DNA of 64,000 nucleotides, from the IMG/VR virus record IMGVR_UViG_3300032030_000021, positions 29,122-93,121 of that record; one strand, given 5' to 3'. Below are positions 1 through 64,000 of this stretch, one piece after another. The notes beneath the pieces were generated by a model. That model worked only from the letters and a program-made list of their open reading frames with translations. It made no database searches and was not told the DNA's origin. Each line of letters starts with the position of its first letter. The first letter of the stretch is position 1. This DNA is from a virus (Duplodnaviria > Heunggongvirae > Uroviricota > Caudoviricetes). Both the position numbers and the translations under genes were made by a program.

Positions 1-325
1 CATTAGCTCGGGCATGTTGCTGGATATGATATCATCCGATCCAAGCAAATATTTATTTATCCGAGTTAATTCTACACAGTCCAAAATAGATAATTCTACA
101 ATATATGATTTCAATATCTTAGGCAAGACATTAGAAGTCAGCCAATCTACGGGATATGGAGATACTCCCAAGGTATGTGTGTCTTATACGAGCTCTAAGA
201 ATAATGCGGAAATTCTAACTAAGAACACACCGGAGGTTACGGATGATCCGGTTGAGTGTTATTCCAGAACATCTAGCGAGTTCACAACCAGAACCGCCTG
301 GAGAAGCAATTTTTATTTAAGCTAA
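1..325 (+). CDS. hypothetical protein, probably the 3' end of a gene starting upstream of the window
   Basis: Open frame from the window edge (track ORF 14..325). No recognisable motif. Confidence 0.3.
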   Translation, partial: ISSGMLLDMISSDPSKYLFIRVNSTQSKIDNSTIYDFNILGKTLEVSQSTGYGDTPKVCVSYTSSKNNAEILTKNTPEVTDDPVECYSRTSSEFTTRTAWRSNFYLS

Positions 326-329
326 TATT

Positions 330-3300
330 ATGTCCATCATCCAGTCAATATCGGATCATAGAGCCGCTGTGATAGCATTACCGGCGGCTTCGTTATATAA
401 TGCACTTACCGTCAATAGCGTATACAAACTATATAAGACGGTTACCGCGGGTGTTATAGAATGTTATATTAAAATAACAAGCAAGACCCCTATAACTCTT
501 CCGGGAGAGCAAACACCATATGATTGCTCCATAACAGGACCGGCCGTATATATAGAGAAAACTAACACCGACGTAATTACAAAGGCTGAAATTGGTATCC
601 GGTCTATATCTAATCTGATTTCTAACAAGACACACCTTGCTTCCGATAATTGGCTGATATATACATCTAGCATTAGCGAATACAATTCTATGGTAGATCT
701 GGTTATTGATAATATGTCTTCCGGAGCCATAACAGGTCCGTCCGGAAAAATAGAATCTATATCGGATCATAGAGCCGCCGTTGAAAGTATGCCGGCTCCA
801 GCTCTTTATAATGCACTCGCCGTCAATAGTATATATATGCTACAAAAGCAATCTGGTAACAGAACTATAAAATGTTATATAAAGATTGCAAACAAGACAG
901 CGATAACCTATCCCAATACCTCCGATATCTATGATTGTACGATAACCGGACCCGCTGTGTATATAGAAACCGATTCGTCCGGCAATATAACGTTGGGAGA
1001 AATAGGCAAGCGAGAAATTACTAATTTAATATCTAGCAAGACACACCTAGCTTCGGATAATTGGACAATATATACATCCAATACATCCGAGTATAATGAT
1101 ATGGTAGATGATGTTATTAACTATATAACCTATACACCACCGGATCCTAATCACTTCAGCCTCACTTCTAAACATGCCGGAAGCTCGGTTTATATTAAAT
1201 CCAGAACTTCAACTGATACCCCACCAGATTTTGAATACTCATATGATACCGTAAATTGGATACCATGGAATTATACCACTACCGGCCCTGCTGGCAACAT
1301 ATATACCCATACGTTTTCTACGCTTACATTAAATTTTAATGAAAGAATATATATTAGAAGTCATTCAGATACACTAAATATTGGAGCTTCGACAAATACG
1401 AGTACTCAATTTTATATGACCGGGCGGTTTAATGCATCCGGAAATATTCAATCATTAATCAATTATTCAACATCTGTTCCGCCTTTTTGTTATTATCAAT
1501 TATTCACGAATTGCTCTTCTCTTATTACAACCCCAACACTTCCAGCAACAATACTGAGCCAATATTGCTATCAAGCAATGTTTACGGGTTGTTCTTCTCT
1601 TATTACGGCTCCGGCTCTTCCGGCAACAATACTGAATATATACTGTTATTCTTATATGTTTAGCGGTTGCACTTCTCTCACTACAGCTCCGGCGCTTCCG
1701 GCAACAAACATTGCGGAGGGATGTTATGGAAATATGTTCCAAGGTTGCACTTCTCTCACTACAGCTCCGGCGCTTCCGGCAACAAAAATTGCGAGATCTT
1801 GCTATCAATACATGTTTAGTAATTGCCGGAATCTTGCCATTCCTCCGGCACTTCCGGCAACATCCGTAAGTGGTAATTATTGCTATTGTGGAATGTTTCA
1901 AAATTGCATCTCACTTAAAACAACCCCAAAACTTCCATTAACATCACTAGGTGGTTATGATTATCAATATATGTTTCGAGGTTGTACATCACTTACGGAG
2001 GCTCCGGAACTTCCGGCGACCAACCTAACAAATGGGAATTATCAATACATGTTTGCCGACTGTAGCAATCTCACAAAGTGTGCTGATATGCAAAAAGTAA
2101 CTAATGTATCATCCAATGCATGCCAATACATGTATCTAAATTGCAGCAAATTAAACAATGCTATAACACCATATATATCTTCTTGGACCACATCCGCTTT
2201 TACAAATTGGCTTTCCGGAGTTGCTTCTACAGGTACACTATACAAGCCAAGTAGTCTTACAAATATTCCCACAAATAATGTCTCCGGATGTCCAACCGGG
2301 TGGTCTACATCTAATTCGACGGGCAAGGTACGTCTATCGGCACAAAATACTCCGGGATTTTCATATACATATAACGGAACTACAGGCACGGTAGCTTCCG
2401 GAGAGGTAATAGAACTTCAAATTACTGATCCGAAAACTATAACGATCAATGCCCCGAGTACATTATATCTTATTAAGATAGATAATAATTATGTTGGAGT
2501 ATCAAGTGCGGTTATAAATTACATTGACGCAGTTGGACATACTATCACATGTCCCGACTTAACAAGTCAGAACCCATTGTGTTTTACAGCTCAACAAGCC
2601 GGATCTACCATATCTATGACCCATACCGGAACGAACCAGACATCTACAAAGCCATCGATATATATATTGAGAAACGGCTCCGTAAGCACTTGGGATTTTT
2701 TATCAATAACTTTATCTAATGTGGGAGACAATGTATATATGTTCGGATTCAATTCAACTATGGGTGGATCTGGGACTAATGTCAGCGTTGGTGCTAATAG
2801 TAGTCGTTTTGTGATGACGGGAAGTATTGCCGCTTCTGGAAATACCCAATCACTAGTCGGTTTTTCTTCTACAGCATCACGCGGATGTTTCGCTAATTTA
2901 TTTTATGATTGCACTTCTCTCACTACAGCCCCCGAACTCCCTGCAATGACACTGGAATATGGGTGTTATGAATATATGTTTCGTGATTGCACTTCTCTTA
3001 CTATAGCTCCGGAACTTCCGGCAACAACACTACCTAGTTATTGTTATCAATCTATGTTTTATGGGTGCACGGCACTTGTTACTCCTCCAGAACTTCCCGC
3101 AACAACATTGGGTACATATTGTTATCAATACATGTTTCGTAATTGCACTTCTCTCATCGCAGCTCCGGAACTCCCGGCAACAGTATTGAAAAATTATTGT
3201 TATCAATCTATGTTTTATGGGTGCACGGCACTTGTTGCTCCTCCAGAACTTCCCGCAACAACATTGGCGCCAAATTGTTATTCTTCCATGTTTTATGGGT

Positions 3301-4016
3301 GCACTTCTCTCACTACAGCTCCGGAACTCCCTGCAACATCATTGGCATCAAATTGTTATTCTTCTATGTTTTATGGGTGCACTTCTCTTACTGCAGCTCC
3401 GGCACTTGATGCAACCACACTAGCTAGTAATTGCTATCAATATATGTTCCTAAATTGCACATCTATTACGGTTGCTCCGGATCTTCCGGCAACAACGATA
3501 CGAGCATCGTGTTATGCCGGCATGTTTCGTGGCTGCACTTCTCTCATCGCAGCTCCGGAACTCCCGGCAACATCATTATTGTCAAGTTGTTATTCTTCTA
3601 TGTTTCATGAGTGTACGGCACTTGTTACTCCTCCAGAACTTCCCGCAACAACATTGGGTACATATTGTTATCAAAATATGTTTCGTAATTGCACTTCTCT
3701 CACCACAGCTCCAGAACTCCCAGCAACAACATTGGCGTCAAATTGTTATTCTTCCATGTTTTATGGGTGTACTTCTCTTACCACAGCTCCAGAACTTCCG
3801 GCAACTACACTGGTAACAAATTGTTATCAATATATGTTCCAGATATGCAGTTCATTAAATTATATCAAAGTTGGTGCCACATCCTGGAATACAACATATG
3901 CATCAAATTGGGTCAGTGGTGTATCCGCTTCCGGAACATTTGAGAAGCCCTCGTCAACTAACATAGCCACCGGTGTTAATGGCATACCATCCGGTTGGAC
4001 AGTTGTAAATGTATAA
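330..4016 (+). CDS. giant modular tail fibre / receptor-binding protein with BspA-type leucine-rich repeats
   Basis: 1228 aa. The N-terminal ~130-aa domain occurs twice in tandem. Two blocks (8 and 14 copies) of a 23-aa repeat C-Y-x-x-M-F-x-G-C-T-S-L-T-x-A-P-E-L-P-A-T-x-L (LRR_5/BspA-like) are each followed by a conserved C-terminal module (ISSW..NW..GV..TG..KPS...P.GW). The architecture looks like a fusion of two fibre genes. Confidence 0.6.
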   Translation: MSIIQSISDHRAAVIALPAASLYNALTVNSVYKLYKTVTAGVIECYIKITSKTPITLPGEQTPYDCSITGPAVYIEKTNTDVITKAEIGIRSISNLISNKTHLASDNWLIYTSSISEYNSMVDLVIDNMSSGAITGPSGKIESISDHRAAVESMPAPALYNALAVNSIYMLQKQSGNRTIKCYIKIANKTAITYPNTSDIYDCTITGPAVYIETDSSGNITLGEIGKREITNLISSKTHLASDNWTIYTSNTSEYNDMVDDVINYITYTPPDPNHFSLTSKHAGSSVYIKSRTSTDTPPDFEYSYDTVNWIPWNYTTTGPAGNIYTHTFSTLTLNFNERIYIRSHSDTLNIGASTNTSTQFYMTGRFNASGNIQSLINYSTSVPPFCYYQLFTNCSSLITTPTLPATILSQYCYQAMFTGCSSLITAPALPATILNIYCYSYMFSGCTSLTTAPALPATNIAEGCYGNMFQGCTSLTTAPALPATKIARSCYQYMFSNCRNLAIPPALPATSVSGNYCYCGMFQNCISLKTTPKLPLTSLGGYDYQYMFRGCTSLTEAPELPATNLTNGNYQYMFADCSNLTKCADMQKVTNVSSNACQYMYLNCSKLNNAITPYISSWTTSAFTNWLSGVASTGTLYKPSSLTNIPTNNVSGCPTGWSTSNSTGKVRLSAQNTPGFSYTYNGTTGTVASGEVIELQITDPKTITINAPSTLYLIKIDNNYVGVSSAVINYIDAVGHTITCPDLTSQNPLCFTAQQAGSTISMTHTGTNQTSTKPSIYILRNGSVSTWDFLSITLSNVGDNVYMFGFNSTMGGSGTNVSVGANSSRFVMTGSIAASGNTQSLVGFSSTASRGCFANLFYDCTSLTTAPELPAMTLEYGCYEYMFRDCTSLTIAPELPATTLPSYCYQSMFYGCTALVTPPELPATTLGTYCYQYMFRNCTSLIAAPELPATVLKNYCYQSMFYGCTALVAPPELPATTLAPNCYSSMFYGCTSLTTAPELPATSLASNCYSSMFYGCTSLTAAPALDATTLASNCYQYMFLNCTSITVAPDLPATTIRASCYAGMFRGCTSLIAAPELPATSLLSSCYSSMFHECTALVTPPELPATTLGTYCYQNMFRNCTSLTTAPELPATTLASNCYSSMFYGCTSLTTAPELPATTLVTNCYQYMFQICSSLNYIKVGATSWNTTYASNWVSGVSASGTFEKPSSTNIATGVNGIPSGWTVVNV
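2890..3840 (+). repeat. 14 tandem 69-bp units encoding the 23-aa LRR
   Basis: Near-identical units are visible in the DNA (e.g. ttgcacttctctcactacagctccggaactcccggcaaca recurring). A smaller array lies at ~1490..2060 and another in the paralog at ~4780..5110. Confidence 0.85.
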
Positions 4017-4029
4017 ATAAAATGAAATT

Positions 4030-5373
4030 ATGGCATTAATAGAACCCGTATCCGAGCACAGGCTGGCGGTAGAAGATCTACCGGCACAAGATATAATAGA
4101 CGCCATTGTTGTCAATAATGTATATATGCTATACAAAACAGCGCCGGCATCTAAGATGTATTGCTATATTAAGGTAACAGACAAAACCCCCATAACTCTT
4201 CCCGGAGAGCAAACTCCATACGACTGCAATATAACCGGGCCAGCCGTGTATATAGAAACAACCAATGCAGGAGAAGTTAAAACCGGAGAAATAGGTATCC
4301 GGACCATATCCAACCTAATTTCCAATAAGACACATATTGCCTCTGATAATTGGCTGATATATACATCTAACATTACGGAGTATAATAGCATGGTAGATGA
4401 AGTCGTCAGCTGCATAATCTACACCCCTCCGGATCTAAATCATTTAAGTTTTACATCTAAACAAAATGGAAGCACCGTCCGGATAAATTCCCTAACCAAT
4501 ACGGGGGCACCACCCGATTTTGAATATTCATATGATGCCATAACCTGGACATCTTGGCCATACACTACAACGGGACCAAGTAGCAACATATATACACATA
4601 CTTTTTCTACCATTACATTAAATTATAATGAAAGAATATATGTTAGAAGTCATGCTACTACATTAAACATAGGGGCTTCGGCAAATACGTATTCAAGATT
4701 TTTTATAACCGGAAAAATTGCAGCAGCCGGCAACATTCAGTCATTGATTAATTATTCCAATACCGTACCGAGTTTTTGCTATTATAATCTATTCAATGGA
4801 TGTGAGGGTCTCATCGAGGCACCAGTACTTCCAGTAACCACATTAGCTGATTATTGTTACACATATATGTTTTATGGATGTTCCAACCTTACTACAACAC
4901 CGGCACTTCCAGCAACCACACTGGCTAATTTTTGTTATCGACATATGTTCCGAGGATGTACTTCTCTCACCGCAGCACCTGAGCTTCCAGCTACAACACT
5001 ACGTAATTATTGTTATCAATATATGTTCTACGGGTGCACAAGTCTTACTACAGTACCGAGGCTTCCGGCAACCGCATTAACCAACCATTGCTATCAATAT
5101 ATGTTTTATGGGTGTTCCCATATTACGGAAGGGGTCGATTTACAACACGTAATAAGTACAGCATTCGAGTGTTGCAACTATATGTATTATAATTGTTCTC
5201 AATTAAGCTCGGCGATAACGCCACGAATATCATCGTGGAATACTCAACAATTCGTCAATTGGCTTGGTGGAGTCGCACCAACCGGCATTGTATACAAACC
5301 TAATGATCTTATAATACCAACAGATAGTGCGAATGGTGTTCCTACAGGTTGGACGGTTGTAAATTATGAGTGA
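4030..5373 (+). CDS. tail fibre / receptor-binding protein paralog (single-module version of the upstream gene)
   Basis: 447 aa. Same N-terminal domain, middle domain, ~6 LRR units and C-terminal ISSWNT..NWLGGV..PTGWTVVN module as ORF 330..4016. Confidence 0.6.
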   Translation: MALIEPVSEHRLAVEDLPAQDIIDAIVVNNVYMLYKTAPASKMYCYIKVTDKTPITLPGEQTPYDCNITGPAVYIETTNAGEVKTGEIGIRTISNLISNKTHIASDNWLIYTSNITEYNSMVDEVVSCIIYTPPDLNHLSFTSKQNGSTVRINSLTNTGAPPDFEYSYDAITWTSWPYTTTGPSSNIYTHTFSTITLNYNERIYVRSHATTLNIGASANTYSRFFITGKIAAAGNIQSLINYSNTVPSFCYYNLFNGCEGLIEAPVLPVTTLADYCYTYMFYGCSNLTTTPALPATTLANFCYRHMFRGCTSLTAAPELPATTLRNYCYQYMFYGCTSLTTVPRLPATALTNHCYQYMFYGCSHITEGVDLQHVISTAFECCNYMYYNCSQLSSAITPRISSWNTQQFVNWLGGVAPTGIVYKPNDLIIPTDSANGVPTGWTVVNYE

Positions 5374-5490
5374 TAAGTAGGGGATTATGGACAGTATGCT
5401 CAAAATATATGATATGATCAAAAAAGTAAAAATATATAAGCTAGATTATCCTAATTAAATAATTATTATTAAAGAAAAAAAAATCAAATT

Positions 5491-5928
5491 ATGACTATAG
5501 AAGAATATTTTGGAACACTACAGCAGAGCTTTGTAGAGATCTGGAAGAATCATCTGCAGACCGACAAATACTCCGATCATAAAGCCCTGAATGAATATTA
5601 TGACGATATTGTGGATGCCGTTGACAAGCTCATCGAGGACTGGATGGGCATTCATGGCAAAGTGAAAGACCTCACTAATACTATATCCACGGAATATGAT
5701 GAACCTAAGGAATATCTGAAGGCTCTCAAGAAGTTTGCCAAAGAAGGCCGTCAAGAGCTCATTCCCGAAGAAGATACGGAGCTCTGGTCCGATGTAGACG
5801 ATATTCTGGGCCTGATTGATTCTACTCTGTATAAACTGGAAGAATTGGATGAATCCGTTAATACATCAAGCCTTTCTAAATATCTGAAAGAATCTTTGAA
5901 TAAATCATGTGGTATTAAAAATTCTTAA
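5491..5928 (+). CDS. hypothetical acidic protein
   Basis: 145-aa ORF immediately after an AT-rich intergenic region. No motif recognised. Confidence 0.4.
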   Translation: MTIEEYFGTLQQSFVEIWKNHLQTDKYSDHKALNEYYDDIVDAVDKLIEDWMGIHGKVKDLTNTISTEYDEPKEYLKALKKFAKEGRQELIPEEDTELWSDVDDILGLIDSTLYKLEELDESVNTSSLSKYLKESLNKSCGIKNS

Positions 5929-5932
5929 TTAG

Positions 5933-6385
5933 ATGAAATCTATAACAGAATCTATAATAGGGAGAAAAAACTCGTATAAAGGAAAAGACCTTAAACAACT
6001 AATTCTTAGTGAAATAGATATGAAGGACTTTCCGTATATTCGAGAAACGTCTAAGAACTATAAAAACAATCTTCTAGACGATAAATTCTTATATGCACTG
6101 GATAATATCCAAGGATGCGATAATGATTTCAAGATTGCTGCAGTTTATGATATGATGGGATATATAGAGGCTCAGTATGATATTAATGCCGGCGATGATG
6201 GTGTTGCGGATCAAGGTGCATATAATATGATAGAGATGATATCCGATCCCAATCGGAATCAAAATGACTTTTACGCCTTCATACATACTCCTAGCCGTGG
6301 TGGAAATCCCTCCTGGTCCGGACTATCTCAGCAATATGCGGAAATAGCCGAACTTTTCTTAGATCCGGATTTTGAATTAATATAA
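5933..6385 (+). CDS. N-terminal MK..ESIIGRKG-tagged family protein (putative capsid-targeted internal protein)
   Basis: Starts MKSITESIIGRKNSY. Lies directly upstream of the prohead protease gene. Confidence 0.6.
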   Translation: MKSITESIIGRKNSYKGKDLKQLILSEIDMKDFPYIRETSKNYKNNLLDDKFLYALDNIQGCDNDFKIAAVYDMMGYIEAQYDINAGDDGVADQGAYNMIEMISDPNRNQNDFYAFIHTPSRGGNPSWSGLSQQYAEIAELFLDPDFELI

Positions 6386-6390
6386 CTCAT

Positions 6391-6852
6391 ATGAAAACCA
6401 TAACCGAATCCATATTAGACCGCATTAACGGCAATCGTTTCGGAGGAAACAAGACACTTCGTGCCTCTCAACAGGAAGCGGATCTTTTCCTAGTGCAAAC
6501 CGACTTCAAAAACAGCTTTAAAGACTGGCAGCTTTCCAAGTGTACATGTGTAAGCAAGTTATCCGAAATCAAGTATCGGGAATGCTGGAAAGAATCTCTA
6601 ATAGTGCCCAATGCCGAACTTCCGTTAAGCCAAGAAGAAGTAGAGAAAGTGCTTAAAGAAGACTTTAAAGGAACAGTCTTGGTAGAAAAAGTCTATCCGG
6701 AAGATATATATCTGAAACTGCCGTACATAAAAATGATTCCCCTAAAGTCCGGAGAGTCAATTCCTAATGCCCAGGCTATGTGGTGGTTCGGGGATTGGTT
6801 CACCAAGACCGAAGTTATGAAAGCTATAAAACAATATATAAATAGTTTATAA
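6391..6852 (+). CDS. tagged-family protein, degenerate motif variant
   Basis: Starts MKTITESILDRINGN and retains I-T-E at residues 4-6. Confidence 0.5.
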   Translation: MKTITESILDRINGNRFGGNKTLRASQQEADLFLVQTDFKNSFKDWQLSKCTCVSKLSEIKYRECWKESLIVPNAELPLSQEEVEKVLKEDFKGTVLVEKVYPEDIYLKLPYIKMIPLKSGESIPNAQAMWWFGDWFTKTEVMKAIKQYINSL

Positions 6853-6874
6853 CTAATAACTTAAAAACTTATGC

Positions 6875-6900
6875 AAGCTCTCTCTTGGGAGCTTTTTTAT
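6875..6900 (+). terminator. rho-independent terminator
   Basis: AGCTCTCtcttGGGAGCT hairpin plus T-run. Confidence 0.6.
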
Positions 6901-6954
6901 TTCTTATAAGTTCTGATTTGAATTTTTAAAATTATTATATATTATTTTTTTCAG

Positions 6955-6970
6955 ATATCTATAAATAAAT
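6955..6970 (+). promoter_or_regulatory. late-promoter-like box TATAAATAAAT upstream of protease/scaffold gene
   Basis: Contains the T4 late consensus TATAAATA. The shared ATAAATAAAT also occurs at 8416..8426 (sheath); weaker AAATAAAT boxes precede the MCP (22132..22150) and queE (~60063..60071) genes. Confidence 0.4.
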
Positions 6971-6980
6971 ATTTTAAGAC

Positions 6981-8396
6981 ATGTCAAAAGTGCTGATATA
7001 TGAAAAGCTGAGCAATGTCACGGGTTTCAAGAAAGTAAGATCCGATGACGGCTTTATCAGATTATCGGGTGTCTTTGCCCAGAGTGGTGTTAAGAATCGT
7101 AATAATCGCACATACACCACGGAAAACTATTCTAAAATGATCGAAGGATTGAAAAAGAGAATCGTCGAAGAAGGTTGTCCTGGCGAATTAGAACACCCAA
7201 CAACTATGAACATTGATTACAACAACGTATCTCACATGGTAGAGTCCGTGGAGATTGATGAGAATGGTACGGTTACCGGCACTATCAAGCTTTTGGATAC
7301 CCCTAAGGGAAAGATTGCTCAAGCTCTAGTAGAAGGCGGATTGCCGCTATTTATTTCATCTCGCGCCACCGGCAATGTGGATAAAAACGGTATTGTAACC
7401 CTGGAGGAATTAAAAACTTATGATCTAGTAGGTACTCCGGGATTTGCTCAAGCCAGACTCCATTGTAATGAGGGTATGGTTGCCGAAAGCATCGATGATG
7501 ATATGTTCATCGTATATGAAAATGAAAATGACAATCAAAATAAACAAGAAAATACAATGGAAATCGAAGCCTTACATGAGGAATTACAAAACACCAGAGC
7601 GCTTCTTGAAGATATGACCAGCAAATATAAAGAATTGTTGGAATCTGTTAGAGAGTTGCGTGAAAAATCGTTTAATAACGATGTTGATGAACTTAGAAAC
7701 CTTGGCAATCAGAACAAGGGTCTGACCGAATCTCGGGTTCGTCAGATGATCGAGGAATCCGTAAATGGTGCGGTTACCGGTCTTATTGAAAAACTATCCG
7801 ATGGTATCGAGAAATGGATCGTGGAAGAGTACAGTCCCGAAATCGAGAAATGGATCGTGGAAGAGTACAGCCCCGAGATCGAGAAATGGATCGTGGAAGA
7901 GTATAGTCCCGAAATCGAGAAATGGATCGTGGAAGAATATTCACCGGAAGTTGAGAAATGGATCGTGGAAGAATATTCACCGGAAGTTGAAAACTGGCTT
8001 AATGAAGAATTCGCTCCCGAGACTCTTGGCGGCATGATTAAAGAAAGCAAACAAAGCAAGCTGGAAAATATTGATTCTATATTGGAGATGTTAGATGCCG
8101 ATAAAACCAAAAAGCCGGTTTTCGAAAGTTCTACTCCCAATGAACCGTATTTTATTGCCGCTATGCCGGAACATATCCGTCCGCTCTGGGAAAGCGCTTC
8201 CGATGAAATGAAATCTTATATTACGGAAAAAGCCCATATGTATACTTTGAATACCGATGAGAAAATCAAATACTTCTGGGAGAACAAAGTAGATTTCAAA
8301 AAAGAACTCCAGCCATCAAAGAATATCAATGAAGGATTGGATACCATTACGGACAATTTCGAGAAGAATCTGAGAATGGCTCTTCGTAAACGCTAA
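6981..8396 (+). CDS. prohead core protease (T4 gp21-like) fused to a scaffold-like coiled-coil/repeat domain
   Basis: The N-terminal ~170 aa aligns by eye with T4 gp21 ([52 protein letters not shown]). The C-terminal half is coiled-coil with five [12 protein letters not shown] repeats, each carrying I-x-E sites. An ATAAATAAAT box sits upstream. Confidence 0.7.
7806..7990 (+). repeat. 5 tandem copies of a 36-bp unit encoding ([13 protein letters not shown])
   Basis: Direct tandem repeats are visible in the DNA, with synonymous and near-synonymous variation between units. Confidence 0.85.
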
Positions 8397-8415
8397 TCTT
8401 AAATTTTGAAAAGAA

Positions 8416-8426
8416 TATAAATAAAT
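8416..8426 (+). promoter_or_regulatory. late-promoter-like box TATAAATAAAT upstream of tail sheath gene
   Basis: Same box as upstream of the protease gene, 11 nt before the ATG. Confidence 0.4.
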
Positions 8427-8436
8427 ATTAAAAATC

Positions 8437-11427
8437 ATGAGTTTACCCGCATATTTAGCCAATATAAAATCTTCGGGCATTTATCGTTTCGTATGGGATA
8501 AGTCCGAGATTCCTAACACCACTACCGAAATTTTAAGACTGGTGGTCGGCTATTCCGAGCGCGGGCCTTTCAATACTCCGGTGTACATCAAATCCCAAAC
8601 GGAGTTCAGAAGTGTTTTTGGAGATATCTCTAAAAAACTTGAACGCCAGGGATGCTGGTTTCATCGGATGGCATTGCAAGCATTGCGCAAGGGTCCCATC
8701 CTTTGTCTGAATCTTAAAAACTTCAAAAGCGAGAATGTTCGTGCTATTAGTTTTAAAACTCCCCAAGAATCTATGGTTGATAAGATTGACCTGGCGGTGA
8801 CGGATATTTATAATACTAATAGATTCTGGACACTGGAGCCTGAGCTTCTAGAAGAGATATCCGGCACTATTACTCCGGAATCCGGCGATTCTACGGTTGT
8901 AGATCTTTCTAAGAACTACATCACCATCACGGCCACCGATTCTAAAGAAGTTTCCAACACCGTGTTCATCCGTGGATACGAACCCAAGGGCTATGATGTT
9001 ACCTTCAAAGAATGGTATGCTTCCACTCTTAACGGTACCGAGATGCCTAGCTATCTGGAAGGATATGAGAATAAGAAACTTAAAAACTTCTGGGCCGAAA
9101 TTTATGTGTTCCGCGGAGAATTTACGACAGATATCGCCACTTCGGACGCATTATGCAAATACTTTGACGTGGTGGATGGCAAAGTCATGCTGAAACCGTT
9201 TATCACCAATGCATTCGGAGAGAAAAAGGATACATTGGATCTTTTGGCTTCCAATGACGCATCTAATTTCATCCGTAAATATCAAGGTATATTGCTTCCG
9301 GAATTTCAATCCGCAACAGGTTCTACCATCTCTTTGGATATTCTGTTTAACAACGATAACCAGCTTCACAAGATGATGATGCGTTTGAATCAGAATCTGC
9401 TTTATGAAGGAGATATCACGATTGACGATATCGATACCATGGGATGGAACCTCGAAAGTGGCGCTATTGAATATAATGACGGTATTGACTATAGCAACAT
9501 GACGAACAATATGCCGGAAGTTCTGTCTATTACTAAAAACGTCCCGGTAATCTACCAAGCCATGTATAATCAGTACAATGGAGAATGGATATATGGCGTA
9601 GTTCCTACCAAATCATTTGATCAGAATAATCCGATTGACATTGACGTTGATAAGATGAACGCCGATTTTTACACCTATAATCTCCATACACTCGGTAGTG
9701 ATACTCCCGCATCAGTGTCCACAACGGACCCATATTCTATCGAAATAACCGACGATATAATCAATGCCGGATTTACGAATAATGAAATCCAGTTCACTAA
9801 TGATTACATTACTACTCCCGGCAAGGTTAAGTATCTGGGTACCTCTACTCACAATGGCAGAAACTTTATGGATGTCAAAATCATCAGCAATGGTGATGGT
9901 CCTAGAGAATGGGTTGGTCGGATTGTACATGTTATGATCGCCGATCCTAATCTTCCGGATGCCGAAAATAGTGGATGCGTAAGCAACGATAATATTGAGA
10001 ATTTAATATTATTCGACGCTGCATATAATACAATTCCGGTTAGCGAAGGCAGCTCCGACAATATGACGGTTAACCTATTAGAAACCGGAATTATCAGTGA
10101 TGCCGGAATTATTGACACTTTCAATAAGATCGGTATCAAAGAAGGAGATGTTTTCTGGATCGACAACGCTAGAGATGCCGAGGGCATGCCATCATTCTTA
10201 TGCACCGTTACCAAGATGAAATATGAAGCGGCCAGCAGCGATACTCCCGCAAAACTCACTATCACATTTGACAAGGATCTTTTCGGTGTCACTTCTGTTG
10301 ATATGCTCGTCAAATGCGCCGGATCCGTTACCGCCACTTCTATTAATCTGAAACCGACTTATGTTACCGGTTATACTTATGCCGGTTCCAAGGTTAAAGA
10401 TATCGCTGGTTATGATCCTAATGCCGATCCTCAGATTGCTAAAAACAACTGGGTGAACTATCAGCTTGGAGTTTTGGATATGAAGGGAATCCGTACGGGC
10501 TTGACTAACCGCACGGATGTCGATTATCGTTATCTGGTAGACACATTCGAAGCATTTGCCGTTCCTGGAGAATGTCATTCTAAACTAGCCTTGATCTGCA
10601 AACTGAAATTCAATGTTTTGGGTCTTATCAACTTCCCGAACATGAAATCCTTCAGCAAGTGCAAATCTATGTCATTCCGCGACAGTAATGGCTTTGATAG
10701 CAAGTATATTGCTTTGGGCAACAACCCGATGATGGCATCCGATGGACAGTTCATGCTAGCTTCCGAAGACAATGGTGCAAGCTTCGTATCTTATAATACT
10801 CCGGTAATCCTTAAAGATCCGGAAACCGGTGTGAAAACTGCAGTACCTTCCGCTGCTTTGGTATCTAACGATTTCTTGGAGAAATTTGATAAGTTCTTGC
10901 CTTATTCTATTGTTGCCGGACCTAAGAGAGGCCGTATTACGGATCCTAATCTGATCGGACCGGAATTCAGCTTCGGCCGTGAGGATCTGGATAACTTGGA
11001 ACCTATGGGTGTTAACTGTATGGTTTATGTTCCGGGTAAGGGTACTTACATCAACTCTAACCAGACAGCTAAACAGAATCCGGTTTCCGCTCTGTCTAAG
11101 ATCCATATTCGTGAGCTCTGTACTTTCTTGCAGGATGAGATTGAAAAGATGATGGAATACTATCACTGGGATTTCAATACTCCTAATCTAAGACAGACTC
11201 TGAAGGATAAAGCTGATACAATCTGTGATACTTGCTACCGCAACCAAGGTATCTACGATTACATCAATGTATGCGATGAAAGCAATAATAATCAAGAAGT
11301 TATAGATGCGGAAATGATTGTGCTCAGCACAAGCATTGAACCGAGTAGAGGTGCAGGCAAGATGGTGCAAGAATTGACTCTGTATCGTACAGGTGGTTTG
11401 AGAGCTGCTATCCGTGATGCGCAATAA
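8437..11427 (+). CDS. contractile tail sheath protein (unusually large, 996 aa)
   Basis: The N-terminus GIYRF...ILRLVVGYSERGPFNTPVYIKSQTEFRSVFGD fits the sheath signature (pGvY...G.a.rGP.n.P.lvts..eF...FG). The C-terminus GVNCMVYVPGKGTYINS fits the sheath GVN.i..pG.G motif. A TATAAATAAAT box sits upstream. Confidence 0.7.
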   Translation: MSLPAYLANIKSSGIYRFVWDKSEIPNTTTEILRLVVGYSERGPFNTPVYIKSQTEFRSVFGDISKKLERQGCWFHRMALQALRKGPILCLNLKNFKSENVRAISFKTPQESMVDKIDLAVTDIYNTNRFWTLEPELLEEISGTITPESGDSTVVDLSKNYITITATDSKEVSNTVFIRGYEPKGYDVTFKEWYASTLNGTEMPSYLEGYENKKLKNFWAEIYVFRGEFTTDIATSDALCKYFDVVDGKVMLKPFITNAFGEKKDTLDLLASNDASNFIRKYQGILLPEFQSATGSTISLDILFNNDNQLHKMMMRLNQNLLYEGDITIDDIDTMGWNLESGAIEYNDGIDYSNMTNNMPEVLSITKNVPVIYQAMYNQYNGEWIYGVVPTKSFDQNNPIDIDVDKMNADFYTYNLHTLGSDTPASVSTTDPYSIEITDDIINAGFTNNEIQFTNDYITTPGKVKYLGTSTHNGRNFMDVKIISNGDGPREWVGRIVHVMIADPNLPDAENSGCVSNDNIENLILFDAAYNTIPVSEGSSDNMTVNLLETGIISDAGIIDTFNKIGIKEGDVFWIDNARDAEGMPSFLCTVTKMKYEAASSDTPAKLTITFDKDLFGVTSVDMLVKCAGSVTATSINLKPTYVTGYTYAGSKVKDIAGYDPNADPQIAKNNWVNYQLGVLDMKGIRTGLTNRTDVDYRYLVDTFEAFAVPGECHSKLALICKLKFNVLGLINFPNMKSFSKCKSMSFRDSNGFDSKYIALGNNPMMASDGQFMLASEDNGASFVSYNTPVILKDPETGVKTAVPSAALVSNDFLEKFDKFLPYSIVAGPKRGRITDPNLIGPEFSFGREDLDNLEPMGVNCMVYVPGKGTYINSNQTAKQNPVSALSKIHIRELCTFLQDEIEKMMEYYHWDFNTPNLRQTLKDKADTICDTCYRNQGIYDYINVCDESNNNQEVIDAEMIVLSTSIEPSRGAGKMVQELTLYRTGGLRAAIRDAQ

Positions 11428-11452
11428 ACCTTAATTGGTATTTAATACAAAA

Positions 11453-11479
11453 AGACCTCTTCGGGGGTCTTTTTTTTTG
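11453..11479 (+). terminator. rho-independent terminator after sheath gene
   Basis: GACCTCttcgGGGGTC (UUCG loop) plus T9. Confidence 0.75.
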
Positions 11480-11577
11480 AAAATTTATTAATAACACTAG
11501 AAGACGCAGGCTTATATATGATATACGATGCTGGGCAGACAAAATGACGTTGGAGTTATACATTTCAAATCCCACGA

Positions 11578-11651
11578 TAATTCGCGCAATCGGCATTATA
11601 TCTATATAAATGTATGTCAACAACAAGATCTCTTGTTATATCGCAAATATG
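11578..11651. repeat. conserved intergenic element copy 1 (AATTCGCGC ... CTTGTTATATCGCAAATATG)
   Basis: Shares the core CTTGTTA(T/A)ATCGCAAA with copies at 37541..37633 and 50235..50329. Upstream of the TGT-like gene. Confidence 0.6.
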
Positions 11652-11682
11652 TGCATTTTAACATTAATTTTTGAGCACCGGT

Positions 11683-11697
11683 GATTATATAATATCA
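11683..11697 (+). promoter_or_regulatory. RTTATATAW promoter-like box (GATTATATAATATCA) upstream of the TGT-like gene
   Basis: One of ~20 occurrences of G/A-TTATATA-T/A located 10-30 nt upstream of start codons, often directly after a terminator. Confidence 0.4.
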
Positions 11698-11713
11698 TAA
11701 AATATTTGAGAAT

Positions 11714-12517
11714 ATGAAAATAAGTCACGAAAGTCCGCTCGCTCTGCTTAAAATCAGCCGAGCTTACAATGATTACGATTACGCATTAGTACATCTTTTT
11801 GAGAAATATCCGAAGTATTATAAATTCTTTGAGGAATCTCTGGGTATGGGCCGCATAGTCATCCTGGATAATTCCATTTTCGAGCTCGGAACGGCATTCG
11901 ATACCGATGAGTTCTACAAATGGGTTCTCAAACTTAACCCGACATATTATATCATTCCGGATGTATTTGATAACTGTGCGGCCACTATCCGCAATGTAAT
12001 TGAGTGGCGAGTAAAATATGGTAGAAAAATTCATGATAGCAAGCCGATGGTAGTGGTTCAGGGTTCTACTCCGGAAGAATTTTTAGATTGTTATCAGACC
12101 CTTTATAAAATGGGTATGCCTATGATTGCGTTTCCGGTCAATTCCAAATCTTACCTTAATGGAAAAGAATACACCCCGCAAAATATGGCTGAGGGCAGAT
12201 ATATGATGATCAATACATGTCTGAACTGGCTCAAAGTGTATCATATCGATACTAATCCAATGCCTGTCAAACATCACCTGCTTGGTCTTTCTCTGCCACA
12301 AGAAGTCGGCTTGTATAAAGACATTCCGGAGATCGTGAGCATCGACACTAGTAATCCGGTGCTACACGGTATGGAAGGTATCTGGTACGACGAAGATGGA
12401 AATTTGTCCGATAAATCACACAACAAGATGCACGAAATGATGGAATGGGCAGTCACCGAAGATCAGTTTGATATTATCTGTCATAATATCACCAAGTTCA
12501 GAAGTCATATAAATTAG
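11714..12517 (+). CDS. tRNA-guanine transglycosylase (TGT) family protein, DpdA-like DNA 7-deazaguanine transglycosylase candidate
   Basis: PMVVVQGSTPEEF...MGMPMIAFPV aligns with TGT lfGIvQGg...GfdGyAiGG. KHHLLGLSLPQEV...IDTSNPVLHGMEG aligns with TGT PrYLMGVGkPddI...DcvlPtrsGrnG. Confidence 0.6.
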   Translation: MKISHESPLALLKISRAYNDYDYALVHLFEKYPKYYKFFEESLGMGRIVILDNSIFELGTAFDTDEFYKWVLKLNPTYYIIPDVFDNCAATIRNVIEWRVKYGRKIHDSKPMVVVQGSTPEEFLDCYQTLYKMGMPMIAFPVNSKSYLNGKEYTPQNMAEGRYMMINTCLNWLKVYHIDTNPMPVKHHLLGLSLPQEVGLYKDIPEIVSIDTSNPVLHGMEGIWYDEDGNLSDKSHNKMHEMMEWAVTEDQFDIICHNITKFRSHIN

Positions 12518-12521
12518 AAAT

Positions 12522-13307
12522 ATGAAAGCCGCAATATTTATAGAATGTGCCGGGGACGAGTTCTTCCAAAAAGAGGCTGACCTTATTGTAGATTCGTATA
12601 ATCGAGCCATATCCTCATATGGTTTGGATATGGAGGTATTCACTTATAAGAATTGCAATGATGGTATCGTACGCCTAGAGGATCATACGATCTTGGTTCC
12701 CGGAGAGGTGCGAGATGGCTGGGCGGATAGAATATATGGCGTATTGGATTATATTCAGGCACATATAGATTGCAAGTGGGTGATTAAGACCAATACTAGC
12801 ACATTGTTGAACCTGGTAGTATTAGATCGATTCATGGAGGATCGGGATCCGGAGTGGTATCATTGTTTTGATATGAAATTCTGGGGCAACGAATTCACTC
12901 TGAATATATTACCGGGCAAATTCTGGCTTTTTCCAAAAGAATTTATACCAGCCATAATCGAAGATTTTTATAATATGCTTCCGAGTATTGATGGCTGGTG
13001 GGATTGCAACTGGGGGACGGACCGGTCTCATCGTGCGCCGGATGATGCTATAATCAGTTATATTACCACCATGAAAAATGTACCGGCGAAAACAATACCT
13101 AGTAATATGGTCGTAGACGTATATCATGATTATTTTTCTAATTTAGATAATTTGAAACCCGGAGATTTACGATCGGCTATGGTTTTCATATTAAGAATGC
13201 ATGTATCCGATGTTATTGCCGTAGAAATGAAAATTCGAAATGAATTTGAAATCAAACTTATGATGTTTATGATCAAACTGGTAGAAGAATTTCAAAATTT
13301 AAATTAA
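12522..13307 (+). CDS. hypothetical protein (Trp/Asp-rich; possible transferase), translationally coupled to the upstream TGT-like gene
   Basis: 261 aa. Starts 5 nt after the TGT-like gene stops. No confident motif. Confidence 0.4.
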   Translation: MKAAIFIECAGDEFFQKEADLIVDSYNRAISSYGLDMEVFTYKNCNDGIVRLEDHTILVPGEVRDGWADRIYGVLDYIQAHIDCKWVIKTNTSTLLNLVVLDRFMEDRDPEWYHCFDMKFWGNEFTLNILPGKFWLFPKEFIPAIIEDFYNMLPSIDGWWDCNWGTDRSHRAPDDAIISYITTMKNVPAKTIPSNMVVDVYHDYFSNLDNLKPGDLRSAMVFILRMHVSDVIAVEMKIRNEFEIKLMMFMIKLVEEFQNLN

Positions 13308-13594
13308 TTGCATTAATTGTATATTTTATAACAATCATTTAAAATTTCATACACATGGTATACAACAAACCTTACAGAAAAGATTCCGGAATCAAGATCG
13401 ACAAAGACAATCCTTATTTTACTTATCCCGGCAGGAGATATCGCCAGGCACATGAAAGATCCATGCGACCCAGAAAAACTCCTTATTGTGGAGAATATTT
13501 GCAAATCGTAGCCGACTGGGATTCTGTACATAACAAGTGGGTTAACCAGAAACGGATTATCCATGCCAAGAAAACATTATGGGCATAAATTTCA

Positions 13595-13618
13595 AAAGGA
13601 ACCTCTGGTTCCTTTTTT
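13595..13618 (+). terminator. rho-independent terminator
   Basis: AAGGAACCtctGGTTCCTT plus T6. Confidence 0.65.
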
Positions 13619-13665
13619 AATTTAGATATCTCTCCCTTATATATTATAATATAAAACTTATAATT

Positions 13666-14187
13666 ATGCAGTTAACAGGAAAAGAAATTGTACAAGAAGG
13701 AATTATCACTAATTATGATCCGGAGAATGCCATCCAACAGCAAGGCATTGATGTCCGTCTTATGAAAGTCAACAAGTTTGCCGGTGTGGGTTATATCCCC
13801 GCATTTGGCAAGACCAAGCTTCCACAATATGAAGAAGTCGCACCGGAACCACATACGGATGTCTATAACCTGGACCACGATCTCTGGCACTTGCCTAAGG
13901 GATATTATGAGGTTATCATGATGGAAGGATGCAAGACCCCAGCTAACCGCGTGTTTGATCTCAAATCCAGAAGCTCGGTGGTTCGATGTGGAGCCGAAAT
14001 CGTCTGTGGACAATTTGACGGAGGATTCGAGACCGATCATATGGGCTGTTTCCTGAGAGTAGACAATCCGAAAGGCATCTTCATCGAAAAGGGAGCCCGC
14101 ATTGCCCAGGCCAGAGTTCATCAATCTTCGGATGTAGATAATCCATATAATGGACAATTCCAGAACGACAAACAAAGAGCCTCCTAA
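13666..14187 (+). CDS. dCTP deaminase / dUTPase superfamily protein
   Basis: GIDVRL...LPKGYY....FDLKSRSSVVRCGAEIVCGQFDGGFETDHMGCFLRVDNPKGIFIEKGARIAQARVH is the typical dcd/dut beta-jelly-roll signature. Confidence 0.65.
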   Translation: MQLTGKEIVQEGIITNYDPENAIQQQGIDVRLMKVNKFAGVGYIPAFGKTKLPQYEEVAPEPHTDVYNLDHDLWHLPKGYYEVIMMEGCKTPANRVFDLKSRSSVVRCGAEIVCGQFDGGFETDHMGCFLRVDNPKGIFIEKGARIAQARVHQSSDVDNPYNGQFQNDKQRAS

Positions 14188-14221
14188 AGATCTATGATCT
14201 ATTCTTATATGTTTTGATTAA

Positions 14222-14246
14222 GGGCCTTCTTCGGAAGGCCTTTTTT
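14222..14246 (+). terminator. rho-independent terminator after dCTP deaminase-like gene
   Basis: GGCCTTCttcgGAAGGCC plus T6. Confidence 0.75.
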
Positions 14247-14259
14247 ATGCTTAATATTT

Positions 14260-14280
14260 CAAAAATAGGATTATATAAGG
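14260..14280 (+). promoter_or_regulatory. terminator-coupled promoter-like module (CTTAATATTTCAAAAATAGGATTATATAAGG)
   Basis: The same arrangement (hairpin, T-run, G-Y-T-T-A-A-T-A-T-T-T, ~15 nt, GATTATATA) recurs at 14905..14935 and 16880..16910, and in a looser form at 30662..30700, 32808..32840 and 50168..50200. Confidence 0.4.
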
Positions 14281-14297
14281 ATAGAAATAATTATATT

Positions 14298-14552
14298 ATG
14301 GGAATGTTTAACAGATTTGAATTTAAAGTAGAGAATCCAAATGAGAGAATTGTACTTGAAATATCAAGATATGATTATGAGATAATCAAGCGTTCGTTGG
14401 AAGAAAGTTATAATAGCGAACTACATAAAACACCCTGGGAGCCGGAAAATCCAAATGAATATCCATTGCGGTACTGGTATAGAGGTAATAAGATAACCAA
14501 AAGAATAGATAGTGTTTTGAGATTTATCAAAAAACAAATAGAAAGATCATAA
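14298..14552 (+). CDS. small hypothetical protein
   Basis: The ORF-track start at 14214 runs through a terminator hairpin. ATG at 14298 follows the RTTATATAW promoter-like box. Confidence 0.35.
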   Translation: MGMFNRFEFKVENPNERIVLEISRYDYEIIKRSLEESYNSELHKTPWEPENPNEYPLRYWYRGNKITKRIDSVLRFIKKQIERS

Positions 14553-14576
14553 GTATTTTTTATAAAAAGCAAAAAT

Positions 14577-14855
14577 ATGAAAGGAATTAAGAAACATATG
14601 TATGAAGCCGTCAATAATGTAGCGGGATCTATCGGTAATATCCTCACCGGACATAGTGAGGAGCTAGCTGCTATCACCAACAAAGAAGACTTGCTACAAT
14701 TCTTGGAAGAGGTGATCCGTCCGGAGATTGCTCCCCGATTCCAAGACGACATGGATGATCTGATCAAGGAAGTCAACAAGATGAGACAATTTCCTCGCGC
14801 CTATCGGGTGGTATATAACTATATTCTAGCGGGGGACAACCTGAGAGCCATCTAA
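14577..14855 (+). CDS. small hypothetical protein
   Basis: 92-aa ORF between the previous gene and a terminator. Confidence 0.4.
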   Translation: MKGIKKHMYEAVNNVAGSIGNILTGHSEELAAITNKEDLLQFLEEVIRPEIAPRFQDDMDDLIKEVNKMRQFPRAYRVVYNYILAGDNLRAI

Positions 14856-14876
14856 AGATCATAAAAAATATTTATA

Positions 14877-14903
14877 AAGACCTTCTCCGGAAGGTCTTTT
14901 TTT
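14877..14903 (+). terminator. rho-independent terminator
   Basis: AAGACCTTCtccgGAAGGTCTT plus T7. Confidence 0.75.
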
Positions 14904-14953
14904 GTCTTAATATTTTTAAGTCCGGATTATATATAGATACAAGAATATCAATT

Positions 14954-15952
14954 ATGGAAGATAAAGAAACCGGATATATAATAGTACAAGACAGTCGCAT
15001 CACTCCGGATGTGCTGATGCTAGCGGACACCGCTTTAAATAACGGGATGAGATGGACGATAGATAAGAAAAAAGCGTTTATATTCTCCACCGAAGAAGAA
15101 GCCAATGCGGTGTGTGCTAATTTCAAATATAACAATCCTCGAGTGCTGCCTGCTTGGTTTCCATTGAATTATCTCGGGTTAGATAAAAAAGCCGAAGAAA
15201 TCGTGCAGCCTATCGTAGATCAGGTCTCCGAAATCTTTCAAAAAGAAAATTCAAAAACATCAATTAAACCCCAAAATTTTACCAATATGTTTGAAAATAT
15301 CACAAATCAATTCAACGGAATGTTCGGCAAGGTCGCTTCCGGAATGTGCCGCCTCACAATGAACGGCAACATCGCTGTCAAAACGAGCGATGGTTACAAG
15401 TCCTACAACGTGGAACGGAAGCGTCTGACCAATGTCAACAATTTCTGCTTCAACATCGGTGACGAGATGTTCTTCGTCATTCCCACCAACAAGGTGCAGG
15501 TCGGCGACATTATTCTCGTCAAGGGCAAACCCAAATGCGTTGTGAGCGCAACGAAGGAATGCATCAATGTCATTGACTACGAGAGTTCCGAAATGCGCCA
15601 AGTCATTCCCGAAAGACACATCTTCATGGGCTCTACCTACTTCTACGGCAAGATTGTCAGCTGCTTCGGCAATATGTTCTCTAATGGCAAGGGCCTCAAG
15701 AATGTCGTCAAGATGATGATGCTCTCCCAGCTGGGCGGCAAAGATTCCGGCATGGGCGGCCTGGGTCAGATGATGGCTATGTCCATGATGATGGGTGATG
15801 GCGGCAATATGTTCTCCGATATGTTTAATTTCGATTTTGATGATCCGGAAGATCCGGAAGAGTCGGATCTTATCTTAGAGAACATGGATGATAACGATCC
15901 GGAAGAAGAGGAAGTTCCGATCAAGAAAACCAAAAAATCAAGAAAGGAGTAA
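14954..15952 (+). CDS. hypothetical protein with Met/Gly-rich low-complexity region and acidic C-terminus
   Basis: 332 aa. Contains MMMLSQLGGKDSGMGGLGQMMAMSMMMGDGGNMF followed by a DPEDPEE tail. Preceded by a terminator plus a promoter-like box. Confidence 0.45.
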   Translation: MEDKETGYIIVQDSRITPDVLMLADTALNNGMRWTIDKKKAFIFSTEEEANAVCANFKYNNPRVLPAWFPLNYLGLDKKAEEIVQPIVDQVSEIFQKENSKTSIKPQNFTNMFENITNQFNGMFGKVASGMCRLTMNGNIAVKTSDGYKSYNVERKRLTNVNNFCFNIGDEMFFVIPTNKVQVGDIILVKGKPKCVVSATKECINVIDYESSEMRQVIPERHIFMGSTYFYGKIVSCFGNMFSNGKGLKNVVKMMMLSQLGGKDSGMGGLGQMMAMSMMMGDGGNMFSDMFNFDFDDPEDPEESDLILENMDDNDPEEEEVPIKKTKKSRKE

Positions 15953-15955
15953 ATT

Positions 15956-16828
15956 ATGGGTGCAGGTTCATGGGATGCACATGCATTCGCTAGCTACTCG
16001 GTAGCAAACAATAAGTCTTATGATGAGGACACTGGGCGGGTATTCGGACAGGTTTTTACTAAAAAAGGAATGGATGCCGGATTAGATCCTAAAAACTTTA
16101 AAATCAGAGAATGTCTGGATACGGAAGAGCACCCCAATACAATACCGGTAATACTGGCGTTAGATGTAACCGGAAGCATGGGCTCGAGTTGCAAGGAGAC
16201 TGCCGAGACTCTGGGAATCATCATGACCAATCTTTATAAGAAATATAAGGATATTGAGTTCTGCGTGATGGGCATCGGAGATCTGGCTTATGACTGGGCT
16301 CCTATCCAGATGTCACAATTCGAATCCGATATAAGAATCGCCGAGGCTCTCGATAATATATACATTGAAGGCGGTGGTGGTGGCAACCGATATGAGAGTT
16401 ATACTGCCGCTTGGTGGATGGCTCTGAACAGAACAAAGTTAGATTGCCATAAACGAGGCAAGAAAGGTATTATCATTACTCTCGGGGACGAGCCTATGAA
16501 TCCATATTTGCCAGAAGACAAGCTTAAAATAGCTACGGGAGATCCTATTCAAGCCGATGTTAATACTCCGGAGCTGTATGAGGAGGCATCTAAGAAATTT
16601 GATATCTACCACATTGCGGTAGGGGATCAGGCTAATATGTATAAATATTATGCTATGGAGATTGCCGGTACATTCGGGCAGCTACTAGGAGATCGTCTGA
16701 AGGTCTCTTCTATCAACGAACTATCCGGTACTATCGAGGATTGCATTGATGATTCACTGAACGAGGCCGATACTATTTCCGGGGATGCCGCTCCGAATGT
16801 TAATGAAAATGGAGAGATTTCCTGGTAA
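15956..16828 (+). CDS. von Willebrand factor A (vWA) domain protein
   Basis: MIDAS-type motif LALDVTGSMGSS. Translationally coupled to the upstream gene. Confidence 0.55.
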   Translation: MGAGSWDAHAFASYSVANNKSYDEDTGRVFGQVFTKKGMDAGLDPKNFKIRECLDTEEHPNTIPVILALDVTGSMGSSCKETAETLGIIMTNLYKKYKDIEFCVMGIGDLAYDWAPIQMSQFESDIRIAEALDNIYIEGGGGGNRYESYTAAWWMALNRTKLDCHKRGKKGIIITLGDEPMNPYLPEDKLKIATGDPIQADVNTPELYEEASKKFDIYHIAVGDQANMYKYYAMEIAGTFGQLLGDRLKVSSINELSGTIEDCIDDSLNEADTISGDAAPNVNENGEISW

Positions 16829-16852
16829 TTATTTGTTGTGAATAAATTTTTA

Positions 16853-16878
16853 AGGACCCGGTCGGGTCCTTTTTTTTT
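16853..16878 (+). terminator. rho-independent terminator after vWA gene
   Basis: GGACCCggtcGGGTCC plus T9. Confidence 0.75.
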
Positions 16879-16936
16879 GTTTAATTATTTTAAGAAACGT
16901 TTATATATCTATAGAAATCCTTAAAAATATAATGAA

Positions 16937-18043
16937 ATGGATGCACAAATCATCATAGGAGCCAATTATGGGGATGAAGGCAAAGGTACCGTCACTGCGC
17001 TGATCACGAATAAATATTTAGGAAACACTCTAAATGTACTGACTAACGGCGGATCTCAACGAGGTCATTCTATCCTCACCAAAGATGGATCTATCACTTA
17101 TCAGCACTTTGGATCCGGCACATATCATGATGCGGATTCTTTTTATTGTAATCGTTTCATCTTGAATCCGGCACAGTTCACTAAAGAATGGAATAATCTG
17201 ATAGAAAAACCCAATGTCTTTCGAGATCCAGGTTGCCTATGGACTACCGTTTGGGATATGATGGCTAATCGCATAGAAGAAGAACGGAAAAAAAGATTTG
17301 CGAGTTGTGGCATGGGTATCTGGAATACCATTAGGAGAAGCCGGAAAGTATATATGAGATTTGACGATTTCATGGCATTAACCAAAAAAGAGCAATCCGC
17401 CTTTCTCCGGAAGGTAAGGTCTTTTTATGAGAACCACTTAGATTTCTCCTCGTTCTGGAAAAAGATCTGGTACGATTATGATATTGAAACTCACTTTCTG
17501 GAAGATTGCCAATTCATGAAAGATCATACTATTTCCGGAACTATTCAAGAGCTCTTGGCTCTTAAAAGTTTATGTACAAATACATATGATAATATAGTGT
17601 TCGAAAACGGACAGGGACTTCTTCTTAAAGACACCGGAAGAGATACATTTGATACTACCCCGTCCGACACCGGAGCTACATATGCATTAGATATCATCAA
17701 AGATCTAGAAAAATGCGGAATGGAGTTTGACACTACTCTTCATTACGTCACTCGTCCATATCTTACCAGGCATGGAGATGGAAATATAAGCAATGAGAAC
17801 AAGAGAACTCACATTTCCGAATCTATCCGGGAGGATAGAACCAACCAATGGAATTCCAATCAAGGAGAGTTCCGGTATGGAAAATTAGATATGGGGGCAT
17901 TAAAAAGTCGCATCGAAGAAGATGCTCGTGGACACAAATATGTGTTAGATGTCACACACTGCGATGAGATGGATCGAAAAACGGAATTTGATAGGATTTT
18001 CGGACCGGAAAATATCCAATATATAGACACTCCAATGATTTAA
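16937..18043 (+). CDS. adenylosuccinate synthetase (PurA) family protein, short phage form (PurZ-like candidate)
   Basis: [20 protein letters not shown] matches PurA [31 protein letters not shown] matches QGGHNAGHTL. Later [11 protein letters not shown] matches FEGAQGTLLD. Length 368 aa versus ~430 aa for cellular PurA. Confidence 0.6.
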   Translation: [368 protein letters not shown]

Positions 18044-18047
18044 TTAC

Positions 18048-18076
18048 AGGTTCCTCCGGGAACCTTTATTATTTTT
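18048..18076 (+). terminator. rho-independent terminator after PurA-like gene
   Basis: AGGTTCCtccgGGAACCT plus T-rich tract. Confidence 0.6.
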
Positions 18077-18093
18077 AGAAAATTGATAGTCGT

Positions 18094-18558
18094 ATGAAGG
18101 ATCCGGAGAAAGTCGATGTAGTGCTTATAATGGAAGAACCACCCCGTATATATGAAGCAAAGGGTACCACGAAGCAATCCGGTTCTCTGGATCCCCGTAC
18201 CGACTACTCACCGGACTGGCTTCCGGATCATATAGAGTGGTTGAGGGGACTGGGCTCCGGATCTCAGAACAGCTTTGGCTATCAACTTCGAAATGCCCTG
18301 AGCCTGGGCGCTGGATATCAGGTAGAGGTTACGGATTTCAACGAAGCCATCTCTGTAAAGATCACTTATACTAATGTCCGGACTTGCAAGTCCGCCAGCT
18401 TGCACGCTTGTGTGGTGTTCCGTACTAAGTCCGGCGTATGCAATGCCTATATCAACGGACAAAGATTCCGGACTTGTAATAACGTCGGACAAGCCGCTTC
18501 TTATATACGGAATAAAGCTGCTGCCCTGATAGGTCGGACAACAACAATGGAGAGTTAG
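18094..18558 (+). CDS. hypothetical protein
   Basis: 154-aa ORF between a terminator and the tagged-family cluster. Confidence 0.4.
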   Translation: MKDPEKVDVVLIMEEPPRIYEAKGTTKQSGSLDPRTDYSPDWLPDHIEWLRGLGSGSQNSFGYQLRNALSLGAGYQVEVTDFNEAISVKITYTNVRTCKSASLHACVVFRTKSGVCNAYINGQRFRTCNNVGQAASYIRNKAAALIGRTTTMES

Positions 18559-18562
18559 GATT

Positions 18563-18976
18563 ATGAGGACATTACAGGAATCTATAATAGGGCGGCGAGG
18601 CTCTCAACATGGGCGTTCTAAATCAAAAGAGCTTAAGTGTTTTGAGGATTTGGAATATGGAGATATTGTAATTATCCAAAATCGCGCGCTTTCGGGCAGT
18701 AAATATTATATATATCTTCCTAAAGGAATATGTTACCTTCTATTCAATAGAACCCGGCTAAGAGAAGATGCATTTGTAACATGTAATCTGAATAACAATA
18801 TGGTACCATTATCTTATTGGAAGGCGGATGGGTTTAATCATTTTGATTTTCCGTTTTTCACAAGAAAAAGTGCGGAAATTGTAAGCTGCGAGGGACATGT
18901 TCAAGAATATTATTCTATAAAAACCGAAGAAGATGTTAAACGTATTTTTAATAAATACAATCTACCAATATCATGA
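18563..18976 (+). CDS. tagged-family protein (subfamily with DLEYGDIVIIQN core and IFNKYNLP C-terminus)
   Basis: Starts MRTLQESIIGRRGSQ. Overlaps the next gene by ATGA. Confidence 0.65.
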   Translation: MRTLQESIIGRRGSQHGRSKSKELKCFEDLEYGDIVIIQNRALSGSKYYIYLPKGICYLLFNRTRLREDAFVTCNLNNNMVPLSYWKADGFNHFDFPFFTRKSAEIVSCEGHVQEYYSIKTEEDVKRIFNKYNLPIS

Positions 18977-19377
18977 AAACACTGCAAGAATCTATAATAG
19001 GAAGAAAAGGATCTTCTATCCGTTCTAAATCAAAAGCGCTTAGGTGTTTTGGAGATTTGGAATATGGAGATATTGTAATTATCCAAAATTACTCACGTCG
19101 GGATAGCAAATATTATATATATCTTCCTAAAGAGATATGCTCGCCTCTATTTAATTTCTTAAGAGAAGATGCATTCGTAACATGTAATCTAAACGACAAA
19201 TTGGTACCATTATCTTATTGGAAGGCGGATGGCTTTAATTATTATGGTTTTCCGCTTTTCGCAGCAGGTGCCGCCGAAATTGTGAGTTATGAGGGGCATG
19301 TTCGAGAATACAATTCTATAAAAACCCAGGTAGATGTTAAACGCATTTTTGACAAATACAATCTACCAATATCATGA
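18973..19377 (+). CDS. tagged-family protein (same subfamily)
   Basis: Starts MKTLQESIIGRKGSS. C-terminus KRIFDKYNLPIS. Confidence 0.65.
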   Translation: MKTLQESIIGRKGSSIRSKSKALRCFGDLEYGDIVIIQNYSRRDSKYYIYLPKEICSPLFNFLREDAFVTCNLNDKLVPLSYWKADGFNYYGFPLFAAGAAEIVSYEGHVREYNSIKTQVDVKRIFDKYNLPIS

Positions 19378-19742
19378 GAACGTTGCAAGAATCCATAATA
19401 GGGCGAAAAGGCACACCATATCGAAAACCAATACCGAAAAGTTTTGATGATCTAGAATATGGGGATTTTATTGAGATAAGTGGAATTTTTGGCGGTACAT
19501 TTTTATATGTTCCGCATTCTGTGTCTGATATATATTTTAATAATAATGTGGATGCATTTATAAGACCTTCTGATTACTGGACGGCAGAAACCTTTAAATT
19601 TTCATTTCCATATCATAATACCGACAAAACTCATAAAATAGAAAAAATAATTGGGTCTGTTAGTGAAAATGAATATAGTAATTTGAAAACCAAAAAAGAC
19701 GTATCTCATCTTTTTAATAAATATAATATACCGAGCAAATGA
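19374..19742 (+). CDS. tagged-family protein (same subfamily)
   Basis: Starts MRTLQESIIGRKGTP. C-terminus SHLFNKYNIPSK. Confidence 0.65.
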   Translation: MRTLQESIIGRKGTPYRKPIPKSFDDLEYGDFIEISGIFGGTFLYVPHSVSDIYFNNNVDAFIRPSDYWTAETFKFSFPYHNTDKTHKIEKIIGSVSENEYSNLKTKKDVSHLFNKYNIPSK

Positions 19743-20392
19743 AAACACTTTATGAATCGATAATAGGAAGGAAAGGATCATATCTAGGTGGTGTCCCAGT
19801 AGTATTCTGGAATAAATATGACCCGACCGACATAAGTATCGTGATAGACATGCCCCGAAACGTCATAGGGGTTATAGAACAGTCAGATGAGGGTGATTGT
19901 ATTTTAGAAATAAAAAATCTTAATAGCATCCATATATTATATATGTCCGGCGAACCGGGTTGTACTGCTATCTTAGATACAAAATGCCGATTATTGAATG
20001 AATTTCAAAACAAGTTTGAATCGGAATATAATAGAGTTCTCTCCGGTGTAACCGTTCAAGATTTTATTAAAAGTTATTATAAATATGAATTACATGTGGG
20101 GGATGCATATATTCCCATAGGTAGTATATTGGTACGGGAAATAACAAAATCCATTCCCAGGACACACAAAATACTAGATATATTTGATCCGGATTATGCC
20201 TGGAATGCTTGGACAGAATTTATATGGAATATGCCGGATGCTACTTCTACTACCGGCCCATATTCATTCGGATATGCTATAGTGGATTTAGGGCATAAGA
20301 AAATAATTGAAAGTCCCCGTGGATATAATATTAATATAAGGATGGAAACTTTCAAAGAATTTGGACGGCATAATGAAAGATATGGGAATTAA
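19739..20392 (+). CDS. tagged-family protein, larger member
   Basis: Starts MKTLYESIIGRKGSY. 217 aa. Confidence 0.6.
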   Translation: MKTLYESIIGRKGSYLGGVPVVFWNKYDPTDISIVIDMPRNVIGVIEQSDEGDCILEIKNLNSIHILYMSGEPGCTAILDTKCRLLNEFQNKFESEYNRVLSGVTVQDFIKSYYKYELHVGDAYIPIGSILVREITKSIPRTHKILDIFDPDYAWNAWTEFIWNMPDATSTTGPYSFGYAIVDLGHKKIIESPRGYNINIRMETFKEFGRHNERYGN

Positions 20393-20401
20393 AAGAGACA
20401 C

Positions 20402-20758
20402 ATGAAGCATATCAGCGAATCTATAATAGGAAGAAAAGGAGGTACTTATAATTCATCTAAAATACCCGGAGATTGGTATCCGGGACAAGATCTGGAATAT
20501 GGGGATATTATAGTATCGAATTGGAAGAATATGTATTATATATGCCTTCCGGTTAAACAATGTATCGGATGGTGGGGTAGATATGACGGGCCAAGAGCTC
20601 AGACGGCCCTGATAAGATATAGTCCTTCTGGAGCTCGTTATACTAGTAACCTCGCAAGTGATTATCAATTTGTAAGATATATAAGAGAATATAAAAATAT
20701 AAAGACACCAGAAGATCTTAAACGCATTTTTGATAAATATAACATACCACACGAATGA
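20402..20758 (+). CDS. tagged-family protein (same subfamily)
   Basis: Starts MKHISESIIGRKGGT. C-terminus KRIFDKYNIPHE. Confidence 0.65.
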   Translation: MKHISESIIGRKGGTYNSSKIPGDWYPGQDLEYGDIIVSNWKNMYYICLPVKQCIGWWGRYDGPRAQTALIRYSPSGARYTSNLASDYQFVRYIREYKNIKTPEDLKRIFDKYNIPHE

Positions 20759-21330
20759 GAACACTTAGCGAATCTATAATAGGACGAAAGGGGAGTGTAG
20801 GATACCAATATGCTACACTAGGCCACCGAGACGAACTTATCTTGAGCGTCAATGCTATAGAACCTATTGGTAGTAAACCTACTAATTCCAATCCCCTACC
20901 TAAAGAAATTGTTTTTATATCCTGGGACGAAATCGGTATATATCCGGTAGTCACCGGATGTAGTACGGAAAACGAACTGAAACGGAAGATAATAAGCGTG
21001 TATGATGCACTGAAATCCACTAGCATGGAAGATATATGCAATCTGATGTGCATAGAATGGAAAGTTAAGTCCAATTGGTTCAAGTTTCCACTTTGGTGTG
21101 TGGTAGAATATTTCCGGGATGAGTGGGAGGATATGATGAATATAGATGTAACTGATCCACTAAGCAAATGGGCGTCTGATAGCGAATTGTATGATAAAAT
21201 TATTGCTTGGATAAAGGATACCCCATATCAATTTACTCCAGAAACCGAAATGTTTTGGTCTATAATAGATACTAATACCGGAAAGATAATAGCACGGAGC
21301 AGAACCGGCAAAATAATAATTGATAAATGA
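20755..21330 (+). CDS. tagged-family protein
   Basis: Starts MRTLSESIIGRKGSV. Confidence 0.6.
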   Translation: MRTLSESIIGRKGSVGYQYATLGHRDELILSVNAIEPIGSKPTNSNPLPKEIVFISWDEIGIYPVVTGCSTENELKRKIISVYDALKSTSMEDICNLMCIEWKVKSNWFKFPLWCVVEYFRDEWEDMMNIDVTDPLSKWASDSELYDKIIAWIKDTPYQFTPETEMFWSIIDTNTGKIIARSRTGKIIIDK

Positions 21331-21635
21331 GAACACTCAGCGAATCTATAATAGGACGGAAAGGAACTCGACCACAAACCAATATTATCAAGGATTGTCG
21401 CGATATGATTTCTAGAATAGACCATTCTCCATGGAAAGAAGCTATGGTGATGGCAACGAATTATTATGATGTCTTAATACAAAATAGATACCAATATCCC
21501 GAGGAAGTCCGGCAAATTATAGATGATTCTATAAACGAATGGTCCGGTAAGGTTTTATCTAAGATATCTAGCACCGACATTATGATACAGGCTATCAGGA
21601 GCATTTCCAATCTAGCTAAAAAACAAAGATCATGA
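21327..21635 (+). CDS. tagged-family protein
   Basis: Starts MRTLSESIIGRKGTR. Confidence 0.6.
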   Translation: MRTLSESIIGRKGTRPQTNIIKDCRDMISRIDHSPWKEAMVMATNYYDVLIQNRYQYPEEVRQIIDDSINEWSGKVLSKISSTDIMIQAIRSISNLAKKQRS

Positions 21636-22042
21636 AATCTATAACCGAATCTATAATAGGAAGAAGAGGAGTTTCCGGAAAACTACACAAATTCGACGAT
21701 TTAAAATACGGGGATTTTGTGGTTATTGATATGCCTGCCGAACAAAAAATGTTCGATTGCCTGTATGTACCGGAATATATTGCTATGAAAGTAATTTCTT
21801 ATCCTGGACCTACGGATGATTTTGGTCGATTTATATGTGTTGATCACAACGGTAAGGATATATCTTCTTTCCGGGCCGATAAGTTTGTAGATGACTTTCC
21901 GGATTGCCCCGAAGATGATGAATTTTTTTATAGTAAAATAGTAAATAAAATCGGCCATACGGAAGAATATGTTTCTTTAAAGGACAGAAAAGACGTGATA
22001 AATCTTTTTAAGAAATATAATTTAATAGGATTCCATCGCTAA
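21632..22042 (+). CDS. tagged-family protein (same subfamily)
   Basis: Starts MKSITESIIGRRGVS. C-terminus INLFKKYNL. Confidence 0.6.
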   Translation: MKSITESIIGRRGVSGKLHKFDDLKYGDFVVIDMPAEQKMFDCLYVPEYIAMKVISYPGPTDDFGRFICVDHNGKDISSFRADKFVDDFPDCPEDDEFFYSKIVNKIGHTEEYVSLKDRKDVINLFKKYNLIGFHR

Positions 22043-22077
22043 AAACCACGTCGTAACTTATTAAATATTAATAAATT

Positions 22078-22106
22078 AACCACCTCAAAAGGGTGGTTTT
22101 ATTTTT
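22078..22106 (+). terminator. rho-independent terminator after tagged-family cluster
   Basis: AACCACCtcaaaaGGGTGGTT plus T-run. Confidence 0.65.
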
Positions 22107-22158
22107 GAAGTATAATTTACACATAATCAACCAAATAAATTAAATAAATTTAGTTAAT

Positions 22159-24048
22159 ATGATTCTTAATGAAAACGAACAGAGATATCGCAATCTGATT
22201 TCCGAAGAATTGCATGTCACTGATGAAAGAAAACTGAACTGGATGGCTCAAATGGCCAATGTTCATGCCATCAAAGAAGGCTTGCAGCCCAATAATGTTA
22301 GTGCGGATCATGGCGGCATTTATGCTACTCCTCTGAACACATTAGGTATTGGCAATCCTTTCATGCCTCAGGGTCTTGGAATGAACAATCCTAATCTTGG
22401 TGATGGTATTGGCAACACCGGTGCCGATTTCCACAATCCTGCTTATGTTAATGGTTCCGGTGATGTTCCTATGTCTACTCTTTCTATGGCATTGGAAGTT
22501 GCAGCCGTTACCGTTGGTTTCGACTTGGTCGCTACCGTCGTGGCTACCGGCCCTATGGCTATGTTGACCTTCGTTGATTATCCTTATGCTGGTGGTAAAC
22601 TCGGTCACATTGGCGAGACCTGGCAAGATGGCATTGGTCCTGACAACGAGAACAAACCCATTTACATCATGTTGAAGGGTGACATGGAAACCTCTATGAA
22701 GTTCCGCGACAATGAAAACGTAGAACCCGGCCGTACTACCGTGACGATCACCGGTGACACCGGCAAGTTCATTGGTATCTATATGGGCAACTCCCGTATC
22801 GACGGTTCCGCAATCTTCCAAGTGAAGAGTGTGAAGGAAGACGATAAAGATATTTCTATCGCTCAAATGTTCCAGAAGGAAGGCGTGTTCACAACCGATG
22901 CTAAAGATAAAGATGGTAATGATATCGTATTCGGTAAAGCCGGTACGCCGGGTTCCGGTACCGAAGGTGAAGATGACTATGTTGCTCCTACCGAAGGTAC
23001 TAATGTGAGACTGATCCCGGAACTGGTGAAAGGTATCACCGATCACATCCAGTCATTCTCTAACTTCTTCGGAAACAGAGTTGAGAATGAAGATGGTTCT
23101 TATAGCGTTGTTCCTTCCGACGATCCTATGACCAGAGCTCAAAACGAAACCGGTACTGGTAACACTATTGGTGTTCGTATGTTCTCTAAGATGATCCAAA
23201 TGGGTAACTATGAAGTGACCGGTGCTGTTACTCGTCAGCAGCTTCAAGATATGCCTCTGTATGGCATCGATGTTATTGGTGGTGTATTGGAAGCTTGTCA
23301 GGCCGAGATTTCCCAGGCTCTGAACAACCGTATCATCGACCGCGTTATGAAACTTGGTGTTGAGAACTACAAAGTACAGAAAGCCGTTCAAGGCTGCGAC
23401 TTCAACCTCTACCTCGGCAACGTAGTTAAGGAAGATGGTTCCGCTAACCTGTACAAACCTCTTAACGAGTTCAAGGCATACAACAAGTTCCGCGATTTGA
23501 ATGGTAAAACCGTTCCTTCCGTGAACATTCCGAACGCTACTAAGAACTCCAGCGCCGAGAACGTTACTACTCACCAGAGACGTATTGCTTCTCGTTGTAT
23601 GGCCGCTTCTAACTTGATCTCCAGCGTTACCCGTAGAGGTCGTGCTCATTGGATCCTGACCAATGCTCAGATCCTGACCGCTCTGCAGGATTGCTCCGGT
23701 TATGTGGTAGCTCCTATGGTTAACAATCTGGTTCAAGGTGGTGAAGAGAGCTTGTACTACGCAGGTTCTATTGCCGGTATGCAGATCTATGTTGATCCTT
23801 ACATGCTGTGGGAAGACACTCGTATCTGCGTTGGCCGTAGAGCTACCGTTACTAACAACCAAGTTCAAGGTTCCGGTGTGGTCTTCATGCCGTACATCCT
23901 CGCAGACACTGTGCAAATCGTTGCAGAAGGCACCATGGCTCCTAAGATGCTGGTGAATAGTCGTTATGCAATTGTAGACGCAGGTTTCTATCCCGAGCAG
24001 AATTACTATACCTTCATGGTGGAAACTGATTCTGATTTCATTATCTAA
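22159..24048 (+). CDS. major capsid protein, T4 gp23-like
   Basis: SMALEVAAVTVGFDLVATVVATGPMAMLTFVDYPYAG resembles gp23 VMGMVRRAIPNLIAFDICGVQPMNSPTGQVFALRAVYG. C-terminal HWILTNAQILTALQDCSGY...YYAGSIAGMQIYVDPYM resembles gp23 NFIIASRNVVNVLASVDTGISY...VFAGVLGGKYRVYIDQYA. Upstream region has AAATAAAT boxes. Confidence 0.7.
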   Translation: MILNENEQRYRNLISEELHVTDERKLNWMAQMANVHAIKEGLQPNNVSADHGGIYATPLNTLGIGNPFMPQGLGMNNPNLGDGIGNTGADFHNPAYVNGSGDVPMSTLSMALEVAAVTVGFDLVATVVATGPMAMLTFVDYPYAGGKLGHIGETWQDGIGPDNENKPIYIMLKGDMETSMKFRDNENVEPGRTTVTITGDTGKFIGIYMGNSRIDGSAIFQVKSVKEDDKDISIAQMFQKEGVFTTDAKDKDGNDIVFGKAGTPGSGTEGEDDYVAPTEGTNVRLIPELVKGITDHIQSFSNFFGNRVENEDGSYSVVPSDDPMTRAQNETGTGNTIGVRMFSKMIQMGNYEVTGAVTRQQLQDMPLYGIDVIGGVLEACQAEISQALNNRIIDRVMKLGVENYKVQKAVQGCDFNLYLGNVVKEDGSANLYKPLNEFKAYNKFRDLNGKTVPSVNIPNATKNSSAENVTTHQRRIASRCMAASNLISSVTRRGRAHWILTNAQILTALQDCSGYVVAPMVNNLVQGGEESLYYAGSIAGMQIYVDPYMLWEDTRICVGRRATVTNNQVQGSGVVFMPYILADTVQIVAEGTMAPKMLVNSRYAIVDAGFYPEQNYYTFMVETDSDFII

Positions 24049-24082
24049 TTGAGATAACTACTTCTCTTAGTTGAGATTAAAG

Positions 24083-24108
24083 AAAAGGGATCTTCGGATC
24101 CCTTTTTT
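24083..24108 (+). terminator. rho-independent terminator after MCP gene
   Basis: AAAGGGATCttcgGATCCCTTT plus T-run. Confidence 0.75.
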
Positions 24109-24174
24109 ATTTTATTTTAAGTTACCTCCTTAAAAAAGAGCAAAAATCTTTTATTTTTTATAAAAAGATTTGAC

Positions 24175-25737
24175 ATGAAAGAATTAGATTTTGATTATCC
24201 GGAATTTGAAAAATTAAATCCATCTAATTGTAGAGAAGCATCTATTAGTATTCATTATCCCGAATTTAAGGAATATTTATACAACAAATATCCAGACATA
24301 CCGTTTCCTGAAAAAATATATTTATTTTATCATAACAAGGGCAATCCCGGGATTTGTAAGATGTGTGGAAATAAGACGAAATTTATTGGATTTAAGAAAG
24401 GATATAGGGAGTTTTGTTCTTACGAATGCATGAATTCTTGCGAAGAAATACAAGAACGCAAAAAAATTACATGTCGAAAAAATTATGGCACAGACAACCC
24501 TATGGGTAGTCTTGAGTTAAAAGAAAAAATAAAACGGACATGTTTAGAAAAATATGGAGTAGAGAATTGCTTTCAGTCACCGGAGCTCATGAAAAAAGCT
24601 CGAAAAACATGCAAAAGAAAATACGGGACGGAATATGCTACTCAGTCCCTGTCTGTAAAAGATAAAATATTAGAATCTAGAAGACAGAATATATTAAATA
24701 ATGATGACAGTATATTAGATATTATTCACACAGACAATCATTCCGATCTTTATATTATGAAGTGTCCGGATTCCGGATGCAATCTGTGTTCTAAAAAAAG
24801 ATATGAAATAAAATCTAATATATTATATGATCGTTGCAGATTAGGAGTAGACCCGTGCACTATAAGAACTCCAGTGGGGTCCCATATCAAAAATACGGGT
24901 CTTGAAAAATTTGTTCAAAATATATTAGATGAGTATCATATACATTATATAGCTAATGATAGAAGAATTTTGGATGGGAAAGAATTAGATTTATATATCC
25001 CGGATAGAAAAATAGCTATAGAATGCAATGGTGTATATTGGCATTCTAAATTAGATATGTTTTATCATTATAATAAGTGGCAATATTGTAAAGAAAAAGG
25101 AATTCAACTACTGTCGGTTTGGGAAGATTGGGTGACTAATAAACCGGATGTAATTAAAAATATTATATTGTCTAAGTTGAATATATATGATAATTTTATT
25201 GGTGCGCGAGAATGTGCGGTGGAGCCCGTATCCGCAAAAGAGGCGCGAGTGTTTTTAGATGAAAATCATATTCAAGGTTTTTGTAGTAGCACTATAAGAT
25301 ATGGATTATATTATAAAAATGAATTGGTGGCTTTAATGTGCTTCAAAAAAACTAATAATCCATCTTCTAAAAGGAATATTGGGTGGGAGTTATTAAGGTT
25401 TTGTTCGAAAATAGGATGGCACATAGCCGGGGGTGCTGGCAAGTTATTGAAATACTTCCGGGAAGATCATCCTGAACCAATTATATCATTTGCGTCTCAT
25501 GATATCTCTAATGGAAAATTATATGAAACACTCGGATTTCGGCATACTAGTGAAATTAAAACCTGCTATTGGTATGTCCATAACCAAACTCATAAAAGAT
25601 TTCATCGATCCTCATTTACTAAAAAAGAATTGGTAAGAAAAGGATATGATTCCAAGCTTACCGAAGAACAAATTATGATAAACTCAGATTATTTTAAAAT
25701 ATATGATTCCGGACAAACAAAATACATTTTGGAGTGA
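24175..25737 (+). CDS. free-standing homing-endonuclease-like protein (Vsr/DUF559-like nuclease domain plus zinc ribbon and tandem K-x-T-C-x-x-K-Y-G-x-E-N modules)
   Basis: Contains CKMCGNKTKF, three ~33-aa TC..KYG.EN repeats, and ELDLYIPDRKIAIECNGVYWHS (Vsr FVHGCFWHGH-like) followed by WEDW. Confidence 0.55.
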   Translation: MKELDFDYPEFEKLNPSNCREASISIHYPEFKEYLYNKYPDIPFPEKIYLFYHNKGNPGICKMCGNKTKFIGFKKGYREFCSYECMNSCEEIQERKKITCRKNYGTDNPMGSLELKEKIKRTCLEKYGVENCFQSPELMKKARKTCKRKYGTEYATQSLSVKDKILESRRQNILNNDDSILDIIHTDNHSDLYIMKCPDSGCNLCSKKRYEIKSNILYDRCRLGVDPCTIRTPVGSHIKNTGLEKFVQNILDEYHIHYIANDRRILDGKELDLYIPDRKIAIECNGVYWHSKLDMFYHYNKWQYCKEKGIQLLSVWEDWVTNKPDVIKNIILSKLNIYDNFIGARECAVEPVSAKEARVFLDENHIQGFCSSTIRYGLYYKNELVALMCFKKTNNPSSKRNIGWELLRFCSKIGWHIAGGAGKLLKYFREDHPEPIISFASHDISNGKLYETLGFRHTSEIKTCYWYVHNQTHKRFHRSSFTKKELVRKGYDSKLTEEQIMINSDYFKIYDSGQTKYILE

Positions 25738-27353
25738 TGGAGATACCAAATATTAGCAACCTTACATCCAAAGAACTTCAGGGTAAGTGGTTTGAAAAGA
25801 ATTATCTGGAGTTTTATCAGCATCTTGTAAATACATATCCAAATCTCCAAAAATTCACTGAAAAATTGTATTGGTATCTCCACGATATCAAAGAAACACC
25901 GAAATGTACTTGCGGAAAACCTCTGAAGTTCCGGAGTCTCAAGGTCGGATATTCCGAGTTCTGTTCGGCCAAATGTTCTAATTCTAATCCGGAAAAAATC
26001 AAAAAGACTAAAAATACATGTCAAGAACGATATAGATCCTCTTCTCCGGCCGGCAATAAAGACATCCAAGATAAAATGAGGAAAACATGTCTGGAAAAGT
26101 ATGGTGTAGAAAATTATCTAGAAATTTCCCATCGAACGGGAAGTCTTTCGGAAGAATCTAAGCAAAAAATGAAAGAAACCTGTATAGAAAGATACGGTGT
26201 GGAAAATGTGATGAAGCTTCCGGAATATCAAGTTATTGTCAATGGAAATAAAGATTATAAAAAACTATCGGAAAAAGCTCGAGAGGCTCGAAAAAACCGG
26301 GTTATGAATCAAAATCCGGATATAATATCTATAAAAAATGGTTTATGGACTTGCCGGTGTCCCCATCCCAATTGTACCAAATGCGATAAAAAATCATATG
26401 AAATAACGGCTCAAATGTATCATGATCGCCGAAGAGATCATACGGAGCCTTGTACTATACTTTTAGCACCTTCACCGAATAACAATAAAAATACTTCTTT
26501 AGAAATTTTTGTACGGTGTTTATTAGAAGAGCATAATATAGAATATATTGCAAATGATCGATCTATATTAGGAGGCAAAGAACTAGATATATACATTCCG
26601 GATCGGAAAATAGCCATAGAATGCAATGGTGTTTTTTCACATAGCTCTAGATATAAACCTAGAAATTATCATTATGAAAAATATAAAGCTTGTTCGGAGC
26701 GGAACATCCGTCTTATAAGTATCTGGGAGGACTGGGTTCGGAATAAGCCGGAAATTGTCCGGAGTCTGATTTTAAGCAAGCTGAACATATATGAGAACCG
26801 TATAATGGCTCGTAAATGTGAGGTGAAAGAGATAAATAGTAAAATAACAGGTAAATTTTTAGAAGAAAATCATATTCAAGGAAAAACTTCTTCAAATATA
26901 CATTTGGGCCTATATTATAAAAACGAATTGGTGGCGGTGATGCTGTTTGGAAAAAAACGAATGTGCTCCGGGAATAATAAAACAGCTGGGTGGGATTTAA
27001 GCAGATTTTGTACTAAAAGAAATATTTGTGTGATTGGGGGTGCGGGGAAGTTATTAAGTTATTTTATAAAACGGTGGTCTCCGGATATGATATATTCGTT
27101 TGCATCATGTGATATTTCTAATGGAAATCTTTATAAGTCTTTAGGGTTTGTAAATATAGGCCATTCCTCTTCATATTGGTATATAAACGAGCGCACCCTT
27201 CAAAGATATCATAGAAGTTCCTTTACTAAAAAATCCTTGATAAAACGAAACTGGGCTGATGGAACGGAAACTGAAACTGATGTAATGAATAATCATGGAT
27301 TCTTGCAAATCTATGATTCCGGTACGGAAAAGTGGATACTGAAGATTATCTAA
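25734..27353 (+). CDS. paralog of the upstream Vsr-like endonuclease
   Basis: Same architecture (ELDIYIPDRKIAIECNGVFSHS, ISIWEDWVRNKPE). ATGA overlap with the upstream paralog. Confidence 0.55.
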   Translation: MMEIPNISNLTSKELQGKWFEKNYLEFYQHLVNTYPNLQKFTEKLYWYLHDIKETPKCTCGKPLKFRSLKVGYSEFCSAKCSNSNPEKIKKTKNTCQERYRSSSPAGNKDIQDKMRKTCLEKYGVENYLEISHRTGSLSEESKQKMKETCIERYGVENVMKLPEYQVIVNGNKDYKKLSEKAREARKNRVMNQNPDIISIKNGLWTCRCPHPNCTKCDKKSYEITAQMYHDRRRDHTEPCTILLAPSPNNNKNTSLEIFVRCLLEEHNIEYIANDRSILGGKELDIYIPDRKIAIECNGVFSHSSRYKPRNYHYEKYKACSERNIRLISIWEDWVRNKPEIVRSLILSKLNIYENRIMARKCEVKEINSKITGKFLEENHIQGKTSSNIHLGLYYKNELVAVMLFGKKRMCSGNNKTAGWDLSRFCTKRNICVIGGAGKLLSYFIKRWSPDMIYSFASCDISNGNLYKSLGFVNIGHSSSYWYINERTLQRYHRSSFTKKSLIKRNWADGTETETDVMNNHGFLQIYDSGTEKWILKII

Positions 27354-27401
27354 GTCGAATTTTCAAATTATTATTGAATCAGACAAATTAATTAACACAA
27401 A

Positions 27402-28451
27402 ATGGGAAATTTAAATGATTTATACCTGCATAGCATGACCCACCCCGATGTGGCAGAAGCTTTTATCGAAGGTAAGAATGTGCCCGAAGCACTTCTCGTC
27501 AATGACGTACCTAATACTTCCGTTGCCGGAAACTACACCCCGACCCCGGGTCCCGGCCCCGAGCCTCAGCCAACCGACCCCGACTGGGTTGAAACCGGCA
27601 GAGAGCTTACTTCCACCGAGTGTGTGAAGGAAGATGGTGAGAACACCGGTATGGCTATCAAGACCTATGCCGTGACTTATGAAGATCAAAACGAACAGTC
27701 CGCAACCTATGGCGAGACTAAAGTCGAAACCGAAACCGAAACCGTAGAGGATACCGAATCCTGTCCTGTTCCCCAGCCCGAGCCCGAACCCGTAGAAGCC
27801 GACTGGGATTATATTCACGATGAACAATCCTGGAATGCCGCATATCAGGAAGACAGACCTCTCTATAAATACTATCAGAACAACCCGGAAGAGGATCTTT
27901 GGAATACTGCCGAGAACAGGGCCGTGAACTTTAATGATCGCCGGTATGCCGGTAATGTTGACGGGGAGAGTGTCGAATGTAGCGCAAAGTGGGAGAGCGA
28001 CACCGTTCAAAGTGTAGTTATTGATGGTGTTACCTATTATGGAGAGATTTTCTATGATACCAATTCTCACAGCCTCGAATTATTCAACGATGTGAATTTG
28101 ACCGAAACTACCGGCAAGACCTTCGAAATCTCCACAGTTTCTTTCTCCGAGGACTGCGTACATTGCTGGAAGGGTTCTATTAATGCCCCCGGTGCTAAAT
28201 ACCCATGGGCTGCCGTTGCGGTTCCCGAGCCATTTGCTGGTACTATCCAATTCATCTATGATGGCGGCACTCCCGTATATCCTTGGGGCGAATACAAAGA
28301 ATTCACTAAAGGCTACGGCATAGCCTCTATCCCAACCGAACTTGGAGATGAATATCTGCTAGACGAAAATGGCAATACTACATTTGACAACACTAAACTT
28401 CAGGTGTTATTAATTGCCGGTACCGGTGAACTTCCGGCCACCGAAGGTTAA
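27402..28451 (+). CDS. structural-like repeat protein with T-E-C-V-K-E-D-G-E-N-T-G-M-A...E-T-E-T-E-T-V-E-D module
   Basis: 349 aa. Contains P-x-P-E-P linkers and a ~60-aa module shared with the next gene. Confidence 0.45.
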   Translation: MGNLNDLYLHSMTHPDVAEAFIEGKNVPEALLVNDVPNTSVAGNYTPTPGPGPEPQPTDPDWVETGRELTSTECVKEDGENTGMAIKTYAVTYEDQNEQSATYGETKVETETETVEDTESCPVPQPEPEPVEADWDYIHDEQSWNAAYQEDRPLYKYYQNNPEEDLWNTAENRAVNFNDRRYAGNVDGESVECSAKWESDTVQSVVIDGVTYYGEIFYDTNSHSLELFNDVNLTETTGKTFEISTVSFSEDCVHCWKGSINAPGAKYPWAAVAVPEPFAGTIQFIYDGGTPVYPWGEYKEFTKGYGIASIPTELGDEYLLDENGNTTFDNTKLQVLLIAGTGELPATEG

Positions 28452-28484
28452 TGATCAACCAACTAAAAAAAATATAGTAATATA

Positions 28485-30611
28485 ATGATAAATACTAACC
28501 TTACCGCTATAAGATGGAAAAAGAATCTTTATTACATATCAGAAGGTGTTATTTTCGATATTCGAAATAAAGTAAGACCGGATGATAAAGATGAATGTGG
28601 TTCTTTTCTTATCGATTTTTCTAAGGCAGATGAGGTATCTAAAAATGCCGCAATAGGCGCCACCGTAAACCTCACCAATCAGACCGAACTCTTTTCCGGT
28701 CTGCCCTGGATTGAAGTACAGTTTAGCAATCCCGATTTAAACATTGCTGTGCCGTTACAATATCTTATTGAAGAAGGAGATGTCTTTGTAGATGATAATG
28801 TCGGTCAATCACACCCCAATGTTTATAATAAAGATTATCGCAATAAATTCAATCAGGAAATCTTTGAATATATCGGTGAATATGTTAATTCCAAAAATTC
28901 ATTAAATACCGCCGATTTTAATCAACTGATGTCTACATTACCAGCTTGGTTGACGTGCGATGCCGGTACGGAAATGACCGAGAGTTTTGTTCTCAATAAT
29001 TTCCTCAAAGGCAAACCCTGGGATGCTAATACCGCTATGCTCGGCACCGATGCCGTGGTTAGCCTTGTAGGAGTTACTCTTAAGACTCCGGCCGGTAATG
29101 CTAATATCTCCGATAGCTGGACGGAAGCTACTATTCGCAAGGCCGCTTTAGCATTCTATGCGGCTAAATCCATGTCCACTTTATGCATACCGGCGGATAT
29201 GAAGGAGGATATTGCTAATAGTATTATAGCAAAAGGCGAGATAGTAAATGCCGAAGATAATAAGCTAACCGCATTGCATCATATTGATTATACCGGAGAA
29301 GGTTCCGTAAGCGGATCCGAATTTGTGGATAAAGCTACAAATGCCGATACCTGGTGGGAATATGAAGGTGCCGATACCGCCCCCAAGTGGGAAGAACAAG
29401 GTAGAGAAACCATCACGGAGTGTGTTCAAGAGGACGGCGAAAATACCGGTATGGCAGTTAAAACCACTACTATAACTTATATAGATACTAACAAATACTC
29501 CGAAACCTACAATCAGACCAGAACCGAAACCGAAACCGAAACCGTAGAAGATCTGATTTCTTGTCCGCTGCCAGAACACGATACTACTCCTAACTGGGAA
29601 GAACAAGGTAGAGAAACTACTACCGAATGTGTCCAGAAAGACGGCGAAAATACCGGTATGGCAGTTAAGACTACTACTATAACCTATCTGGATACTAATA
29701 AGTACTCCGAAACCCACGACCAGACTAAAACGGAGACTGAAACCGAAACGGTAGAGGATCTGATTTCTTGTCCGCTGCCAGAGCCCGAACCTATTATTCC
29801 GGAGGATTATGTGGTTCCGGAATCCGCTGATCAGATCCCAACGGAAAACACCGAATCCGTTGATATGGCTCTTACCGGTGATGATGTAGTGAATTCATTC
29901 AATAGTGGTGCCGTTTTCAATAATCTGATAGTTGCAGATGCTAATGTTTCATCTAACATTTCTTTAAATGCTGTTGATACCGTAAAGGTTAATGGTATTG
30001 AAGTTAGTGGAACGAAAGGCGCAGGAAACGGAAAGATCATGATCAGCGCACCTAATGTAAACATCAAAGACGTAGATATTAATCCAGGTTGCACCGTATA
30101 TAATGTATTTGAAGGAGATCAGAAGCTGACCGGCAACGGACTTACCGTGTTTGTTGCGGATGGTATAACAGTTGATGATCCGGACCTCAAACACAATGTG
30201 TTCAACATCTATAATCCGGAAAATAATGCCGAGATTACAGTAAAGAATTCTTCATTCAATCTGAATATGAAGACTTCTAACGTGATGCGGTTGTCTAACC
30301 TCAAAAATGCCGAGAATGTAACGGTAATATTTGAGAACGTGGATTGGACGTATGAGAATGCCCCATATGCCGATGGAGATAAAGAATGGGCCGGATTGGT
30401 TATTTATCAACCGTTTGGAAATGATGCCGCTCATTCCGGTGACGATTCCGCTATTAATACCTGGACGTTCAAATTCAAGAACTGCCGATATAATGGTATG
30501 AATGTTGATGCTAATGAATTTGGCGAAGCTCATCAGGTCATTTATTTCTACGATATGGGTGGAAGAGGTGCATCCGAGAATCCGGTTGGGCCGACTATTC
30601 TCTTCGATTAA
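28485..30611 (+). CDS. large structural-like protein with two copies of the ETETETVED module and a C-terminal beta-helix-like region
   Basis: 708 aa. The module is repeated at aa ~300-365 and ~366-430. The C-terminal N/V/T-rich segments alternate like a parallel beta-helix (fibre/depolymerase-like). Confidence 0.45.
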   Translation: MINTNLTAIRWKKNLYYISEGVIFDIRNKVRPDDKDECGSFLIDFSKADEVSKNAAIGATVNLTNQTELFSGLPWIEVQFSNPDLNIAVPLQYLIEEGDVFVDDNVGQSHPNVYNKDYRNKFNQEIFEYIGEYVNSKNSLNTADFNQLMSTLPAWLTCDAGTEMTESFVLNNFLKGKPWDANTAMLGTDAVVSLVGVTLKTPAGNANISDSWTEATIRKAALAFYAAKSMSTLCIPADMKEDIANSIIAKGEIVNAEDNKLTALHHIDYTGEGSVSGSEFVDKATNADTWWEYEGADTAPKWEEQGRETITECVQEDGENTGMAVKTTTITYIDTNKYSETYNQTRTETETETVEDLISCPLPEHDTTPNWEEQGRETTTECVQKDGENTGMAVKTTTITYLDTNKYSETHDQTKTETETETVEDLISCPLPEPEPIIPEDYVVPESADQIPTENTESVDMALTGDDVVNSFNSGAVFNNLIVADANVSSNISLNAVDTVKVNGIEVSGTKGAGNGKIMISAPNVNIKDVDINPGCTVYNVFEGDQKLTGNGLTVFVADGITVDDPDLKHNVFNIYNPENNAEITVKNSSFNLNMKTSNVMRLSNLKNAENVTVIFENVDWTYENAPYADGDKEWAGLVIYQPFGNDAAHSGDDSAINTWTFKFKNCRYNGMNVDANEFGEAHQVIYFYDMGGRGASENPVGPTILFD

Positions 30612-30633
30612 TCGAAAATCAAAAATATTGGAA

Positions 30634-30661
30634 AAGACCTTCTTCGGAAGGTCTTTTTTTT
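30634..30661 (+). terminator. rho-independent terminator
   Basis: AAAGACCTTCttcgGAAGGTCTTT plus T8. Confidence 0.75.
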
Positions 30662-30711
30662 GCTTCATTTTTGCACATATCCGTTATATATAATTGTATA
30701 TATTAAAAGAT

Positions 30712-31167
30712 ATGAAAATTATTAAAAATACCAAGGAGCCAAAAACCCAAAAATGTCCGGCATGTGGAAGTGTCTGGGAGTTAGAAAACAACGAATCGGA
30801 ATTGAGCGAATGTCCCGTCTGCGGAGCATATATTGAGATCCGGGAGCCGAAGATATTTGTTAAAGAAAGAACCATCAATGCAGTTATGGATCAATTGGAT
30901 TTCGAAAAAATCCATACTATCATGGAGGTTCTAGACTGGACATGGTGGGATCAAGATGTGCCCTCGATAGAAACTCTTAAAAAACATGCATATGATTTGC
31001 TAGAATATGCCTGGGAACATAAATGTTCAACCGGTACTGGAGGATTCTGGGTGGAATATGAAGGCGAAACAGACGAAGACTATCCGATGTTAAAAATATC
31101 ATTCCAGGCTTCCTGGTCCAGTTCTTGTTGGGTGGATAAAAAAAGCAATAAAATGGAATATGCATAA
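30712..31167 (+). CDS. zinc-ribbon protein
   Basis: CPACGSVWELENNESELSECPVCG. The track ORF starts at a TTG at 30694 inside the promoter-like box; the first ATG is at 30712. Confidence 0.45.
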   Translation: MKIIKNTKEPKTQKCPACGSVWELENNESELSECPVCGAYIEIREPKIFVKERTINAVMDQLDFEKIHTIMEVLDWTWWDQDVPSIETLKKHAYDLLEYAWEHKCSTGTGGFWVEYEGETDEDYPMLKISFQASWSSSCWVDKKSNKMEYA

Positions 31168-31256
31168 ACTATTATAAATTCAAAAGGTCATAAAAATGTT
31201 ATTTACGGTTATATATGTTTAATAAACTTTATTTTTCATTTTAATTTTCAAAATCT

Positions 31257-32759
31257 ATGTCAACATTTATCATTATTGCGGGAGCTGTAGCTCTATTTCT
31301 GATTCTGATCTTCGCATCTTACGTGAAGACTCCTCCTCAAGTAGCCCTAATTATCTCGGGTATTTCTAAGACCCCCAGGGTTTTGATTGGTAAGGGAGGT
31401 ATTCGTGTTCCTTTCTTCGAGAGATTGGATAAAGTCTTTCTTGGGCAGACTTCAGTGGATATCAAGACCTCCGTACCGGTTCCTACTAAAGATTTTATTA
31501 ATGTTCGGGTAGATGCTGTTGCTAAGGTCCGGGTAATGAATACTCCGGAAGGTATTCGATTAGCTGCTAAGAACTTTCTTAATATGACAGAAAGAGATAT
31601 TGCTAATCAGATTCAGGATTCTCTAGAAGGTAACATGCGAGAGGTAATTGGTTCTATTGGACTAAGAGAGTTGAATACCGATCGTGATGGTTTCTCCGAT
31701 CAGATTGCTAAAAAGGCCGCTCCGGATATGGAGAAACTTGGTATTGAAATTCTTTCTTGCAATATTCAGAACATCACTGATGAAAAAGGTTTGATTTCCG
31801 ACTTGGGTGCTGATAATACATTTGCTATCAAGAAAACAGCGGCTATCACGAAGGCTAACGCGGAAAAGGAAATTGCTATTGCTCAATCAAATGCTAAGAA
31901 AGAAGCTAATGATGCTGAGGTTAAAAACGAAACCATAATTGCGGAACGTCAAACCGAGCTAGCTGTCAAGAAAGCTGACCTCCAAGTCAAGGCGGACACC
32001 CAGAAAGCCGTGGCGGACGCGGCATATCAGATCCAACAACAGGAACAGCAGAAAACCGTCAATGAGAAAACCGTAGAAGCCGAGATGGCTAAACAGTTAC
32101 TTACTCAACAGAAGCAAAAAGAGGTCAACGCGGCGGCAGTGGAGGCTCAGACTGAAAAAGCTCGTAAGGAACAAGAACTGACTGCTGAGCAAGTCAAAAT
32201 TCAACAGAATAAGTTAGAGGCCGTAATTCAGAAACAAGCGGATGCGGATAAGTATAAGCAAGAAATCGATGCCAAGGCCGAACTTGAACAGAGAAAACGT
32301 CGTGCTGAGGCCGAAGCATATGAGGCGGAGCAAAACGCTAAAGCTGTAATGGCTATGGCCGAAGCCGCTCAATTCAAGATGGAGCAGGAAGCCCTGGGTA
32401 AGAAAAAACTTGCGGATGCCGAAGCCTATAGTATTATGGAAAAGGGTAAAGCGGAAGCGGAAGCATTAAGACTCAAAGCGGAAGCCTATAAAGAATATGG
32501 CGATGCCGCCAAGGCCCAGATGGTCATCGAAAAACTTCCGGAAATTGCAGCCGCTGTTGCTCAGCCGATCTCAACCATCAAGGATGTCCGGATTTATGGT
32601 TCCGATGGAAGCGGTATCAACCAGCTCTCCGGCAATGTCCCAGCCGTGATCAAGCAGACGATGGATACCGTGAGCGATGCTACCGGTGTAGACATGAAGG
32701 AGATCGTGAAGAGCTCCACACTGGAAACCGCCGCCAAACGTCCTCTGGCTAACGAGTAA
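31257..32759 (+). CDS. flotillin / SPFH (band-7) domain protein
   Basis: N-terminal TM helix, SPFH-like core (GGIRVPFFERL...VDIKTSVPV..TKDFINVRVDAV), then a long A/E/K/Q-rich coiled coil (AEAEAYEAEQNAKA...) typical of the FloT/YqiK flotillin domain. Confidence 0.65.
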   Translation: MSTFIIIAGAVALFLILIFASYVKTPPQVALIISGISKTPRVLIGKGGIRVPFFERLDKVFLGQTSVDIKTSVPVPTKDFINVRVDAVAKVRVMNTPEGIRLAAKNFLNMTERDIANQIQDSLEGNMREVIGSIGLRELNTDRDGFSDQIAKKAAPDMEKLGIEILSCNIQNITDEKGLISDLGADNTFAIKKTAAITKANAEKEIAIAQSNAKKEANDAEVKNETIIAERQTELAVKKADLQVKADTQKAVADAAYQIQQQEQQKTVNEKTVEAEMAKQLLTQQKQKEVNAAAVEAQTEKARKEQELTAEQVKIQQNKLEAVIQKQADADKYKQEIDAKAELEQRKRRAEAEAYEAEQNAKAVMAMAEAAQFKMEQEALGKKKLADAEAYSIMEKGKAEAEALRLKAEAYKEYGDAAKAQMVIEKLPEIAAAVAQPISTIKDVRIYGSDGSGINQLSGNVPAVIKQTMDTVSDATGVDMKEIVKSSTLETAAKRPLANE

Positions 32760-32776
32760 TCATCATTTCAAGAACA

Positions 32777-32807
32777 AAAAAGACCTTCGGAGAAGGTCTT
32801 TTTTTTT
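32777..32807 (+). terminator. rho-independent terminator after flotillin gene
   Basis: AAAGACCTTCggagaaGGTCTTT plus T9. Confidence 0.7.
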
Positions 32808-32842
32808 GCTTTAAAATTTGATGTTTTAGATTATATAATAAC

Positions 32843-33589
32843 ATGATGAAATTATCAAAAAAAAATATGAGATATATACTGATACCGGATGTGCATGGCC
32901 GGGATTTCTGGAGATCGGCAATAGAAACTCGCCGAAATGATGATATGGTGATCTTTTTAGGAGACTATGTAGACCCATATTCTCATGAAAAAATCACTAA
33001 TGAAACCGCGCTGCATGGTCTGAAAGATATTATAGGACTTAAAAAATCCGATCCGGATCATATTGTTCTTCTTTTGGGCAATCACGACCTAGGGTATATA
33101 GCAGGTCAGGATTTCTGTTCTTCCAGACACTGGAGTGGCGGACACGCTAGTCTTCATGAAATATTCGGCAAAAATATAAAACTATTCGATATTTTCTATA
33201 TGGCCGAAGATATCTTGATAAGTCATGCTGGGGTCTATCCTTATTGGATGAATCATTGTAATCTCAATTTAGATACATTTAAGGATTTTAATAACGGGAT
33301 TCATAGTGAAGATCCAAGTATTGTAAATAAAACAATCCTCGATCTATATTACATAGATATGTGGCGCGGGGGGTGGTGCATGGCGGGTTCTCCAGTCTGG
33401 GCTGATATCCGGTGTGCTTTGAAAGGATATAATCTCGATCTGAAACAGATAGTAGGACATACTCAGCTAGAAAAGGATCCCGTCCGGGTTGGAGATATAA
33501 CCTGTATAGACTGCCGGAGAGCATTCTTGTTGGAAGACGGAGAATTGAAAGAATTGGACGGCAGCTCTCCAAATATTTCGGAATATTAA
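32843..33589 (+). CDS. PPP-family Ser/Thr protein phosphatase-like metallophosphoesterase
   Basis: IPDVHG ... GDYVDPYSHE ... LLGNHD, the calcineurin-like signature. Confidence 0.6.
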   Translation: MMKLSKKNMRYILIPDVHGRDFWRSAIETRRNDDMVIFLGDYVDPYSHEKITNETALHGLKDIIGLKKSDPDHIVLLLGNHDLGYIAGQDFCSSRHWSGGHASLHEIFGKNIKLFDIFYMAEDILISHAGVYPYWMNHCNLNLDTFKDFNNGIHSEDPSIVNKTILDLYYIDMWRGGWCMAGSPVWADIRCALKGYNLDLKQIVGHTQLEKDPVRVGDITCIDCRRAFLLEDGELKELDGSSPNISEY

Positions 33590-33702
33590 ATGGGTTGATT
33601 TCCAATGATTTATAATAAGATCCTTATAAGAATTTTTATAGGGATCTTTTGAGATGCTTGAAAATTTATCTTAACCTTTTCCGAAACCGATTATATATTA
33701 TC

Positions 33703-34338
33703 ATGAGAGATAAATATAAGAATATGAAAAACATCGAATTAGAAAAACTGAAGGCCGAGAAGAGCCAAGTATATCACAAGATCCACAACATGGAGAAGTC
33801 CGGCAAGGAAGTTCCGGATTCTCTCAGAGATCTTCTGAAGAATCTCAATAATCGGATCTCTGATGCTAAGAAGGATCCGACGGATTCTCCGGCAGAACCT
33901 GCTCCGGTAAAGGTTTCTAAAAAATCCAAAAAAGAGCCTAAGAAGTGGCCGGATCTCACCTATAAACAAGCCGAGAAGGCTCTGAAGGCCTGGCTGGATG
34001 AGAATGACTATGAAGACGGATACCAGTTCCGCCATTCCAACAACTTCTTCATGGTCAAACCGAAGGTCTCCCAGGATCGCAAGACTAAGATGCTCCGTTT
34101 CGATTTCCGCCTGAGTTTCCTCACTAAATCTAGAAAAGTCACCAAGGACATCGAATGGGAGGTGCCTTACGGACAATGGTCTCGGATCGGCAACAGACTG
34201 AATGCACTGGAGAAAGTCATCCTCACGGAAACCTCCGACCCAGACCGCTCCGATCAAGTCTTCGGATATGATCGCTTCCAGCGCAACCTCTTCTTCGAGA
34301 AAGGCTATGACAAACACGGGTGGAGAATCCGCAAGTAA
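33703..34338 (+). CDS. hypothetical basic (Lys-rich) protein
   Basis: ATG at 33703 lies just after the GATTATATATTATC box. The track ORF starts earlier at 33649. Confidence 0.4.
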   Translation: MRDKYKNMKNIELEKLKAEKSQVYHKIHNMEKSGKEVPDSLRDLLKNLNNRISDAKKDPTDSPAEPAPVKVSKKSKKEPKKWPDLTYKQAEKALKAWLDENDYEDGYQFRHSNNFFMVKPKVSQDRKTKMLRFDFRLSFLTKSRKVTKDIEWEVPYGQWSRIGNRLNALEKVILTETSDPDRSDQVFGYDRFQRNLFFEKGYDKHGWRIRK

Positions 34339-34364
34339 TCTAAAAAGATCTTGAAAGAATATAT

Positions 34365-34390
34365 AAGGACTCGAAAGAGTCCTTTATTAT
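34365..34390 (+). terminator. hairpin terminator (weak T-run)
   Basis: AAGGACTCgaaaGAGTCCTT (GAAA tetraloop). Confidence 0.5.
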
Positions 34391-34397
34391 TTATATT

Positions 34398-34856
34398 ATG
34401 AAACATATAAGCAAATCTATTACGGAGTCTATTATAGGAAAGAAAGGATCGGATAATATTGATATTATAGCCGATATATTTTTAAAATTTTTCGGAAGCT
34501 ATCTGAAAAAACCGGAAATTGGCGAAATAGCGTTGTATATAGATGTTGATAAAAGCCATTATACCGGCCAAGACTTCCAGTATGATTTCGCATTTGTGAG
34601 GAACGATATTGGTACATATAGGAAAATAGCGGCGTCTTTTGCTAATGCTATCAATGGAAATATCTATAAAGAATCTTCCGGATTCAAAGGTGGAGTTTGG
34701 TATTGGGATCCGGAAACTATTATAGAAATACCGAATGTGAAATTTTATATAGGGAGAAGGCTCGGAAACAGAAGACACCCTAAGGACATATCCAATACGA
34801 CTTATATCAGCATATCAAATAAGATGTTGTGGATGAAAATATATGAAATGTTATAA
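34398..34856 (+). CDS. tagged-family protein with 4-aa insertion in the tag
   Basis: Starts MKHISKSITESIIGKKGSD. Confidence 0.6.
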   Translation: MKHISKSITESIIGKKGSDNIDIIADIFLKFFGSYLKKPEIGEIALYIDVDKSHYTGQDFQYDFAFVRNDIGTYRKIAASFANAINGNIYKESSGFKGGVWYWDPETIIEIPNVKFYIGRRLGNRRHPKDISNTTYISISNKMLWMKIYEML

Positions 34857-34859
34857 AAC

Positions 34860-34904
34860 ATGAAACATATAAGCAAATCTATTGCGGGGTACCGACCGAT
34901 CTAG
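34860..34904 (+). pseudogene. duplicated 5' fragment of the tagged-family gene at 34398
   Basis: atgaaacatataagcaaatctatt is identical to the first 24 nt of 34398..34856, then diverges and hits a stop after 14 codons. It is followed by a second copy of the AAGGACTCGAAAGAGTCCTT terminator hairpin. Confidence 0.55.
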
Positions 34905-34934
34905 CCGGGAAAAACCGGATATTGTTGAAAAGAT

Positions 34935-34960
34935 AAGGGACTCGAAAGAGTCCTTTTTTA
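34935..34960 (+). terminator. hairpin terminator, duplicate of the 34365 hairpin
   Basis: AAGGGACTCgaaaGAGTCCTTTTTT. Confidence 0.6.
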
Positions 34961-34998
34961 ATATTTGATAGTTTCTTATATATAAACAAAAAATCCAC

Positions 34999-35769
34999 AT
35001 GGATATTTATGCAAAATACCTAGGTGAAACTCCGGAAATCATAAATCCTAACAAGAACGGTCGTCCGTTTTTTATACCGGAAGACGTTATTGATAATCTA
35101 GATTGGTCTTTACAAAACAATGGTTTTGATTCCATATGCTGGGAGGGAAACATAATAACCCAGATATGGGAGAATAAATATGGGTGGTTTGACTTTTCTA
35201 AAAATCTTATAGATATCGGAGCCGGATGCGGCGAATATCCGATATTTGCCGGATTTGCTCATTCGTATGCATTCGAACCCAATAAAACCAAGCAATGCTT
35301 CTTGTATGCCAATATGTTATGCCATGATAAAATTCATAACATAGATGTATTGCCATATTGTATAGGAGATGTAGAAAAATCGGAAACATTCAATGGCTGG
35401 ACTTCCGATAAAGATACCGATTTTGGCGATACCGGAGACCTGGTTGAGTATCGGACATTAGATAGTTTTAATTTTGAAAATATCGGGTTGATCAAAATAG
35501 ACATTGAGGGATTTGAATATTATGCTATAAAATCCGGATTAGGCACCATTATACGGAATAACTATCCTCCGTTGTTAATAGAAGTGTGGAATGATGCGGA
35601 TTTAGATGGTTATTTCGGAGAAAGGGCTCCGATATATAAAGAACGCCGGAATCATCTTTTAAATATATTAGCCCGACTGGGATATATAATGATCAATGAT
35701 CCGGACTTAGGCGATTGGGAAACCAGATTTTTTATACACCGCACTCAACCCGGAAGCTATAAACTATGA
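34999..35769 (+). CDS. FkbM-family SAM-dependent methyltransferase
   Basis: IDIGAGCGEY...FEPNK...TLDSF...IGLIKIDIEGFE is the FkbM signature. Confidence 0.6.
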   Translation: MDIYAKYLGETPEIINPNKNGRPFFIPEDVIDNLDWSLQNNGFDSICWEGNIITQIWENKYGWFDFSKNLIDIGAGCGEYPIFAGFAHSYAFEPNKTKQCFLYANMLCHDKIHNIDVLPYCIGDVEKSETFNGWTSDKDTDFGDTGDLVEYRTLDSFNFENIGLIKIDIEGFEYYAIKSGLGTIIRNNYPPLLIEVWNDADLDGYFGERAPIYKERRNHLLNILARLGYIMINDPDLGDWETRFFIHRTQPGSYKL

Positions 35770-37541
35770 TAGAATTATATTATAATCCAAAAGATTCCCG
35801 GCATATCCTAGTGATGCACGACGGGACTATGAAGGAAGTTTCCGATCGAAAAGGCACTCATCGGACATCCGAGATTCTTTTATTAGAAAAACATCTGAAC
35901 AAAATACCGGACTATCAGTTTCTGCCATCATTCACCGGCATACAAAGGCCGATGGTGTTTTTAGAAAAGAAGAAGATCAAGGACAAATGGGTATACTATT
36001 GTGTGAGGGGGTTATGGCATGAAATCAAGACTTGGTGCAAGGAATCCGGCATCATATGTAATGGGGTGTATAATATCTCCGATTACGGCAAGCTCGATAA
36101 AAAACCGGACACTTCTTTCCAGCTAACCAATTTTGATATGTCCGAAGAGTCTTTTATGGAGTATGTGAATAATTGGGGCCTGAATTTAGATCTGCGGCCA
36201 TATCAGTATAAAGCCATATGGACTATACTTCATTACCGGCAGTCTATGTCTCAACTAGCCACCCGAGCGGGCAAGACCCTGATAGCCTATGTCATATTCC
36301 GATATATGCTAGAGCACGGAGCTAAGAAGATTCTGATGGTGGTCCCGAATATCAATCTAGTAAGACAGGGTGTGAAAGATATGAAGGACTATCAGGAGTA
36401 TTTCAAGTCCGAAGAGGTCTGGGCGCAAGGCGAATACTGCCAATGCGCTAATCTGACCATCGGAACATTCCAGTCCCTGATCAAGAGATGCGTGCCCGGC
36501 AAGAAATATAAGCCGAATAAACATTACGATCCGCATTTTTTCGACGGATATGATGTAATATGTATAGATGAATGCCATAAGGCGGATTGCGATTCCATTA
36601 AGACCATCATGAAACAGGAATTTGTCCGCGATGCTAAGCTTATCTTCGGGTTTTCCGGAACCATTCCGGATGCTAATACTATCGAGAACTATGGTGTGCA
36701 GGCTATCCTAGGTCCGATGATACAAGATATCTCTACTATGGAATTGGTAGATGCCGGGTATCTAGCCAAACCCATTGTGAGGCAAATCAGAATGCACTAT
36801 GAAGATTCGCCGGAGTTATTGGATAAATATATTAAGTATGGAGAATACTTATGCGGCCGAGATACCGGAGAGAAACTAGAAAGTCCTGATATTGGAATTA
36901 ATAAAGTTAAATCCCTTCCTATTGTGCTCCGTGAATCTAAAGGTCTATATGAGAAAGAAGAATATAAGCAGATCTTAATAGATATGTGCAAGGCCAAAGG
37001 AGCCGCTCTCCTGAATCTGGAGCAGCTCCTGGCTATGAACTCTCGAGGAAAGATAGATACTATTATGCGGATATTGTCTGACTGGCCGGATAAGAACGGT
37101 ATCGTGTTTGCTCATAATGAAGAATACGTGGATTACTTATATAAATATCTATCAGAGACTCTAGATCGTCCGGTATATAAGATAAAAGGATCCACCACCA
37201 ACAAGAAACGGGAAGCTATTAAGAAGGCAATGAATGAAATCGATAAGAATGCGGTGTTGGTAGCTAGCTATGGATGTGTGGCTACCGGATTGACATTCTC
37301 CAATATCGATTGGTGTATCTTCGCCCAATCCTTCAAGTCTCCGATTCTGGTCATGCAGTCCATCGGAAGAGGACTGCTAAAGACCGAAGAGAAAGACCGG
37401 TTTATTGTTTATGACCTTATAGATGTATTTTCCACCGGAAGACTGGAGAAACATGGTAAGGAAAAAACTAAGCATTATGCCAAGGTCGGATATGAGCATT
37501 CTACTCGATCCGAGAACCTGAAATATATTCCTATATTTTAA
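35766..37541 (+). CDS. superfamily-2 DNA/RNA helicase (DEAH-box type)
   Basis: RPYQ (Q-motif), ATRAGKT (Walker A), ICIDECHKA (DECH), plus C-terminal helicase motifs. Confidence 0.7.
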   Translation: MIELYYNPKDSRHILVMHDGTMKEVSDRKGTHRTSEILLLEKHLNKIPDYQFLPSFTGIQRPMVFLEKKKIKDKWVYYCVRGLWHEIKTWCKESGIICNGVYNISDYGKLDKKPDTSFQLTNFDMSEESFMEYVNNWGLNLDLRPYQYKAIWTILHYRQSMSQLATRAGKTLIAYVIFRYMLEHGAKKILMVVPNINLVRQGVKDMKDYQEYFKSEEVWAQGEYCQCANLTIGTFQSLIKRCVPGKKYKPNKHYDPHFFDGYDVICIDECHKADCDSIKTIMKQEFVRDAKLIFGFSGTIPDANTIENYGVQAILGPMIQDISTMELVDAGYLAKPIVRQIRMHYEDSPELLDKYIKYGEYLCGRDTGEKLESPDIGINKVKSLPIVLRESKGLYEKEEYKQILIDMCKAKGAALLNLEQLLAMNSRGKIDTIMRILSDWPDKNGIVFAHNEEYVDYLYKYLSETLDRPVYKIKGSTTNKKREAIKKAMNEIDKNAVLVASYGCVATGLTFSNIDWCIFAQSFKSPILVMQSIGRGLLKTEEKDRFIVYDLIDVFSTGRLEKHGKEKTKHYAKVGYEHSTRSENLKYIPIF

Positions 37542-37633
37542 TGCGCAAATTCGCGCTAAATTCAAGCGATCGTATCTTAGATGACCAGTTATATCACTTA
37601 AAGTGTGATCGCTTGTTATATCGCAAATATGAG
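37541..37633. repeat. conserved intergenic element copy 2 (GCGCAAATTCGCGC..TTCAAGCGATCG..35 nt..GATCGCTTGTTATATCGCAAATATG)
   Basis: Inverted repeat AAGCGATC/GATCGCTT flanks a ~35-nt spacer. Lies between the helicase gene and a tagged-family gene. Confidence 0.6.
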
Positions 37634-37695
37634 AGTTTTTGAAAAATATTATATGATCCCGGAAAGATTTTGATTATTTAATCAAATATGTTAAT

Positions 37696-38520
37696 ATGAA
37701 GACAATAGTAGAATCTATAATAGGAAGAAGAGGGTCTAATAAAAAATTATATATAGTAAGTCCGAAAGGTTCGGATAACTATTTATATTGGAATAGTAAG
37801 TTTACTTATAATGGAGTTGCGGATAGTCGAGGGTACTTTTATTTTGTTTTGACAAAAGATGAACTCCAAAAATTTCTTCCGCAGGAGCCGGATACTAGCA
37901 TTTATTTAGTCGATGACGATACCGTAGATTATAAGAAATTGGAACAAGATGTGGAAAAAACAAAAGATCTTTTAAATAATCCTCTTATATACTTAAAAAA
38001 AGTAGACGTAATGTCTATCAGCGAATCTATAATAGGACGAAAAGGTGTGCCGAAAGAAAACGGGACCGTATGGGGAATGCTTTCCCCGCTTTTCGACCCG
38101 CATGTAGAAACCACACACGATATCAATCATTTGGTATATATATTTACGGCCCCGATTATGAAGGTTAAAAAAACATATACCAATATATTTAATATCATGT
38201 GTGATGCAATAACACTATTCAGACATTCCGCTTATTTATTTCCCACGGCAGCATGTGCCGAAAAAGATTACTTATATGTATTAAATGAGGTAAGTGTGAA
38301 TCTTAATGTAATTAGAGATGGGCGGATTGCCGGTTCTTGGACCGAATCTATCCAAAGACTGGAGGAACGGAAAGAAGTATCTTCTAAATTGAAAAAGATA
38401 AGCAGGAAACTCATCGATTTTGATCTCTCGGGAATAAATGAAATCGCATTCCGATACTATTTCGATAATAAGAAACAACCGATGACATTAGAAATGATTA
38501 ATATAGATATTGCTATATAA
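37696..38520 (+). CDS. tagged-family protein, in-frame tandem fusion of two tagged modules
   Basis: Starts MKTIVESIIGRRGSN. A second complete tag MSISESIIGRKGVPK starts in frame at nt 38011 with no stop between them. Confidence 0.55.
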   Translation: MKTIVESIIGRRGSNKKLYIVSPKGSDNYLYWNSKFTYNGVADSRGYFYFVLTKDELQKFLPQEPDTSIYLVDDDTVDYKKLEQDVEKTKDLLNNPLIYLKKVDVMSISESIIGRKGVPKENGTVWGMLSPLFDPHVETTHDINHLVYIFTAPIMKVKKTYTNIFNIMCDAITLFRHSAYLFPTAACAEKDYLYVLNEVSVNLNVIRDGRIAGSWTESIQRLEERKEVSSKLKKISRKLIDFDLSGINEIAFRYYFDNKKQPMTLEMINIDIAI

Positions 38521-38536
38521 CTTAAAAAGGATCGAT

Positions 38537-38920
38537 ATGAAATCTATAAAGGAATCTATAATAGGAAGAAGGAATACATCAATACAGAGGACATTAATAA
38601 TCATACCGGTACATGAAGATGCACATTTTATGTATGATTCGATTAATTCAAGTAATGGTATAATTCGAACAAGATCTAAGAATGGTTGGGATATTTTTGT
38701 TTTATCTATCCGGGATGCCACCTATGATTTAATCGTAAATATTAGAAGTAAATATACAAAAATATGTATTGCGGAGCTCCCTGTAAAAAATGTTATAGAT
38801 TTGTGTTATAAAATGCATGTGGGCATATTATTCAAGAGCAATGCTCTTAATAGCATTCCTCCGGAATTCAAAGAAATCACGAAAGAGGATTGTATAAAAT
38901 TATTAAAACAAAATAAATAA
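38537..38920 (+). CDS. tagged-family protein
   Basis: Starts MKSIKESIIGRRNTS. The track ORF starts upstream at 38510. Confidence 0.6.
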   Translation: MKSIKESIIGRRNTSIQRTLIIIPVHEDAHFMYDSINSSNGIIRTRSKNGWDIFVLSIRDATYDLIVNIRSKYTKICIAELPVKNVIDLCYKMHVGILFKSNALNSIPPEFKEITKEDCIKLLKQNK

Positions 38921-38924
38921 AAAC

Positions 38925-39326
38925 ATGAAACACATCAGCGAATCTATAATAGGGAGGAAAGGAGCGGGGCAGTTTCAGTCTATAATAATTGTTCCATTGG
39001 AATCGGATTATATGACTTTCAGTAATAATATATCTTATGTGGTCCCGTTTGATTTTGGGTCTGGTAATATATGGAAGGGGTTTGCTACGATATGGGATAA
39101 TGCGGAAGATATTTTCCGGAACATCATATGGCCACAAACTAAGATATTTATATCCGGCATGCCTGTGGATGATTTTATCAAAGAATTTACTCGCACCAAC
39201 AAACGTTCTCGATCTATAATGACAGTTAAAGTTAATGCTCAGAAAAGTTATCTTATAAATCCGCCGGAGGGAGCCAGACAGATAACCTTAGACGAACTTA
39301 GAAATATTGTCAAAAAATATAAATAG
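38925..39326 (+). CDS. tagged-family protein
   Basis: Starts MKHISESIIGRKGAG. Confidence 0.6.
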   Translation: MKHISESIIGRKGAGQFQSIIIVPLESDYMTFSNNISYVVPFDFGSGNIWKGFATIWDNAEDIFRNIIWPQTKIFISGMPVDDFIKEFTRTNKRSRSIMTVKVNAQKSYLINPPEGARQITLDELRNIVKKYK

Positions 39327-39330
39327 AAAA

Positions 39331-39777
39331 ATGAAAGACTTCAAAAAATATATAACCGATAAGAAAGAGATCTCCGCCGGATTCTTATTTGAGACTCCGG
39401 AGGGATTTTTGTTAGTCCATCCCACCGCTAGGGCTAAAAGCAAGGGTAATTGGGATATCCCTAAAGGACATATTGAAACCGGAGAATATCCGCTAGAGGC
39501 GGCTATTAGGGAATTAAAAGAAGAAACCGGACTGGATTATAATCCGGACTGGGAAACGGACTTTTTAGGACAATTCAACTATACTCTTACTAAAGATCTT
39601 TTATTATATCATCTTCATTGTCCGGTGGTACCAGATGTCAAGAAATGCAAGTGTACTTCTTATTTTGATCTTAACGGCAAAGAGACTCCGGAAAATGATG
39701 ATTTCATGATCACTAAGGAATTAGAATATACGTTTCATTCTATGCAGAAGATATTAAAAAAATTGGGACTGCTATGA
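39331..39777 (+). CDS. NUDIX hydrolase
   Basis: Nudix box GHIETGEYPLEAAIRELKEETGL. The first ATG is at 39331; the track ORF started at a TTG at 39307. Confidence 0.7.
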   Translation: MKDFKKYITDKKEISAGFLFETPEGFLLVHPTARAKSKGNWDIPKGHIETGEYPLEAAIRELKEETGLDYNPDWETDFLGQFNYTLTKDLLLYHLHCPVVPDVKKCKCTSYFDLNGKETPENDDFMITKELEYTFHSMQKILKKLGLL

Positions 39778-40127
39778 AAACTATAAAAGAATCTATAATA
39801 GGGAGGAAAGGAGTGCATTCTCCGGAGTTATATATATTTCATCCGTGTGCTGAAGATTATGATTTAGCTTTAGATATTTTGCCGAAGGAACATATGGTTA
39901 AAACAAAGGATGGGCCGTTTTTTTATTGTATAGATAAAATTGAATTAGAACGGTATCTTAGGAAAGTAGGACAACATAAACTTATCGGGCCTAATATACA
40001 CAGAAAATTAAACGGGTCCAGTACTCTGTATAAGGTAATAGGTTCCTCCGATCTCGATCAAATAAAGGATTTATTAAAAACTCACCCGTTTGTTGAATTA
40101 AAGAATTTGGTGATCCGTATTGCTTAA
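39774..40127 (+). CDS. tagged-family protein
   Basis: Starts MKTIKESIIGRKGVH. Confidence 0.6.
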   Translation: MKTIKESIIGRKGVHSPELYIFHPCAEDYDLALDILPKEHMVKTKDGPFFYCIDKIELERYLRKVGQHKLIGPNIHRKLNGSSTLYKVIGSSDLDQIKDLLKTHPFVELKNLVIRIA

Positions 40128-40142
40128 AATAAACATTGAAAT

Positions 40143-40670
40143 ATGCAAAATAAAATACTAACTATAGTCTTTATAATCTTATATGCGGCGGTAGCATTCG
40201 TCTCTACGTACCATGCCATCTTCTTCTTCGGACTTTCCAACCCTATGTGGTTGGCGGTGATCCTGGCGATCGCCTTCGAGGTAGGCCAGGCCGTGGTTCT
40301 GTTTACCATCCTGACTTCTAATATCAAGCAAGTGATGAGTTGGGTGCTAATGGGGATCTTAACAATCGTACAGTGTCTGGGTAACATTTTTAGTTCGTAT
40401 AAATGGATGCTTCTACATAATGCCGACCAGATACAATATTTTACCAAGTCCGTATTGTTTTTCGTACAATCTCCGAATCCGGAATATAATTATGTGATGA
40501 TCTCCTATATCACCGGAGCGATTCTTCCGATAGTAGCTCTCTGCTTGACTAGTATTGTGGCTAAGATGATCAAAGGATCTCCGGCGGAGTCTCCGGCGGA
40601 ACCTATTATAGAATCTCCGGCGGAACCTGAAAAAGACGTAGAAGAAGACGTATTTATACCGAGTAATTAA
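40143..40670 (+). CDS. integral membrane protein (about 4 TM) with C-terminal (E-S-P-A-E-P) repeats
   Basis: Hydrophobic segments ILTIVFIILYAAVAFV, WLAVILAIAFEVGQAVVLFTIL, WVLMGILTIVQCLGNIF and ILPIVALCLTSIVA. The tail is SPAESPAEPIIESPAEP. Confidence 0.5.
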   Translation: MQNKILTIVFIILYAAVAFVSTYHAIFFFGLSNPMWLAVILAIAFEVGQAVVLFTILTSNIKQVMSWVLMGILTIVQCLGNIFSSYKWMLLHNADQIQYFTKSVLFFVQSPNPEYNYVMISYITGAILPIVALCLTSIVAKMIKGSPAESPAEPIIESPAEPEKDVEEDVFIPSN

Positions 40671-40684
40671 ATATAATAAGGATT

Positions 40685-41074
40685 ATGAAACACATCCATG
40701 AATCTATAATAGGTAGAAAAGGTACAAATTCAATTAAATTATGGCTGCTATACCCTGTAGTCAAGGATTTTTATATCGCATTAGAAGTGTTGCCGAGGGA
40801 CTGTAGGATTTATTGGGATAATACGTCTTTGTTTTGTGTAAACCGCCAACAATTAAAAGAGTTTTTTGATAATCTTTCAAATGATAATATGTTTACCGAC
40901 CCGAATAGTGCTCTATTTGAGATAAATCCACACTATTTAAGAAATATTAAAGATGTGAAAGATTGGATAGTCGGTTTATCTTCCGATAATTGGAAAGATT
41001 TTGATTTAATATATAAAGCTGAAGAATTAAATCAGATAACTGTCGATATTCCAAAATATATTAAAAGTTTATGA
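40685..41074 (+). CDS. tagged-family protein
   Basis: Starts MKHIHESIIGRKGTN. Confidence 0.6.
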   Translation: MKHIHESIIGRKGTNSIKLWLLYPVVKDFYIALEVLPRDCRIYWDNTSLFCVNRQQLKEFFDNLSNDNMFTDPNSALFEINPHYLRNIKDVKDWIVGLSSDNWKDFDLIYKAEELNQITVDIPKYIKSL

Positions 41075-41592
41075 AACATATAAATGAATCTATAATAGGA
41101 CGGAAAGGATCTATGTGGTCATTGGATATACCAAAAAAGGCGGAAGATCTGGAGTACGTAAAATCATGGAAGACTCTTCCCGGATATGCCGCGGAATTCA
41201 ATATAGAAATTCCAAGAATCAAGCAAAAGGGATTGGATGATGTAACGGATTTCATATATAGTATGATATTCGAGAACCGGAAAAATATAGCTAACCCGAC
41301 ACAATGGATTATGAAAGATTTAGGCTTATCAAATTATGTTCATAATTTGTTATGTGATACTAGATTTCTTTATAATGATCCGAACAGCAGTACATATACA
41401 GTAAATCATCAATATTCTATTCAATATAGAAGTCCGTTGTTTGACAAAAAAGATAAAGATATCTGGTATGATATATACAAAATAGTTTGTAAATTTGATA
41501 ATAATATCGGCTTGGATGATATTAATCTTCGGATTATGTACGTATGGAATACTCATAATGAATTAGATCAAATAACAGTATTTTTAAATTAA
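41071..41592 (+). CDS. tagged-family protein
   Basis: Starts MKHINESIIGRKGSM. Confidence 0.6.
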   Translation: MKHINESIIGRKGSMWSLDIPKKAEDLEYVKSWKTLPGYAAEFNIEIPRIKQKGLDDVTDFIYSMIFENRKNIANPTQWIMKDLGLSNYVHNLLCDTRFLYNDPNSSTYTVNHQYSIQYRSPLFDKKDKDIWYDIYKIVCKFDNNIGLDDINLRIMYVWNTHNELDQITVFLN

Positions 41593-41701
41593 ACATGAAA
41601 GAAACCAAAGAATACGGTAATTGTGATATGATTTGCTGGGATTGCGAATCTTCCGCGCATTGTTGGTATTTTGAGTCTTTATTGAAAGAAAATGAAGAAT
41701 T

Positions 41702-42127
41702 ATGAAACATATAAATGAATCTATAATAGGAAGAAAAGGAATTACCAGTATTCCGAAGCTGGAAAATCATGATATTGTTAAATTAGACAATGATCATTAC
41801 TACATGGTTGTCTTAGATGAATATGAGATGAAACTCGCTAAACTAGATTTTTTTAAAAGCCAGGTCACGGAAGGGATCCTTTTAAGATATGAAGCATCTA
41901 GCCGGTCTTGGTCTTGGCAACCAATAAATGAATATAGTCTGCTGGACTTAAAAATAAACCCGAAATTTAAAAGCACAATATCACTAGACATATGTGAAGT
42001 ATATCGGAGTCTTTCGGCTATCACTACTAAATATAACAATCATCTATATATGTGGTGTGATGAAGAAAATATGAAAGAAAAAATCAAAAAAGGATACGGA
42101 GTTTATAAATTATTGTGGAAAAGATAA
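41702..42127 (+). CDS. tagged-family protein
   Basis: Starts MKHINESIIGRKGIT. Confidence 0.6.
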   Translation: MKHINESIIGRKGITSIPKLENHDIVKLDNDHYYMVVLDEYEMKLAKLDFFKSQVTEGILLRYEASSRSWSWQPINEYSLLDLKINPKFKSTISLDICEVYRSLSAITTKYNNHLYMWCDEENMKEKIKKGYGVYKLLWKR

Positions 42128-42151
42128 CTTATAAGAATCAATATAGAAGAT

Positions 42152-42577
42152 ATGAAGACATTACAAGAATCTATAATAGGAAGAAAGAATTCGAGCTCGG
42201 TTCTAAAACATGATCGCACGGGGCTTTATGAGGGTGATATAGTCTATTTTAAATGCCATCCGTATAAACCATATGTAGTTATATTAAATCCTGATATATA
42301 TAAAAAATTCCTGTTACCGAGATCATTGAAAGATTATGATTGTACGGAGGGGGTCCTCATAACCCCCGGTAGAGATGGTTCTTATGGATTTATGGTTCTA
42401 TCGGATTATGATAAAAATCTTAAATTTACGGAAAACTCCGATCCGTGGAACATAACTGAAGTAAAAAGAGGATATATTGGATCACATCGGCTTGATAAAT
42501 TATTAAATGATATAGATGGCATATATGACATATCGAGAGGTTTTAAAACCGTTTTTGAAAACGGGAAATGGCTATAA
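42152..42577 (+). CDS. tagged-family protein
   Basis: Starts MKTLQESIIGRKNSS. Confidence 0.6.
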   Translation: MKTLQESIIGRKNSSSVLKHDRTGLYEGDIVYFKCHPYKPYVVILNPDIYKKFLLPRSLKDYDCTEGVLITPGRDGSYGFMVLSDYDKNLKFTENSDPWNITEVKRGYIGSHRLDKLLNDIDGIYDISRGFKTVFENGKWL

Positions 42578-42650
42578 AACGGCAGCATAATCAATACCAC
42601 ATCTAAAAACATAGAATCTTCCAGATATATTTCTAAAAACCGGAAATTAT

Positions 42651-42872
42651 ATGGAAGATTCTATTATTGTTAAATATGCAGGCGGTCTGAATAACACCAG
42701 CAATCAGATAGAATTTACCGGGTCGCGTATTTCGGATACCGAATATCCTACTATTGGGCTACATGAAATCACTTGGATTAACAAAGATCGTGGATATTCG
42801 ATAACCTTGAAAATTCGTAAGCTCGATGATGATATCCAAGAGTTATTCAAGAATAATTCCGCCTTCGCATAA
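42651..42872 (+). CDS. small hypothetical protein
   Basis: 73-aa ORF upstream of the ParB-like gene. Confidence 0.3.
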   Translation: MEDSIIVKYAGGLNNTSNQIEFTGSRISDTEYPTIGLHEITWINKDRGYSITLKIRKLDDDIQELFKNNSAFA

Positions 42873-42884
42873 ATTAATCAATAT

Positions 42885-43337
42885 ATGGTAAGAGAAAAAA
42901 TAAACATCCCAAAACATCCTAAAGAATTCAGAACTGTAAAACTAAAAGATCTGAAACCTCACCCCGGAAACCCTCGCCACAATGAGCGAAGTGCCGAGAT
43001 GGTGGCGGAGTCAATCAAATCATATGGATACATCTCTCCGATAGTGGTATCCGAAGATAATACTATTCTGGCAGGACATACCAGATATAAAGCTCTTAAG
43101 ATCTTAGGACAGGATGAGGCTGAAGTTATAGTGGTGTTCGGACTCACTCCGGAAGAGATATTGGGTTTCGTTATTGCCGATAACCGTATCGGAGAATATT
43201 CCGGATGGAATTATGAAGCCGTCAATCGGATGATTGGAGACATCGAAGACAAATCTATGATGAACAAAATGGGAATGTCTACCTATGAAGACAATAAGAA
43301 AGAATTAGAGGATCTGATCAATGGAATCGAAACATAG
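42885..43337 (+). CDS. ParB/Srx-like nuclease domain protein (DpdB-like partner candidate)
   Basis: KLKDLKPHPGNPRHN...ISPIVVSEDNTILAGHTRYKALKILG is the ParB N-terminal domain signature. Overlaps the downstream TGT-like gene. Confidence 0.6.
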   Translation: MVREKINIPKHPKEFRTVKLKDLKPHPGNPRHNERSAEMVAESIKSYGYISPIVVSEDNTILAGHTRYKALKILGQDEAEVIVVFGLTPEEILGFVIADNRIGEYSGWNYEAVNRMIGDIEDKSMMNKMGMSTYEDNKKELEDLINGIET

Positions 43338-44142
43338 ATTTGTATATGGGCTTGGTGGGGGCCTGGTATATTCTACCGGTCAAGGCGGAAAATGGCAAGA
43401 AAATCTCCCTAAGATCTTGGCCACTTTTGATAATGCCGTTCTAGTAAGTCCGGTAGATATGCCTAAGAAGGCAGCTATTTTGATATACAATAGTGTAGGC
43501 ACAGATCGATTCTATTTGGACTCCGGGGGTTTCACACTCTTCAAGGATCAAGTCAAGCTCGGAGCGGATAACCCGGAATTCCACACCAAGTGCGAAAAGA
43601 TGAAAAATAAATTTCTCAATATCCTCAAAGAAGTCCGCCCAGTGGAAGTCTTTGAATTAGATAATGAATATTTCCGGCACGATCCTGATATGCTTTCTCC
43701 GAAGAACTATTGCCGGCAAGAAATCTATGATATTATAGGCAAGTATCCGACTCCGGTATTCAAGATGCACCAAGGTTTTGAATATTGGAAACGATTATGC
43801 GAGTGTGATCTATATCCCCGACTAGCTATCGGCGGTCTGGCTCAGACCCGGGAATGGAATAAGCATCCGGAGGAGTTTCGGAAGATGATGGCTTATGCCC
43901 GGCAATGTGGTAAGAAAGTCCACCTTCTGGGTTGCTATAATGTGGATGCCTTCAAGACTATCCGGCCGGATACCGCTGACTGGTCTATATTCGAGTTCAA
44001 GCAGAATATCAAGAGAGCCCGCCGGGAACATCCGGAACTTAAGACACATGCCGAGCTTTCTATACACGCGGCTCTTTATGCATTCGCTCGAGCCAGGTCT
44101 AAATCATTTCTTTATGATACATGCTTGGACGAAAACGAATAA
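43321..44142 (+). CDS. second TGT-family protein (DpdA-like DNA transglycosylase candidate)
   Basis: FYLDSGGFTLF matches TGT DSGGFQ (catalytic Asp region). RLAIGGLAQ matches GYAIGGLSVGE. KVHLLGCYNVDAF matches YLMGVGKPDDI. Confidence 0.55.
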   Translation: MESKHRFVYGLGGGLVYSTGQGGKWQENLPKILATFDNAVLVSPVDMPKKAAILIYNSVGTDRFYLDSGGFTLFKDQVKLGADNPEFHTKCEKMKNKFLNILKEVRPVEVFELDNEYFRHDPDMLSPKNYCRQEIYDIIGKYPTPVFKMHQGFEYWKRLCECDLYPRLAIGGLAQTREWNKHPEEFRKMMAYARQCGKKVHLLGCYNVDAFKTIRPDTADWSIFEFKQNIKRARREHPELKTHAELSIHAALYAFARARSKSFLYDTCLDENE

Positions 44143-44197
44143 TTGATTCTTAATATTTTTCCGATTCGTTTATATAACATCATAAGATCATAAAGAT

Positions 44198-44764
44198 ATG
44201 AATGTATATTTCACAGGCGCCCAAGGTACGGGCAAAACGACTTTAGCGAATCTTTTGGAAACTATTGGTTTCAAAAAGATCCCTTCCGTAACCAGATCTC
44301 TCATTGAGAAGGAGGAGTTATCTCCGGAGCGGACATCCCAAGGAGCTACCCCTGAAACTCAGAAGATCATCTTTGATGAATATTATAAAATCTTCCGGAC
44401 CCAAAAGGCCATTGTGAGCGACCGCTTTCTGACAGATGTATTTGCTTACACCAAATATCTCTATAAAAGAGATGAGGATGAGGATTCCTTAAGCGAACTT
44501 CATCGGGAAAGAGAAAAGATCGATGAAATAGCATTTTATCAAGGGCTACTCTATGGAGATGCGGATGCCGTAGTTTTCTATTGCCCTGTTGAATTCGAGG
44601 TGGAATCCGATGGAGTTCGGGATACGGATGAGGAATATAGGAAGACTATCGATGAATATATCAAAAAAGAATTAATCCGCCAAGGTATTCGTTTTCATGA
44701 GCTTCATGGATCCGTAGAAGAACGTATGAAAACTATCAAATCCGTTCTATATCAACACATTTAA
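44198..44764 (+). CDS. P-loop nucleotide/nucleoside kinase-like protein
   Basis: Walker A FTGAQGTGKTTLANLL at the N-terminus. Small (188 aa), consistent with (d)NMP or nucleoside kinase folds. Confidence 0.5.
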   Translation: MNVYFTGAQGTGKTTLANLLETIGFKKIPSVTRSLIEKEELSPERTSQGATPETQKIIFDEYYKIFRTQKAIVSDRFLTDVFAYTKYLYKRDEDEDSLSELHREREKIDEIAFYQGLLYGDADAVVFYCPVEFEVESDGVRDTDEEYRKTIDEYIKKELIRQGIRFHELHGSVEERMKTIKSVLYQHI

Positions 44765-44920
44765 TCATAGATTTTCTTTACAGTTTCATATAAAAAACTT
44801 ATTATTTATATGGGTGTTAAAAATCGTATACTAACATCTATATAATATCAATTAAGAACAACTGCGCAGAATTCTTAACAATTAACCTTTTCATAAATTA
44901 ACAAACAAACTTTACAGATT

Positions 44921-46015
44921 ATGGCAAAAGACACCAAAGACCAAGCATTCGTCGACGAACTTATGGATTTCAATCCTTCCGACGTATCTGCATTCAACGA
45001 ACCCGAACAGAAATCTTACACCGATCCGGATTTGTACAAGACCAATCCTCTGACGGTAGACCCCAAAATCTCCAAGGATGGTCACTATCATTCCAAAGTA
45101 AGAATTATCTACAATCCCTTTGACAAATCTCAATCTATCGTCAATAGCGCCAAATACGCTATGTTCGACCAAAATGGATTTTTCATGGTAGACTCTAAGC
45201 TCTCTATGGGTGATCGCAACTGCCCCATCTTCAAGTCTTGGAAGGCCTTGCACTTCTCTAAGGATGAGACTAAGTACGACATCGACGGCAAGCAGTACAC
45301 CAAGAAAGAATGGGGTGACCACATGTATGACAAGTCCGAATCCAGATATTGTCTGGTGCAAGTCATGGAAGATGAAAACCAGCCCGAATTTGTAGGCCGT
45401 TTCGTCGGCATGAAGCTTCCAAAGGCCATCTATGACGTGCTGGAGGCTAAGATGCACCCCAAGGATCCCAATAAAGCTCCTCAAGATTTGATGAATTACC
45501 TTTTCGGACCCGTCTTGGAAATGGATGTAACTCCCGGTCCCGATGATCCGGAACATCCCGAAAGAAAGCAAAGAGAAATCAAATACACGCTTTGCGCTTT
45601 CGAGTCCGACCCTACTCCCATCATGGCTATCGATGGAACCCAGCTCTTTAGTGAGGATGAGATGGATGCAATCACCGAATACGCCGAAAACAAGAAGAAA
45701 GCCACCGATCCCAAGGCATCCGCTAAAAAGAAAGAGGAAGCTATTGCTAAATGTAAATCTCTTGTGGATACTCTGAAGGATTGTATGCAACGCGCTATCG
45801 ATTATGTCAAGGAAAACGCTATCGACCTGGTTGAAAAGTACGGTTACCACGAACCGGACGAGGCTCTCCGCGAGCGTATCCGGAACTGGATTGACTCGGT
45901 AGCCAATCTGACGGATCCGGCACAACTGGCCACTCCAGTGATTTCTAGTGAAGATAAAATTATCGACACAGATGACAGCGAAAACGATTCCGATAATAGC
46001 GATTTGCCATTCTAA
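44921..46015 (+). CDS. single-stranded DNA-binding protein (gp32-like) candidate with acidic C-terminal tail ending DLPF
   Basis: The C-terminus ..TDDSENDSDNSDLPF resembles the SSB acidic tip (E. coli ...DDDIPF). DGHYHSKVRIIYNPFD is loosely like gp32 GQAVIRFLPSKND. Confidence 0.45.
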   Translation: MAKDTKDQAFVDELMDFNPSDVSAFNEPEQKSYTDPDLYKTNPLTVDPKISKDGHYHSKVRIIYNPFDKSQSIVNSAKYAMFDQNGFFMVDSKLSMGDRNCPIFKSWKALHFSKDETKYDIDGKQYTKKEWGDHMYDKSESRYCLVQVMEDENQPEFVGRFVGMKLPKAIYDVLEAKMHPKDPNKAPQDLMNYLFGPVLEMDVTPGPDDPEHPERKQREIKYTLCAFESDPTPIMAIDGTQLFSEDEMDAITEYAENKKKATDPKASAKKKEEAIAKCKSLVDTLKDCMQRAIDYVKENAIDLVEKYGYHEPDEALRERIRNWIDSVANLTDPAQLATPVISSEDKIIDTDDSENDSDNSDLPF

Positions 46016-46040
46016 GTCGGCTCACAATGCATGAAAAGAT

Positions 46041-46069
46041 AAAGCTCTCTTCGGAGAGCTTTATTTTTT
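46041..46069 (+). terminator. rho-independent terminator after SSB-like gene
   Basis: AAAGCTCTCttcgGAGAGCTTT plus T-run. Confidence 0.7.
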
Positions 46070-46078
46070 ATACAATCA

Positions 46079-47767
46079 ATGGTAATAATGAAGCTATTTA
46101 ATCTTATATCGGTCAAATACGATCAATTCATAAATACGGTACACGCACACTTAGCCAAAGTACTAGGTGAATATGATACCCCATATACAATATCCAGCAT
46201 ATTCGGTCAGCTTGTCAATGTTTTAGGAAGCGCCATTCAAAATGTATTTACATATATAGAAGACGCTATTATGGAGCAATCGAAAGCAACGGCTACTCGT
46301 AAGAACTCCATATATGGTATTGCCCAGATGTCGGGATACAATCCCAGTTTGGGTACAGCAAGCACGGCAACCATCCGGATAAGCTACATCCCTAATAACG
46401 AATCCGTTTCTAACATACTTCTGCCTAATAAGACAAAGGTAAGATGTTCTTATAATGGAATGACATATAACATCATATTTTCACAAGAAGCTATTGTATT
46501 AGATGTATCCAGAGATAATACATATAAATATCTCAATATAGTAGAAGGGAATTTTGAATCTCAAACATTCCAGCCAGCCGGAGGAGCATTATATACTATA
46601 CCCGTTAAATTCAAGGGAGATTGCGATATAGATTATCTAGAGGTATTTGTTAATGGTGAAAAATGGTCTAGTGTCGCCTGCTTATATGATATGGCTCCGG
46701 AAGGAAATGAATATGTAGTTCGGACATCTATCAAAGATGGATTTGATCTTGTGTTTGGAAACGGCCAATTTGGCAAGCAGCTTAAAGACGGAGATGTCGT
46801 GGAAGTGAGTTACCTTATCCATAATGGAGAATATGGTAATATCCCCATTTCCGACGATGTTGTGTTTGAGTTTATAGATTCCATGAAAGATACTCTTGGA
46901 AATGAAATATCGGCTAACAATATTGTGAACATGACTTTAGAGTCCGACGATAATGTATCATCCGGAACCTTTTCGGAGGCCGCATCCAAGGTTAAAGAAA
47001 TGATAGGATATAATTCTAGGAGTCTGGTATTATCCGACCCTAAAAATTATAAATTATTTCTCTCTAGATTTAGCTTTGTCGGATATAATCGGACATGGTC
47101 GGAAGAAGGAAGCCTGGTTATCAACTCACTGGTCACGCGCAATAATGTTTTAGATAAAGGAAGGGATTATTTCACTCTTCAAGAATCCGACTTTGTATTA
47201 TCAAAAGAACAAAAAAATTCCATTCGAACAGCAATTGAAAAAAGCGGACAGCAATTAGCCGGTGCGGTATATAATATATTTGATCCGGAACTAGTCAAAT
47301 ATGCTATGTTTGTATATATTAAACTTAAAGAAACCACGTATGATACGGATTATATATCCAATAGAATTAAGGACTTAGTTGGTAACTTTTTCCATGATAT
47401 TCATAATGATATATTCATACCAAAATCGGATATTATCCAGATTATCAAAAATAATATTCCGGAAATAGATAGTGTGGATATTTACATATTGTGCGAACAA
47501 AATGAAAGAGCTATAAAGGATGGGCATTATACGGAAAAGACGTATAGATATAATCCATCAAGGGAAACATATGATATTTCTAAAAAGGAAATATATTTAT
47601 ATACCGGAGAGAACCCGATGTTGGGTTTAGATGAACATGGCAATATATTTCTTGATAATGCTGATCAGATTCCTGTATTGATGGGTGGATGGAATTATAG
47701 AGATGATGAAAATCCGGATACCACAATCGCTGTTGTTGAACCGTTGTCAATAATATATACATATTAG
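46079..47767 (+). CDS. hypothetical protein (possibly virion structural/baseplate)
   Basis: 562-aa ORF preceded by a terminator. No confident motif. Confidence 0.4.
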   Translation: MVIMKLFNLISVKYDQFINTVHAHLAKVLGEYDTPYTISSIFGQLVNVLGSAIQNVFTYIEDAIMEQSKATATRKNSIYGIAQMSGYNPSLGTASTATIRISYIPNNESVSNILLPNKTKVRCSYNGMTYNIIFSQEAIVLDVSRDNTYKYLNIVEGNFESQTFQPAGGALYTIPVKFKGDCDIDYLEVFVNGEKWSSVACLYDMAPEGNEYVVRTSIKDGFDLVFGNGQFGKQLKDGDVVEVSYLIHNGEYGNIPISDDVVFEFIDSMKDTLGNEISANNIVNMTLESDDNVSSGTFSEAASKVKEMIGYNSRSLVLSDPKNYKLFLSRFSFVGYNRTWSEEGSLVINSLVTRNNVLDKGRDYFTLQESDFVLSKEQKNSIRTAIEKSGQQLAGAVYNIFDPELVKYAMFVYIKLKETTYDTDYISNRIKDLVGNFFHDIHNDIFIPKSDIIQIIKNNIPEIDSVDIYILCEQNERAIKDGHYTEKTYRYNPSRETYDISKKEIYLYTGENPMLGLDEHGNIFLDNADQIPVLMGGWNYRDDENPDTTIAVVEPLSIIYTY

Positions 47768-47770
47768 CAT

Positions 47771-48169
47771 ATGAAACATATACATGAATCTATAATAGGG
47801 AGAAAAGGAATCGATAAAAACCGAACAGATATGTTAATGCCCGGGGATATTGTGGAATATGACTTTCGAGACACACATTTTTGGAGATTTATTCCGAAAC
47901 GATATATACCCGATGGTGTTTGGAAAGATATCTTAAAAGCAAACCCCCCAAAAAACTCCAATTTATTGGTAGCTCTGGCTTGGAGCAATAATAAATCCTA
48001 TTATTGTACTTGGGTAGATCTTGGAAATATTATCAGACCCGACGAATTGGTTGGTAATAGATTTGGACAGGTATGGAGACAGAAAGATGTATGGGTGTAT
48101 GAAAAACCGGAGGACTTGCGCATAATGTTAAATGATCTGGAAACGGCTAGAATAATCAAAGAAGATTAA
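47771..48169 (+). CDS. tagged-family protein
   Basis: Starts MKHIHESIIGRKGID. Confidence 0.6.
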   Translation: MKHIHESIIGRKGIDKNRTDMLMPGDIVEYDFRDTHFWRFIPKRYIPDGVWKDILKANPPKNSNLLVALAWSNNKSYYCTWVDLGNIIRPDELVGNRFGQVWRQKDVWVYEKPEDLRIMLNDLETARIIKED

Positions 48170-48170
48170 A

Positions 48171-48575
48171 ATGATATCTATCAAAGAATCCATCATAGGA
48201 AAAAAGGGGTATATCAGTGTACCTACATTGCAACAAGGAGATATTATAATTACTCGGCGTGATGATATATACATGGTACTGACGGATCAAGATTGTTTGA
48301 AAAAAATTCTAAATCCGGATAGTTTCAGATATTATGATATGTCAAAAGGGGCATATGTGCGCGGCGGTGGTGGAGGCGCAGGTTTCATGGATCTTAGTTC
48401 CTTTAATGACAAATTAGAAAATACCGATGGTTCTGACGTTTACGACATATTCCAAGTATGGAGGAATCCCCGGAAACAGAATAATATCACTTCCAATGAT
48501 GATATTAATCAAATTATTCAAACAGAAAATTTAAAACTCTTAAAAAAATCTTATAAATTAATCTGGGAGAGATGA
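48171..48575 (+). CDS. tagged-family protein
   Basis: Starts MISIKESIIGKKGYI. Confidence 0.55.
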   Translation: MISIKESIIGKKGYISVPTLQQGDIIITRRDDIYMVLTDQDCLKKILNPDSFRYYDMSKGAYVRGGGGGAGFMDLSSFNDKLENTDGSDVYDIFQVWRNPRKQNNITSNDDINQIIQTENLKLLKKSYKLIWER

Positions 48576-48919
48576 GACATATCAGCGAATCTATAATAGG
48601 GAGAAAAAATGCGCCTGTTGCCGAATATTGGATAGAATTCGGTGGATTGGATCCCAAGTTACTTAAGCAATATGCGAAAGGCGATATATCTTTCACGGAT
48701 CTGACTATGGGATTAGTAGCGGAAGAGATCACATACACCGATCCAAAAGACAATTTCACGGAAACCGATATGCTTCAATTCGCTAAACAATTTATAAACA
48801 AGAAGTATAAATTCCCGAAAATGGTATATGCTCGCGTTATGGATAAACATAAAGAAGTAATAGATACTATCTATGGCCGGGATTTTCAATACGATTTAGA
48901 TAAATATTGCAAGAAATAA
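48572..48919 (+). CDS. tagged-family protein
   Basis: Starts MRHISESIIGRKNAP. Confidence 0.6.
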   Translation: MRHISESIIGRKNAPVAEYWIEFGGLDPKLLKQYAKGDISFTDLTMGLVAEEITYTDPKDNFTETDMLQFAKQFINKKYKFPKMVYARVMDKHKEVIDTIYGRDFQYDLDKYCKK

Positions 48920-49332
48920 TGAAACACATACAGGAATCTATAATAGGAAGAAAATCGGCTTCGATAAGCAAATCGTCTATATCGGATGGGGATATTTTAG
49001 AAACCCGAGCCGGAGTGGCATTTGTATATATATCCGAAGATACTTGGGATAAAAATCTGAGCGGTCATTTTCCTGGTGGAGCTCTCGTTAATCCGGATGA
49101 TCCCAATTTTGATTTTGACTCGGTTACCAATAAATTTGATTATTGGCATGATGACCTGACGGGATCCGAAAGACATTTTGATATTGTCAAGATATACAAA
49201 GTTGATAATGATCAAAAACAGGCATATTATACGGCACTCAAAATAAAAGTCCTCCGGATTAAACGGTCTATATTAAAATCATATATCGAGAATATTATAA
49301 GTCATGCAACCCCAGTATCTATAAATAAATAG
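48919..49332 (+). CDS. tagged-family protein
   Basis: ATG at 48919 gives MKHIQESIIGRKSAS. The track ORF starts 4 codons earlier. Confidence 0.6.
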   Translation: MKHIQESIIGRKSASISKSSISDGDILETRAGVAFVYISEDTWDKNLSGHFPGGALVNPDDPNFDFDSVTNKFDYWHDDLTGSERHFDIVKIYKVDNDQKQAYYTALKIKVLRIKRSILKSYIENIISHATPVSINK

Positions 49333-49368
49333 AGAGAATTATATACTCGAATATTAAAAGTTGTTCAC

Positions 49369-50154
49369 ATGGAGAACATGGTGCTTTTTGATTTCAGTAA
49401 AAATGAAATCATAGATGTAGGCGGAATGACCGGCCAATATTCAGGATGCTATTTCGATAGGGAAAATAATGCTTATATGTGCAAATCTCAAGGGTGTCAG
49501 AATCCCGAATGGTATATCCAGCAGAAGATAGCAATCAATCAAGAAAAATATTTTGATTTCTCAAAAAATATGATTGATGTCGGGGCTTACATCGGCATTT
49601 ATAGATGGAATCTACCTTTTCAAAAGGCCTGGCTGTTTGAACCGAATAGAGAATCCTATATGTATTGCTGTGCCAATGCTGTACTACACAATCGAGTAGA
49701 AGATACCTTTATATATAATGAAATTCTTTCTCGAACCCATGAAGTTATAAGGTTTAACGGATATGAGAGCGTAACGGAAAATATGGTCGGTGCTAAACAT
49801 ATGAAAGGACAATTGTTTTATTTGAATGATGATACAATAATGATATCTAAGACACTGGACGATTTCTTGCCGGATTTCGATAATATCGGATTTATCAAAA
49901 TAGATTGTGAGGGTATGGATTGGAAAGTTATAGACGGCGGAAGAAAAACTATAAAATATTTTAACTATCCGCCAATATTGTTTGAGAATTGGCCGCCTCA
50001 AGACCATCCAAGATACCCGGTTTGGCTTAATGAATCCGGAGATGCCGCACAAGAGAGAAATAAAAATGTCCGGAGGGTATTAGAAGAACTGGGATATGAT
50101 ATATTGTGGGAATGGGGAGATTTCGAAACACATCTCGCAATACATAGGCCGTAA
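49369..50154 (+). CDS. FkbM-family SAM-dependent methyltransferase (second paralog)
   Basis: MIDVGAYIGIY...FEPNRESY...TLDDFLPDFDNIGFIKIDCEGMDW. Confidence 0.6.
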   Translation: MENMVLFDFSKNEIIDVGGMTGQYSGCYFDRENNAYMCKSQGCQNPEWYIQQKIAINQEKYFDFSKNMIDVGAYIGIYRWNLPFQKAWLFEPNRESYMYCCANAVLHNRVEDTFIYNEILSRTHEVIRFNGYESVTENMVGAKHMKGQLFYLNDDTIMISKTLDDFLPDFDNIGFIKIDCEGMDWKVIDGGRKTIKYFNYPPILFENWPPQDHPRYPVWLNESGDAAQERNKNVRRVLEELGYDILWEWGDFETHLAIHRP

Positions 50155-50167
50155 GGCCTTTTTTTAT
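50146..50167 (+). terminator. rho-independent terminator overlapping the stop codon of the FkbM gene
   Basis: AGGCCgtaaGGCCT plus T7. Confidence 0.6.
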
Positions 50168-50234
50168 GCTTAATTATTTCATATCTGGATTAATATAAAT
50201 CCATAAAAATATATTAGCATGAGATGTTTTTATA

Positions 50235-50329
50235 AAAATCGCATAAATCTTGTTAATTCAAGCGATCTTGCTTTGAGTGATATAAATGGTCATACGAGAT
50301 ACGATCGCTTGTTAAATCGCAAAAAACCG
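50235..50329. repeat. conserved intergenic element copy 3 (TTCAAGCGATC..35 nt..GATCGCTTGTTAAATCGCAAAAAA)
   Basis: Perfect 9-bp inverted repeat CAAGCGATC/GATCGCTTG. Upstream of the DNA polymerase gene. Confidence 0.6.
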
Positions 50330-50417
50330 TGCTTAAATAAGAAATTATAATCATGGTTTGATTTTTCAAAAATCATCTATGCTCTTCTATATAAATATTG
50401 GATAAAATTAATAATAT

Positions 50418-53369
50418 ATGATATTAGATTACGGGTACGATAAGAACATCAAACAAATGTCCATCTCCTATATTGATGAAGATGGCAACAAGAAGATATT
50501 GCATTATGACAACCTCCAGAGATTCCGGACCTATTATTATACTCCTTCCGGAAGATATAATACCTGGGATGAAGCTAAATGCGATGTCAAGATGACTTCC
50601 GATCCAAGCAAGTTTGATCTTAAAGAATTCATATATAATCTGGATGAAGAAACCCAGAAGAAGATCAACGGAAAGACTTTTCCTAAGTTATATTCCTGGG
50701 ATATTGAGACTCAGATCAAGTCCAAGACCGAATTTACGGATCCTACGATAGCGGACATGCCGATTCTGACTATATCTGTCGTGGCTCCGAATCTGAGTGC
50801 TATCGTTCTAGGTACCCGGACCTTGGAAGATCCGGCGGTGGAGAATATCCGGAGGCAATATTTCGATTATCTGGAGAGCATTCCGTTCTACCGGGAGAAC
50901 CGCGACCTGTTCCAGCCGAAATTCCAATATATATACTTCGAGACGGAGGAGGCCATGCTCAAGTGGTTCTTGAAGAACATCGTAGCCAAGGTTCCAATCC
51001 TGGCCGGATGGAACTCTATCGGGTACGACTGGTGTTATGTCACTTCCCGGATCCGGAATTTCTACCCCAATATCTCCATCAAAGATTCTTCCTGGACCAA
51101 GACGCTCACCTTCAAGAACTATACTAACCAGCGCAAGGAAGACATCCGCCTTCCTCACCCCATGCATACACTGGTGCTGGATATGATGGATATTATCGAT
51201 ACTGAGGATGCCGTAGTAATGCCCATCAAAGAATCTCTGAATCTGGATTATATTGCTCATGAATCATTAGGTGCAAACAAGATCGAATATTCCGGAAGTC
51301 TGCAAGACCTATACAATACGGATTATCCGCGATATGTGTTCTATAACTGTATCGATAGCGTACTGGTGCAGCTTATTGACAAGCGATTCAAGACCATGGA
51401 CCATATCTATATGTACTCTATCTATTGCACGGAGAAAATTGGAAGCTGTTTTTCGAAGATCGCCTTAACGGAAGCATTGATTTTAAGAAACTTCCGCGAG
51501 CGAAATATCAAGATCGTATATGAAAAGAAAGAGCAGCCGGAAAGAGGCAGACTGGTCGGAGCATATGTCAAGATGCCGGTAGCCGGACTGTGGGAGCTGG
51601 TATGTTGTAATGACTTTTCCGGACTGTATCCCACTACGGGTATTGTCACTAATGTAAGTTTTGATAACTTCGTCGGCACCTTTTATAATGAAGCGGCTCT
51701 GGATAAATATAGAGGCGATCCTAAATATATTGTGGTTTGTGCTAGTGTATATAAAAACAAAGGCACCATAGACAAGCCGGAGTTGGGAGAGTTTGTAGCC
51801 CAGTATCTGGATGAGGAAGCATTGGAACCCTACCGCAAGGATAAAAACTATTTCGTATCTATCAACGGGCATGTCTATAAAAATGACAAGGACTATACTT
51901 TGAAAACCGTATGGAATAATCTGAGAATGGAAAGAGCATTCAGCAAGTATCTTTCTAAGAAAATGGATGCTCAGATCATTTCCGATATAGATCACATTCT
52001 CCGGTGTTATAAGGACCACCCCCAATTAGGATTGTCCGAGCTTAATCATGATATTCTCCATAAATACGAGAAAGATGAAATTGATGTCCTGAAGAGTGTG
52101 GGATATAGTATTACTTCCGGTGAGAATCTGGTTAAAATGTCCGAAAAAGACCTCAAAGAACTCAAACGGAAGGTCAAGACGGAGATTACCTATCATTCCA
52201 ACCTGGAACAAGCTATCAAGCTTATGATGAACTCTATCTACGGGGGAACCTCGCACCAGGCATTCTATTGGTTCAATATTGCTTTGGCTAACGACATCAC
52301 CGGAGAAGGTCGCAACCTTACTCACCACATGGAGCGCCACCTCAATGAGTTCTGGAGAGATGCTTGGCAGACTAATCCGGACTTGAAAAAGATCCAAGAC
52401 GAACTCGACCTGAAGCTGAAACCGGAAAGTGCAATTAAAGCAATACTTGAGGCGTCACATGATAACTCCTTGGTTACCACGGTATACGGAGACACCGATA
52501 GTTTGTATCTTTCCTATAAGGATCTTATTGATACCATTGAAGGATCCGAGAAATTCACATTAGATGAGAAACTTAAGATCATTCTCAAGATCAATACGGA
52601 ATTCTTGGATAAACATAATGAAGATCACCTGAGAGAATACTTCTTATCTAGAAATGCCCGTCCGGATACCGCCGGATTGGAGGCATTCGAATTGGAGACC
52701 GTCAACAAGCGTGGCGTATGGCTTCGGGATACCAAGAAGAGATATGCTCAGATCCTGCTCTGGAAGGAAGGAAAATTCTATGATCTGGACGATCTACCTA
52801 TGAAAGTCAAGGGTTTGGAGGTGATCAAGTCTTCTTATCCGACCCTATCCCGGAATCTGCTGAAAAATATGTTCCGGTTCATGCTAGAATACGACGGCAA
52901 ATATCTTTCTCAGGAGCTGAACTTGCTTAACATAAAACAGAGGGAAGAATGGAACAGTGCCCCGATTGAGGATATCTGTGCTAATGTCCGATGCAATAAA
53001 TATACCGATTATGTAGCGGATGATACCAAGGAGCTCATACTCAAGCCCAAGTGTCCGCCTAATGTCCAGGCATTGGCGAGATACAACTGGCTCAACAATA
53101 CCCATAAGTTCGGGTCGGAACCACTGTATGGCGGAAAGATCAAGCAATATATTGTCAAGCAGATGATTCGAAAGACCAAGTCTACTCAAGTGGATCAGTT
53201 CTTTGGCTACGAGAGTAACAAATACCCGAAGTGGGCAGATCAATATGCTCCGATAGACCGGACCCGGATGTATCAAAACTATGTGTTGGATCCTATTAAT
53301 AGAATCTTGGAGGCTGTTGGTATGCCTAAGCTCATGATTGACGGATCTATACAGATGGGATTGTTTTAA
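50418..53369 (+). CDS. family-B DNA polymerase with 3'-5' exonuclease domain
   Basis: Exo I YSWDIETQ. Motif A DFSGLYPT. KLMMNSIYGG. Motif C YGDTDSLYL. Confidence 0.9.
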   Translation: MILDYGYDKNIKQMSISYIDEDGNKKILHYDNLQRFRTYYYTPSGRYNTWDEAKCDVKMTSDPSKFDLKEFIYNLDEETQKKINGKTFPKLYSWDIETQIKSKTEFTDPTIADMPILTISVVAPNLSAIVLGTRTLEDPAVENIRRQYFDYLESIPFYRENRDLFQPKFQYIYFETEEAMLKWFLKNIVAKVPILAGWNSIGYDWCYVTSRIRNFYPNISIKDSSWTKTLTFKNYTNQRKEDIRLPHPMHTLVLDMMDIIDTEDAVVMPIKESLNLDYIAHESLGANKIEYSGSLQDLYNTDYPRYVFYNCIDSVLVQLIDKRFKTMDHIYMYSIYCTEKIGSCFSKIALTEALILRNFRERNIKIVYEKKEQPERGRLVGAYVKMPVAGLWELVCCNDFSGLYPTTGIVTNVSFDNFVGTFYNEAALDKYRGDPKYIVVCASVYKNKGTIDKPELGEFVAQYLDEEALEPYRKDKNYFVSINGHVYKNDKDYTLKTVWNNLRMERAFSKYLSKKMDAQIISDIDHILRCYKDHPQLGLSELNHDILHKYEKDEIDVLKSVGYSITSGENLVKMSEKDLKELKRKVKTEITYHSNLEQAIKLMMNSIYGGTSHQAFYWFNIALANDITGEGRNLTHHMERHLNEFWRDAWQTNPDLKKIQDELDLKLKPESAIKAILEASHDNSLVTTVYGDTDSLYLSYKDLIDTIEGSEKFTLDEKLKIILKINTEFLDKHNEDHLREYFLSRNARPDTAGLEAFELETVNKRGVWLRDTKKRYAQILLWKEGKFYDLDDLPMKVKGLEVIKSSYPTLSRNLLKNMFRFMLEYDGKYLSQELNLLNIKQREEWNSAPIEDICANVRCNKYTDYVADDTKELILKPKCPPNVQALARYNWLNNTHKFGSEPLYGGKIKQYIVKQMIRKTKSTQVDQFFGYESNKYPKWADQYAPIDRTRMYQNYVLDPINRILEAVGMPKLMIDGSIQMGLF

Positions 53370-54466
53370 TTGACCTGCTCTAATCCGCTACTACCGTTGG
53401 TTTTATACAATAAACCGGTATGTACTAATAAACATTTATATTCGTATCCTTCCGTATCTATATTAACCCCATCATTTTTATTGCCTATATAAATTAAAGC
53501 ATCATTTCTATTTTTAAATGCTCTAGATGGAACAGTATTATATAAGAACCTATTACGGTATGGCCTGTTTCCACCTTTAGACTTGTAAGTTATATAATAT
53601 GCCAGATATATCGCATAACTTCCATCTGCGGATATTTCCGCTTCTTCTCCTCCGGGAAGAGGAAGTTCTAATATTGATGAAGAATCTTCAGCAATTCCAG
53701 CAACATTTGCGGCGCCACCCCTTGTATCGGAAACCCCCATCCACACAACATTGCTTTCACGAGCATTTAATATTTGTCTACGGCCACCCACATATATTTT
53801 AGTAATAGGTTCTCCGGTTGCAATAGAATCATTGACTACATCGAATACCATATTTAATGGGACTTGTATGGGACCATACCATTCGAGAGTTGGTGTATCC
53901 GCTTGAGCACCTATATACTCTTCAGCCGCCGACTCGTTGGTAAATATAACAGGTATACCCCATCCGGTATAATGATGATTATCGTCAAATAATTCATAAT
54001 ACAATATGTATATATAGTCTTGATCCGTAGGTATGCTTATATTGTATGTATTCATACCGGATGAAGAAGGCCACGGATTGTTTATACCGGAATCCGTTGC
54101 TAATAGCTGATGTTGCGAATTATTTCCCGGAGTATCTCTTCTATATATAGTTATAGTACGCTCCTCATACACAATCGGGTTTCCGCCCGGGTCGTCGGGA
54201 TTTCCGTGAGTACCTTGATCGTCATCTTGAATTAAAGCCTCCGATATATCCACAATATCTCCGTCTATCATTCCGGTTAATATTTCTATTATATCTTCTA
54301 ATCGGCTTAATACGGTTACTCTATGGTTCTCATAATATATATCAGTACAATCTTTCATATGCCCGTCATAGAGCCTGGAGACCGGCTCCATAGTTTTGAC
54401 TATGTCCATATTAATAGTAATCCTTCCAAGGTCTACCAATTTATTAAATGTTATAAATTTTGCCAT
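53366..54466 (-). CDS. hypothetical protein (possible baseplate component)
   Basis: 366-aa ORF downstream (in transcription order) of the gp25-like gene. A TTATATAAT box lies upstream on the minus strand. Confidence 0.4.
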   Translation of the reverse strand: MAKFITFNKLVDLGRITINMDIVKTMEPVSRLYDGHMKDCTDIYYENHRVTVLSRLEDIIEILTGMIDGDIVDISEALIQDDDQGTHGNPDDPGGNPIVYEERTITIYRRDTPGNNSQHQLLATDSGINNPWPSSSGMNTYNISIPTDQDYIYILYYELFDDNHHYTGWGIPVIFTNESAAEEYIGAQADTPTLEWYGPIQVPLNMVFDVVNDSIATGEPITKIYVGGRRQILNARESNVVWMGVSDTRGGAANVAGIAEDSSSILELPLPGGEEAEISADGSYAIYLAYYITYKSKGGNRPYRNRFLYNTVPSRAFKNRNDALIYIGNKNDGVNIDTEGYEYKCLLVHTGLLYKTNGSSGLEQVN

Positions 54467-54655
54467 ATTTTGATTATATTATATAAATAATCAAAACGAA
54501 AATATGGAAAATATGTCCCAAGATTTGCTTGAATTGGAAGAAAATGAAAAGCCTGTTACCGATTTAGACATTGAATCCGAAAAAGATTCGCAGTCGTCTC
54601 CGGTGGATTGGAGTACAACCTGCACATTAGGATGTGATGTGAACTGGATTCATGT

Positions 54656-55018
54656 TTAATAAACGGGAGAGACCGAACCTTCCGCCATCTTGTAATTTTT
54701 GATATATACATCATCACCATTGGATAGTATCATATGGATGACCATGATATCATTATAGTCTCCCATAATAAAAGATACTTTCACGGTTAAATTCCAACCG
54801 GCGAGATCTACTTTACCCCGAATAGAATTTTCTATATATTTTGAGGCGAACTCATTACCTATGTTTACATCAAATAGGAATCTATCAAAATTATTGCCAA
54901 AGTCCTCGCCCAATACTTCATCATCATGAGTATCTAAGAATATTTCTATCTGCTGGAGAATATTATCTATATCCGATGTCAATTGGATAGCACTATTGTT
55001 ATTGCAAAAATCAACCAT
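54656..55018 (-). CDS. baseplate wedge protein, gp25 / GPW family
   Basis: 120 aa. SDIDNILQQIEIFLDTHDDEVLGEDFGNNF...YIENSIRGKVDLAGWNL resembles T4 gp25 SDIDPEM...RPFDPEFGCDL...NIESAVRNYEPRI. Confidence 0.55.
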   Translation of the reverse strand: MVDFCNNNSAIQLTSDIDNILQQIEIFLDTHDDEVLGEDFGNNFDRFLFDVNIGNEFASKYIENSIRGKVDLAGWNLTVKVSFIMGDYNDIMVIHMILSNGDDVYIKNYKMAEGSVSPVY

Positions 55019-55021
55019 ATC

Positions 55022-56905
55022 TTATTGTATATATTTGAAATTGCCTGTAGTGACTAATTCCTTATCTTTATTTAATACATATAATATACCATCACTTACT
55101 TTATTAGGAAGAATATTTCCTTGTACTTTAAATATGACACCATTTGGATTCCTGCCAATTTCCGGAAATACCGCTCCTTCAATTTTTAGATAAAAAAAAT
55201 CAACTTTTGATTTATATGCATTGAGATTCAAGCATATATTTTCCGTTACTAAGGGATGTACAATTACATCATTGATTTTGTGTGCTTGAAAAAATACCGG
55301 TTTTATAATATTAGTCTTATATTCTTTGGCGTTCTCAACTTGCACAACATTTTTATTAATTTTATTAACTGCGTGTATAATATAATTTAACATTTCTGCT
55401 GTATTTAATTTTACCGGAGTATCTTCAAATTCCGGACTATCTAAATCTGTTAATATTAAGTATTTATAAACATCCGGAGTTAGCGGGACCAAGTTTGATG
55501 ATATGGTTGTTATGGCTTCGGTATCATCCATTATAACGGCGGATGCTACCATATACATTCCGGGTACATATTCTATCCAATTTTCTATACCTAAACTCGA
55601 TTTCTTAAAAATATGAGTCTCTATAGACTTAACAGGATCTCCTTCGAAATCTTCGGGAACGATTGCTTCCTCCGGCATAAGAATACCCAGGTCTTCATCG
55701 TCCGGATTGATTATGGATAATATATATTCTATTTTGAATCTATTCGGTGGAATATTCACATTATATGTTTCTAATAAGTATTCTAATATGTTAGAATATG
55801 TCCGATTGTATTCAAGTTCTACTAATATGTTCGATTTATACGGAACAAATCCTATATTGAGGTGTAGATAGTCGGATATAGCATCGGATATCAATAGATT
55901 ATAAGTCCCTATGCTTGAATTGCTGATTATATTAAAATGATCATCCGCCGCTTCTACGGGTGTAATACTTATTGCTACGGATGAACCGGTGTTGTTTAAC
56001 ACATCCGCTTCCCCACATACGCTTATACGCCAGTCTTTCCAATCATCATCATAAATCAGAGACCACGGATCGATTATATATAAATCCACATATTCCGCGT
56101 ACCTGTGTTCTTTATATACGTGATATGGAGATGCTTTATACATATCGGGGGTTACAAGATAACAGCCCAGCACTACTTCTATACCAGATATCCAAGTTGT
56201 GAATTTTACGGCATAATTGCATTTCCGATAGTTGTCTATTTTAAACCAAGGAATATTCAGGCGCAGTTTTCTCGTTTTAATGTTCTCCGGCGGAACCGGA
56301 TCCGGTTTTTCCGGATCTATATAATCCGGAAGGAACTTATCGCTATAGTTATTCTCGATTATTCTTACCAAAATACCATCTATGTGTGTGATATTGGTAA
56401 TATTACCTTCACTATCCACCTCATAATCATATATATCTTGTTTAGAAGATGTAATCTTGTCGGTTTTAACCATAACATTTCTGCCTACCCAGCTTTCATC
56501 CGCCGGATTATCTATTATAGTTACATAGGCACATCCGCCGGATATTTTATTGACCGATATATAACCTTCCCCATACTTTTCGGTCCAATCATTGCCGGGT
56601 CCGTATGATACGAATCTATATGTATCGTATTGAAAAGGAATATTATAATATAAGTTCGTATCTTTTCTGAGATTATAAACATTATCTTCTATCAGGCTGC
56701 TTACGAATTGTATGTAATCAATACTGTGACGGTATCTTAGATTATAATCGTCCTCGTGCTGATGCCCTTCCGGAATCTCCGGCGGAACTTTATCATAAAC
56801 TATATATCTATAAGAGCGGTCATCAACGATCGCCTCATCACTTACGGATATAGCATATTGAAATCCCTTATTATCCCAGATTATATTTATAGGTATATTT
56901 AACAT
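55022..56905 (-). CDS. hypothetical large structural protein (baseplate/tail module)
   Basis: 627-aa ORF immediately upstream (minus strand) of the gp25-like gene. Confidence 0.4.
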   Translation of the reverse strand: MLNIPINIIWDNKGFQYAISVSDEAIVDDRSYRYIVYDKVPPEIPEGHQHEDDYNLRYRHSIDYIQFVSSLIEDNVYNLRKDTNLYYNIPFQYDTYRFVSYGPGNDWTEKYGEGYISVNKISGGCAYVTIIDNPADESWVGRNVMVKTDKITSSKQDIYDYEVDSEGNITNITHIDGILVRIIENNYSDKFLPDYIDPEKPDPVPPENIKTRKLRLNIPWFKIDNYRKCNYAVKFTTWISGIEVVLGCYLVTPDMYKASPYHVYKEHRYAEYVDLYIIDPWSLIYDDDWKDWRISVCGEADVLNNTGSSVAISITPVEAADDHFNIISNSSIGTYNLLISDAISDYLHLNIGFVPYKSNILVELEYNRTYSNILEYLLETYNVNIPPNRFKIEYILSIINPDDEDLGILMPEEAIVPEDFEGDPVKSIETHIFKKSSLGIENWIEYVPGMYMVASAVIMDDTEAITTISSNLVPLTPDVYKYLILTDLDSPEFEDTPVKLNTAEMLNYIIHAVNKINKNVVQVENAKEYKTNIIKPVFFQAHKINDVIVHPLVTENICLNLNAYKSKVDFFYLKIEGAVFPEIGRNPNGVIFKVQGNILPNKVSDGILYVLNKDKELVTTGNFKYIQ

Positions 56906-56914
56906 GTCTAACTA

Positions 56915-57562
56915 TTAATCAACGCAAAAATCAATATCAATATTATTAAAACGAAATGTAACCTCAAACGTCTCTTTTTGCCGCTCTATTTTGTCATAAG
57001 AAAAATCCAATCCATCTATACCGGAGATCTCCGGCTGCATTAATATAACCTTAACCATTGGCTCTCCGATTTCGTTTAGAATGAAAAGAGTAAAATTATC
57101 TTTATAGCTTCCGAATAATTCCGGCTTGACATATCTATAAAATATAGTTTCATACATCATCCAATAATTCAAAAGACCTTGGTTTTGCCGGAAAGATATT
57201 CTAAATTCATTATCAATTTTATCTAGCGGGTTGCCGGAGTTCATAGAGCTATGAATATGGTGCGGCTCTACATTGATTTTGCCACCAATACCCGGTATAT
57301 GCTTCATAGAATTATGCCCGACTTGTTCTTGTTCTTGTATCAGATCTTGTATGCCCGGAAAAGACACGCCCGTAATGGATTCATTAAGATAATTTATACT
57401 GCTAGTCAAGACTCCCTGATTTTTACTCAAAACGGTATCGTACTTGTCCAAAACCTCTTTTGGAAAGTAGTCTTTAGGTAACAGAATGCGGAAAAGATCA
57501 AATCTCGGAGCAAGACTTAACATGGTTTGTTTTTTTTTTATAAAAAATAAATTCCGACACAA
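56915..57562 (-). CDS. hypothetical protein (tail module)
   Basis: 215-aa ORF, first gene of the minus-strand cluster. Confidence 0.4.
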   Translation of the reverse strand: MCRNLFFIKKKQTMLSLAPRFDLFRILLPKDYFPKEVLDKYDTVLSKNQGVLTSSINYLNESITGVSFPGIQDLIQEQEQVGHNSMKHIPGIGGKINVEPHHIHSSMNSGNPLDKIDNEFRISFRQNQGLLNYWMMYETIFYRYVKPELFGSYKDNFTLFILNEIGEPMVKVILMQPEISGIDGLDFSYDKIERQKETFEVTFRFNNIDIDFCVD

Positions 57563-57617
57563 TCAGGCTTAAGAAAATCCGTTAATAGATTATATATATT
57601 CAAAATAATTATACTCT

Positions 57618-58337
57618 ATGAAAATCATTGGAATATCGGATATGCATGGACAGTTGCCGGATCCCGGAGTCTTTCCGGAAGGGGATGTTCTCTGCATCGC
57701 CGGCGACATATCTCCACTGAAGGCACAACGTAACCCACCGCAGATGATATCCTGGCTTAGAAAGAGATTTATTAATTGGATTGAAGATCTTCCGATTAAA
57801 AAAGTGTTTTTGGTGGCCGGAAATCATGATTTTGTGTTTGAAAATCCGGAGTTTAAAGAAGAGGCCATATCTTCTTTAAATATCCTTAGTACTAAAATTA
57901 CATATTTAGAAGATTCGTCCGCCGAGTATGAAGGGAAAGTTTTTTACGGGTCTCCCTGGGTAATCGGACCCAAGGGATGGGCATTTTATGATGAAGATCT
58001 AGATAATATTGTTAAAACTATGCCGATTGATGCGGATGTCTGCATTTTCCATCAACCGTTGTGCTTTGGGAATAATGGGCGAGTCTTGCAAGTACCCTCT
58101 TGGATGATAGGCAAGACTATCTCATTTCCGGTTACTGATGAATTTTTCCATCCGGATTATGGAAGTGCCATATTAGACGAATTAGCTATATTAAGACATC
58201 CTAAAATCATACTTACCGGACATGTGCATTCCGGAAATCATAATATTTCGGAACTTTTTAATACTAAAATCATTAATGTTTCTATTTTAGATGAAGATTA
58301 TAAGATCAAATATAATCCATTCGAAATTTCTATATAA
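57618..58337 (+). CDS. calcineurin-like metallophosphoesterase
   Basis: IGISDMHGQ ... CIAGDIS ... LVAGNHDF ... GHVH. Confidence 0.6.
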   Translation: MKIIGISDMHGQLPDPGVFPEGDVLCIAGDISPLKAQRNPPQMISWLRKRFINWIEDLPIKKVFLVAGNHDFVFENPEFKEEAISSLNILSTKITYLEDSSAEYEGKVFYGSPWVIGPKGWAFYDEDLDNIVKTMPIDADVCIFHQPLCFGNNGRVLQVPSWMIGKTISFPVTDEFFHPDYGSAILDELAILRHPKIILTGHVHSGNHNISELFNTKIINVSILDEDYKIKYNPFEISI

Positions 58338-58387
58338 TCTTAATAAAAACGGAAACGGATTATATAATATCATAAAAATATAAGATT

Positions 58388-59011
58388 ATGGGATATCAGA
58401 TTACCTTTAAACCACCTAAAGAGTTTGTAGACGCAAAGTTAAAAAAAGTTTCTAATTCCGGCCCTATGATTAACGACCTTAAAGATATTCATATGGAGCT
58501 GTTATTACTCTGCATGAAGCCTGCGGATGATTCGATTTATAAAACCATAAATAAGCTAAGATATTTACTCCGGTCATTATACAACACGATTCGCTTAAAT
58601 ACGTTCGCTGATGCGGTCTCTAGATTTGAAGAAGAGGGATATATATGGTATTGTGGTTGGAATTTCTCACGAGATGAATGCGACTGGGATTTAGAAGAAA
58701 CCATATCGAACCAAATGGAGGCTTTTATCATACTCAAGGAGTTAGTGAATACACCAGATTGGTTTGACGATCATGAAAAATTCTACGAAAAGCTCAATAC
58801 GATCAAAGAGGAGATTTCCGGATTTAAAGAAATCTGTGAGGAAATCGCTATTTATGAAGTAATGGATCTGCTCCGCGAATTTGATATATCAAACAAGCCG
58901 GACCCGGATGAAGTCTCCGATGAGTCCGATAAAGTCTCTGATGAGTCCGATAAAGTCTCCGATGAGTCCGATAAAGTCTCCGATGAGTCCGATGAAGCAC
59001 TCGTGAAGTAA
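58388..59011 (+). CDS. hypothetical protein with C-terminal (D-E-S-D-K-V-S) x4 tandem repeats
   Basis: Four 21-bp tandem DNA repeats at 58921..58992. Confidence 0.45.
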   Translation: MGYQITFKPPKEFVDAKLKKVSNSGPMINDLKDIHMELLLLCMKPADDSIYKTINKLRYLLRSLYNTIRLNTFADAVSRFEEEGYIWYCGWNFSRDECDWDLEETISNQMEAFIILKELVNTPDWFDDHEKFYEKLNTIKEEISGFKEICEEIAIYEVMDLLREFDISNKPDPDEVSDESDKVSDESDKVSDESDKVSDESDEALVK

Positions 59012-59039
59012 CCGGATATAATATTTAATTTTAATCAAT

Positions 59040-59444
59040 ATGAATAAAGAGCTTAAAAAAGAATTTGAGTCCGTTGTTCAAAAATACACGGACCTATTTT
59101 GTGAAAAAATGTACGGCGCCCCTAGAGATCCCGAGGATTATTGGGCTGGGGAAGACGTCGGTGGTATCATCAGTATCGGAGATGAATTTTGGGGATTTGA
59201 TCAGATTCGCGAGACGATTGATAATGATTATGATCCCAAACAGGTATTTGCTTGGTATGATTATTGTGTGAGACTCGGATCTATTGATCCCGGCATTTCA
59301 ACCCCTAATCTATCTCAATGGATGAGGGGGTGTCCTAGATATACCGAGGAGCAGATATCCGCTATGGAAGGCTTAATCAAACAGCATATTGCGTCTATTG
59401 AATCATTCAAAAGGGATCTCCCCGGAAAGGAGGCGGAATGTTAA
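59040..59444 (+). CDS. hypothetical protein
   Basis: 134-aa ORF whose end overlaps the start of the sigma gene. Confidence 0.4.
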   Translation: MNKELKKEFESVVQKYTDLFCEKMYGAPRDPEDYWAGEDVGGIISIGDEFWGFDQIRETIDNDYDPKQVFAWYDYCVRLGSIDPGISTPNLSQWMRGCPRYTEEQISAMEGLIKQHIASIESFKRDLPGKEAEC

Positions 59445-60040
59445 ATATAACAAATGAAGACATTCGTCCATATAAATATTTAGTAGACAAAATTGCCTGG
59501 CAGGAATATAAGAATAGTCAGGTTTTATTAGAAGACCTTAAAGGATATGGTTATGAGGGGTTATTAGATGCCTTTCAAACATACGATCCCAATAAAGGCC
59601 AGACATTCAAGCAGTATGCCGCATATCGGATATACTATTTTATTCGGAATAACATATATAAAGAAGGTACTACGGTAAGGATGAACTCGTATGTAGTTAA
59701 AGAGCGCAAAACACAAAATCAATCTCTTTATATCATGTCACCAATTGAGTATGAGAAGGGTGGCGAAATTATGTATAGAAACGAACCATCGGAAGATCCG
59801 GCAAATTTTGATAATATATGGGAGCTGGTCCGAAAGGAGATCCGTGCCAAATACAAAGAAAGAGACTTCAAAATTTTCGCCAAATCATTTGGCCTCTATG
59901 GAGAATCCGTAGTTAAGAAATGTGAGGTAGCTAAAGAGTATCACATCACACCGGCGGCGGTTACTCTAAATAACCAGAAGATTATCAAGTTCTTGAAGAC
60001 CAAACCGGAAATTATAGACTCATTGAGAGATCTGTTATAA
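59438..60040 (+). CDS. sigma-70 family RNA polymerase sigma factor (compact, regions 2 and 4)
   Basis: Region 2-like YGYEGLLDAFQTYDPNKGQTFKQYAAYRIYYFIRN. Region 4 HTH CEVAKEYHITPAAVTLNNQKIIKFLK. Strong GGAAAGGAGG RBS. Confidence 0.6.
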   Translation: MLNITNEDIRPYKYLVDKIAWQEYKNSQVLLEDLKGYGYEGLLDAFQTYDPNKGQTFKQYAAYRIYYFIRNNIYKEGTTVRMNSYVVKERKTQNQSLYIMSPIEYEKGGEIMYRNEPSEDPANFDNIWELVRKEIRAKYKERDFKIFAKSFGLYGESVVKKCEVAKEYHITPAAVTLNNQKIIKFLKTKPEIIDSLRDLL

Positions 60041-60080
60041 TTAAAAACATATCGAATAAACAAATAAATAACATAATAAT

Positions 60081-60986
60081 ATGTCGAAACCCAAATTACC
60101 CATTATCGAATTATTCACTAGTATCCAAGGTGAGGGTATGTATGCCGGAGTACCATCCGTATTTGTGAGAGTAACCGGCTGTAATCTCCGGTGTATCTTC
60201 AAGAATTCTATCTGTGATACACCTTATAGTTCTTTTAATCCGGAAAAACCAAAGTTCACTGTAGAAGATGTAGCTAAAGAGTTTATTAACCATCCAAAAG
60301 TCAATCATCTGGTAATTACTGGCGGAGAACCCACATTATATGATCTAGATGGTTTCATAGAGGAACTAAATAGTATCTTGTTTAAAGAAACTGGAATTGA
60401 TCGTGCTTATAATATAGAGGTCACTATTGAAACTAATGGTACCAATGAGATTTCGAAAAAACTTTTGAATACATTAGAATTAATTTCCGTTTCACCTAAG
60501 CTTTCCGCCTCATGCCTTTCGGATCGTGTTATAAAAGAACTAGAAGATCCGAATGGTAATGTGGGTATACAGATCAATGACGGTATTGATGAAAAAGGAA
60601 ATTGTAAAAAGAAAGATGTCTGGGCATCTGCCGAACAACTCCGTAATCATAACAAAAACCGCATCAATATTGATGTTCTGACGGATTTTGCGGATGCATT
60701 TGCCGACGTACAATACAAATTTGTATATTCGGGACCGGAATCTGAAAAAGAGATCTTAGAGATCCGCGATAAGATTGCAGACAAATTACAATTGAGATAT
60801 CCGGATGTAGGATCAGAAGATCTTCGTGAAGTCATCGATGAATATATCTGGTTGATGCCGGAAGGGATAGACTCCGAAAGATTATCCGAGACCGCCAAAG
60901 AAGCGGTAGAGGTATGTATCCGTAACGGATGGCACTATACCGACCGATTGCATATTCGGATCTGGGGTAACGAGCGTAATAAATAA
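60081..60986 (+). CDS. queE: 7-carboxy-7-deazaguanine synthase (QueE, radical SAM)
   Basis: IELFTSIQGEGMYAGVPSVFVRVTGCNLRCIFKNSICDTPYS matches the QueE signature (QGEG...P.vFvRl.GCnLrC..CDTpy). AAATAAATA box upstream. Confidence 0.65.
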   Translation: MSKPKLPIIELFTSIQGEGMYAGVPSVFVRVTGCNLRCIFKNSICDTPYSSFNPEKPKFTVEDVAKEFINHPKVNHLVITGGEPTLYDLDGFIEELNSILFKETGIDRAYNIEVTIETNGTNEISKKLLNTLELISVSPKLSASCLSDRVIKELEDPNGNVGIQINDGIDEKGNCKKKDVWASAEQLRNHNKNRINIDVLTDFADAFADVQYKFVYSGPESEKEILEIRDKIADKLQLRYPDVGSEDLREVIDEYIWLMPEGIDSERLSETAKEAVEVCIRNGWHYTDRLHIRIWGNERNK

Positions 60987-60991
60987 CAATT

Positions 60992-61018
60992 AAGGACCTC
61001 CGATGAGGTCCTTTTTTA
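60992..61018. terminator. bidirectional terminator between queE (+) and the minus-strand tagged-family cluster
   Basis: AAGGACCTCcgatGAGGTCCTT has T-runs on both sides and sits between convergent stops at 60986 and 61016. Confidence 0.7.
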
Positions 61019-61279
61019 TTGGTTGATTCTTATTGGTTTAACACCTTTTATAAGATCCTTTAATTGATTTTGAGTCAAAAAATCCGGTTTTGCTTTGATA
61101 GGATATACTTCAATTATATCAAATTTATGATCCTCGGGACATTCCATATTTTTGGAATAGCTTGATATAGGCATCCAGGTGGGAATATTGTCATATATAT
61201 ACCCGGGTTTGAGCATATCTTTAGTAAACCTTGCCAGGGATCCTTTCCTTCCTATTATAGATTCTTGAAGCGTTTTCAT
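61016..61279 (-). CDS. tagged-family protein (FTKDMLKPGYI subfamily)
   Basis: Starts MKTLQESIIGRKGSLARFTKDMLKPGYI. C-terminus IRINQ. Confidence 0.6.
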   Translation of the reverse strand: MKTLQESIIGRKGSLARFTKDMLKPGYIYDNIPTWMPISSYSKNMECPEDHKFDIIEVYPIKAKPDFLTQNQLKDLIKGVKPIRINQ

Positions 61280-61698
61280 TGATTGATCTTTAATGGATTA
61301 ATATTCCTTACGAGCTTCCCCAATTCTTGGCTGGATAAAAACTCCGGTTTCATTTTAATAGGATACACCTCAATTATATCAAAATCAGAGCCTCCCTTTT
61401 CAGAACATAAATCCTCCGAATAATAAGACAATGGAGACCATCCGGGATGGTCTTCATACTTTTCTTTTGTTATAAATGCACCCATATCATTATTTTTTCG
61501 CAAATGGGTAATAACATGAGATATTGTAAGCGTTTTAGTATCTTGATATTTTTCTATATCTTCAAGACTGAAATACATGCTAAATTCATTATATAGATTA
61601 TATCTATATTTTACAATATATCCGGGTTTGAGCATATCCTTAGTGAACTTTATTGGAGTTCCTTTCCTTCCTATTATGGATTCCTGAAGCGTTTTCAT
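61276..61698 (-). CDS. tagged-family protein (same subfamily)
   Basis: Starts MKTLQESIIGRKGTPIKFTKDMLKPGYI. C-terminus LKINQ. Confidence 0.6.
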   Translation of the reverse strand: MKTLQESIIGRKGTPIKFTKDMLKPGYIVKYRYNLYNEFSMYFSLEDIEKYQDTKTLTISHVITHLRKNNDMGAFITKEKYEDHPGWSPLSYYSEDLCSEKGGSDFDIIEVYPIKMKPEFLSSQELGKLVRNINPLKINQ

Positions 61699-62078
61699 TG
61701 ATTGATTTTTATTGGAGCAACTCCTTTTGTAAGATGTTTTAAATATTCTTGATCCAGGAGTTGGGGTTGTGTTTTAACTGGCCACACTGTTATGATGTCT
61801 AAATTTTTATTACCTCTAGTATGTTTTAGGTCATCATTATATGCACCTACTGGCATCCAAGATAAATCGACATGTTTCATTGAAAAAAATCCACCTTCTC
61901 CGTTCATACGAGGACCCAAGGATCTAGTTCGAGATATTCTTACTGCATCTTCATAATCCAAATACATACCTAACTCACCATCCCGATATTGGACTATATA
62001 CCCCGGCTTGAGCATATCTTTGGTGAACCTTGCCGGAACTCCTTTTCTCCCTATTATAGATTCTTGCAATGTTTTCAT
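61695..62078 (-). CDS. tagged-family protein (same subfamily)
   Basis: Starts MKTLQESIIGRKGVPARFTKDMLKPGYI. C-terminus IKINQ. Confidence 0.6.
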   Translation of the reverse strand: MKTLQESIIGRKGVPARFTKDMLKPGYIVQYRDGELGMYLDYEDAVRISRTRSLGPRMNGEGGFFSMKHVDLSWMPVGAYNDDLKHTRGNKNLDIITVWPVKTQPQLLDQEYLKHLTKGVAPIKINQ

Positions 62079-62081
62079 GTC

Positions 62082-62450
62082 CTATCTGATTTGCATGAAC
62101 ATCCAATTGCCGATGTCATCTATAATATCTTTTAAAATTTCTTTATCTCCACCAATTTCCCTTGCAATCTTATCCAAACTTTGATCATTTAATATTTCAT
62201 CCGGAGCATTTTCTAAAAATTCGTCTATCCACTCCGCTCTTTCCCGGTCGCTAATATCGTGATTTCCCGCTTCCGTTACGGCATTTTTAATTTTATTAAA
62301 AACATCTCTCATAGCATTAAAAGAAACACCATGTTTTTCCGCTAATTCTTCTATTTCAGTATTATTATCAAGAGCCTTTTCTAGTTTAGGGACGATTCTG
62401 CTATAATTAATGCCTTTTCTGCCAATTATGGATTCCGTCAGAGTTTTCAT
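62082..62450 (-). CDS. tagged-family protein, acidic helical member divergent from the sigma gene
   Basis: Starts MKTLTESIIGRKGINYS. Confidence 0.55.
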   Translation of the reverse strand: MKTLTESIIGRKGINYSRIVPKLEKALDNNTEIEELAEKHGVSFNAMRDVFNKIKNAVTEAGNHDISDRERAEWIDEFLENAPDEILNDQSLDKIAREIGGDKEILKDIIDDIGNWMFMQIR

Positions 62451-62517
62451 ATAATTTTATTTTCTTTTTAAAAAAATAAAAAAGTCCGGTTATATATATC
62501 AAAATTAATGGTTCAAA

Positions 62518-63495
62518 ATGTCCGGAAAGAAAAAGAAAAAAATTCCCCGATACATAGCGGATACCGACGATAAAAACATATTGCAACGATATTTTGAAGA
62601 AGTAGGCAAGATTTATGAGGATAATGATAATGAGTTTGATATTGAATATTGCGAAGAAAATCGAGATAAACTTTTGAAGATGAATTTAAAATGCGTTATC
62701 AAGACCGCTAAAGGATATCGAGGAAGAGGTTTATCATTAGAGGAATTGATTTCCGCGGGAAACGAAGGATTATGCATTGCCTGGGATAAATATAATCCTA
62801 AACGCAATAAAATCAGGGAAAAGATTTTTAATGATATTAATGCTTGTAATGATATGATTCCTAAACAGTGGATCATAGAGCATATTGGCGAATATTGTGA
62901 GTACGGGAGGTATAAAGAAAAATTCTCAAAGAAATTCGTTAACGTTAAAAAAACCGAGTTTACAAAAGAAGAAGTCTTATCCTGGGTAGATAAAAATATC
63001 ACCAAAGCCACATTTAATTCGGTAGCTATGCTTTGGGTCAATGCATACATCCGCCAAGAATTAAATAAGAACTCCCGCATGGTAAAGAAACCGATCAAAG
63101 ACATCCAGGCGGAAATCCGGGGCGATGCACCAAAAGAATTCCTATTAGATATATCTTCTCCATTAGATGTCGGGTCCAATAACATCACCCTAGATGAAAA
63201 ACTAGACCTAGCTGATAGCGAACACATGGATATAGATGATGAGGATACTTTTGTTATGCTTCATGACACCCTTAAAACATTATTTACAAATATCAATATA
63301 AGAGACCGGCGACTGGTGCTGCAAAGATTTGGTGTAGGATATGTAAGACCATTTCAACCGCGAGAGATTGCGGAAAGGGAAAATATATCGGTTGCCCGAG
63401 TCAGTCAAATATTATCCGACACTATCAAGAAAATGCAAAAGAATGCCGAAATATACGGATTAAAAGGAGAAGATATATTATCATATTTTGAATAA
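62518..63495 (+). CDS. sigma-70 family sigma factor-like protein (second copy)
   Basis: Region 2-like LEELISAGNEGLCIAWDKYNPKRN. C-terminal region 4.2-like REIAERENISVARVSQILSDTIKKMQK. GGTTATATATATC box upstream. Confidence 0.55.
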   Translation: MSGKKKKKIPRYIADTDDKNILQRYFEEVGKIYEDNDNEFDIEYCEENRDKLLKMNLKCVIKTAKGYRGRGLSLEELISAGNEGLCIAWDKYNPKRNKIREKIFNDINACNDMIPKQWIIEHIGEYCEYGRYKEKFSKKFVNVKKTEFTKEEVLSWVDKNITKATFNSVAMLWVNAYIRQELNKNSRMVKKPIKDIQAEIRGDAPKEFLLDISSPLDVGSNNITLDEKLDLADSEHMDIDDEDTFVMLHDTLKTLFTNINIRDRRLVLQRFGVGYVRPFQPREIAERENISVARVSQILSDTIKKMQKNAEIYGLKGEDILSYFE

Positions 63496-63506
63496 AAAGA
63501 TTAATT

Positions 63507-63695
63507 ATGGAAAACGGTGACTTTATAGCGGAAATTATCGCGATAATGCCACCTGATCATCACATAACTCCGGTGTACGACGAGGAGTCCGGAAATGTAT
63601 ATGGGTGGGTAATAATGGAAGGCAATAAAGAGATTACAAGTGTAATAGAATCTATTGAGGATCTTAAAAATTGGGAAAAATTTATCATAGTATGA
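63507..63695 (+). CDS. small hypothetical protein
   Basis: 62-aa ORF after the sigma gene. Confidence 0.3.
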   Translation: MENGDFIAEIIAIMPPDHHITPVYDEESGNVYGWVIMEGNKEITSVIESIEDLKNWEKFIIV

Positions 63696-63773
63696 TAACA
63701 CCTAAGCCGGTTTTATTATGGTCTTAAATATTATATGCTGACCGAATATATTCTCTAAAAGGGTTTATTAAAA

Positions 63774-64000
63774 ATGAATAGAGATTATATATCATATAAA
63801 AAACACATCGTATTGTGGGTAATTATATTGATTATATTTCTTATTTTTGCCGCACATCAAGCTAACGGGCAAGAAATCAAAGAGTATTATAAGACAAATG
63901 TGTGCCTGACATTCACAAATGGTGATATTATGGAGGATATCTGGGAGATGCGGCATGACTTTGATAACATCAATGATTTGGTATTTTTCAATATGCGTCC
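63774..64000 (+). CDS. hypothetical membrane protein, 5' partial (runs off window end)
   Basis: MNRDYISYKKHIVLWVIILIIFLIFAAH has a TM helix. A GATTATATATCAT box overlaps the start. Confidence 0.3.
   Translation, partial: MNRDYISYKKHIVLWVIILIIFLIFAAHQANGQEIKEYYKTNVCLTFTNGDIMEDIWEMRHDFDNINDLVFFNMR

Follow-up and report, generated by a model that had tools for sequence, protein, structure and literature searches.

The window, that is, the whole stretch of DNA of 64,000 nucleotides that was analysed, is a phage-like sequence of 38% GC belonging to a large T4/Lak-related phage, and nearly all of its small accessory genes are headed by the same short tag. The consensus of this tag has 13 residues, M-[KR]-x-[IL]-x-E-S-I-I-G-[RK]-[KR]-G. 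Both the ORF list and the sequence give a single forward-strand ORF of 274 aa at 37696-38520, with one tag, MKTIVESIIGRRG, at codons 1-13 and a second one, MSISESIIGRKG, at codons 106-117, in the frame of the first and with zero stops in between. The ATG of the second tag is at 38011-38013 and its Glu codon at 38023-38025. The preliminary description had reported a second tag in frame at 38011 without an intervening stop, and this is borne out; it had also called that tag complete, which is not quite correct, because the copy is one residue short. When it is put in register with the 26 other tags of the window, GTA (Val, 38008-38010) replaces the usual Met and the internal ATG occupies the usual Lys/Arg-2 position, so that the copy reads V-M-S-I-S-E. 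The cargo behind the first tag is called here M1 and the one behind the second tag M2. The features of the locus, together with the two head genes of the window that matter for its interpretation, are as follows:

6981..8396, forward strand: T4-type prohead protease (Peptidase_S77), presumably the enzyme responsible for processing, whose C-terminal extension is scaffold-like (Pfam S77 E=3.7e-11, S80 2e-6)
22159..24048, forward strand: Gp23-type major capsid protein (Pfam Gp23 E=1.3e-22)
37696..38520, forward strand: fused ORF composed of tag 1, M1, internal tag and M2 (274 aa; identical protein on 5 contigs; orthologs P0001-P0005, 78-100% identity)
37696..37737, forward strand: tag 1, MKTIVESIIGRRGS, with a candidate protease site I-V-E/S after codon 6 (37711-37713), placed by the register alignment of 27 tags
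37738..38010, forward strand: module M1 cargo, codons 15-105, delimited by comparison; stand-alone only as the diverged paralog M1'
37996..38002, forward strand: A7 homopolymer just 5' of the junction, read from the sequence and invariant in 13 fused loci
38008..38046, forward strand: junction of the fusion with the internal tag V-MSISESIIGRKG, a possible internal start (ATG at 38011) and a candidate protease site I-S-E/S after codon 110 (38023-38025)
38047..38520, forward strand: module M2 cargo (codons 118-274) and stop codon, forming an alpha/beta domain (stand-alone orthologs P0006-P0012, P0014, P0015)

In the AF2 model of the fusion, M2 is an alpha/beta domain predicted with confidence (pLDDT 70-92 for residues ~140-274). 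M1 and the tag linker, the latter predicted to be disordered, are modelled with low confidence, and therefore the picture of two independent domains rests mainly on comparative data. A Foldseek search of this model against the PDB gave no match with E<=0.001, and 8 tagged proteins had no significant match in Pfam or PHROGs. Neither megablast of 35000-41000 nor tblastn of the 274-aa protein found a match among 50,697 phage records, and a full-text search of the literature for the tag motif (ESIIGR/SIIGRKG) returned irrelevant matches only.

The fusion is real and conserved, and it is not a sequencing error. The identical 274-aa protein was found on 5 contigs, and the fused orthologs P0002-P0005 show 78-88% identity. 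Furthermore, the in-frame junction, which consists of the A7 run and GTAGAYGTA ATG TCT ATY, is the same in 13 fused loci that were drawn from ENA, JGI and Logan assemblies and represent 6 sequence-distinct lineages and at least 12 samples. When metagenome contigs were searched with 18 nt of the junction, there were 4 chance matches, all of them in unrelated ORFs. The preliminary description had raised the doubt that a sequencing error might have added or removed a stop between the modules; the 5 identical contigs and the 13 concordant loci exclude this. Both modules are under purifying selection, with dN/dS values of 0.20-0.29 for M1 and 0.09-0.20 for M2, fused-vs-fused comparisons included, and therefore the fused gene is not decaying.

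The same junction bears on another reading, according to which the modules are truly separate genes and the in-frame state is only a miscounted A7 run, or, in a variant of it, slippage of RNA polymerase or of the ribosome on A7 regularly restores a product with M1 alone. It is true that A6 instead of A7 at 37996-38002 would give TTA AAA AAG TAG, with a stop 5 nt before the ATG at 38011. Nevertheless, we consider this reading highly improbable, since 13 loci, assembled independently across projects and lineages, have the same A7 and the same in-frame junction, the out-of-frame TAG merely comes from the GTA-GAY (Val-Asp) codons, which are found in the paralog M1' too, and there is no stimulatory structure downstream of the A7 run. 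A run of seven A is, moreover, short for efficient transcriptional slippage. The homopolymer miscall (A7 vs A6) was rejected on the strength of the 13 concordant loci.

Regarding the tag family, a six-frame scan of the window detected 27 copies of [IL]-x-E-S-I-I-G-[RK], 26 of them at ORF starts and 1 internal. In related loci (271 kb) 182 of 199 tags were N-terminal, and the tag-bearing cargos form at least 18 unrelated BLAST clusters. At the sequence level [IL]-x-E-S is invariant in all 27 tags, x being variable. The core 14-mer GAATCTATAATAGG is present in 25 copies in the window (<=1 mismatch) vs 0.08 expected from shuffles. The tag codons GAA/TCT/ATA/ATA are used in 26/22/25/26 of the 27 tags vs 68/28/35/35% in the long genes of the window; for the two Ile codons, ATA in 25 and 26 of 27 tags vs 35% genome-wide corresponds to P about 1e-10. 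The tag DNA is thus conserved beyond the needs of its coding role. On the other hand, tag Gly is written with four codons and tag Arg with AGA/AGG/CGA/CGG, Arg and Lys replace each other, and variation at the x positions is free. This synonymous variation of the Gly and Arg codons, together with the Arg/Lys interchange, suggests that the tag is under constraint at the peptide level too.

Another internal tag (...GLSEYINESIIGRKG...), independent of the first, was found in a 513-aa ORF of the related locus L029, where it lacks Met and precedes a module with weak similarity to M2. This case supports the tolerance of internal tags. It is advisable in annotation that the ORFs of the tagged family are checked for an internal tag before they are called single-domain.

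As for the origin of the fusion, the preliminary description had proposed that two family genes were joined by loss of a stop, and this proposal is supported by three observations, namely a TGA/ATG overlap in M1', a 14-nt gap and a stand-alone M2. M1' is a stand-alone paralog of module 1, of 110 aa (MKTIVESIIGKRG...PPYMKQVDIKSVL), present in L009, L012 and L014; it ends with ...YMKQVDIKSVL, and its TGA overlaps the ATG of the next tagged gene. Tagged genes of the window usually meet in such an ATGA overlap, which makes a stop-loss accident easy. In an alignment (A2) the fused junction, without 14 nt, is set against the junction of M1' with its next gene (GTAGATATAAAAAGCGTATTATGAGACAC vs GTAGACGTA-ATGTCT); KSVL, the stop codon and the Met-Lys that opens the following tag are lost with these 14 nt, which brings both genes into one frame. 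In many relatives M2 is a stand-alone gene of 169-172 aa with a canonical tag (MRHI[SN]ESIIG...), and its position is constant, downstream of a ResIII/DEAD helicase gene and upstream of a NUDIX gene. A close (same-type) stand-alone M1 was not found: every M1-bearing protein found was fused, either to M2 or to another module, MX, which is itself a stand-alone tagged gene in L029.

On these comparative grounds, the fusion arose by stop loss. The ancestral state was a pair of genes with overlapping stop and start (ttATGA). In the M1 lineage a net deletion of 14 nt took away the final four codons and the stop of the first gene together with the Met-Lys of the tag behind it, so that the downstream tag and cargo came to lie in frame. 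Up to this point it resembles an ordinary stop-loss fusion at an overlapping stop/start, in which a small deletion at ttATGA also puts the downstream gene in frame. However, the junction here retains a recognisable start-of-gene signal, the tag, which is conserved over lineages and has been re-used with other partners.

This re-use can be followed in the related loci. Six of them (L005, L007, L008 and L042-44) have M1 and the identical junction (KKVDVMSI[SG]ESIIGRKG), but the cargo behind it is MX (IEIWPNPYHL...), which ends in a stop, and M2 comes next as a gene of its own. L001-L004 lack M1, and there the upstream spacer and tag of M1 are directly followed by M2. The relationships among the M2 alleles cut across fused and unfused status: the fused M2 of the window is nearest to the free M2 of L001 (dN 0.036) and the fused M2 of L012 is nearest to the free M2 of L005 (dN 0.044), while the two fused M2 copies are separated by dN 0.144 and dS 0.73, and their M1 parts by a dS of only 0.33. 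We also mapped breakpoints by blastn of 35766-42600 against five relatives (L001, L005, L009, L012 and L014). The edges of the homology blocks fell at 37730-37734, 38016-38045, 39773-39812, 40684 and 41110-41112, all of them inside tags. The blocks shared with L001, L012 and L014 stop at 37730-37734, within tag 1, and those shared with L001, L005, L009 and L014 start at 38016-38023, within the internal tag.

Since homology blocks begin and end inside tags, the tag-coding DNA is the joint at which the cassettes of an array recombine. The fusion junction is old and common to different downstream modules, and by the same evidence the internal tag still takes part in cassette recombination. After the deletion, the junction was inherited, while homologous recombination inside the ~40 nt that encode the tag replaced or removed the cargo behind it. 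The outcomes are M1-M2 (with two alleles of M2), M1-MX with M2 as a separate gene behind it, and M2 without M1.

Modular shuffling mediated by PeSLs is known in the T4-type phages phi1/RB49 (PMC2839356, PMC4122927). The tags are like PeSLs in that many short conserved copies flank small accessory genes and act as homologous-recombination joints in hyperplastic regions, where they serve for the insertion, deletion and replacement of single-gene cassettes. However, PeSLs are intergenic elements of about 100 bp made of a promoter and a stem-loop, whereas the joint here is ~40 nt within coding sequence. Because the joint lies inside the coding sequence, recombination always preserves the tagged reading frame and can carry an in-frame fusion along after the stop has been lost. 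The tag joint thus explains how an in-frame fusion gets propagated and re-partnered, and with a coding-sequence repeat in this role the PeSL/T-even concept of the "hyperplastic region" also covers a Bacteroidota-type phage.

The exchange at tags also raises the question of whether the internal copy does anything in the fused protein, as homogenisation at the nucleotide level could keep it intact without a function there. According to such a neutral reading, the fusion is tolerated, the product stays a single 31-kDa protein and the internal tag is a linker without function, whose sequence is kept uniform with the dozens of other tags by continual recombination or gene conversion. This would agree with the synonymous sites of the tag core being conserved far above the codon-usage expectation, with breakpoints that cluster in tags and so indicate ongoing exchange of DNA, and with the predicted disorder of the linker; given that no close stand-alone M1 was found, M1 might also work only as an N-terminal domain. 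Nevertheless, in the internal tag x varies (S, D, N, G) while I, E and SIIGR are fixed, which is the pattern of the N-terminal tags, the Arg/Lys and Gly codons vary synonymously and so point to constraint on the peptide, and both modules function as separate genes elsewhere. We therefore regard a neutral two-domain protein as unlikely.

The reading that we prefer is that this is a genuine, evolutionarily maintained fusion of two cassettes whose tag may be a targeting and cleavage signal of the capsid, and on balance we lean towards it, from the sequence and from the analogy with T4. The Gp23-type capsid protein encoded in the window shows that the head is T4-like. The nearest database relatives of this capsid protein are Prevotella Lak megaphages (~31%), others being proteins of Bacteroidota phages (Tenacibaculum, Chryseobacterium), and the host is probably a Bacteroidota. 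The C-terminal half of the protease ORF contains 23 [LI]xE motifs, 5 of which are [LI]xES, plus a 12-residue unit repeated 5 times, and the capsid protein has AIKE/G at residues 38-41. The enrichment of [LI]xES in the protease tail and the AIKE/G of the capsid protein support a T4-like cleavage specificity, with Ser or Gly at P1'.

The tag would accordingly be the counterpart of the capsid-targeting propeptide of the T4 internal proteins and Alt: it would direct a protein into the prohead, where the T4-type prohead protease of the phage would cut it after the invariant Glu ([IL]-x-E/S). In the fused ORF the two modules lie in one frame around a recognisable candidate site, I-S-E/S, within the low-confidence and probably disordered linker, and M1' (the M1 paralog), M2 and MX each stand alone elsewhere. 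The ORF might thus be a small polyprotein in which tag 1 serves for loading and cuts after E6 and E110 would release cargos of about 12 and 18 kDa. We consider it plausible that one precursor is cut into two cargo proteins. A wider picture, in which the tag does two jobs, as capsid-targeting and cleavage peptide and as the joint of an integron-like cassette array, and in which M1-tag-M2 is a natural polyprotein that has been re-partnered (M2, MX), is possible, and we put it forward tentatively.

Some separate translation of M2 from the ATG at 38011 may add to processing, the old start context being retained. More than this is supposed by a further explanation, namely that ribosomes also or mainly start at 38011, so that M2 is made separately with a near-normal tag and the long M1-M2 product is minor or additional; this is compatible with processing, and we hold it possible though rather doubtful. 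The preliminary description had suggested looking for an internal ribosome-binding site upstream of 38011. This test was rejected as uninformative, since Shine-Dalgarno sequences are not in use in this genome: an SD-like motif stands ahead of 8% of the 61 true starts and ahead of 10% of the 359 internal ATGs. The lack of reliance on Shine-Dalgarno sequences fits a Bacteroidota-type host and, to that extent, agrees with initiation at 38011. True starts of the window have instead A-rich (50% +/- 11) and poorly structured leaders. By the first property 38011 looks like a start, given that the 20 nt upstream of it are 55% A and 75% A+T. This composition is one that true starts also show, and its A content corresponds to the 99th percentile of the 359 internal in-frame ATGs. 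By the second it does not: a local folding energy of -8.0 kcal/mol is typical of an internal site and corresponds to the 7th percentile of the true starts.

Furthermore, the ATG is kept in all 6 fused lineages, and the region descends from a real initiation region at an ATGA-overlap junction. However, the retention of Met is not statistically meaningful at so small a divergence, the independent internal tag of L029 has no Met, and the 60 nt upstream are not more conserved than the rest of M1. When extra conservation was looked for just 5' of 38011, the density of variable sites was low, but equally low in some other 30-nt stretches of M1. The retained ATG and the A-rich upstream region would fit internal initiation as well as processing.

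Regarding the known systems, the gp21 protease of T4 cuts after L/I-x-E, and propeptides of 10-19 residues target the internal proteins to the prohead (PMC9026906). The T-even internal proteins have only the leader in common, and their genes are at two loci that differ between phages (PMC12373910). The tagged proteins are like the T4 internal proteins in being small and otherwise unrelated proteins with only a short N-terminal leader in common, in having a leader that holds L/I-x-E followed by a small residue, and in belonging to a genome with an S77 protease and a Gp23-type capsid protein. In the T4 record, IPII/IPIII start with MKTYQEFIAE, IPI with MKTFKEF and Alt with MELITE, and the tag here with M-[KR]-x-[IL]-x-E; the comparison of the tag with ipI, ipII, ipIII and alt gives a common pattern M-K-T-hydrophobic-x-E-x-I, which is too short for statistics. 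The similarity to the T4 leader covers only ~6 residues and could be convergence or chance. Residue 7 of the tag is Ser, not Phe as in the T4 leader, and there is no Glu at position 10. The conserved block runs 7 residues beyond the Glu (SIIGRKG), and this best-conserved part of the tag follows the presumed cut, so that the mature protein would retain it, which is not the case for the T4 targeting sequence; we count this and the shortness of the similarity against targeting.

The number of genes differs too, with at least 27 tagged genes in 64 kb, while T4 has 3 internal-protein genes and the T-even phages together about 10 or more. To our knowledge this is far above any internal-protein set, which also counts against targeting. 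Conversely, if the tag is a targeting and cleavage signal, this would be by far the largest known capsid-delivered repertoire: dozens of different small proteins would be loaded and injected, and in the fused ORF one targeting event would deliver two cargos. T4 internal proteins of this type are anti-restriction factors. In T4, an Asp in place of the Glu at the cut prevents processing by gp21 but leaves targeting intact. The pI of the cargos ranges from 4.2 to 9.3 with no trend, and so their charge does not support a uniformly basic, DNA-associated class.

A natural tandem fusion in which a targeting sequence has an internal position is not known to us from T4-type phages. The fusions described there are engineered ones, with IPIII or the targeting sequence (PMC9026906). 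If the preferred reading is true, the fused ORF is a ready-made test of the signal in an internal position and of two cargos per precursor. In the giant phages phiKZ, 201phi2-1 and SPN3US, many head-internal proteins are cut C-terminal to Glu, behind a short motif, by a diverged T4-type protease, and some of the inner-body proteins are cut at several sites, which gives more than one fragment (PMC9026906, PMC5694885, PMC7411985). However, the motif of the giant phages is S/A/G-x-E and their proteins are large and without a common 13-residue N-terminal tag, unlike the tagged small proteins here. As regards the arrangement of the genes, the context of this ORF is a variant of two known things, T4-type leader-tagged internal proteins and PeSL-like cassette shuffling; for the ejection proteins of giant phages we know of no description of a cassette array with DNA-level repeat joints.

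Finally, some minor observations concern the surroundings of the tagged genes. The scans of 37400-38700 for sigma-70 promoters and for terminators gave results at chance level. Some of the tagged genes adjoin replication genes, and the spacer upstream of the fused ORF contains an imperfect inverted repeat.

The tag M[KR]x[IL]xESIIG[RK][KR]G is common to 27 small ORFs of the window, each of about 87-217 aa. These ORFs are grouped into five or six arrays, in which neighbours are often linked via ATGA stop/start overlaps, and a nine-member array is located directly 5' of the major capsid gene. Compared by BLAST, the cargos behind the tag fell into 18 unrelated clusters.

5933-6385, 18563-22042, 34398-34856, 37696-42577 and 47771-49332, + strand: arrays of ORFs sharing the tag
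61000-62450, - strand: array of ORFs sharing the tag

Fusion with an internal tag was also found at L029, a related locus, where the N-part, which is rich in Lys and includes a hydrophobic segment, is joined to a tagged module similar to M2, the second module of the fused window ORF. The junction reads ...GLSEYINESIIGRKG, and this internal tag has no Met. Paralogs of the N-part (related contig L034) have natural C-termini ...GLSDYINESVE or ...LLESFEI, so that a tag-like [LI]xES motif is already present where these proteins end.

L029 1471-3012, - strand: 513-aa fused ORF, Lys-rich N-part plus M2-like tagged module
L034 2-553 and 1053-2183, + strand: N-part paralog ORFs

Regarding the fusions of the first module, M1, to the alternative cargo module MX, two lengths were found in related loci, 188 aa, ending in ...GHFFLACYK, versus 210 aa, with ...GHFFWLAINNDLL... 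in the longer form. The 188-aa version resembles the outcome of a frameshift close to the end of MX; it is present in several samples.

L008 536-1102, and L042-L044: M1-MX fusion, 188 aa
L005 3372-4004: M1-MX fusion, 210 aa

Some copies, or possible copies, of the tag were aberrant or diverged.

6391-6852, + strand: ORF with a diverged tag, N-terminus MKTITESILDRING, adjoining the prohead protease gene on its upstream side
34398-34856, + strand: tag with a partial internal duplication, MKHIS-KSITESIIGKKG
40602-40615, - strand: tag 14-mer copy with one mismatch, inside a membrane-protein ORF (40143-40670, +)

The diverged version at the start of 6391-6852 was overlooked by the motif scan. The duplicated tag appears as if the 5' ends of two tags had been joined, which would fit slippage or recombination within tags. 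The antisense copy, which encodes ...AEPIIESPAEP... on the + strand, is either a chance match or the remnant of a former tag.

The prohead protease (6981-8396, +; 471 aa) has a C-terminal extension with a fivefold tandem repeat, at about residues 270-330, whose unit ends in [IV], and with many [LI]xE(S) motifs. This extension resembles a fused scaffold or a self-cleaved domain.

Several other ORFs deserve mention.

13666-14187, + strand: dUTPase/dCTP-deaminase-like ORF, near the following one
16937-18043, + strand: adenylosuccinate-synthetase-like ORF, 368 aa
24175-27353, + strand: two adjoining large ORFs with DUF7487 domains, the second additionally with a Mom-family domain
330-5373, + strand: two BspA-type leucine-rich-repeat/DUF285 ORFs, 1228 and 447 aa
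31257-32759, + strand: SPFH/flotillin-like protein, 500 aa

The synthetase-like ORF scored 54 bits, far under the PurA family cut-offs (402). Taken as a pair, the first two recall the PurZ-type modules for base modification that are known from 2-aminoadenine genomes, and may be a module of this kind. The DUF7487/Mom-family pair may supply a further DNA-modification function. The BspA-type ORFs and the SPFH/flotillin-like protein are likewise part of this phage genome.

Follow-up and report, generated by a model that had tools for sequence, protein, structure and literature searches.

Two divergent sigma-70-family proteins and candidate phage-specific promoters in a large uncultured T4-like myovirus

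In phages of Bacillus and E. coli, sigma cascades encoded by the phage itself are textbook biology. The Bacillus phage SPO1, a large myovirus without its own RNA polymerase, produces more than one sigma-family protein (gp28 and then gp33/34), and these re-target the host core RNA polymerase to phage promoter classes in temporal order, wherein a later sigma gene is expressed from an earlier class. The first of the SPO1 sigma genes is expressed early, from a promoter of the host sigma-A type. Late transcription in T4 involves gp55, gp33, and gp45, and T4 gp55 lacks a region 4 HTH. How large phages take over gut and rumen Bacteroidota, whose primary sigma and ribosome both rely on unusual signals, is, as far as we are aware, almost unknown.

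Phages phiEco32 and 7-11 each use one sigma factor (gp36 and gp47, respectively) for late genes, and their early promoters are of the host sigma-70 type. The sigma protein of either phage forms a holoenzyme with the host core RNA polymerase, and gp47 of Salmonella phage 7-11 recognizes a two-part phage-specific consensus, with 16 nt between the parts, upstream of phage genes (PMC8948821). T4-like phages carry composite terminator/early-promoter cassettes called PeSLs (PMC2839356, PMC4122927), whose promoters are host sigma-70 early promoters. Phages of the gp23 type that encode sigmas, some of them infecting Bacteroidetes, also have a precedent (PMC7824862). Specifically, Iyer, Aravind and co-workers described 'group 2' gp23-type jumbo phages, including the Bacteroidetes phages Lak and PTm1, that have a family-B polymerase and no RNAP and that encode minimal-type and RpoD-like sigma factors (PMC7824862). 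A two-sigma phage strategy is already known, and the phage analysed here is a further example.

The 64-kb stretch of DNA under study (the window) comes from a large T4-like myovirus that has not been cultured, and its T4-type core genes encode a capsid like gp23, a prohead protease like gp21, a sheath, and a DNA polymerase of family B. Note that the window is only part of the phage genome, such that gene absences and promoter counts hold within the window. Hairpin terminators divide the genome into short transcription units, as judged by sequence statistics and conservation, and Rfam and tRNA scans of the window gave no matches. A Shine-Dalgarno core is present in only 4 of 73 window genes, and positions -16..-11 most often carry A. 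Because Shine-Dalgarno sequences are almost absent, the host is probably a member of the Bacteroidota, a phylum assignment drawn only from these missing sequences. Near-identity and protein searches of INPHARED phages yielded just a handful of remote sigma matches and single-protein scans of IMG/VR found none; the relatives used below came from an alignment query. Among GTDB genomes, the search for relatives matched only two short MAG contigs, from bins labelled Clostridia and Parabacteroides.

Two sigma-70-family proteins

Two ORFs had been flagged in a first-pass annotation as phage sigma-70-family factors, and profile searches upheld this assignment, with both matching sigma-70 regions 2 and 4.
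59438..60040, + strand: sig1, a predicted compact sigma-70-family protein of 200 aa with regions 2, the start of 3.0, and 4
62518..63495, + strand: sig2, a predicted RpoD/RpoS-like sigma-70-family protein of 325 aa

The sig1 gene is the fourth in an operon beginning at 57618 and overlaps the preceding ORF by 7 nt. Its product scores just below the cut-offs for Pfam Sigma70_r2 (22.3 bits; cut-off 24) and NCBIfam TIGR02937 (38.1 bits over residues 9-188; cut-off 42.9), and the latter alignment extends through region 4 to profile position 163 of 165. The protein also matches PHROG 351 'RNA polymerase sigma factor' (E 3e-13, residues 12-188) and RpoS in the PDB (E 2e-6). Its AlphaFold model resembles the sigma chains of RNAP holoenzyme structures (Foldseek prob 1.0) and includes a helical C-terminal domain (residues 127-187, pLDDT 84-94). 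A representative library contains 1275 sig1 relatives at E<=1e-3. On these profile matches and the predicted fold, we judge sig1 to be a genuine but divergent sigma-70-family protein.

For sig2, the TIGR02937 score (66.3 bits) is over the cut-off of 42.9, the Pfam scores are marginally under theirs (23.5 bits for r2, cut-off 24; 23.5 bits for r4, cut-off 24.1), and matches were obtained with PHROG 351 (E 1e-20) and PDB RpoS (E 1.7e-9). The r4 match covers residues 262-308 and aligns with RpoS region 4. The N-terminus is Lys-rich, and a structured insertion of about 60 aa (residues ~99-160) lies between regions 2.2 and 2.3 throughout the family. These similarities likewise mark sig2 as what we take to be a genuine but divergent sigma-70-family protein.

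Neither protein scores above the equivalog or subfamily cut-off of the bacterial sigma subfamilies searched (RpoD, RpoS, FliA, SigK, ECF, and others); the RpoS equivalog gives 42 and 62 bits for the two phage sigmas, and its cut-off is 378.7. Nor are sig1 and sig2 detectably closer to SPO1 gp28/gp34 than to bacterial sigmas. An hhalign comparison of the sig1 family with T4 gp55 returned a probability of 0.3%, and the two fall into different PHROG families (phrog_351 for sig1 and phrog_234 for gp55).

The sig1-sig2 pair recurs throughout a large family of metagenomic phages whose capsid genes are of the gp23 type and whose protease genes are of the gp21 type. The two genes share one operon in L034, are separated by 3.5-4.8 kb in each of five distant lineages from IMG/VR, and are carried on one 164-kb contig in L003/L009. 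A gp23-type capsid, a family-B polymerase, and sigma genes are held in common with the jumbo phages surveyed previously (PMC7824862). However, sig1 and sig2 both have regions 2 and 4, and neither is of the minimal single-HTH type described there. Whereas that survey dealt with proteins only, a lineage-specific insertion in sig2 and candidate cognate promoters are defined here.

The bipartite class (a) element

The heptamer TTATATA, designated class (a), had been noticed upstream of mostly non-structural genes, and an enrichment check supports its recurrence. It occurs in the sense orientation at -60..-1 of 15 of 74 genes, where 3.4 +/- 1.7 are expected from dinucleotide shuffles, and 0 of 1000 shuffles reach 15 genes. 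The window holds 43 copies per strand, and 17 of the 43 on the + strand fall in the 6% of the sequence that is non-coding. The 128 possible A/T heptamers were ranked for each zone and strand, with control for composition, in the window, near relatives, and far relatives; TTATATA ranks first in the -45..-20 zone. It also lies 22-31 nt downstream of 8 of the 13 + strand terminators, in agreement with its reported placement after terminators.

A companion TTAAT element had been described as well. Its exact form, G[CT]TTAATATTT, did not stand as a recurrent feature, as it is found just once in the window, whereas a looser TTAA[TA] box at fixed register accompanies 9 of 15 start-proximal TTATATA sites versus 3 of 71 other copies (Fisher 2e-6). 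The bipartite pattern was observed 12 times (1.6 expected). The element consists of CTTAAT/TTAATA, a 16-17 nt spacer, and TATATA(T) or TATAAT, is located 27-30 nt before ATG, and is associated with about 17 units. These units carry nucleotide-metabolism, DNA-modification, and replication genes together with both sigma genes. With three mis-called starts corrected, there are 17-18 class (a) sites, 10 of which lie at the 27-30 nt distance. Individual sites are as follows.
11664..11692, + strand: TTAAT box and TTATATA, with 29 nt to the ATG of gene 11714; the site is retained by L005 and L006
13616..13644, + strand: follows terminator 13595-13615 and precedes the dCTP deaminase gene 13666
14250..14278, + strand: GCTTAATATTT and TTATATA; follows terminator 14223-14240; orthologous site in L005
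14906..14934, + strand: CTTAATATTT-N11-TTATATAT; follows terminator 14877-14898 and precedes gene 14954
16880..16908, + strand: follows terminator 16852-16871 and precedes the PurA/PurZ-like gene 16937
30663..30691, + strand: follows terminator 30634-30655; likely true start ATG 30712 (28 nt)
31188..31216, + strand: -10-like box ACGGTTATATAT, 48 nt before gene 31257
32810..32838, + strand: follows terminator 32780-32800 and precedes the phosphatase-like gene 32843
33670..33698, + strand: CTTAAC and TTATATAT
34955..34983, + strand: follows terminator 34938-34953 and precedes the methyltransferase-helicase operon at 34999
44149..44177, + strand: CTTAATATTT and TTATATAA; precedes the thymidylate kinase gene 44198
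49318..49346, + strand: -10-like box; precedes the methyltransferase gene 49369
54479..54507, - strand: class (a)-like box, 20 nt before the minus-strand gene 53366-54466
57569..57597, + strand: heads the operon 57618, 58388, 59040, sig1, queE
58339..58367, + strand: CTTAATAAAA and TTATATAA; precedes gene 58388, within the sig1 operon
62469..62497, + strand: -10-like box GTCCGGTTATATATAT with no clear -35 box, 28 nt before the sig2 ATG

The site at 14250..14278 indicates that the true start of its gene is ATG 14298, and that at 33670..33698 moves the gene start from TTG 33649 to ATG 33703 or 33724. Orthologous class (a) sites in relatives keep both boxes and have diverged spacers, as seen for 14906..14934 in L005 and L006. 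The L001 ortholog of 57569..57597 carries a CCTTAATATTT box, and variants of the box upstream of sig2 are kept in L001 (TCATATATAT) and L033 (CTTTATATATAA). Class (a) is also enriched upstream of genes in L001, L006, and L007. Gene-content differences were seen at the cassettes between the window and L005-L008.

From its layout and conservation, class (a) reads as a bipartite phage-specific promoter. A phage sigma-70-family protein is a feature shared with the phiEco32 gp36 and 7-11 gp47 systems, and a bipartite phage-specific element is shared with phage 7-11. In contrast with those phages, two sigmas are present here, and the bipartite class serves non-structural genes, the sigma genes included.

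The TTATATA cassettes might instead serve mainly in recombination or mobility, or bind a phage regulator, and lie between genes by chance. Indeed, the cassettes are repetitive and their terminator stems near-identical, the core is nearly palindromic (TTATATAA), hence the high antisense upstream counts (12 genes), and the window has other conserved intergenic boxes. However, the -35-like box is orientation-specific and has sigma-70-type spacing, the distance to start codons is fixed, TTATATA is placed right after terminators, and both boxes are conserved while spacers diverge, all of which make such an origin quite improbable. An archaeal TATA/BRE arrangement, wherein (G/C-rich)-TTATATA at about -27 from ATG would serve leaderless transcripts, was rejected, because bacterial sigma genes and a T4-type core are present in the phage and Shine-Dalgarno sequences are missing from genes inside operons as well.

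Class (a) could also represent early promoters for the unmodified host holoenzyme, resembling those of PeSLs, with the phage sigmas acting later, for example on the TATTATT box described below. We regard this scenario as unlikely but deserving of attention. Both sigma genes lie behind class (a) boxes with no other recognizable promoter, an arrangement expected of a cascade that the host enzyme starts. The genes served by class (a) have typical early/middle functions, and terminator-promoter cassettes with near-identical stems (AAGACCTTC...GAAGGTCTT at 14877, 30634, and 32780) mirror the PeSLs of T4-like phages (PMC4122927). Repeated stem-loop terminator and promoter-like modules between short gene units are thus common to both, wherein 8 of the 13 window terminators and recurring stems are involved. 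However, PeSL promoters are of the host sigma-70 type, and the window cassettes do not match the presumed host consensus.

In F. johnsoniae promoters, T-12, A-11, T-8, T-7, T-6, and G-5 of TAHHTTTG are nearly invariant (PMC6847099). Class (a) contains no TTTG and is unlike TAHHTTTG, which is the presumed host consensus given that the host is placed in the Bacteroidota by inference, and it is a poor match to the E. coli-type consensus too. TAHHTTTG itself is at background in the sense orientation upstream of genes, with 2 matches in the window (1.8 expected), 3 in near relatives (4.1 expected), and 13 in far relatives (14.0 expected), and only two intergenic sense matches exist in the window. 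These results agree with the earlier proposal that class (a) is distinct from the Bacteroidota -33/-7 consensus. A generic E. coli sigma-70 promoter scan (69 matches, 69.2 expected) was uninformative for this phage.

Both sigma genes lie behind class (a) boxes in the window, L001, L033, and L034, and no host-type promoter was found before sig1 or sig2 in these four sequences. Two candidates near sig2 were rejected: a + strand sequence with only a 7/8 match (TAATTTTA at 62452), and a perfect host-type TAATTTTG that is on the minus strand at a position not conserved in L001.

A/T-rich boxes at structural genes

A second class, (b), had been defined by ATAAATAAAT, which contains the T4 late-promoter consensus TATAAATA, before the protease and sheath genes and by AAATAAAT variants before the MCP and queE genes. 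These positions are correct. There are three exact + strand copies of ATAAATAAAT, located at 6961 (before protease), 8417 (before sheath), and 49321, the last of which is just upstream of the class (a) box 49318..49346 and inside the end of the preceding gene.
6960..6971, + strand: class (b), TATAAATAAATA before the prohead protease gene, in its 5' leader; read as an A-rich translation-initiation element
8416..8427, + strand: class (b), before the sheath gene, in the 40-nt gap that follows the protease gene without a terminator
22133..22150, + strand: class (b) variant, AAATAAATTAAATAAAT before the MCP gene in an A-rich translation-initiation zone, with AAATAAAT at 22133 and 22142
60062..60069, + strand: class (b) variant, AAATAAAT 19 nt before queE, a non-structural gene

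In the original model, class (a) is one phage-sigma class, and a gp55-like phage sigma reads ATAAATAAAT/TATAAATA as a late class of the T4 type, in a T4-like early-to-late switch. The window does have T4-type structural core genes and a TATAAATA-containing A/T-rich box before two late genes, located 21 nt before the ATG of both protease and sheath, and sig1 is similar to gp55 in size (200 versus 185 aa). Upstream of genes, TATAAATA is weakly enriched (5 genes versus 1.6 expected; 17 of 1000 shuffles reach 5), as is AAATAAAT (6 genes versus 2.5 expected; 37 of 1000 shuffles), and both results are marginal.

However, relatives with 77-89% protease identity lose TATAAATA and keep AAATAAA, such that TACAAATA replaces it at the L005 sheath gene and TAAAAATA at the L006 protease gene. 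Among structural genes in the window, only protease and sheath have TATAAATA, which is absent before the MCP and baseplate genes. The heptamer TATAAAT ranks 15th of 128 in the promoter zone of the window, 54th in near relatives, and 82nd in far relatives, and so the box is neither conserved nor enriched by this measure. Transcription starting 6 nt past the box would leave a leader of just 7 nt. With regard to protein factors, neither gp55 nor gp45 was found by phmmer against all window ORFs, and PHROG scans of window ORFs gave no gp33-type family, although remote homologs could escape these scans. PHROG scans of small neighbouring ORFs likewise found no AsiA- or gp33-like factors. Moreover, sig1 shows no gp55 similarity, and both phage sigmas keep the region 4 HTH. 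We consider T4-type late transcription from class (b) improbable. A T4 consensus spotted by eye in an A/T-rich leader should not be equated with evidence for it.

The position of the box also bears on its function. AAATAAA, the conserved core of class (b), begins at -18 +/- 2 from ATG in 25 of 48 occurrences, non-structural genes included, with A at -14..-12, and an AAATAAA-type box at -18 also precedes queE and a sig2 homolog. In tight operons, the class (b) core overlaps stop codons. In Bacteroidia, translation is determined by an A-rich stretch that spans -14..-11 relative to the start codon, Shine-Dalgarno sequences being absent (PMC6847099), and window genes have initiation regions of this type, being Shine-Dalgarno-poor and A-rich at -16..-11 with AAATAAA at -18. 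Given its fixed position, its overlap with stop codons, and this match, the ATAAATAAAT box is more likely to be a strong form of the A-rich translation-initiation signal at -18..-11, on which mRNAs without Shine-Dalgarno sequences rely, than a promoter.

As a second promoter-like class, TATTATT (class (c)) is a candidate that fits late genes better than class (b). In the promoter-zone ranking, its sense versus antisense counts are 23 versus 1 in near relatives and 41 versus 11 in far relatives, and it ranks 2nd of 128 in both. In the window itself its showing is modest, with 4 sites in the -45..-20 zone and the 33rd rank among the 128 heptamers. All 7 of the 7 lineages have TATTATT ahead of the protease gene. 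It also lies before other late-type genes, with examples at the MCP gene in L003 and an M15 peptidase gene in L006, and it often adjoins a terminator, leaving no space for a -35 element.
5463..5470, + strand: class (c), TTATTATT, 27-28 nt before gene 5491
6917..6947, + strand: footprint TTTGAA-N17-TATTAT(TT), which contains a class (c) box, 34-64 nt before the protease ATG
18066..18074, + strand: class (c), TTATTATTT immediately after terminator 18048-18065 and 27 nt before gene 18094
27369..27375, + strand: class (c), TATTATT, 33 nt before gene 27402

The protease footprint is kept in L005-L008 with a diverged spacer, and TATTATT is also found in L009 and L010; we regard 6917..6947 as a candidate for the real promoter of the protease-sheath unit. 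TTTGAA-N17-TATTAT was rejected as a general promoter class, being conserved only before the protease gene. De novo Gibbs sampling of pooled upstream regions from distant relatives gave no clean motif, and these lineages are heterogeneous and their start calls rough. Because both are A/T-rich and begin TTAT, classes (a) and (c) might be variants of one element.

A proposed transcription programme

The explanation we favor, with somewhat better than even confidence, is that the two phage sigmas redirect the host polymerase to class (a) and (c) phage promoters and that ATAAATAAAT is a translation signal. On this proposal, sig1 and sig2 would bind host core RNA polymerase, and the sigma-bound polymerase would be directed to phage-specific promoters that are not used by the host primary sigma (TTTG/TAnnTTTG type). 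Class (a) would provide early/middle expression and class (c) late expression, with one sigma per class. By analogy with SPO1 gp28 followed by gp33/34, our guess is that sig2 reads class (a) and sig1 reads class (c). A temporal cascade of this kind is plausible from the arrangement of genes and boxes, but it is complicated by the location of both sigma genes behind class (a) promoters; if class (a) depends on a phage sigma, the loop would need one already present in order to start.

SPO1 is likewise a large myovirus with more than one sigma-family protein. The system described here differs from SPO1 in that no host-type promoter was found before either sigma gene, in its promoter sequences, and in host transcription and translation signals of the Shine-Dalgarno-less type. 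Parts of the genome outside the window could contain early promoters of the host type or a gp55/gp33 pair. Because the sigma genes are found only behind class (a) in every relative examined and the host-type box is at background, one can also imagine that the whole phage family has dispensed with host-type promoters and that a phage sigma, possibly sig2 with its Lys-rich N-terminus, enters with the virion to start transcription. We consider this a long shot; if true, delivery of a sigma by the virion would parallel, at the sigma level, the injection of phage RNA polymerases.

The testable parts offered by this phage are two conserved sigmas, a well-defined putative bipartite promoter with about 17 instances, the candidate late box TATTATT, and a strong A-rich translation signal. 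With these parts, transcription units could be annotated in hundreds of related phages from metagenomes, and the parts could serve as orthogonal expression parts for Bacteroidota.

Sigma factor pair and phage family

The first-pass annotation had assigned two ORFs, here called sig1 and sig2, to the sigma-70 family, and this assignment was borne out by TIGR02937 and Pfam scores, PHROG 351, RpoS matches and Foldseek.

Features of the window (gene identities from PHROG and Pfam scans)
6981-8396, gp21-type prohead protease (relatives with Pfam Peptidase_S77)
8437-11427, tail sheath
22159-24048, major capsid protein (relatives with Pfam Gp23)
46079-47767, baseplate wedge protein
50418-53369, family-B DNA polymerase
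53.4-57.6 kb and 61.0-62.5 kb, minus-strand gene blocks
59438-60040, plus strand, sig1
62518-63495, plus strand, sig2

The sig1 protein (200 aa) scores slightly below the curated cut-offs of Pfam Sigma70_r2 (22.3 versus 24) and TIGR02937 (38.1 versus 42.9). PHROG 351, "RNA polymerase sigma factor", matches its residues 12-188 (E 3e-13), RpoS/RpoD chains in the PDB match it at E 2e-6, and its AlphaFold model (mean pLDDT 72) gives a Foldseek probability of 1.0 to sigma chains of RNAP holoenzyme structures. The sig2 protein (325 aa) exceeds the TIGR02937 superfamily cut-off (66.3 versus 42.9), and its regions 2 and 4 align with RpoS. Judged by sequence and predicted structure, both ORFs encode sigma factors. 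Neither reaches any subfamily or equivalog cut-off, and their similarity to each other is remote. All sig2 relatives share an insertion of ~60 aa between regions 2.2 and 2.3 (residues ~99-160), predicted with pLDDT 84-93 to form a compact helix/strand domain. Close relatives also keep the Lys-rich N-terminus of sig2 (MSGKKKKKIPRY). A relationship of sig1 to T4 gp55 is ruled out, given an hhalign probability of 0.3%, the placement of gp55 in phrog_234 and the region 4 HTH retained by sig1.

Sequence searches indicate that sig1 and sig2 are conserved as a pair. A word-indexed search recovered 398 sig2 relatives, on contigs of up to 259 kb, and a full HMMER search recovered 1275 sig1-family proteins at E <= 1e-3. 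Of the latter, some measure ~200-240 aa and others ~450-480 aa, and in the long forms of distant relatives (e.g., L009:1418-2869, minus strand) the sig1-like module makes up the C-terminal two-thirds; the N-terminal extension of ~130 aa is uncharacterised. One 164-kb contig (L003/L009) carries both a long sig1-like form (hhalign probability 95.6%) and a sig2 ortholog, a single operon of relative L034 holds counterparts of both genes, and downstream of sig2 in five distant IMG/VR lineages, at a distance of 3.5-4.8 kb, there is a sig1-like ORF. The survey by Iyer and co-workers accords with this: gp23-type "group 2" large phages, Bacteroidetes phages among them, are reported there to lack an RNAP and to encode sigma factors (PMC7824862).

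The window is densely coding, with genes mostly on the plus strand, and also encodes a helicase and many genes for nucleotide metabolism and DNA modification. No close relative was found among isolated phages, nor in IMG/VR by single-protein search; syntenic relatives are metagenomic contigs of 99-150 kb, and a far wider family in metagenome assemblies reaches about 290 kb. A Shine-Dalgarno core precedes only 4 of 73 window genes, and the 20-nt stretches ahead of start codons contain 48% A and less than 10% G. Because Bacteroidia mRNAs lack Shine-Dalgarno sequences (PMC6847099), we infer from these A-rich leaders, nearly devoid of such sequences, that the host probably belongs to the Bacteroidota. 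Two MAG contigs with relatives are mis-binned, under the labels Clostridia and Parabacteroides.

Several other gene sets were observed. A DNA hypermodification set (60081-60986, 43321-44142, 42885-43337, 13666-14187, 16937-18043, 34999-35769 and 49369-50154) comprises a QueE-like radical SAM protein, a DpdA-like queuine-tRNA-ribosyltransferase, a ParB-like protein, a dCTP deaminase, a PurA/PurZ-like adenylosuccinate synthetase (phrog_1211) and two methyltransferases, which suggests that the phage DNA carries 7-deazaguanine and possibly other base modifications. Tandem paralogous HNH/homing-endonuclease-like ORFs (24175-25737 and 25734-27353; phrog_3339, E 1e-111 to 1e-113) adjoin the capsid gene downstream, and NrdD, the anaerobic ribonucleotide reductase (1311 aa), of a close relative carries domains of the intein and LAGLIDADG homing-endonuclease types (L001:13679-17614; L002:3753-7688).

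A bipartite promoter-like element

The annotation had also described a recurrent TTATATA motif, class (a), before mostly non-structural genes, and here it was right. Terminators aside, TTATATA is the k-mer most enriched in non-coding sequence (6% of the window). Of 74 genes, 15 have it on the sense strand between -60 and -1, versus 3.4 +/- 1.7 in dinucleotide shuffles (15 reached in 0 of 1000), and it ranks first among 128 A/T-only heptamers in the -45..-20 zone. An alignment of 18 sites revealed, counting from the first T of TTATATA, a further box, [C/T]TTAAT(ATTT), at -21..-12 and a G at -2. The resulting geometry, CTTAAT-N16-TATATA or equivalently TTAATA-N17-TATA(A/T)N, has sigma-70-type spacing and a consensus of its own. 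Among start-proximal TTATATA copies, 9 of 15 have the upstream box, versus 3 of 71 elsewhere (Fisher 2e-6), and the bipartite pattern was found 12 times versus 1.6 +/- 1.2 expected from Markov simulations. Beyond 8 of 13 plus-strand intrinsic terminators a TTATATA box follows at 22-31 nt, forming terminator-promoter cassettes with recurring stems.

Three class (a) sites (14271, 30684 and 33691) lie inside called ORFs, and in-frame downstream ATGs (14298, 30712 and 33703/33724) account for each; once the starts are corrected, an ATG follows at 27-30 nt in 10 of 17 cases. The longest-ORF TTG starts of 14214-14552, 30694-31167, 33649-34338 and 56915-57562 (minus strand) are probably wrong; these ATGs and an in-frame one at 57523 place promoter and terminator signals in intergenic sequence at the usual distance.

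Five relatives (L005, L006, L001, L033 and L034) retain the two boxes at orthologous sites, with a divergent spacer, and L001, L006 and L007 show enrichment of the motif ahead of their genes. The genes behind it are non-structural or of unknown function, among them those for dCTP deaminase, the PurA/PurZ-like synthetase, thymidylate kinase, two methyltransferases, the helicase operon, phosphoesterases and both sigma factors. By these sequence criteria, class (a) is genuine, a two-part element resembling a promoter.

The annotation's view that its motifs differ from Bacteroidota-type promoters held for class (a). The Bacteroidota -7 element TAHHTTTG (PMC6847099) occurs at background density upstream of genes in the window (2 versus 1.8 expected), near relatives (3 versus 4.1) and far relatives (13 versus 14.0), and an E. 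coli sigma-70 consensus scan found no enrichment (69 versus 69.2). These counts are our main, though indirect, argument that class (a) would be read by a phage sigma and not by one of host type.

Other conserved intergenic elements were noted. Upstream of the capsid gene (22078-22107), a conserved TTTTATTTTTG(A/T)A..(T/C)ATAAT comes directly after a terminator hairpin and is also found upstream of L007:20746 and L008:13360. It holds a TATAAT-like hexamer and a host-type -7 match, TATTTTTG, one of only two intergenic sense matches, so the capsid promoter may be of yet another kind. Three long intergenic regions contain a conserved ~22-nt box, GATC(G/T)CTTGTTA(T/A)ATCGCAAA(T/A)A, at 11620-11650, 37607-37630 and 50303-50326 (upstream of gene 11714, gene 37696 and the DNA polymerase gene at 50418), which L005 and L006 retain at the orthologous positions. 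Two copies have a hairpin ahead of them, CAAGCGATC...GATCGCTTG (37563-37615 and 50259-50311), with 35-nt loops that resemble each other's reverse complements. Neither box nor hairpins matched Rfam; the box could be an operator, early promoter or origin-like element. The palindrome TTTTATAAAA, usually within TATTTTTTATAAAAA, occurs five times in the window versus 0.7 expected (including 14558, 24156, 50228 and 57536; in relatives, L001:2453, L006:14329, L007:14490 and L008:9342). It lies 19-22 nt upstream of genes 14577 and 24175 and the minus-strand gene at 57523, also precedes orthologous genes in relatives, and is possibly a regulator or translational-operator site.

A probable translation signal and a candidate second promoter class

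Motif (b), upstream of the protease and sheath genes, had been located correctly and read as a T4-type late promoter. That identity is rejected: exact ATAAATAAAT copies number only three in the window, with marginal enrichment statistics, and relatives whose protease is 77-89% identical break the T4 consensus (sheath TACAAATA; protease TAAAAATA or CTAAATAAAC) and keep the core AAATAAA. This core is locked to the ATG, starting at -18 +/- 2 in 25 of 48 occurrences across nine loci, including queE, a sig2 homolog and tight-operon genes where it runs into the stop codon of the preceding gene. AAATAAA clusters between -19 and -1; TATAAAT ranks 15th, 54th and 82nd in the promoter zone of the window, near relatives and far relatives, respectively. 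A box beginning at -18 places adenines at -14..-12, and in Flavobacterium johnsoniae Baez et al. found translation to be stimulated by A at -14 to -11, above all at -12 and -13. The fixed position, the broken consensus and that report together make motif (b) quite probably a strong signal for initiating translation of highly expressed genes. The resemblance to a T4 late promoter is a false lead. Since the sheath box sits in a 40-nt gap with no terminator, the sheath and protease genes are probably co-transcribed.

The proposal of two promoter classes serving different gene sets survives tentatively, with a TATTATT box, class (c), replacing motif (b). Upstream of the protease gene, TTTGAA-N17-TATTAT is kept in the window and L005-L008 with a divergent spacer; the bipartite form is confined to this gene, and the TATTATT box alone is general. 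TATTATT lies 15-45 nt ahead of a sense start in 73 of 341 occurrences (24 loci), often abutting a terminator hairpin where a -35 box cannot fit. All seven lineages have it ahead of the protease gene, and it also lies before the L003 MCP gene and before an M15 peptidase gene in L006. Between -45 and -20 it ranks second of 128 in both near (23 sense versus 1 antisense) and far relatives (41 versus 11). The window itself has a modest four sites (genes 5491, 6981, 18094 and 27402). TATTATT is tentatively a better second class than motif (b).

A proposed sigma cascade and its start

The most economical model is a cascade of the SPO1 kind, in which phage sigmas would bind host core RNAP, one reading class (a) with its -35 and -10 boxes and the other the -35-less TATTATT class of late genes. 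Sigma identity and the reality, architecture and conservation of the motifs are established steps of this model; promoter function, sigma dependence, timing and the pairing of sigma with class are inferred ones.

The weak point of the cascade model is the start of its loop. The only promoter-like signal ahead of sig2 in the window, L001 and L033 is a class (a) -10 box, and operons headed by class (a) hold sig1 or, in L034, both sigma genes. Host holoenzyme might use class (a) after all, which we consider unlikely; the PeSL cassettes of T4-like phages, which carry early promoters, offer a comparison (PMC4122927). The trigger could possibly come from an early region outside the window. A sigma entering the cell with the virion is improbable and, if true, would be new.

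The first-pass observation is thus largely confirmed, and its interpretation partly so. Phage-encoded sigma factors with cognate promoters are of a known kind, and the system in the window is a further example, from a little-studied host group and with a clearly defined promoter consensus.
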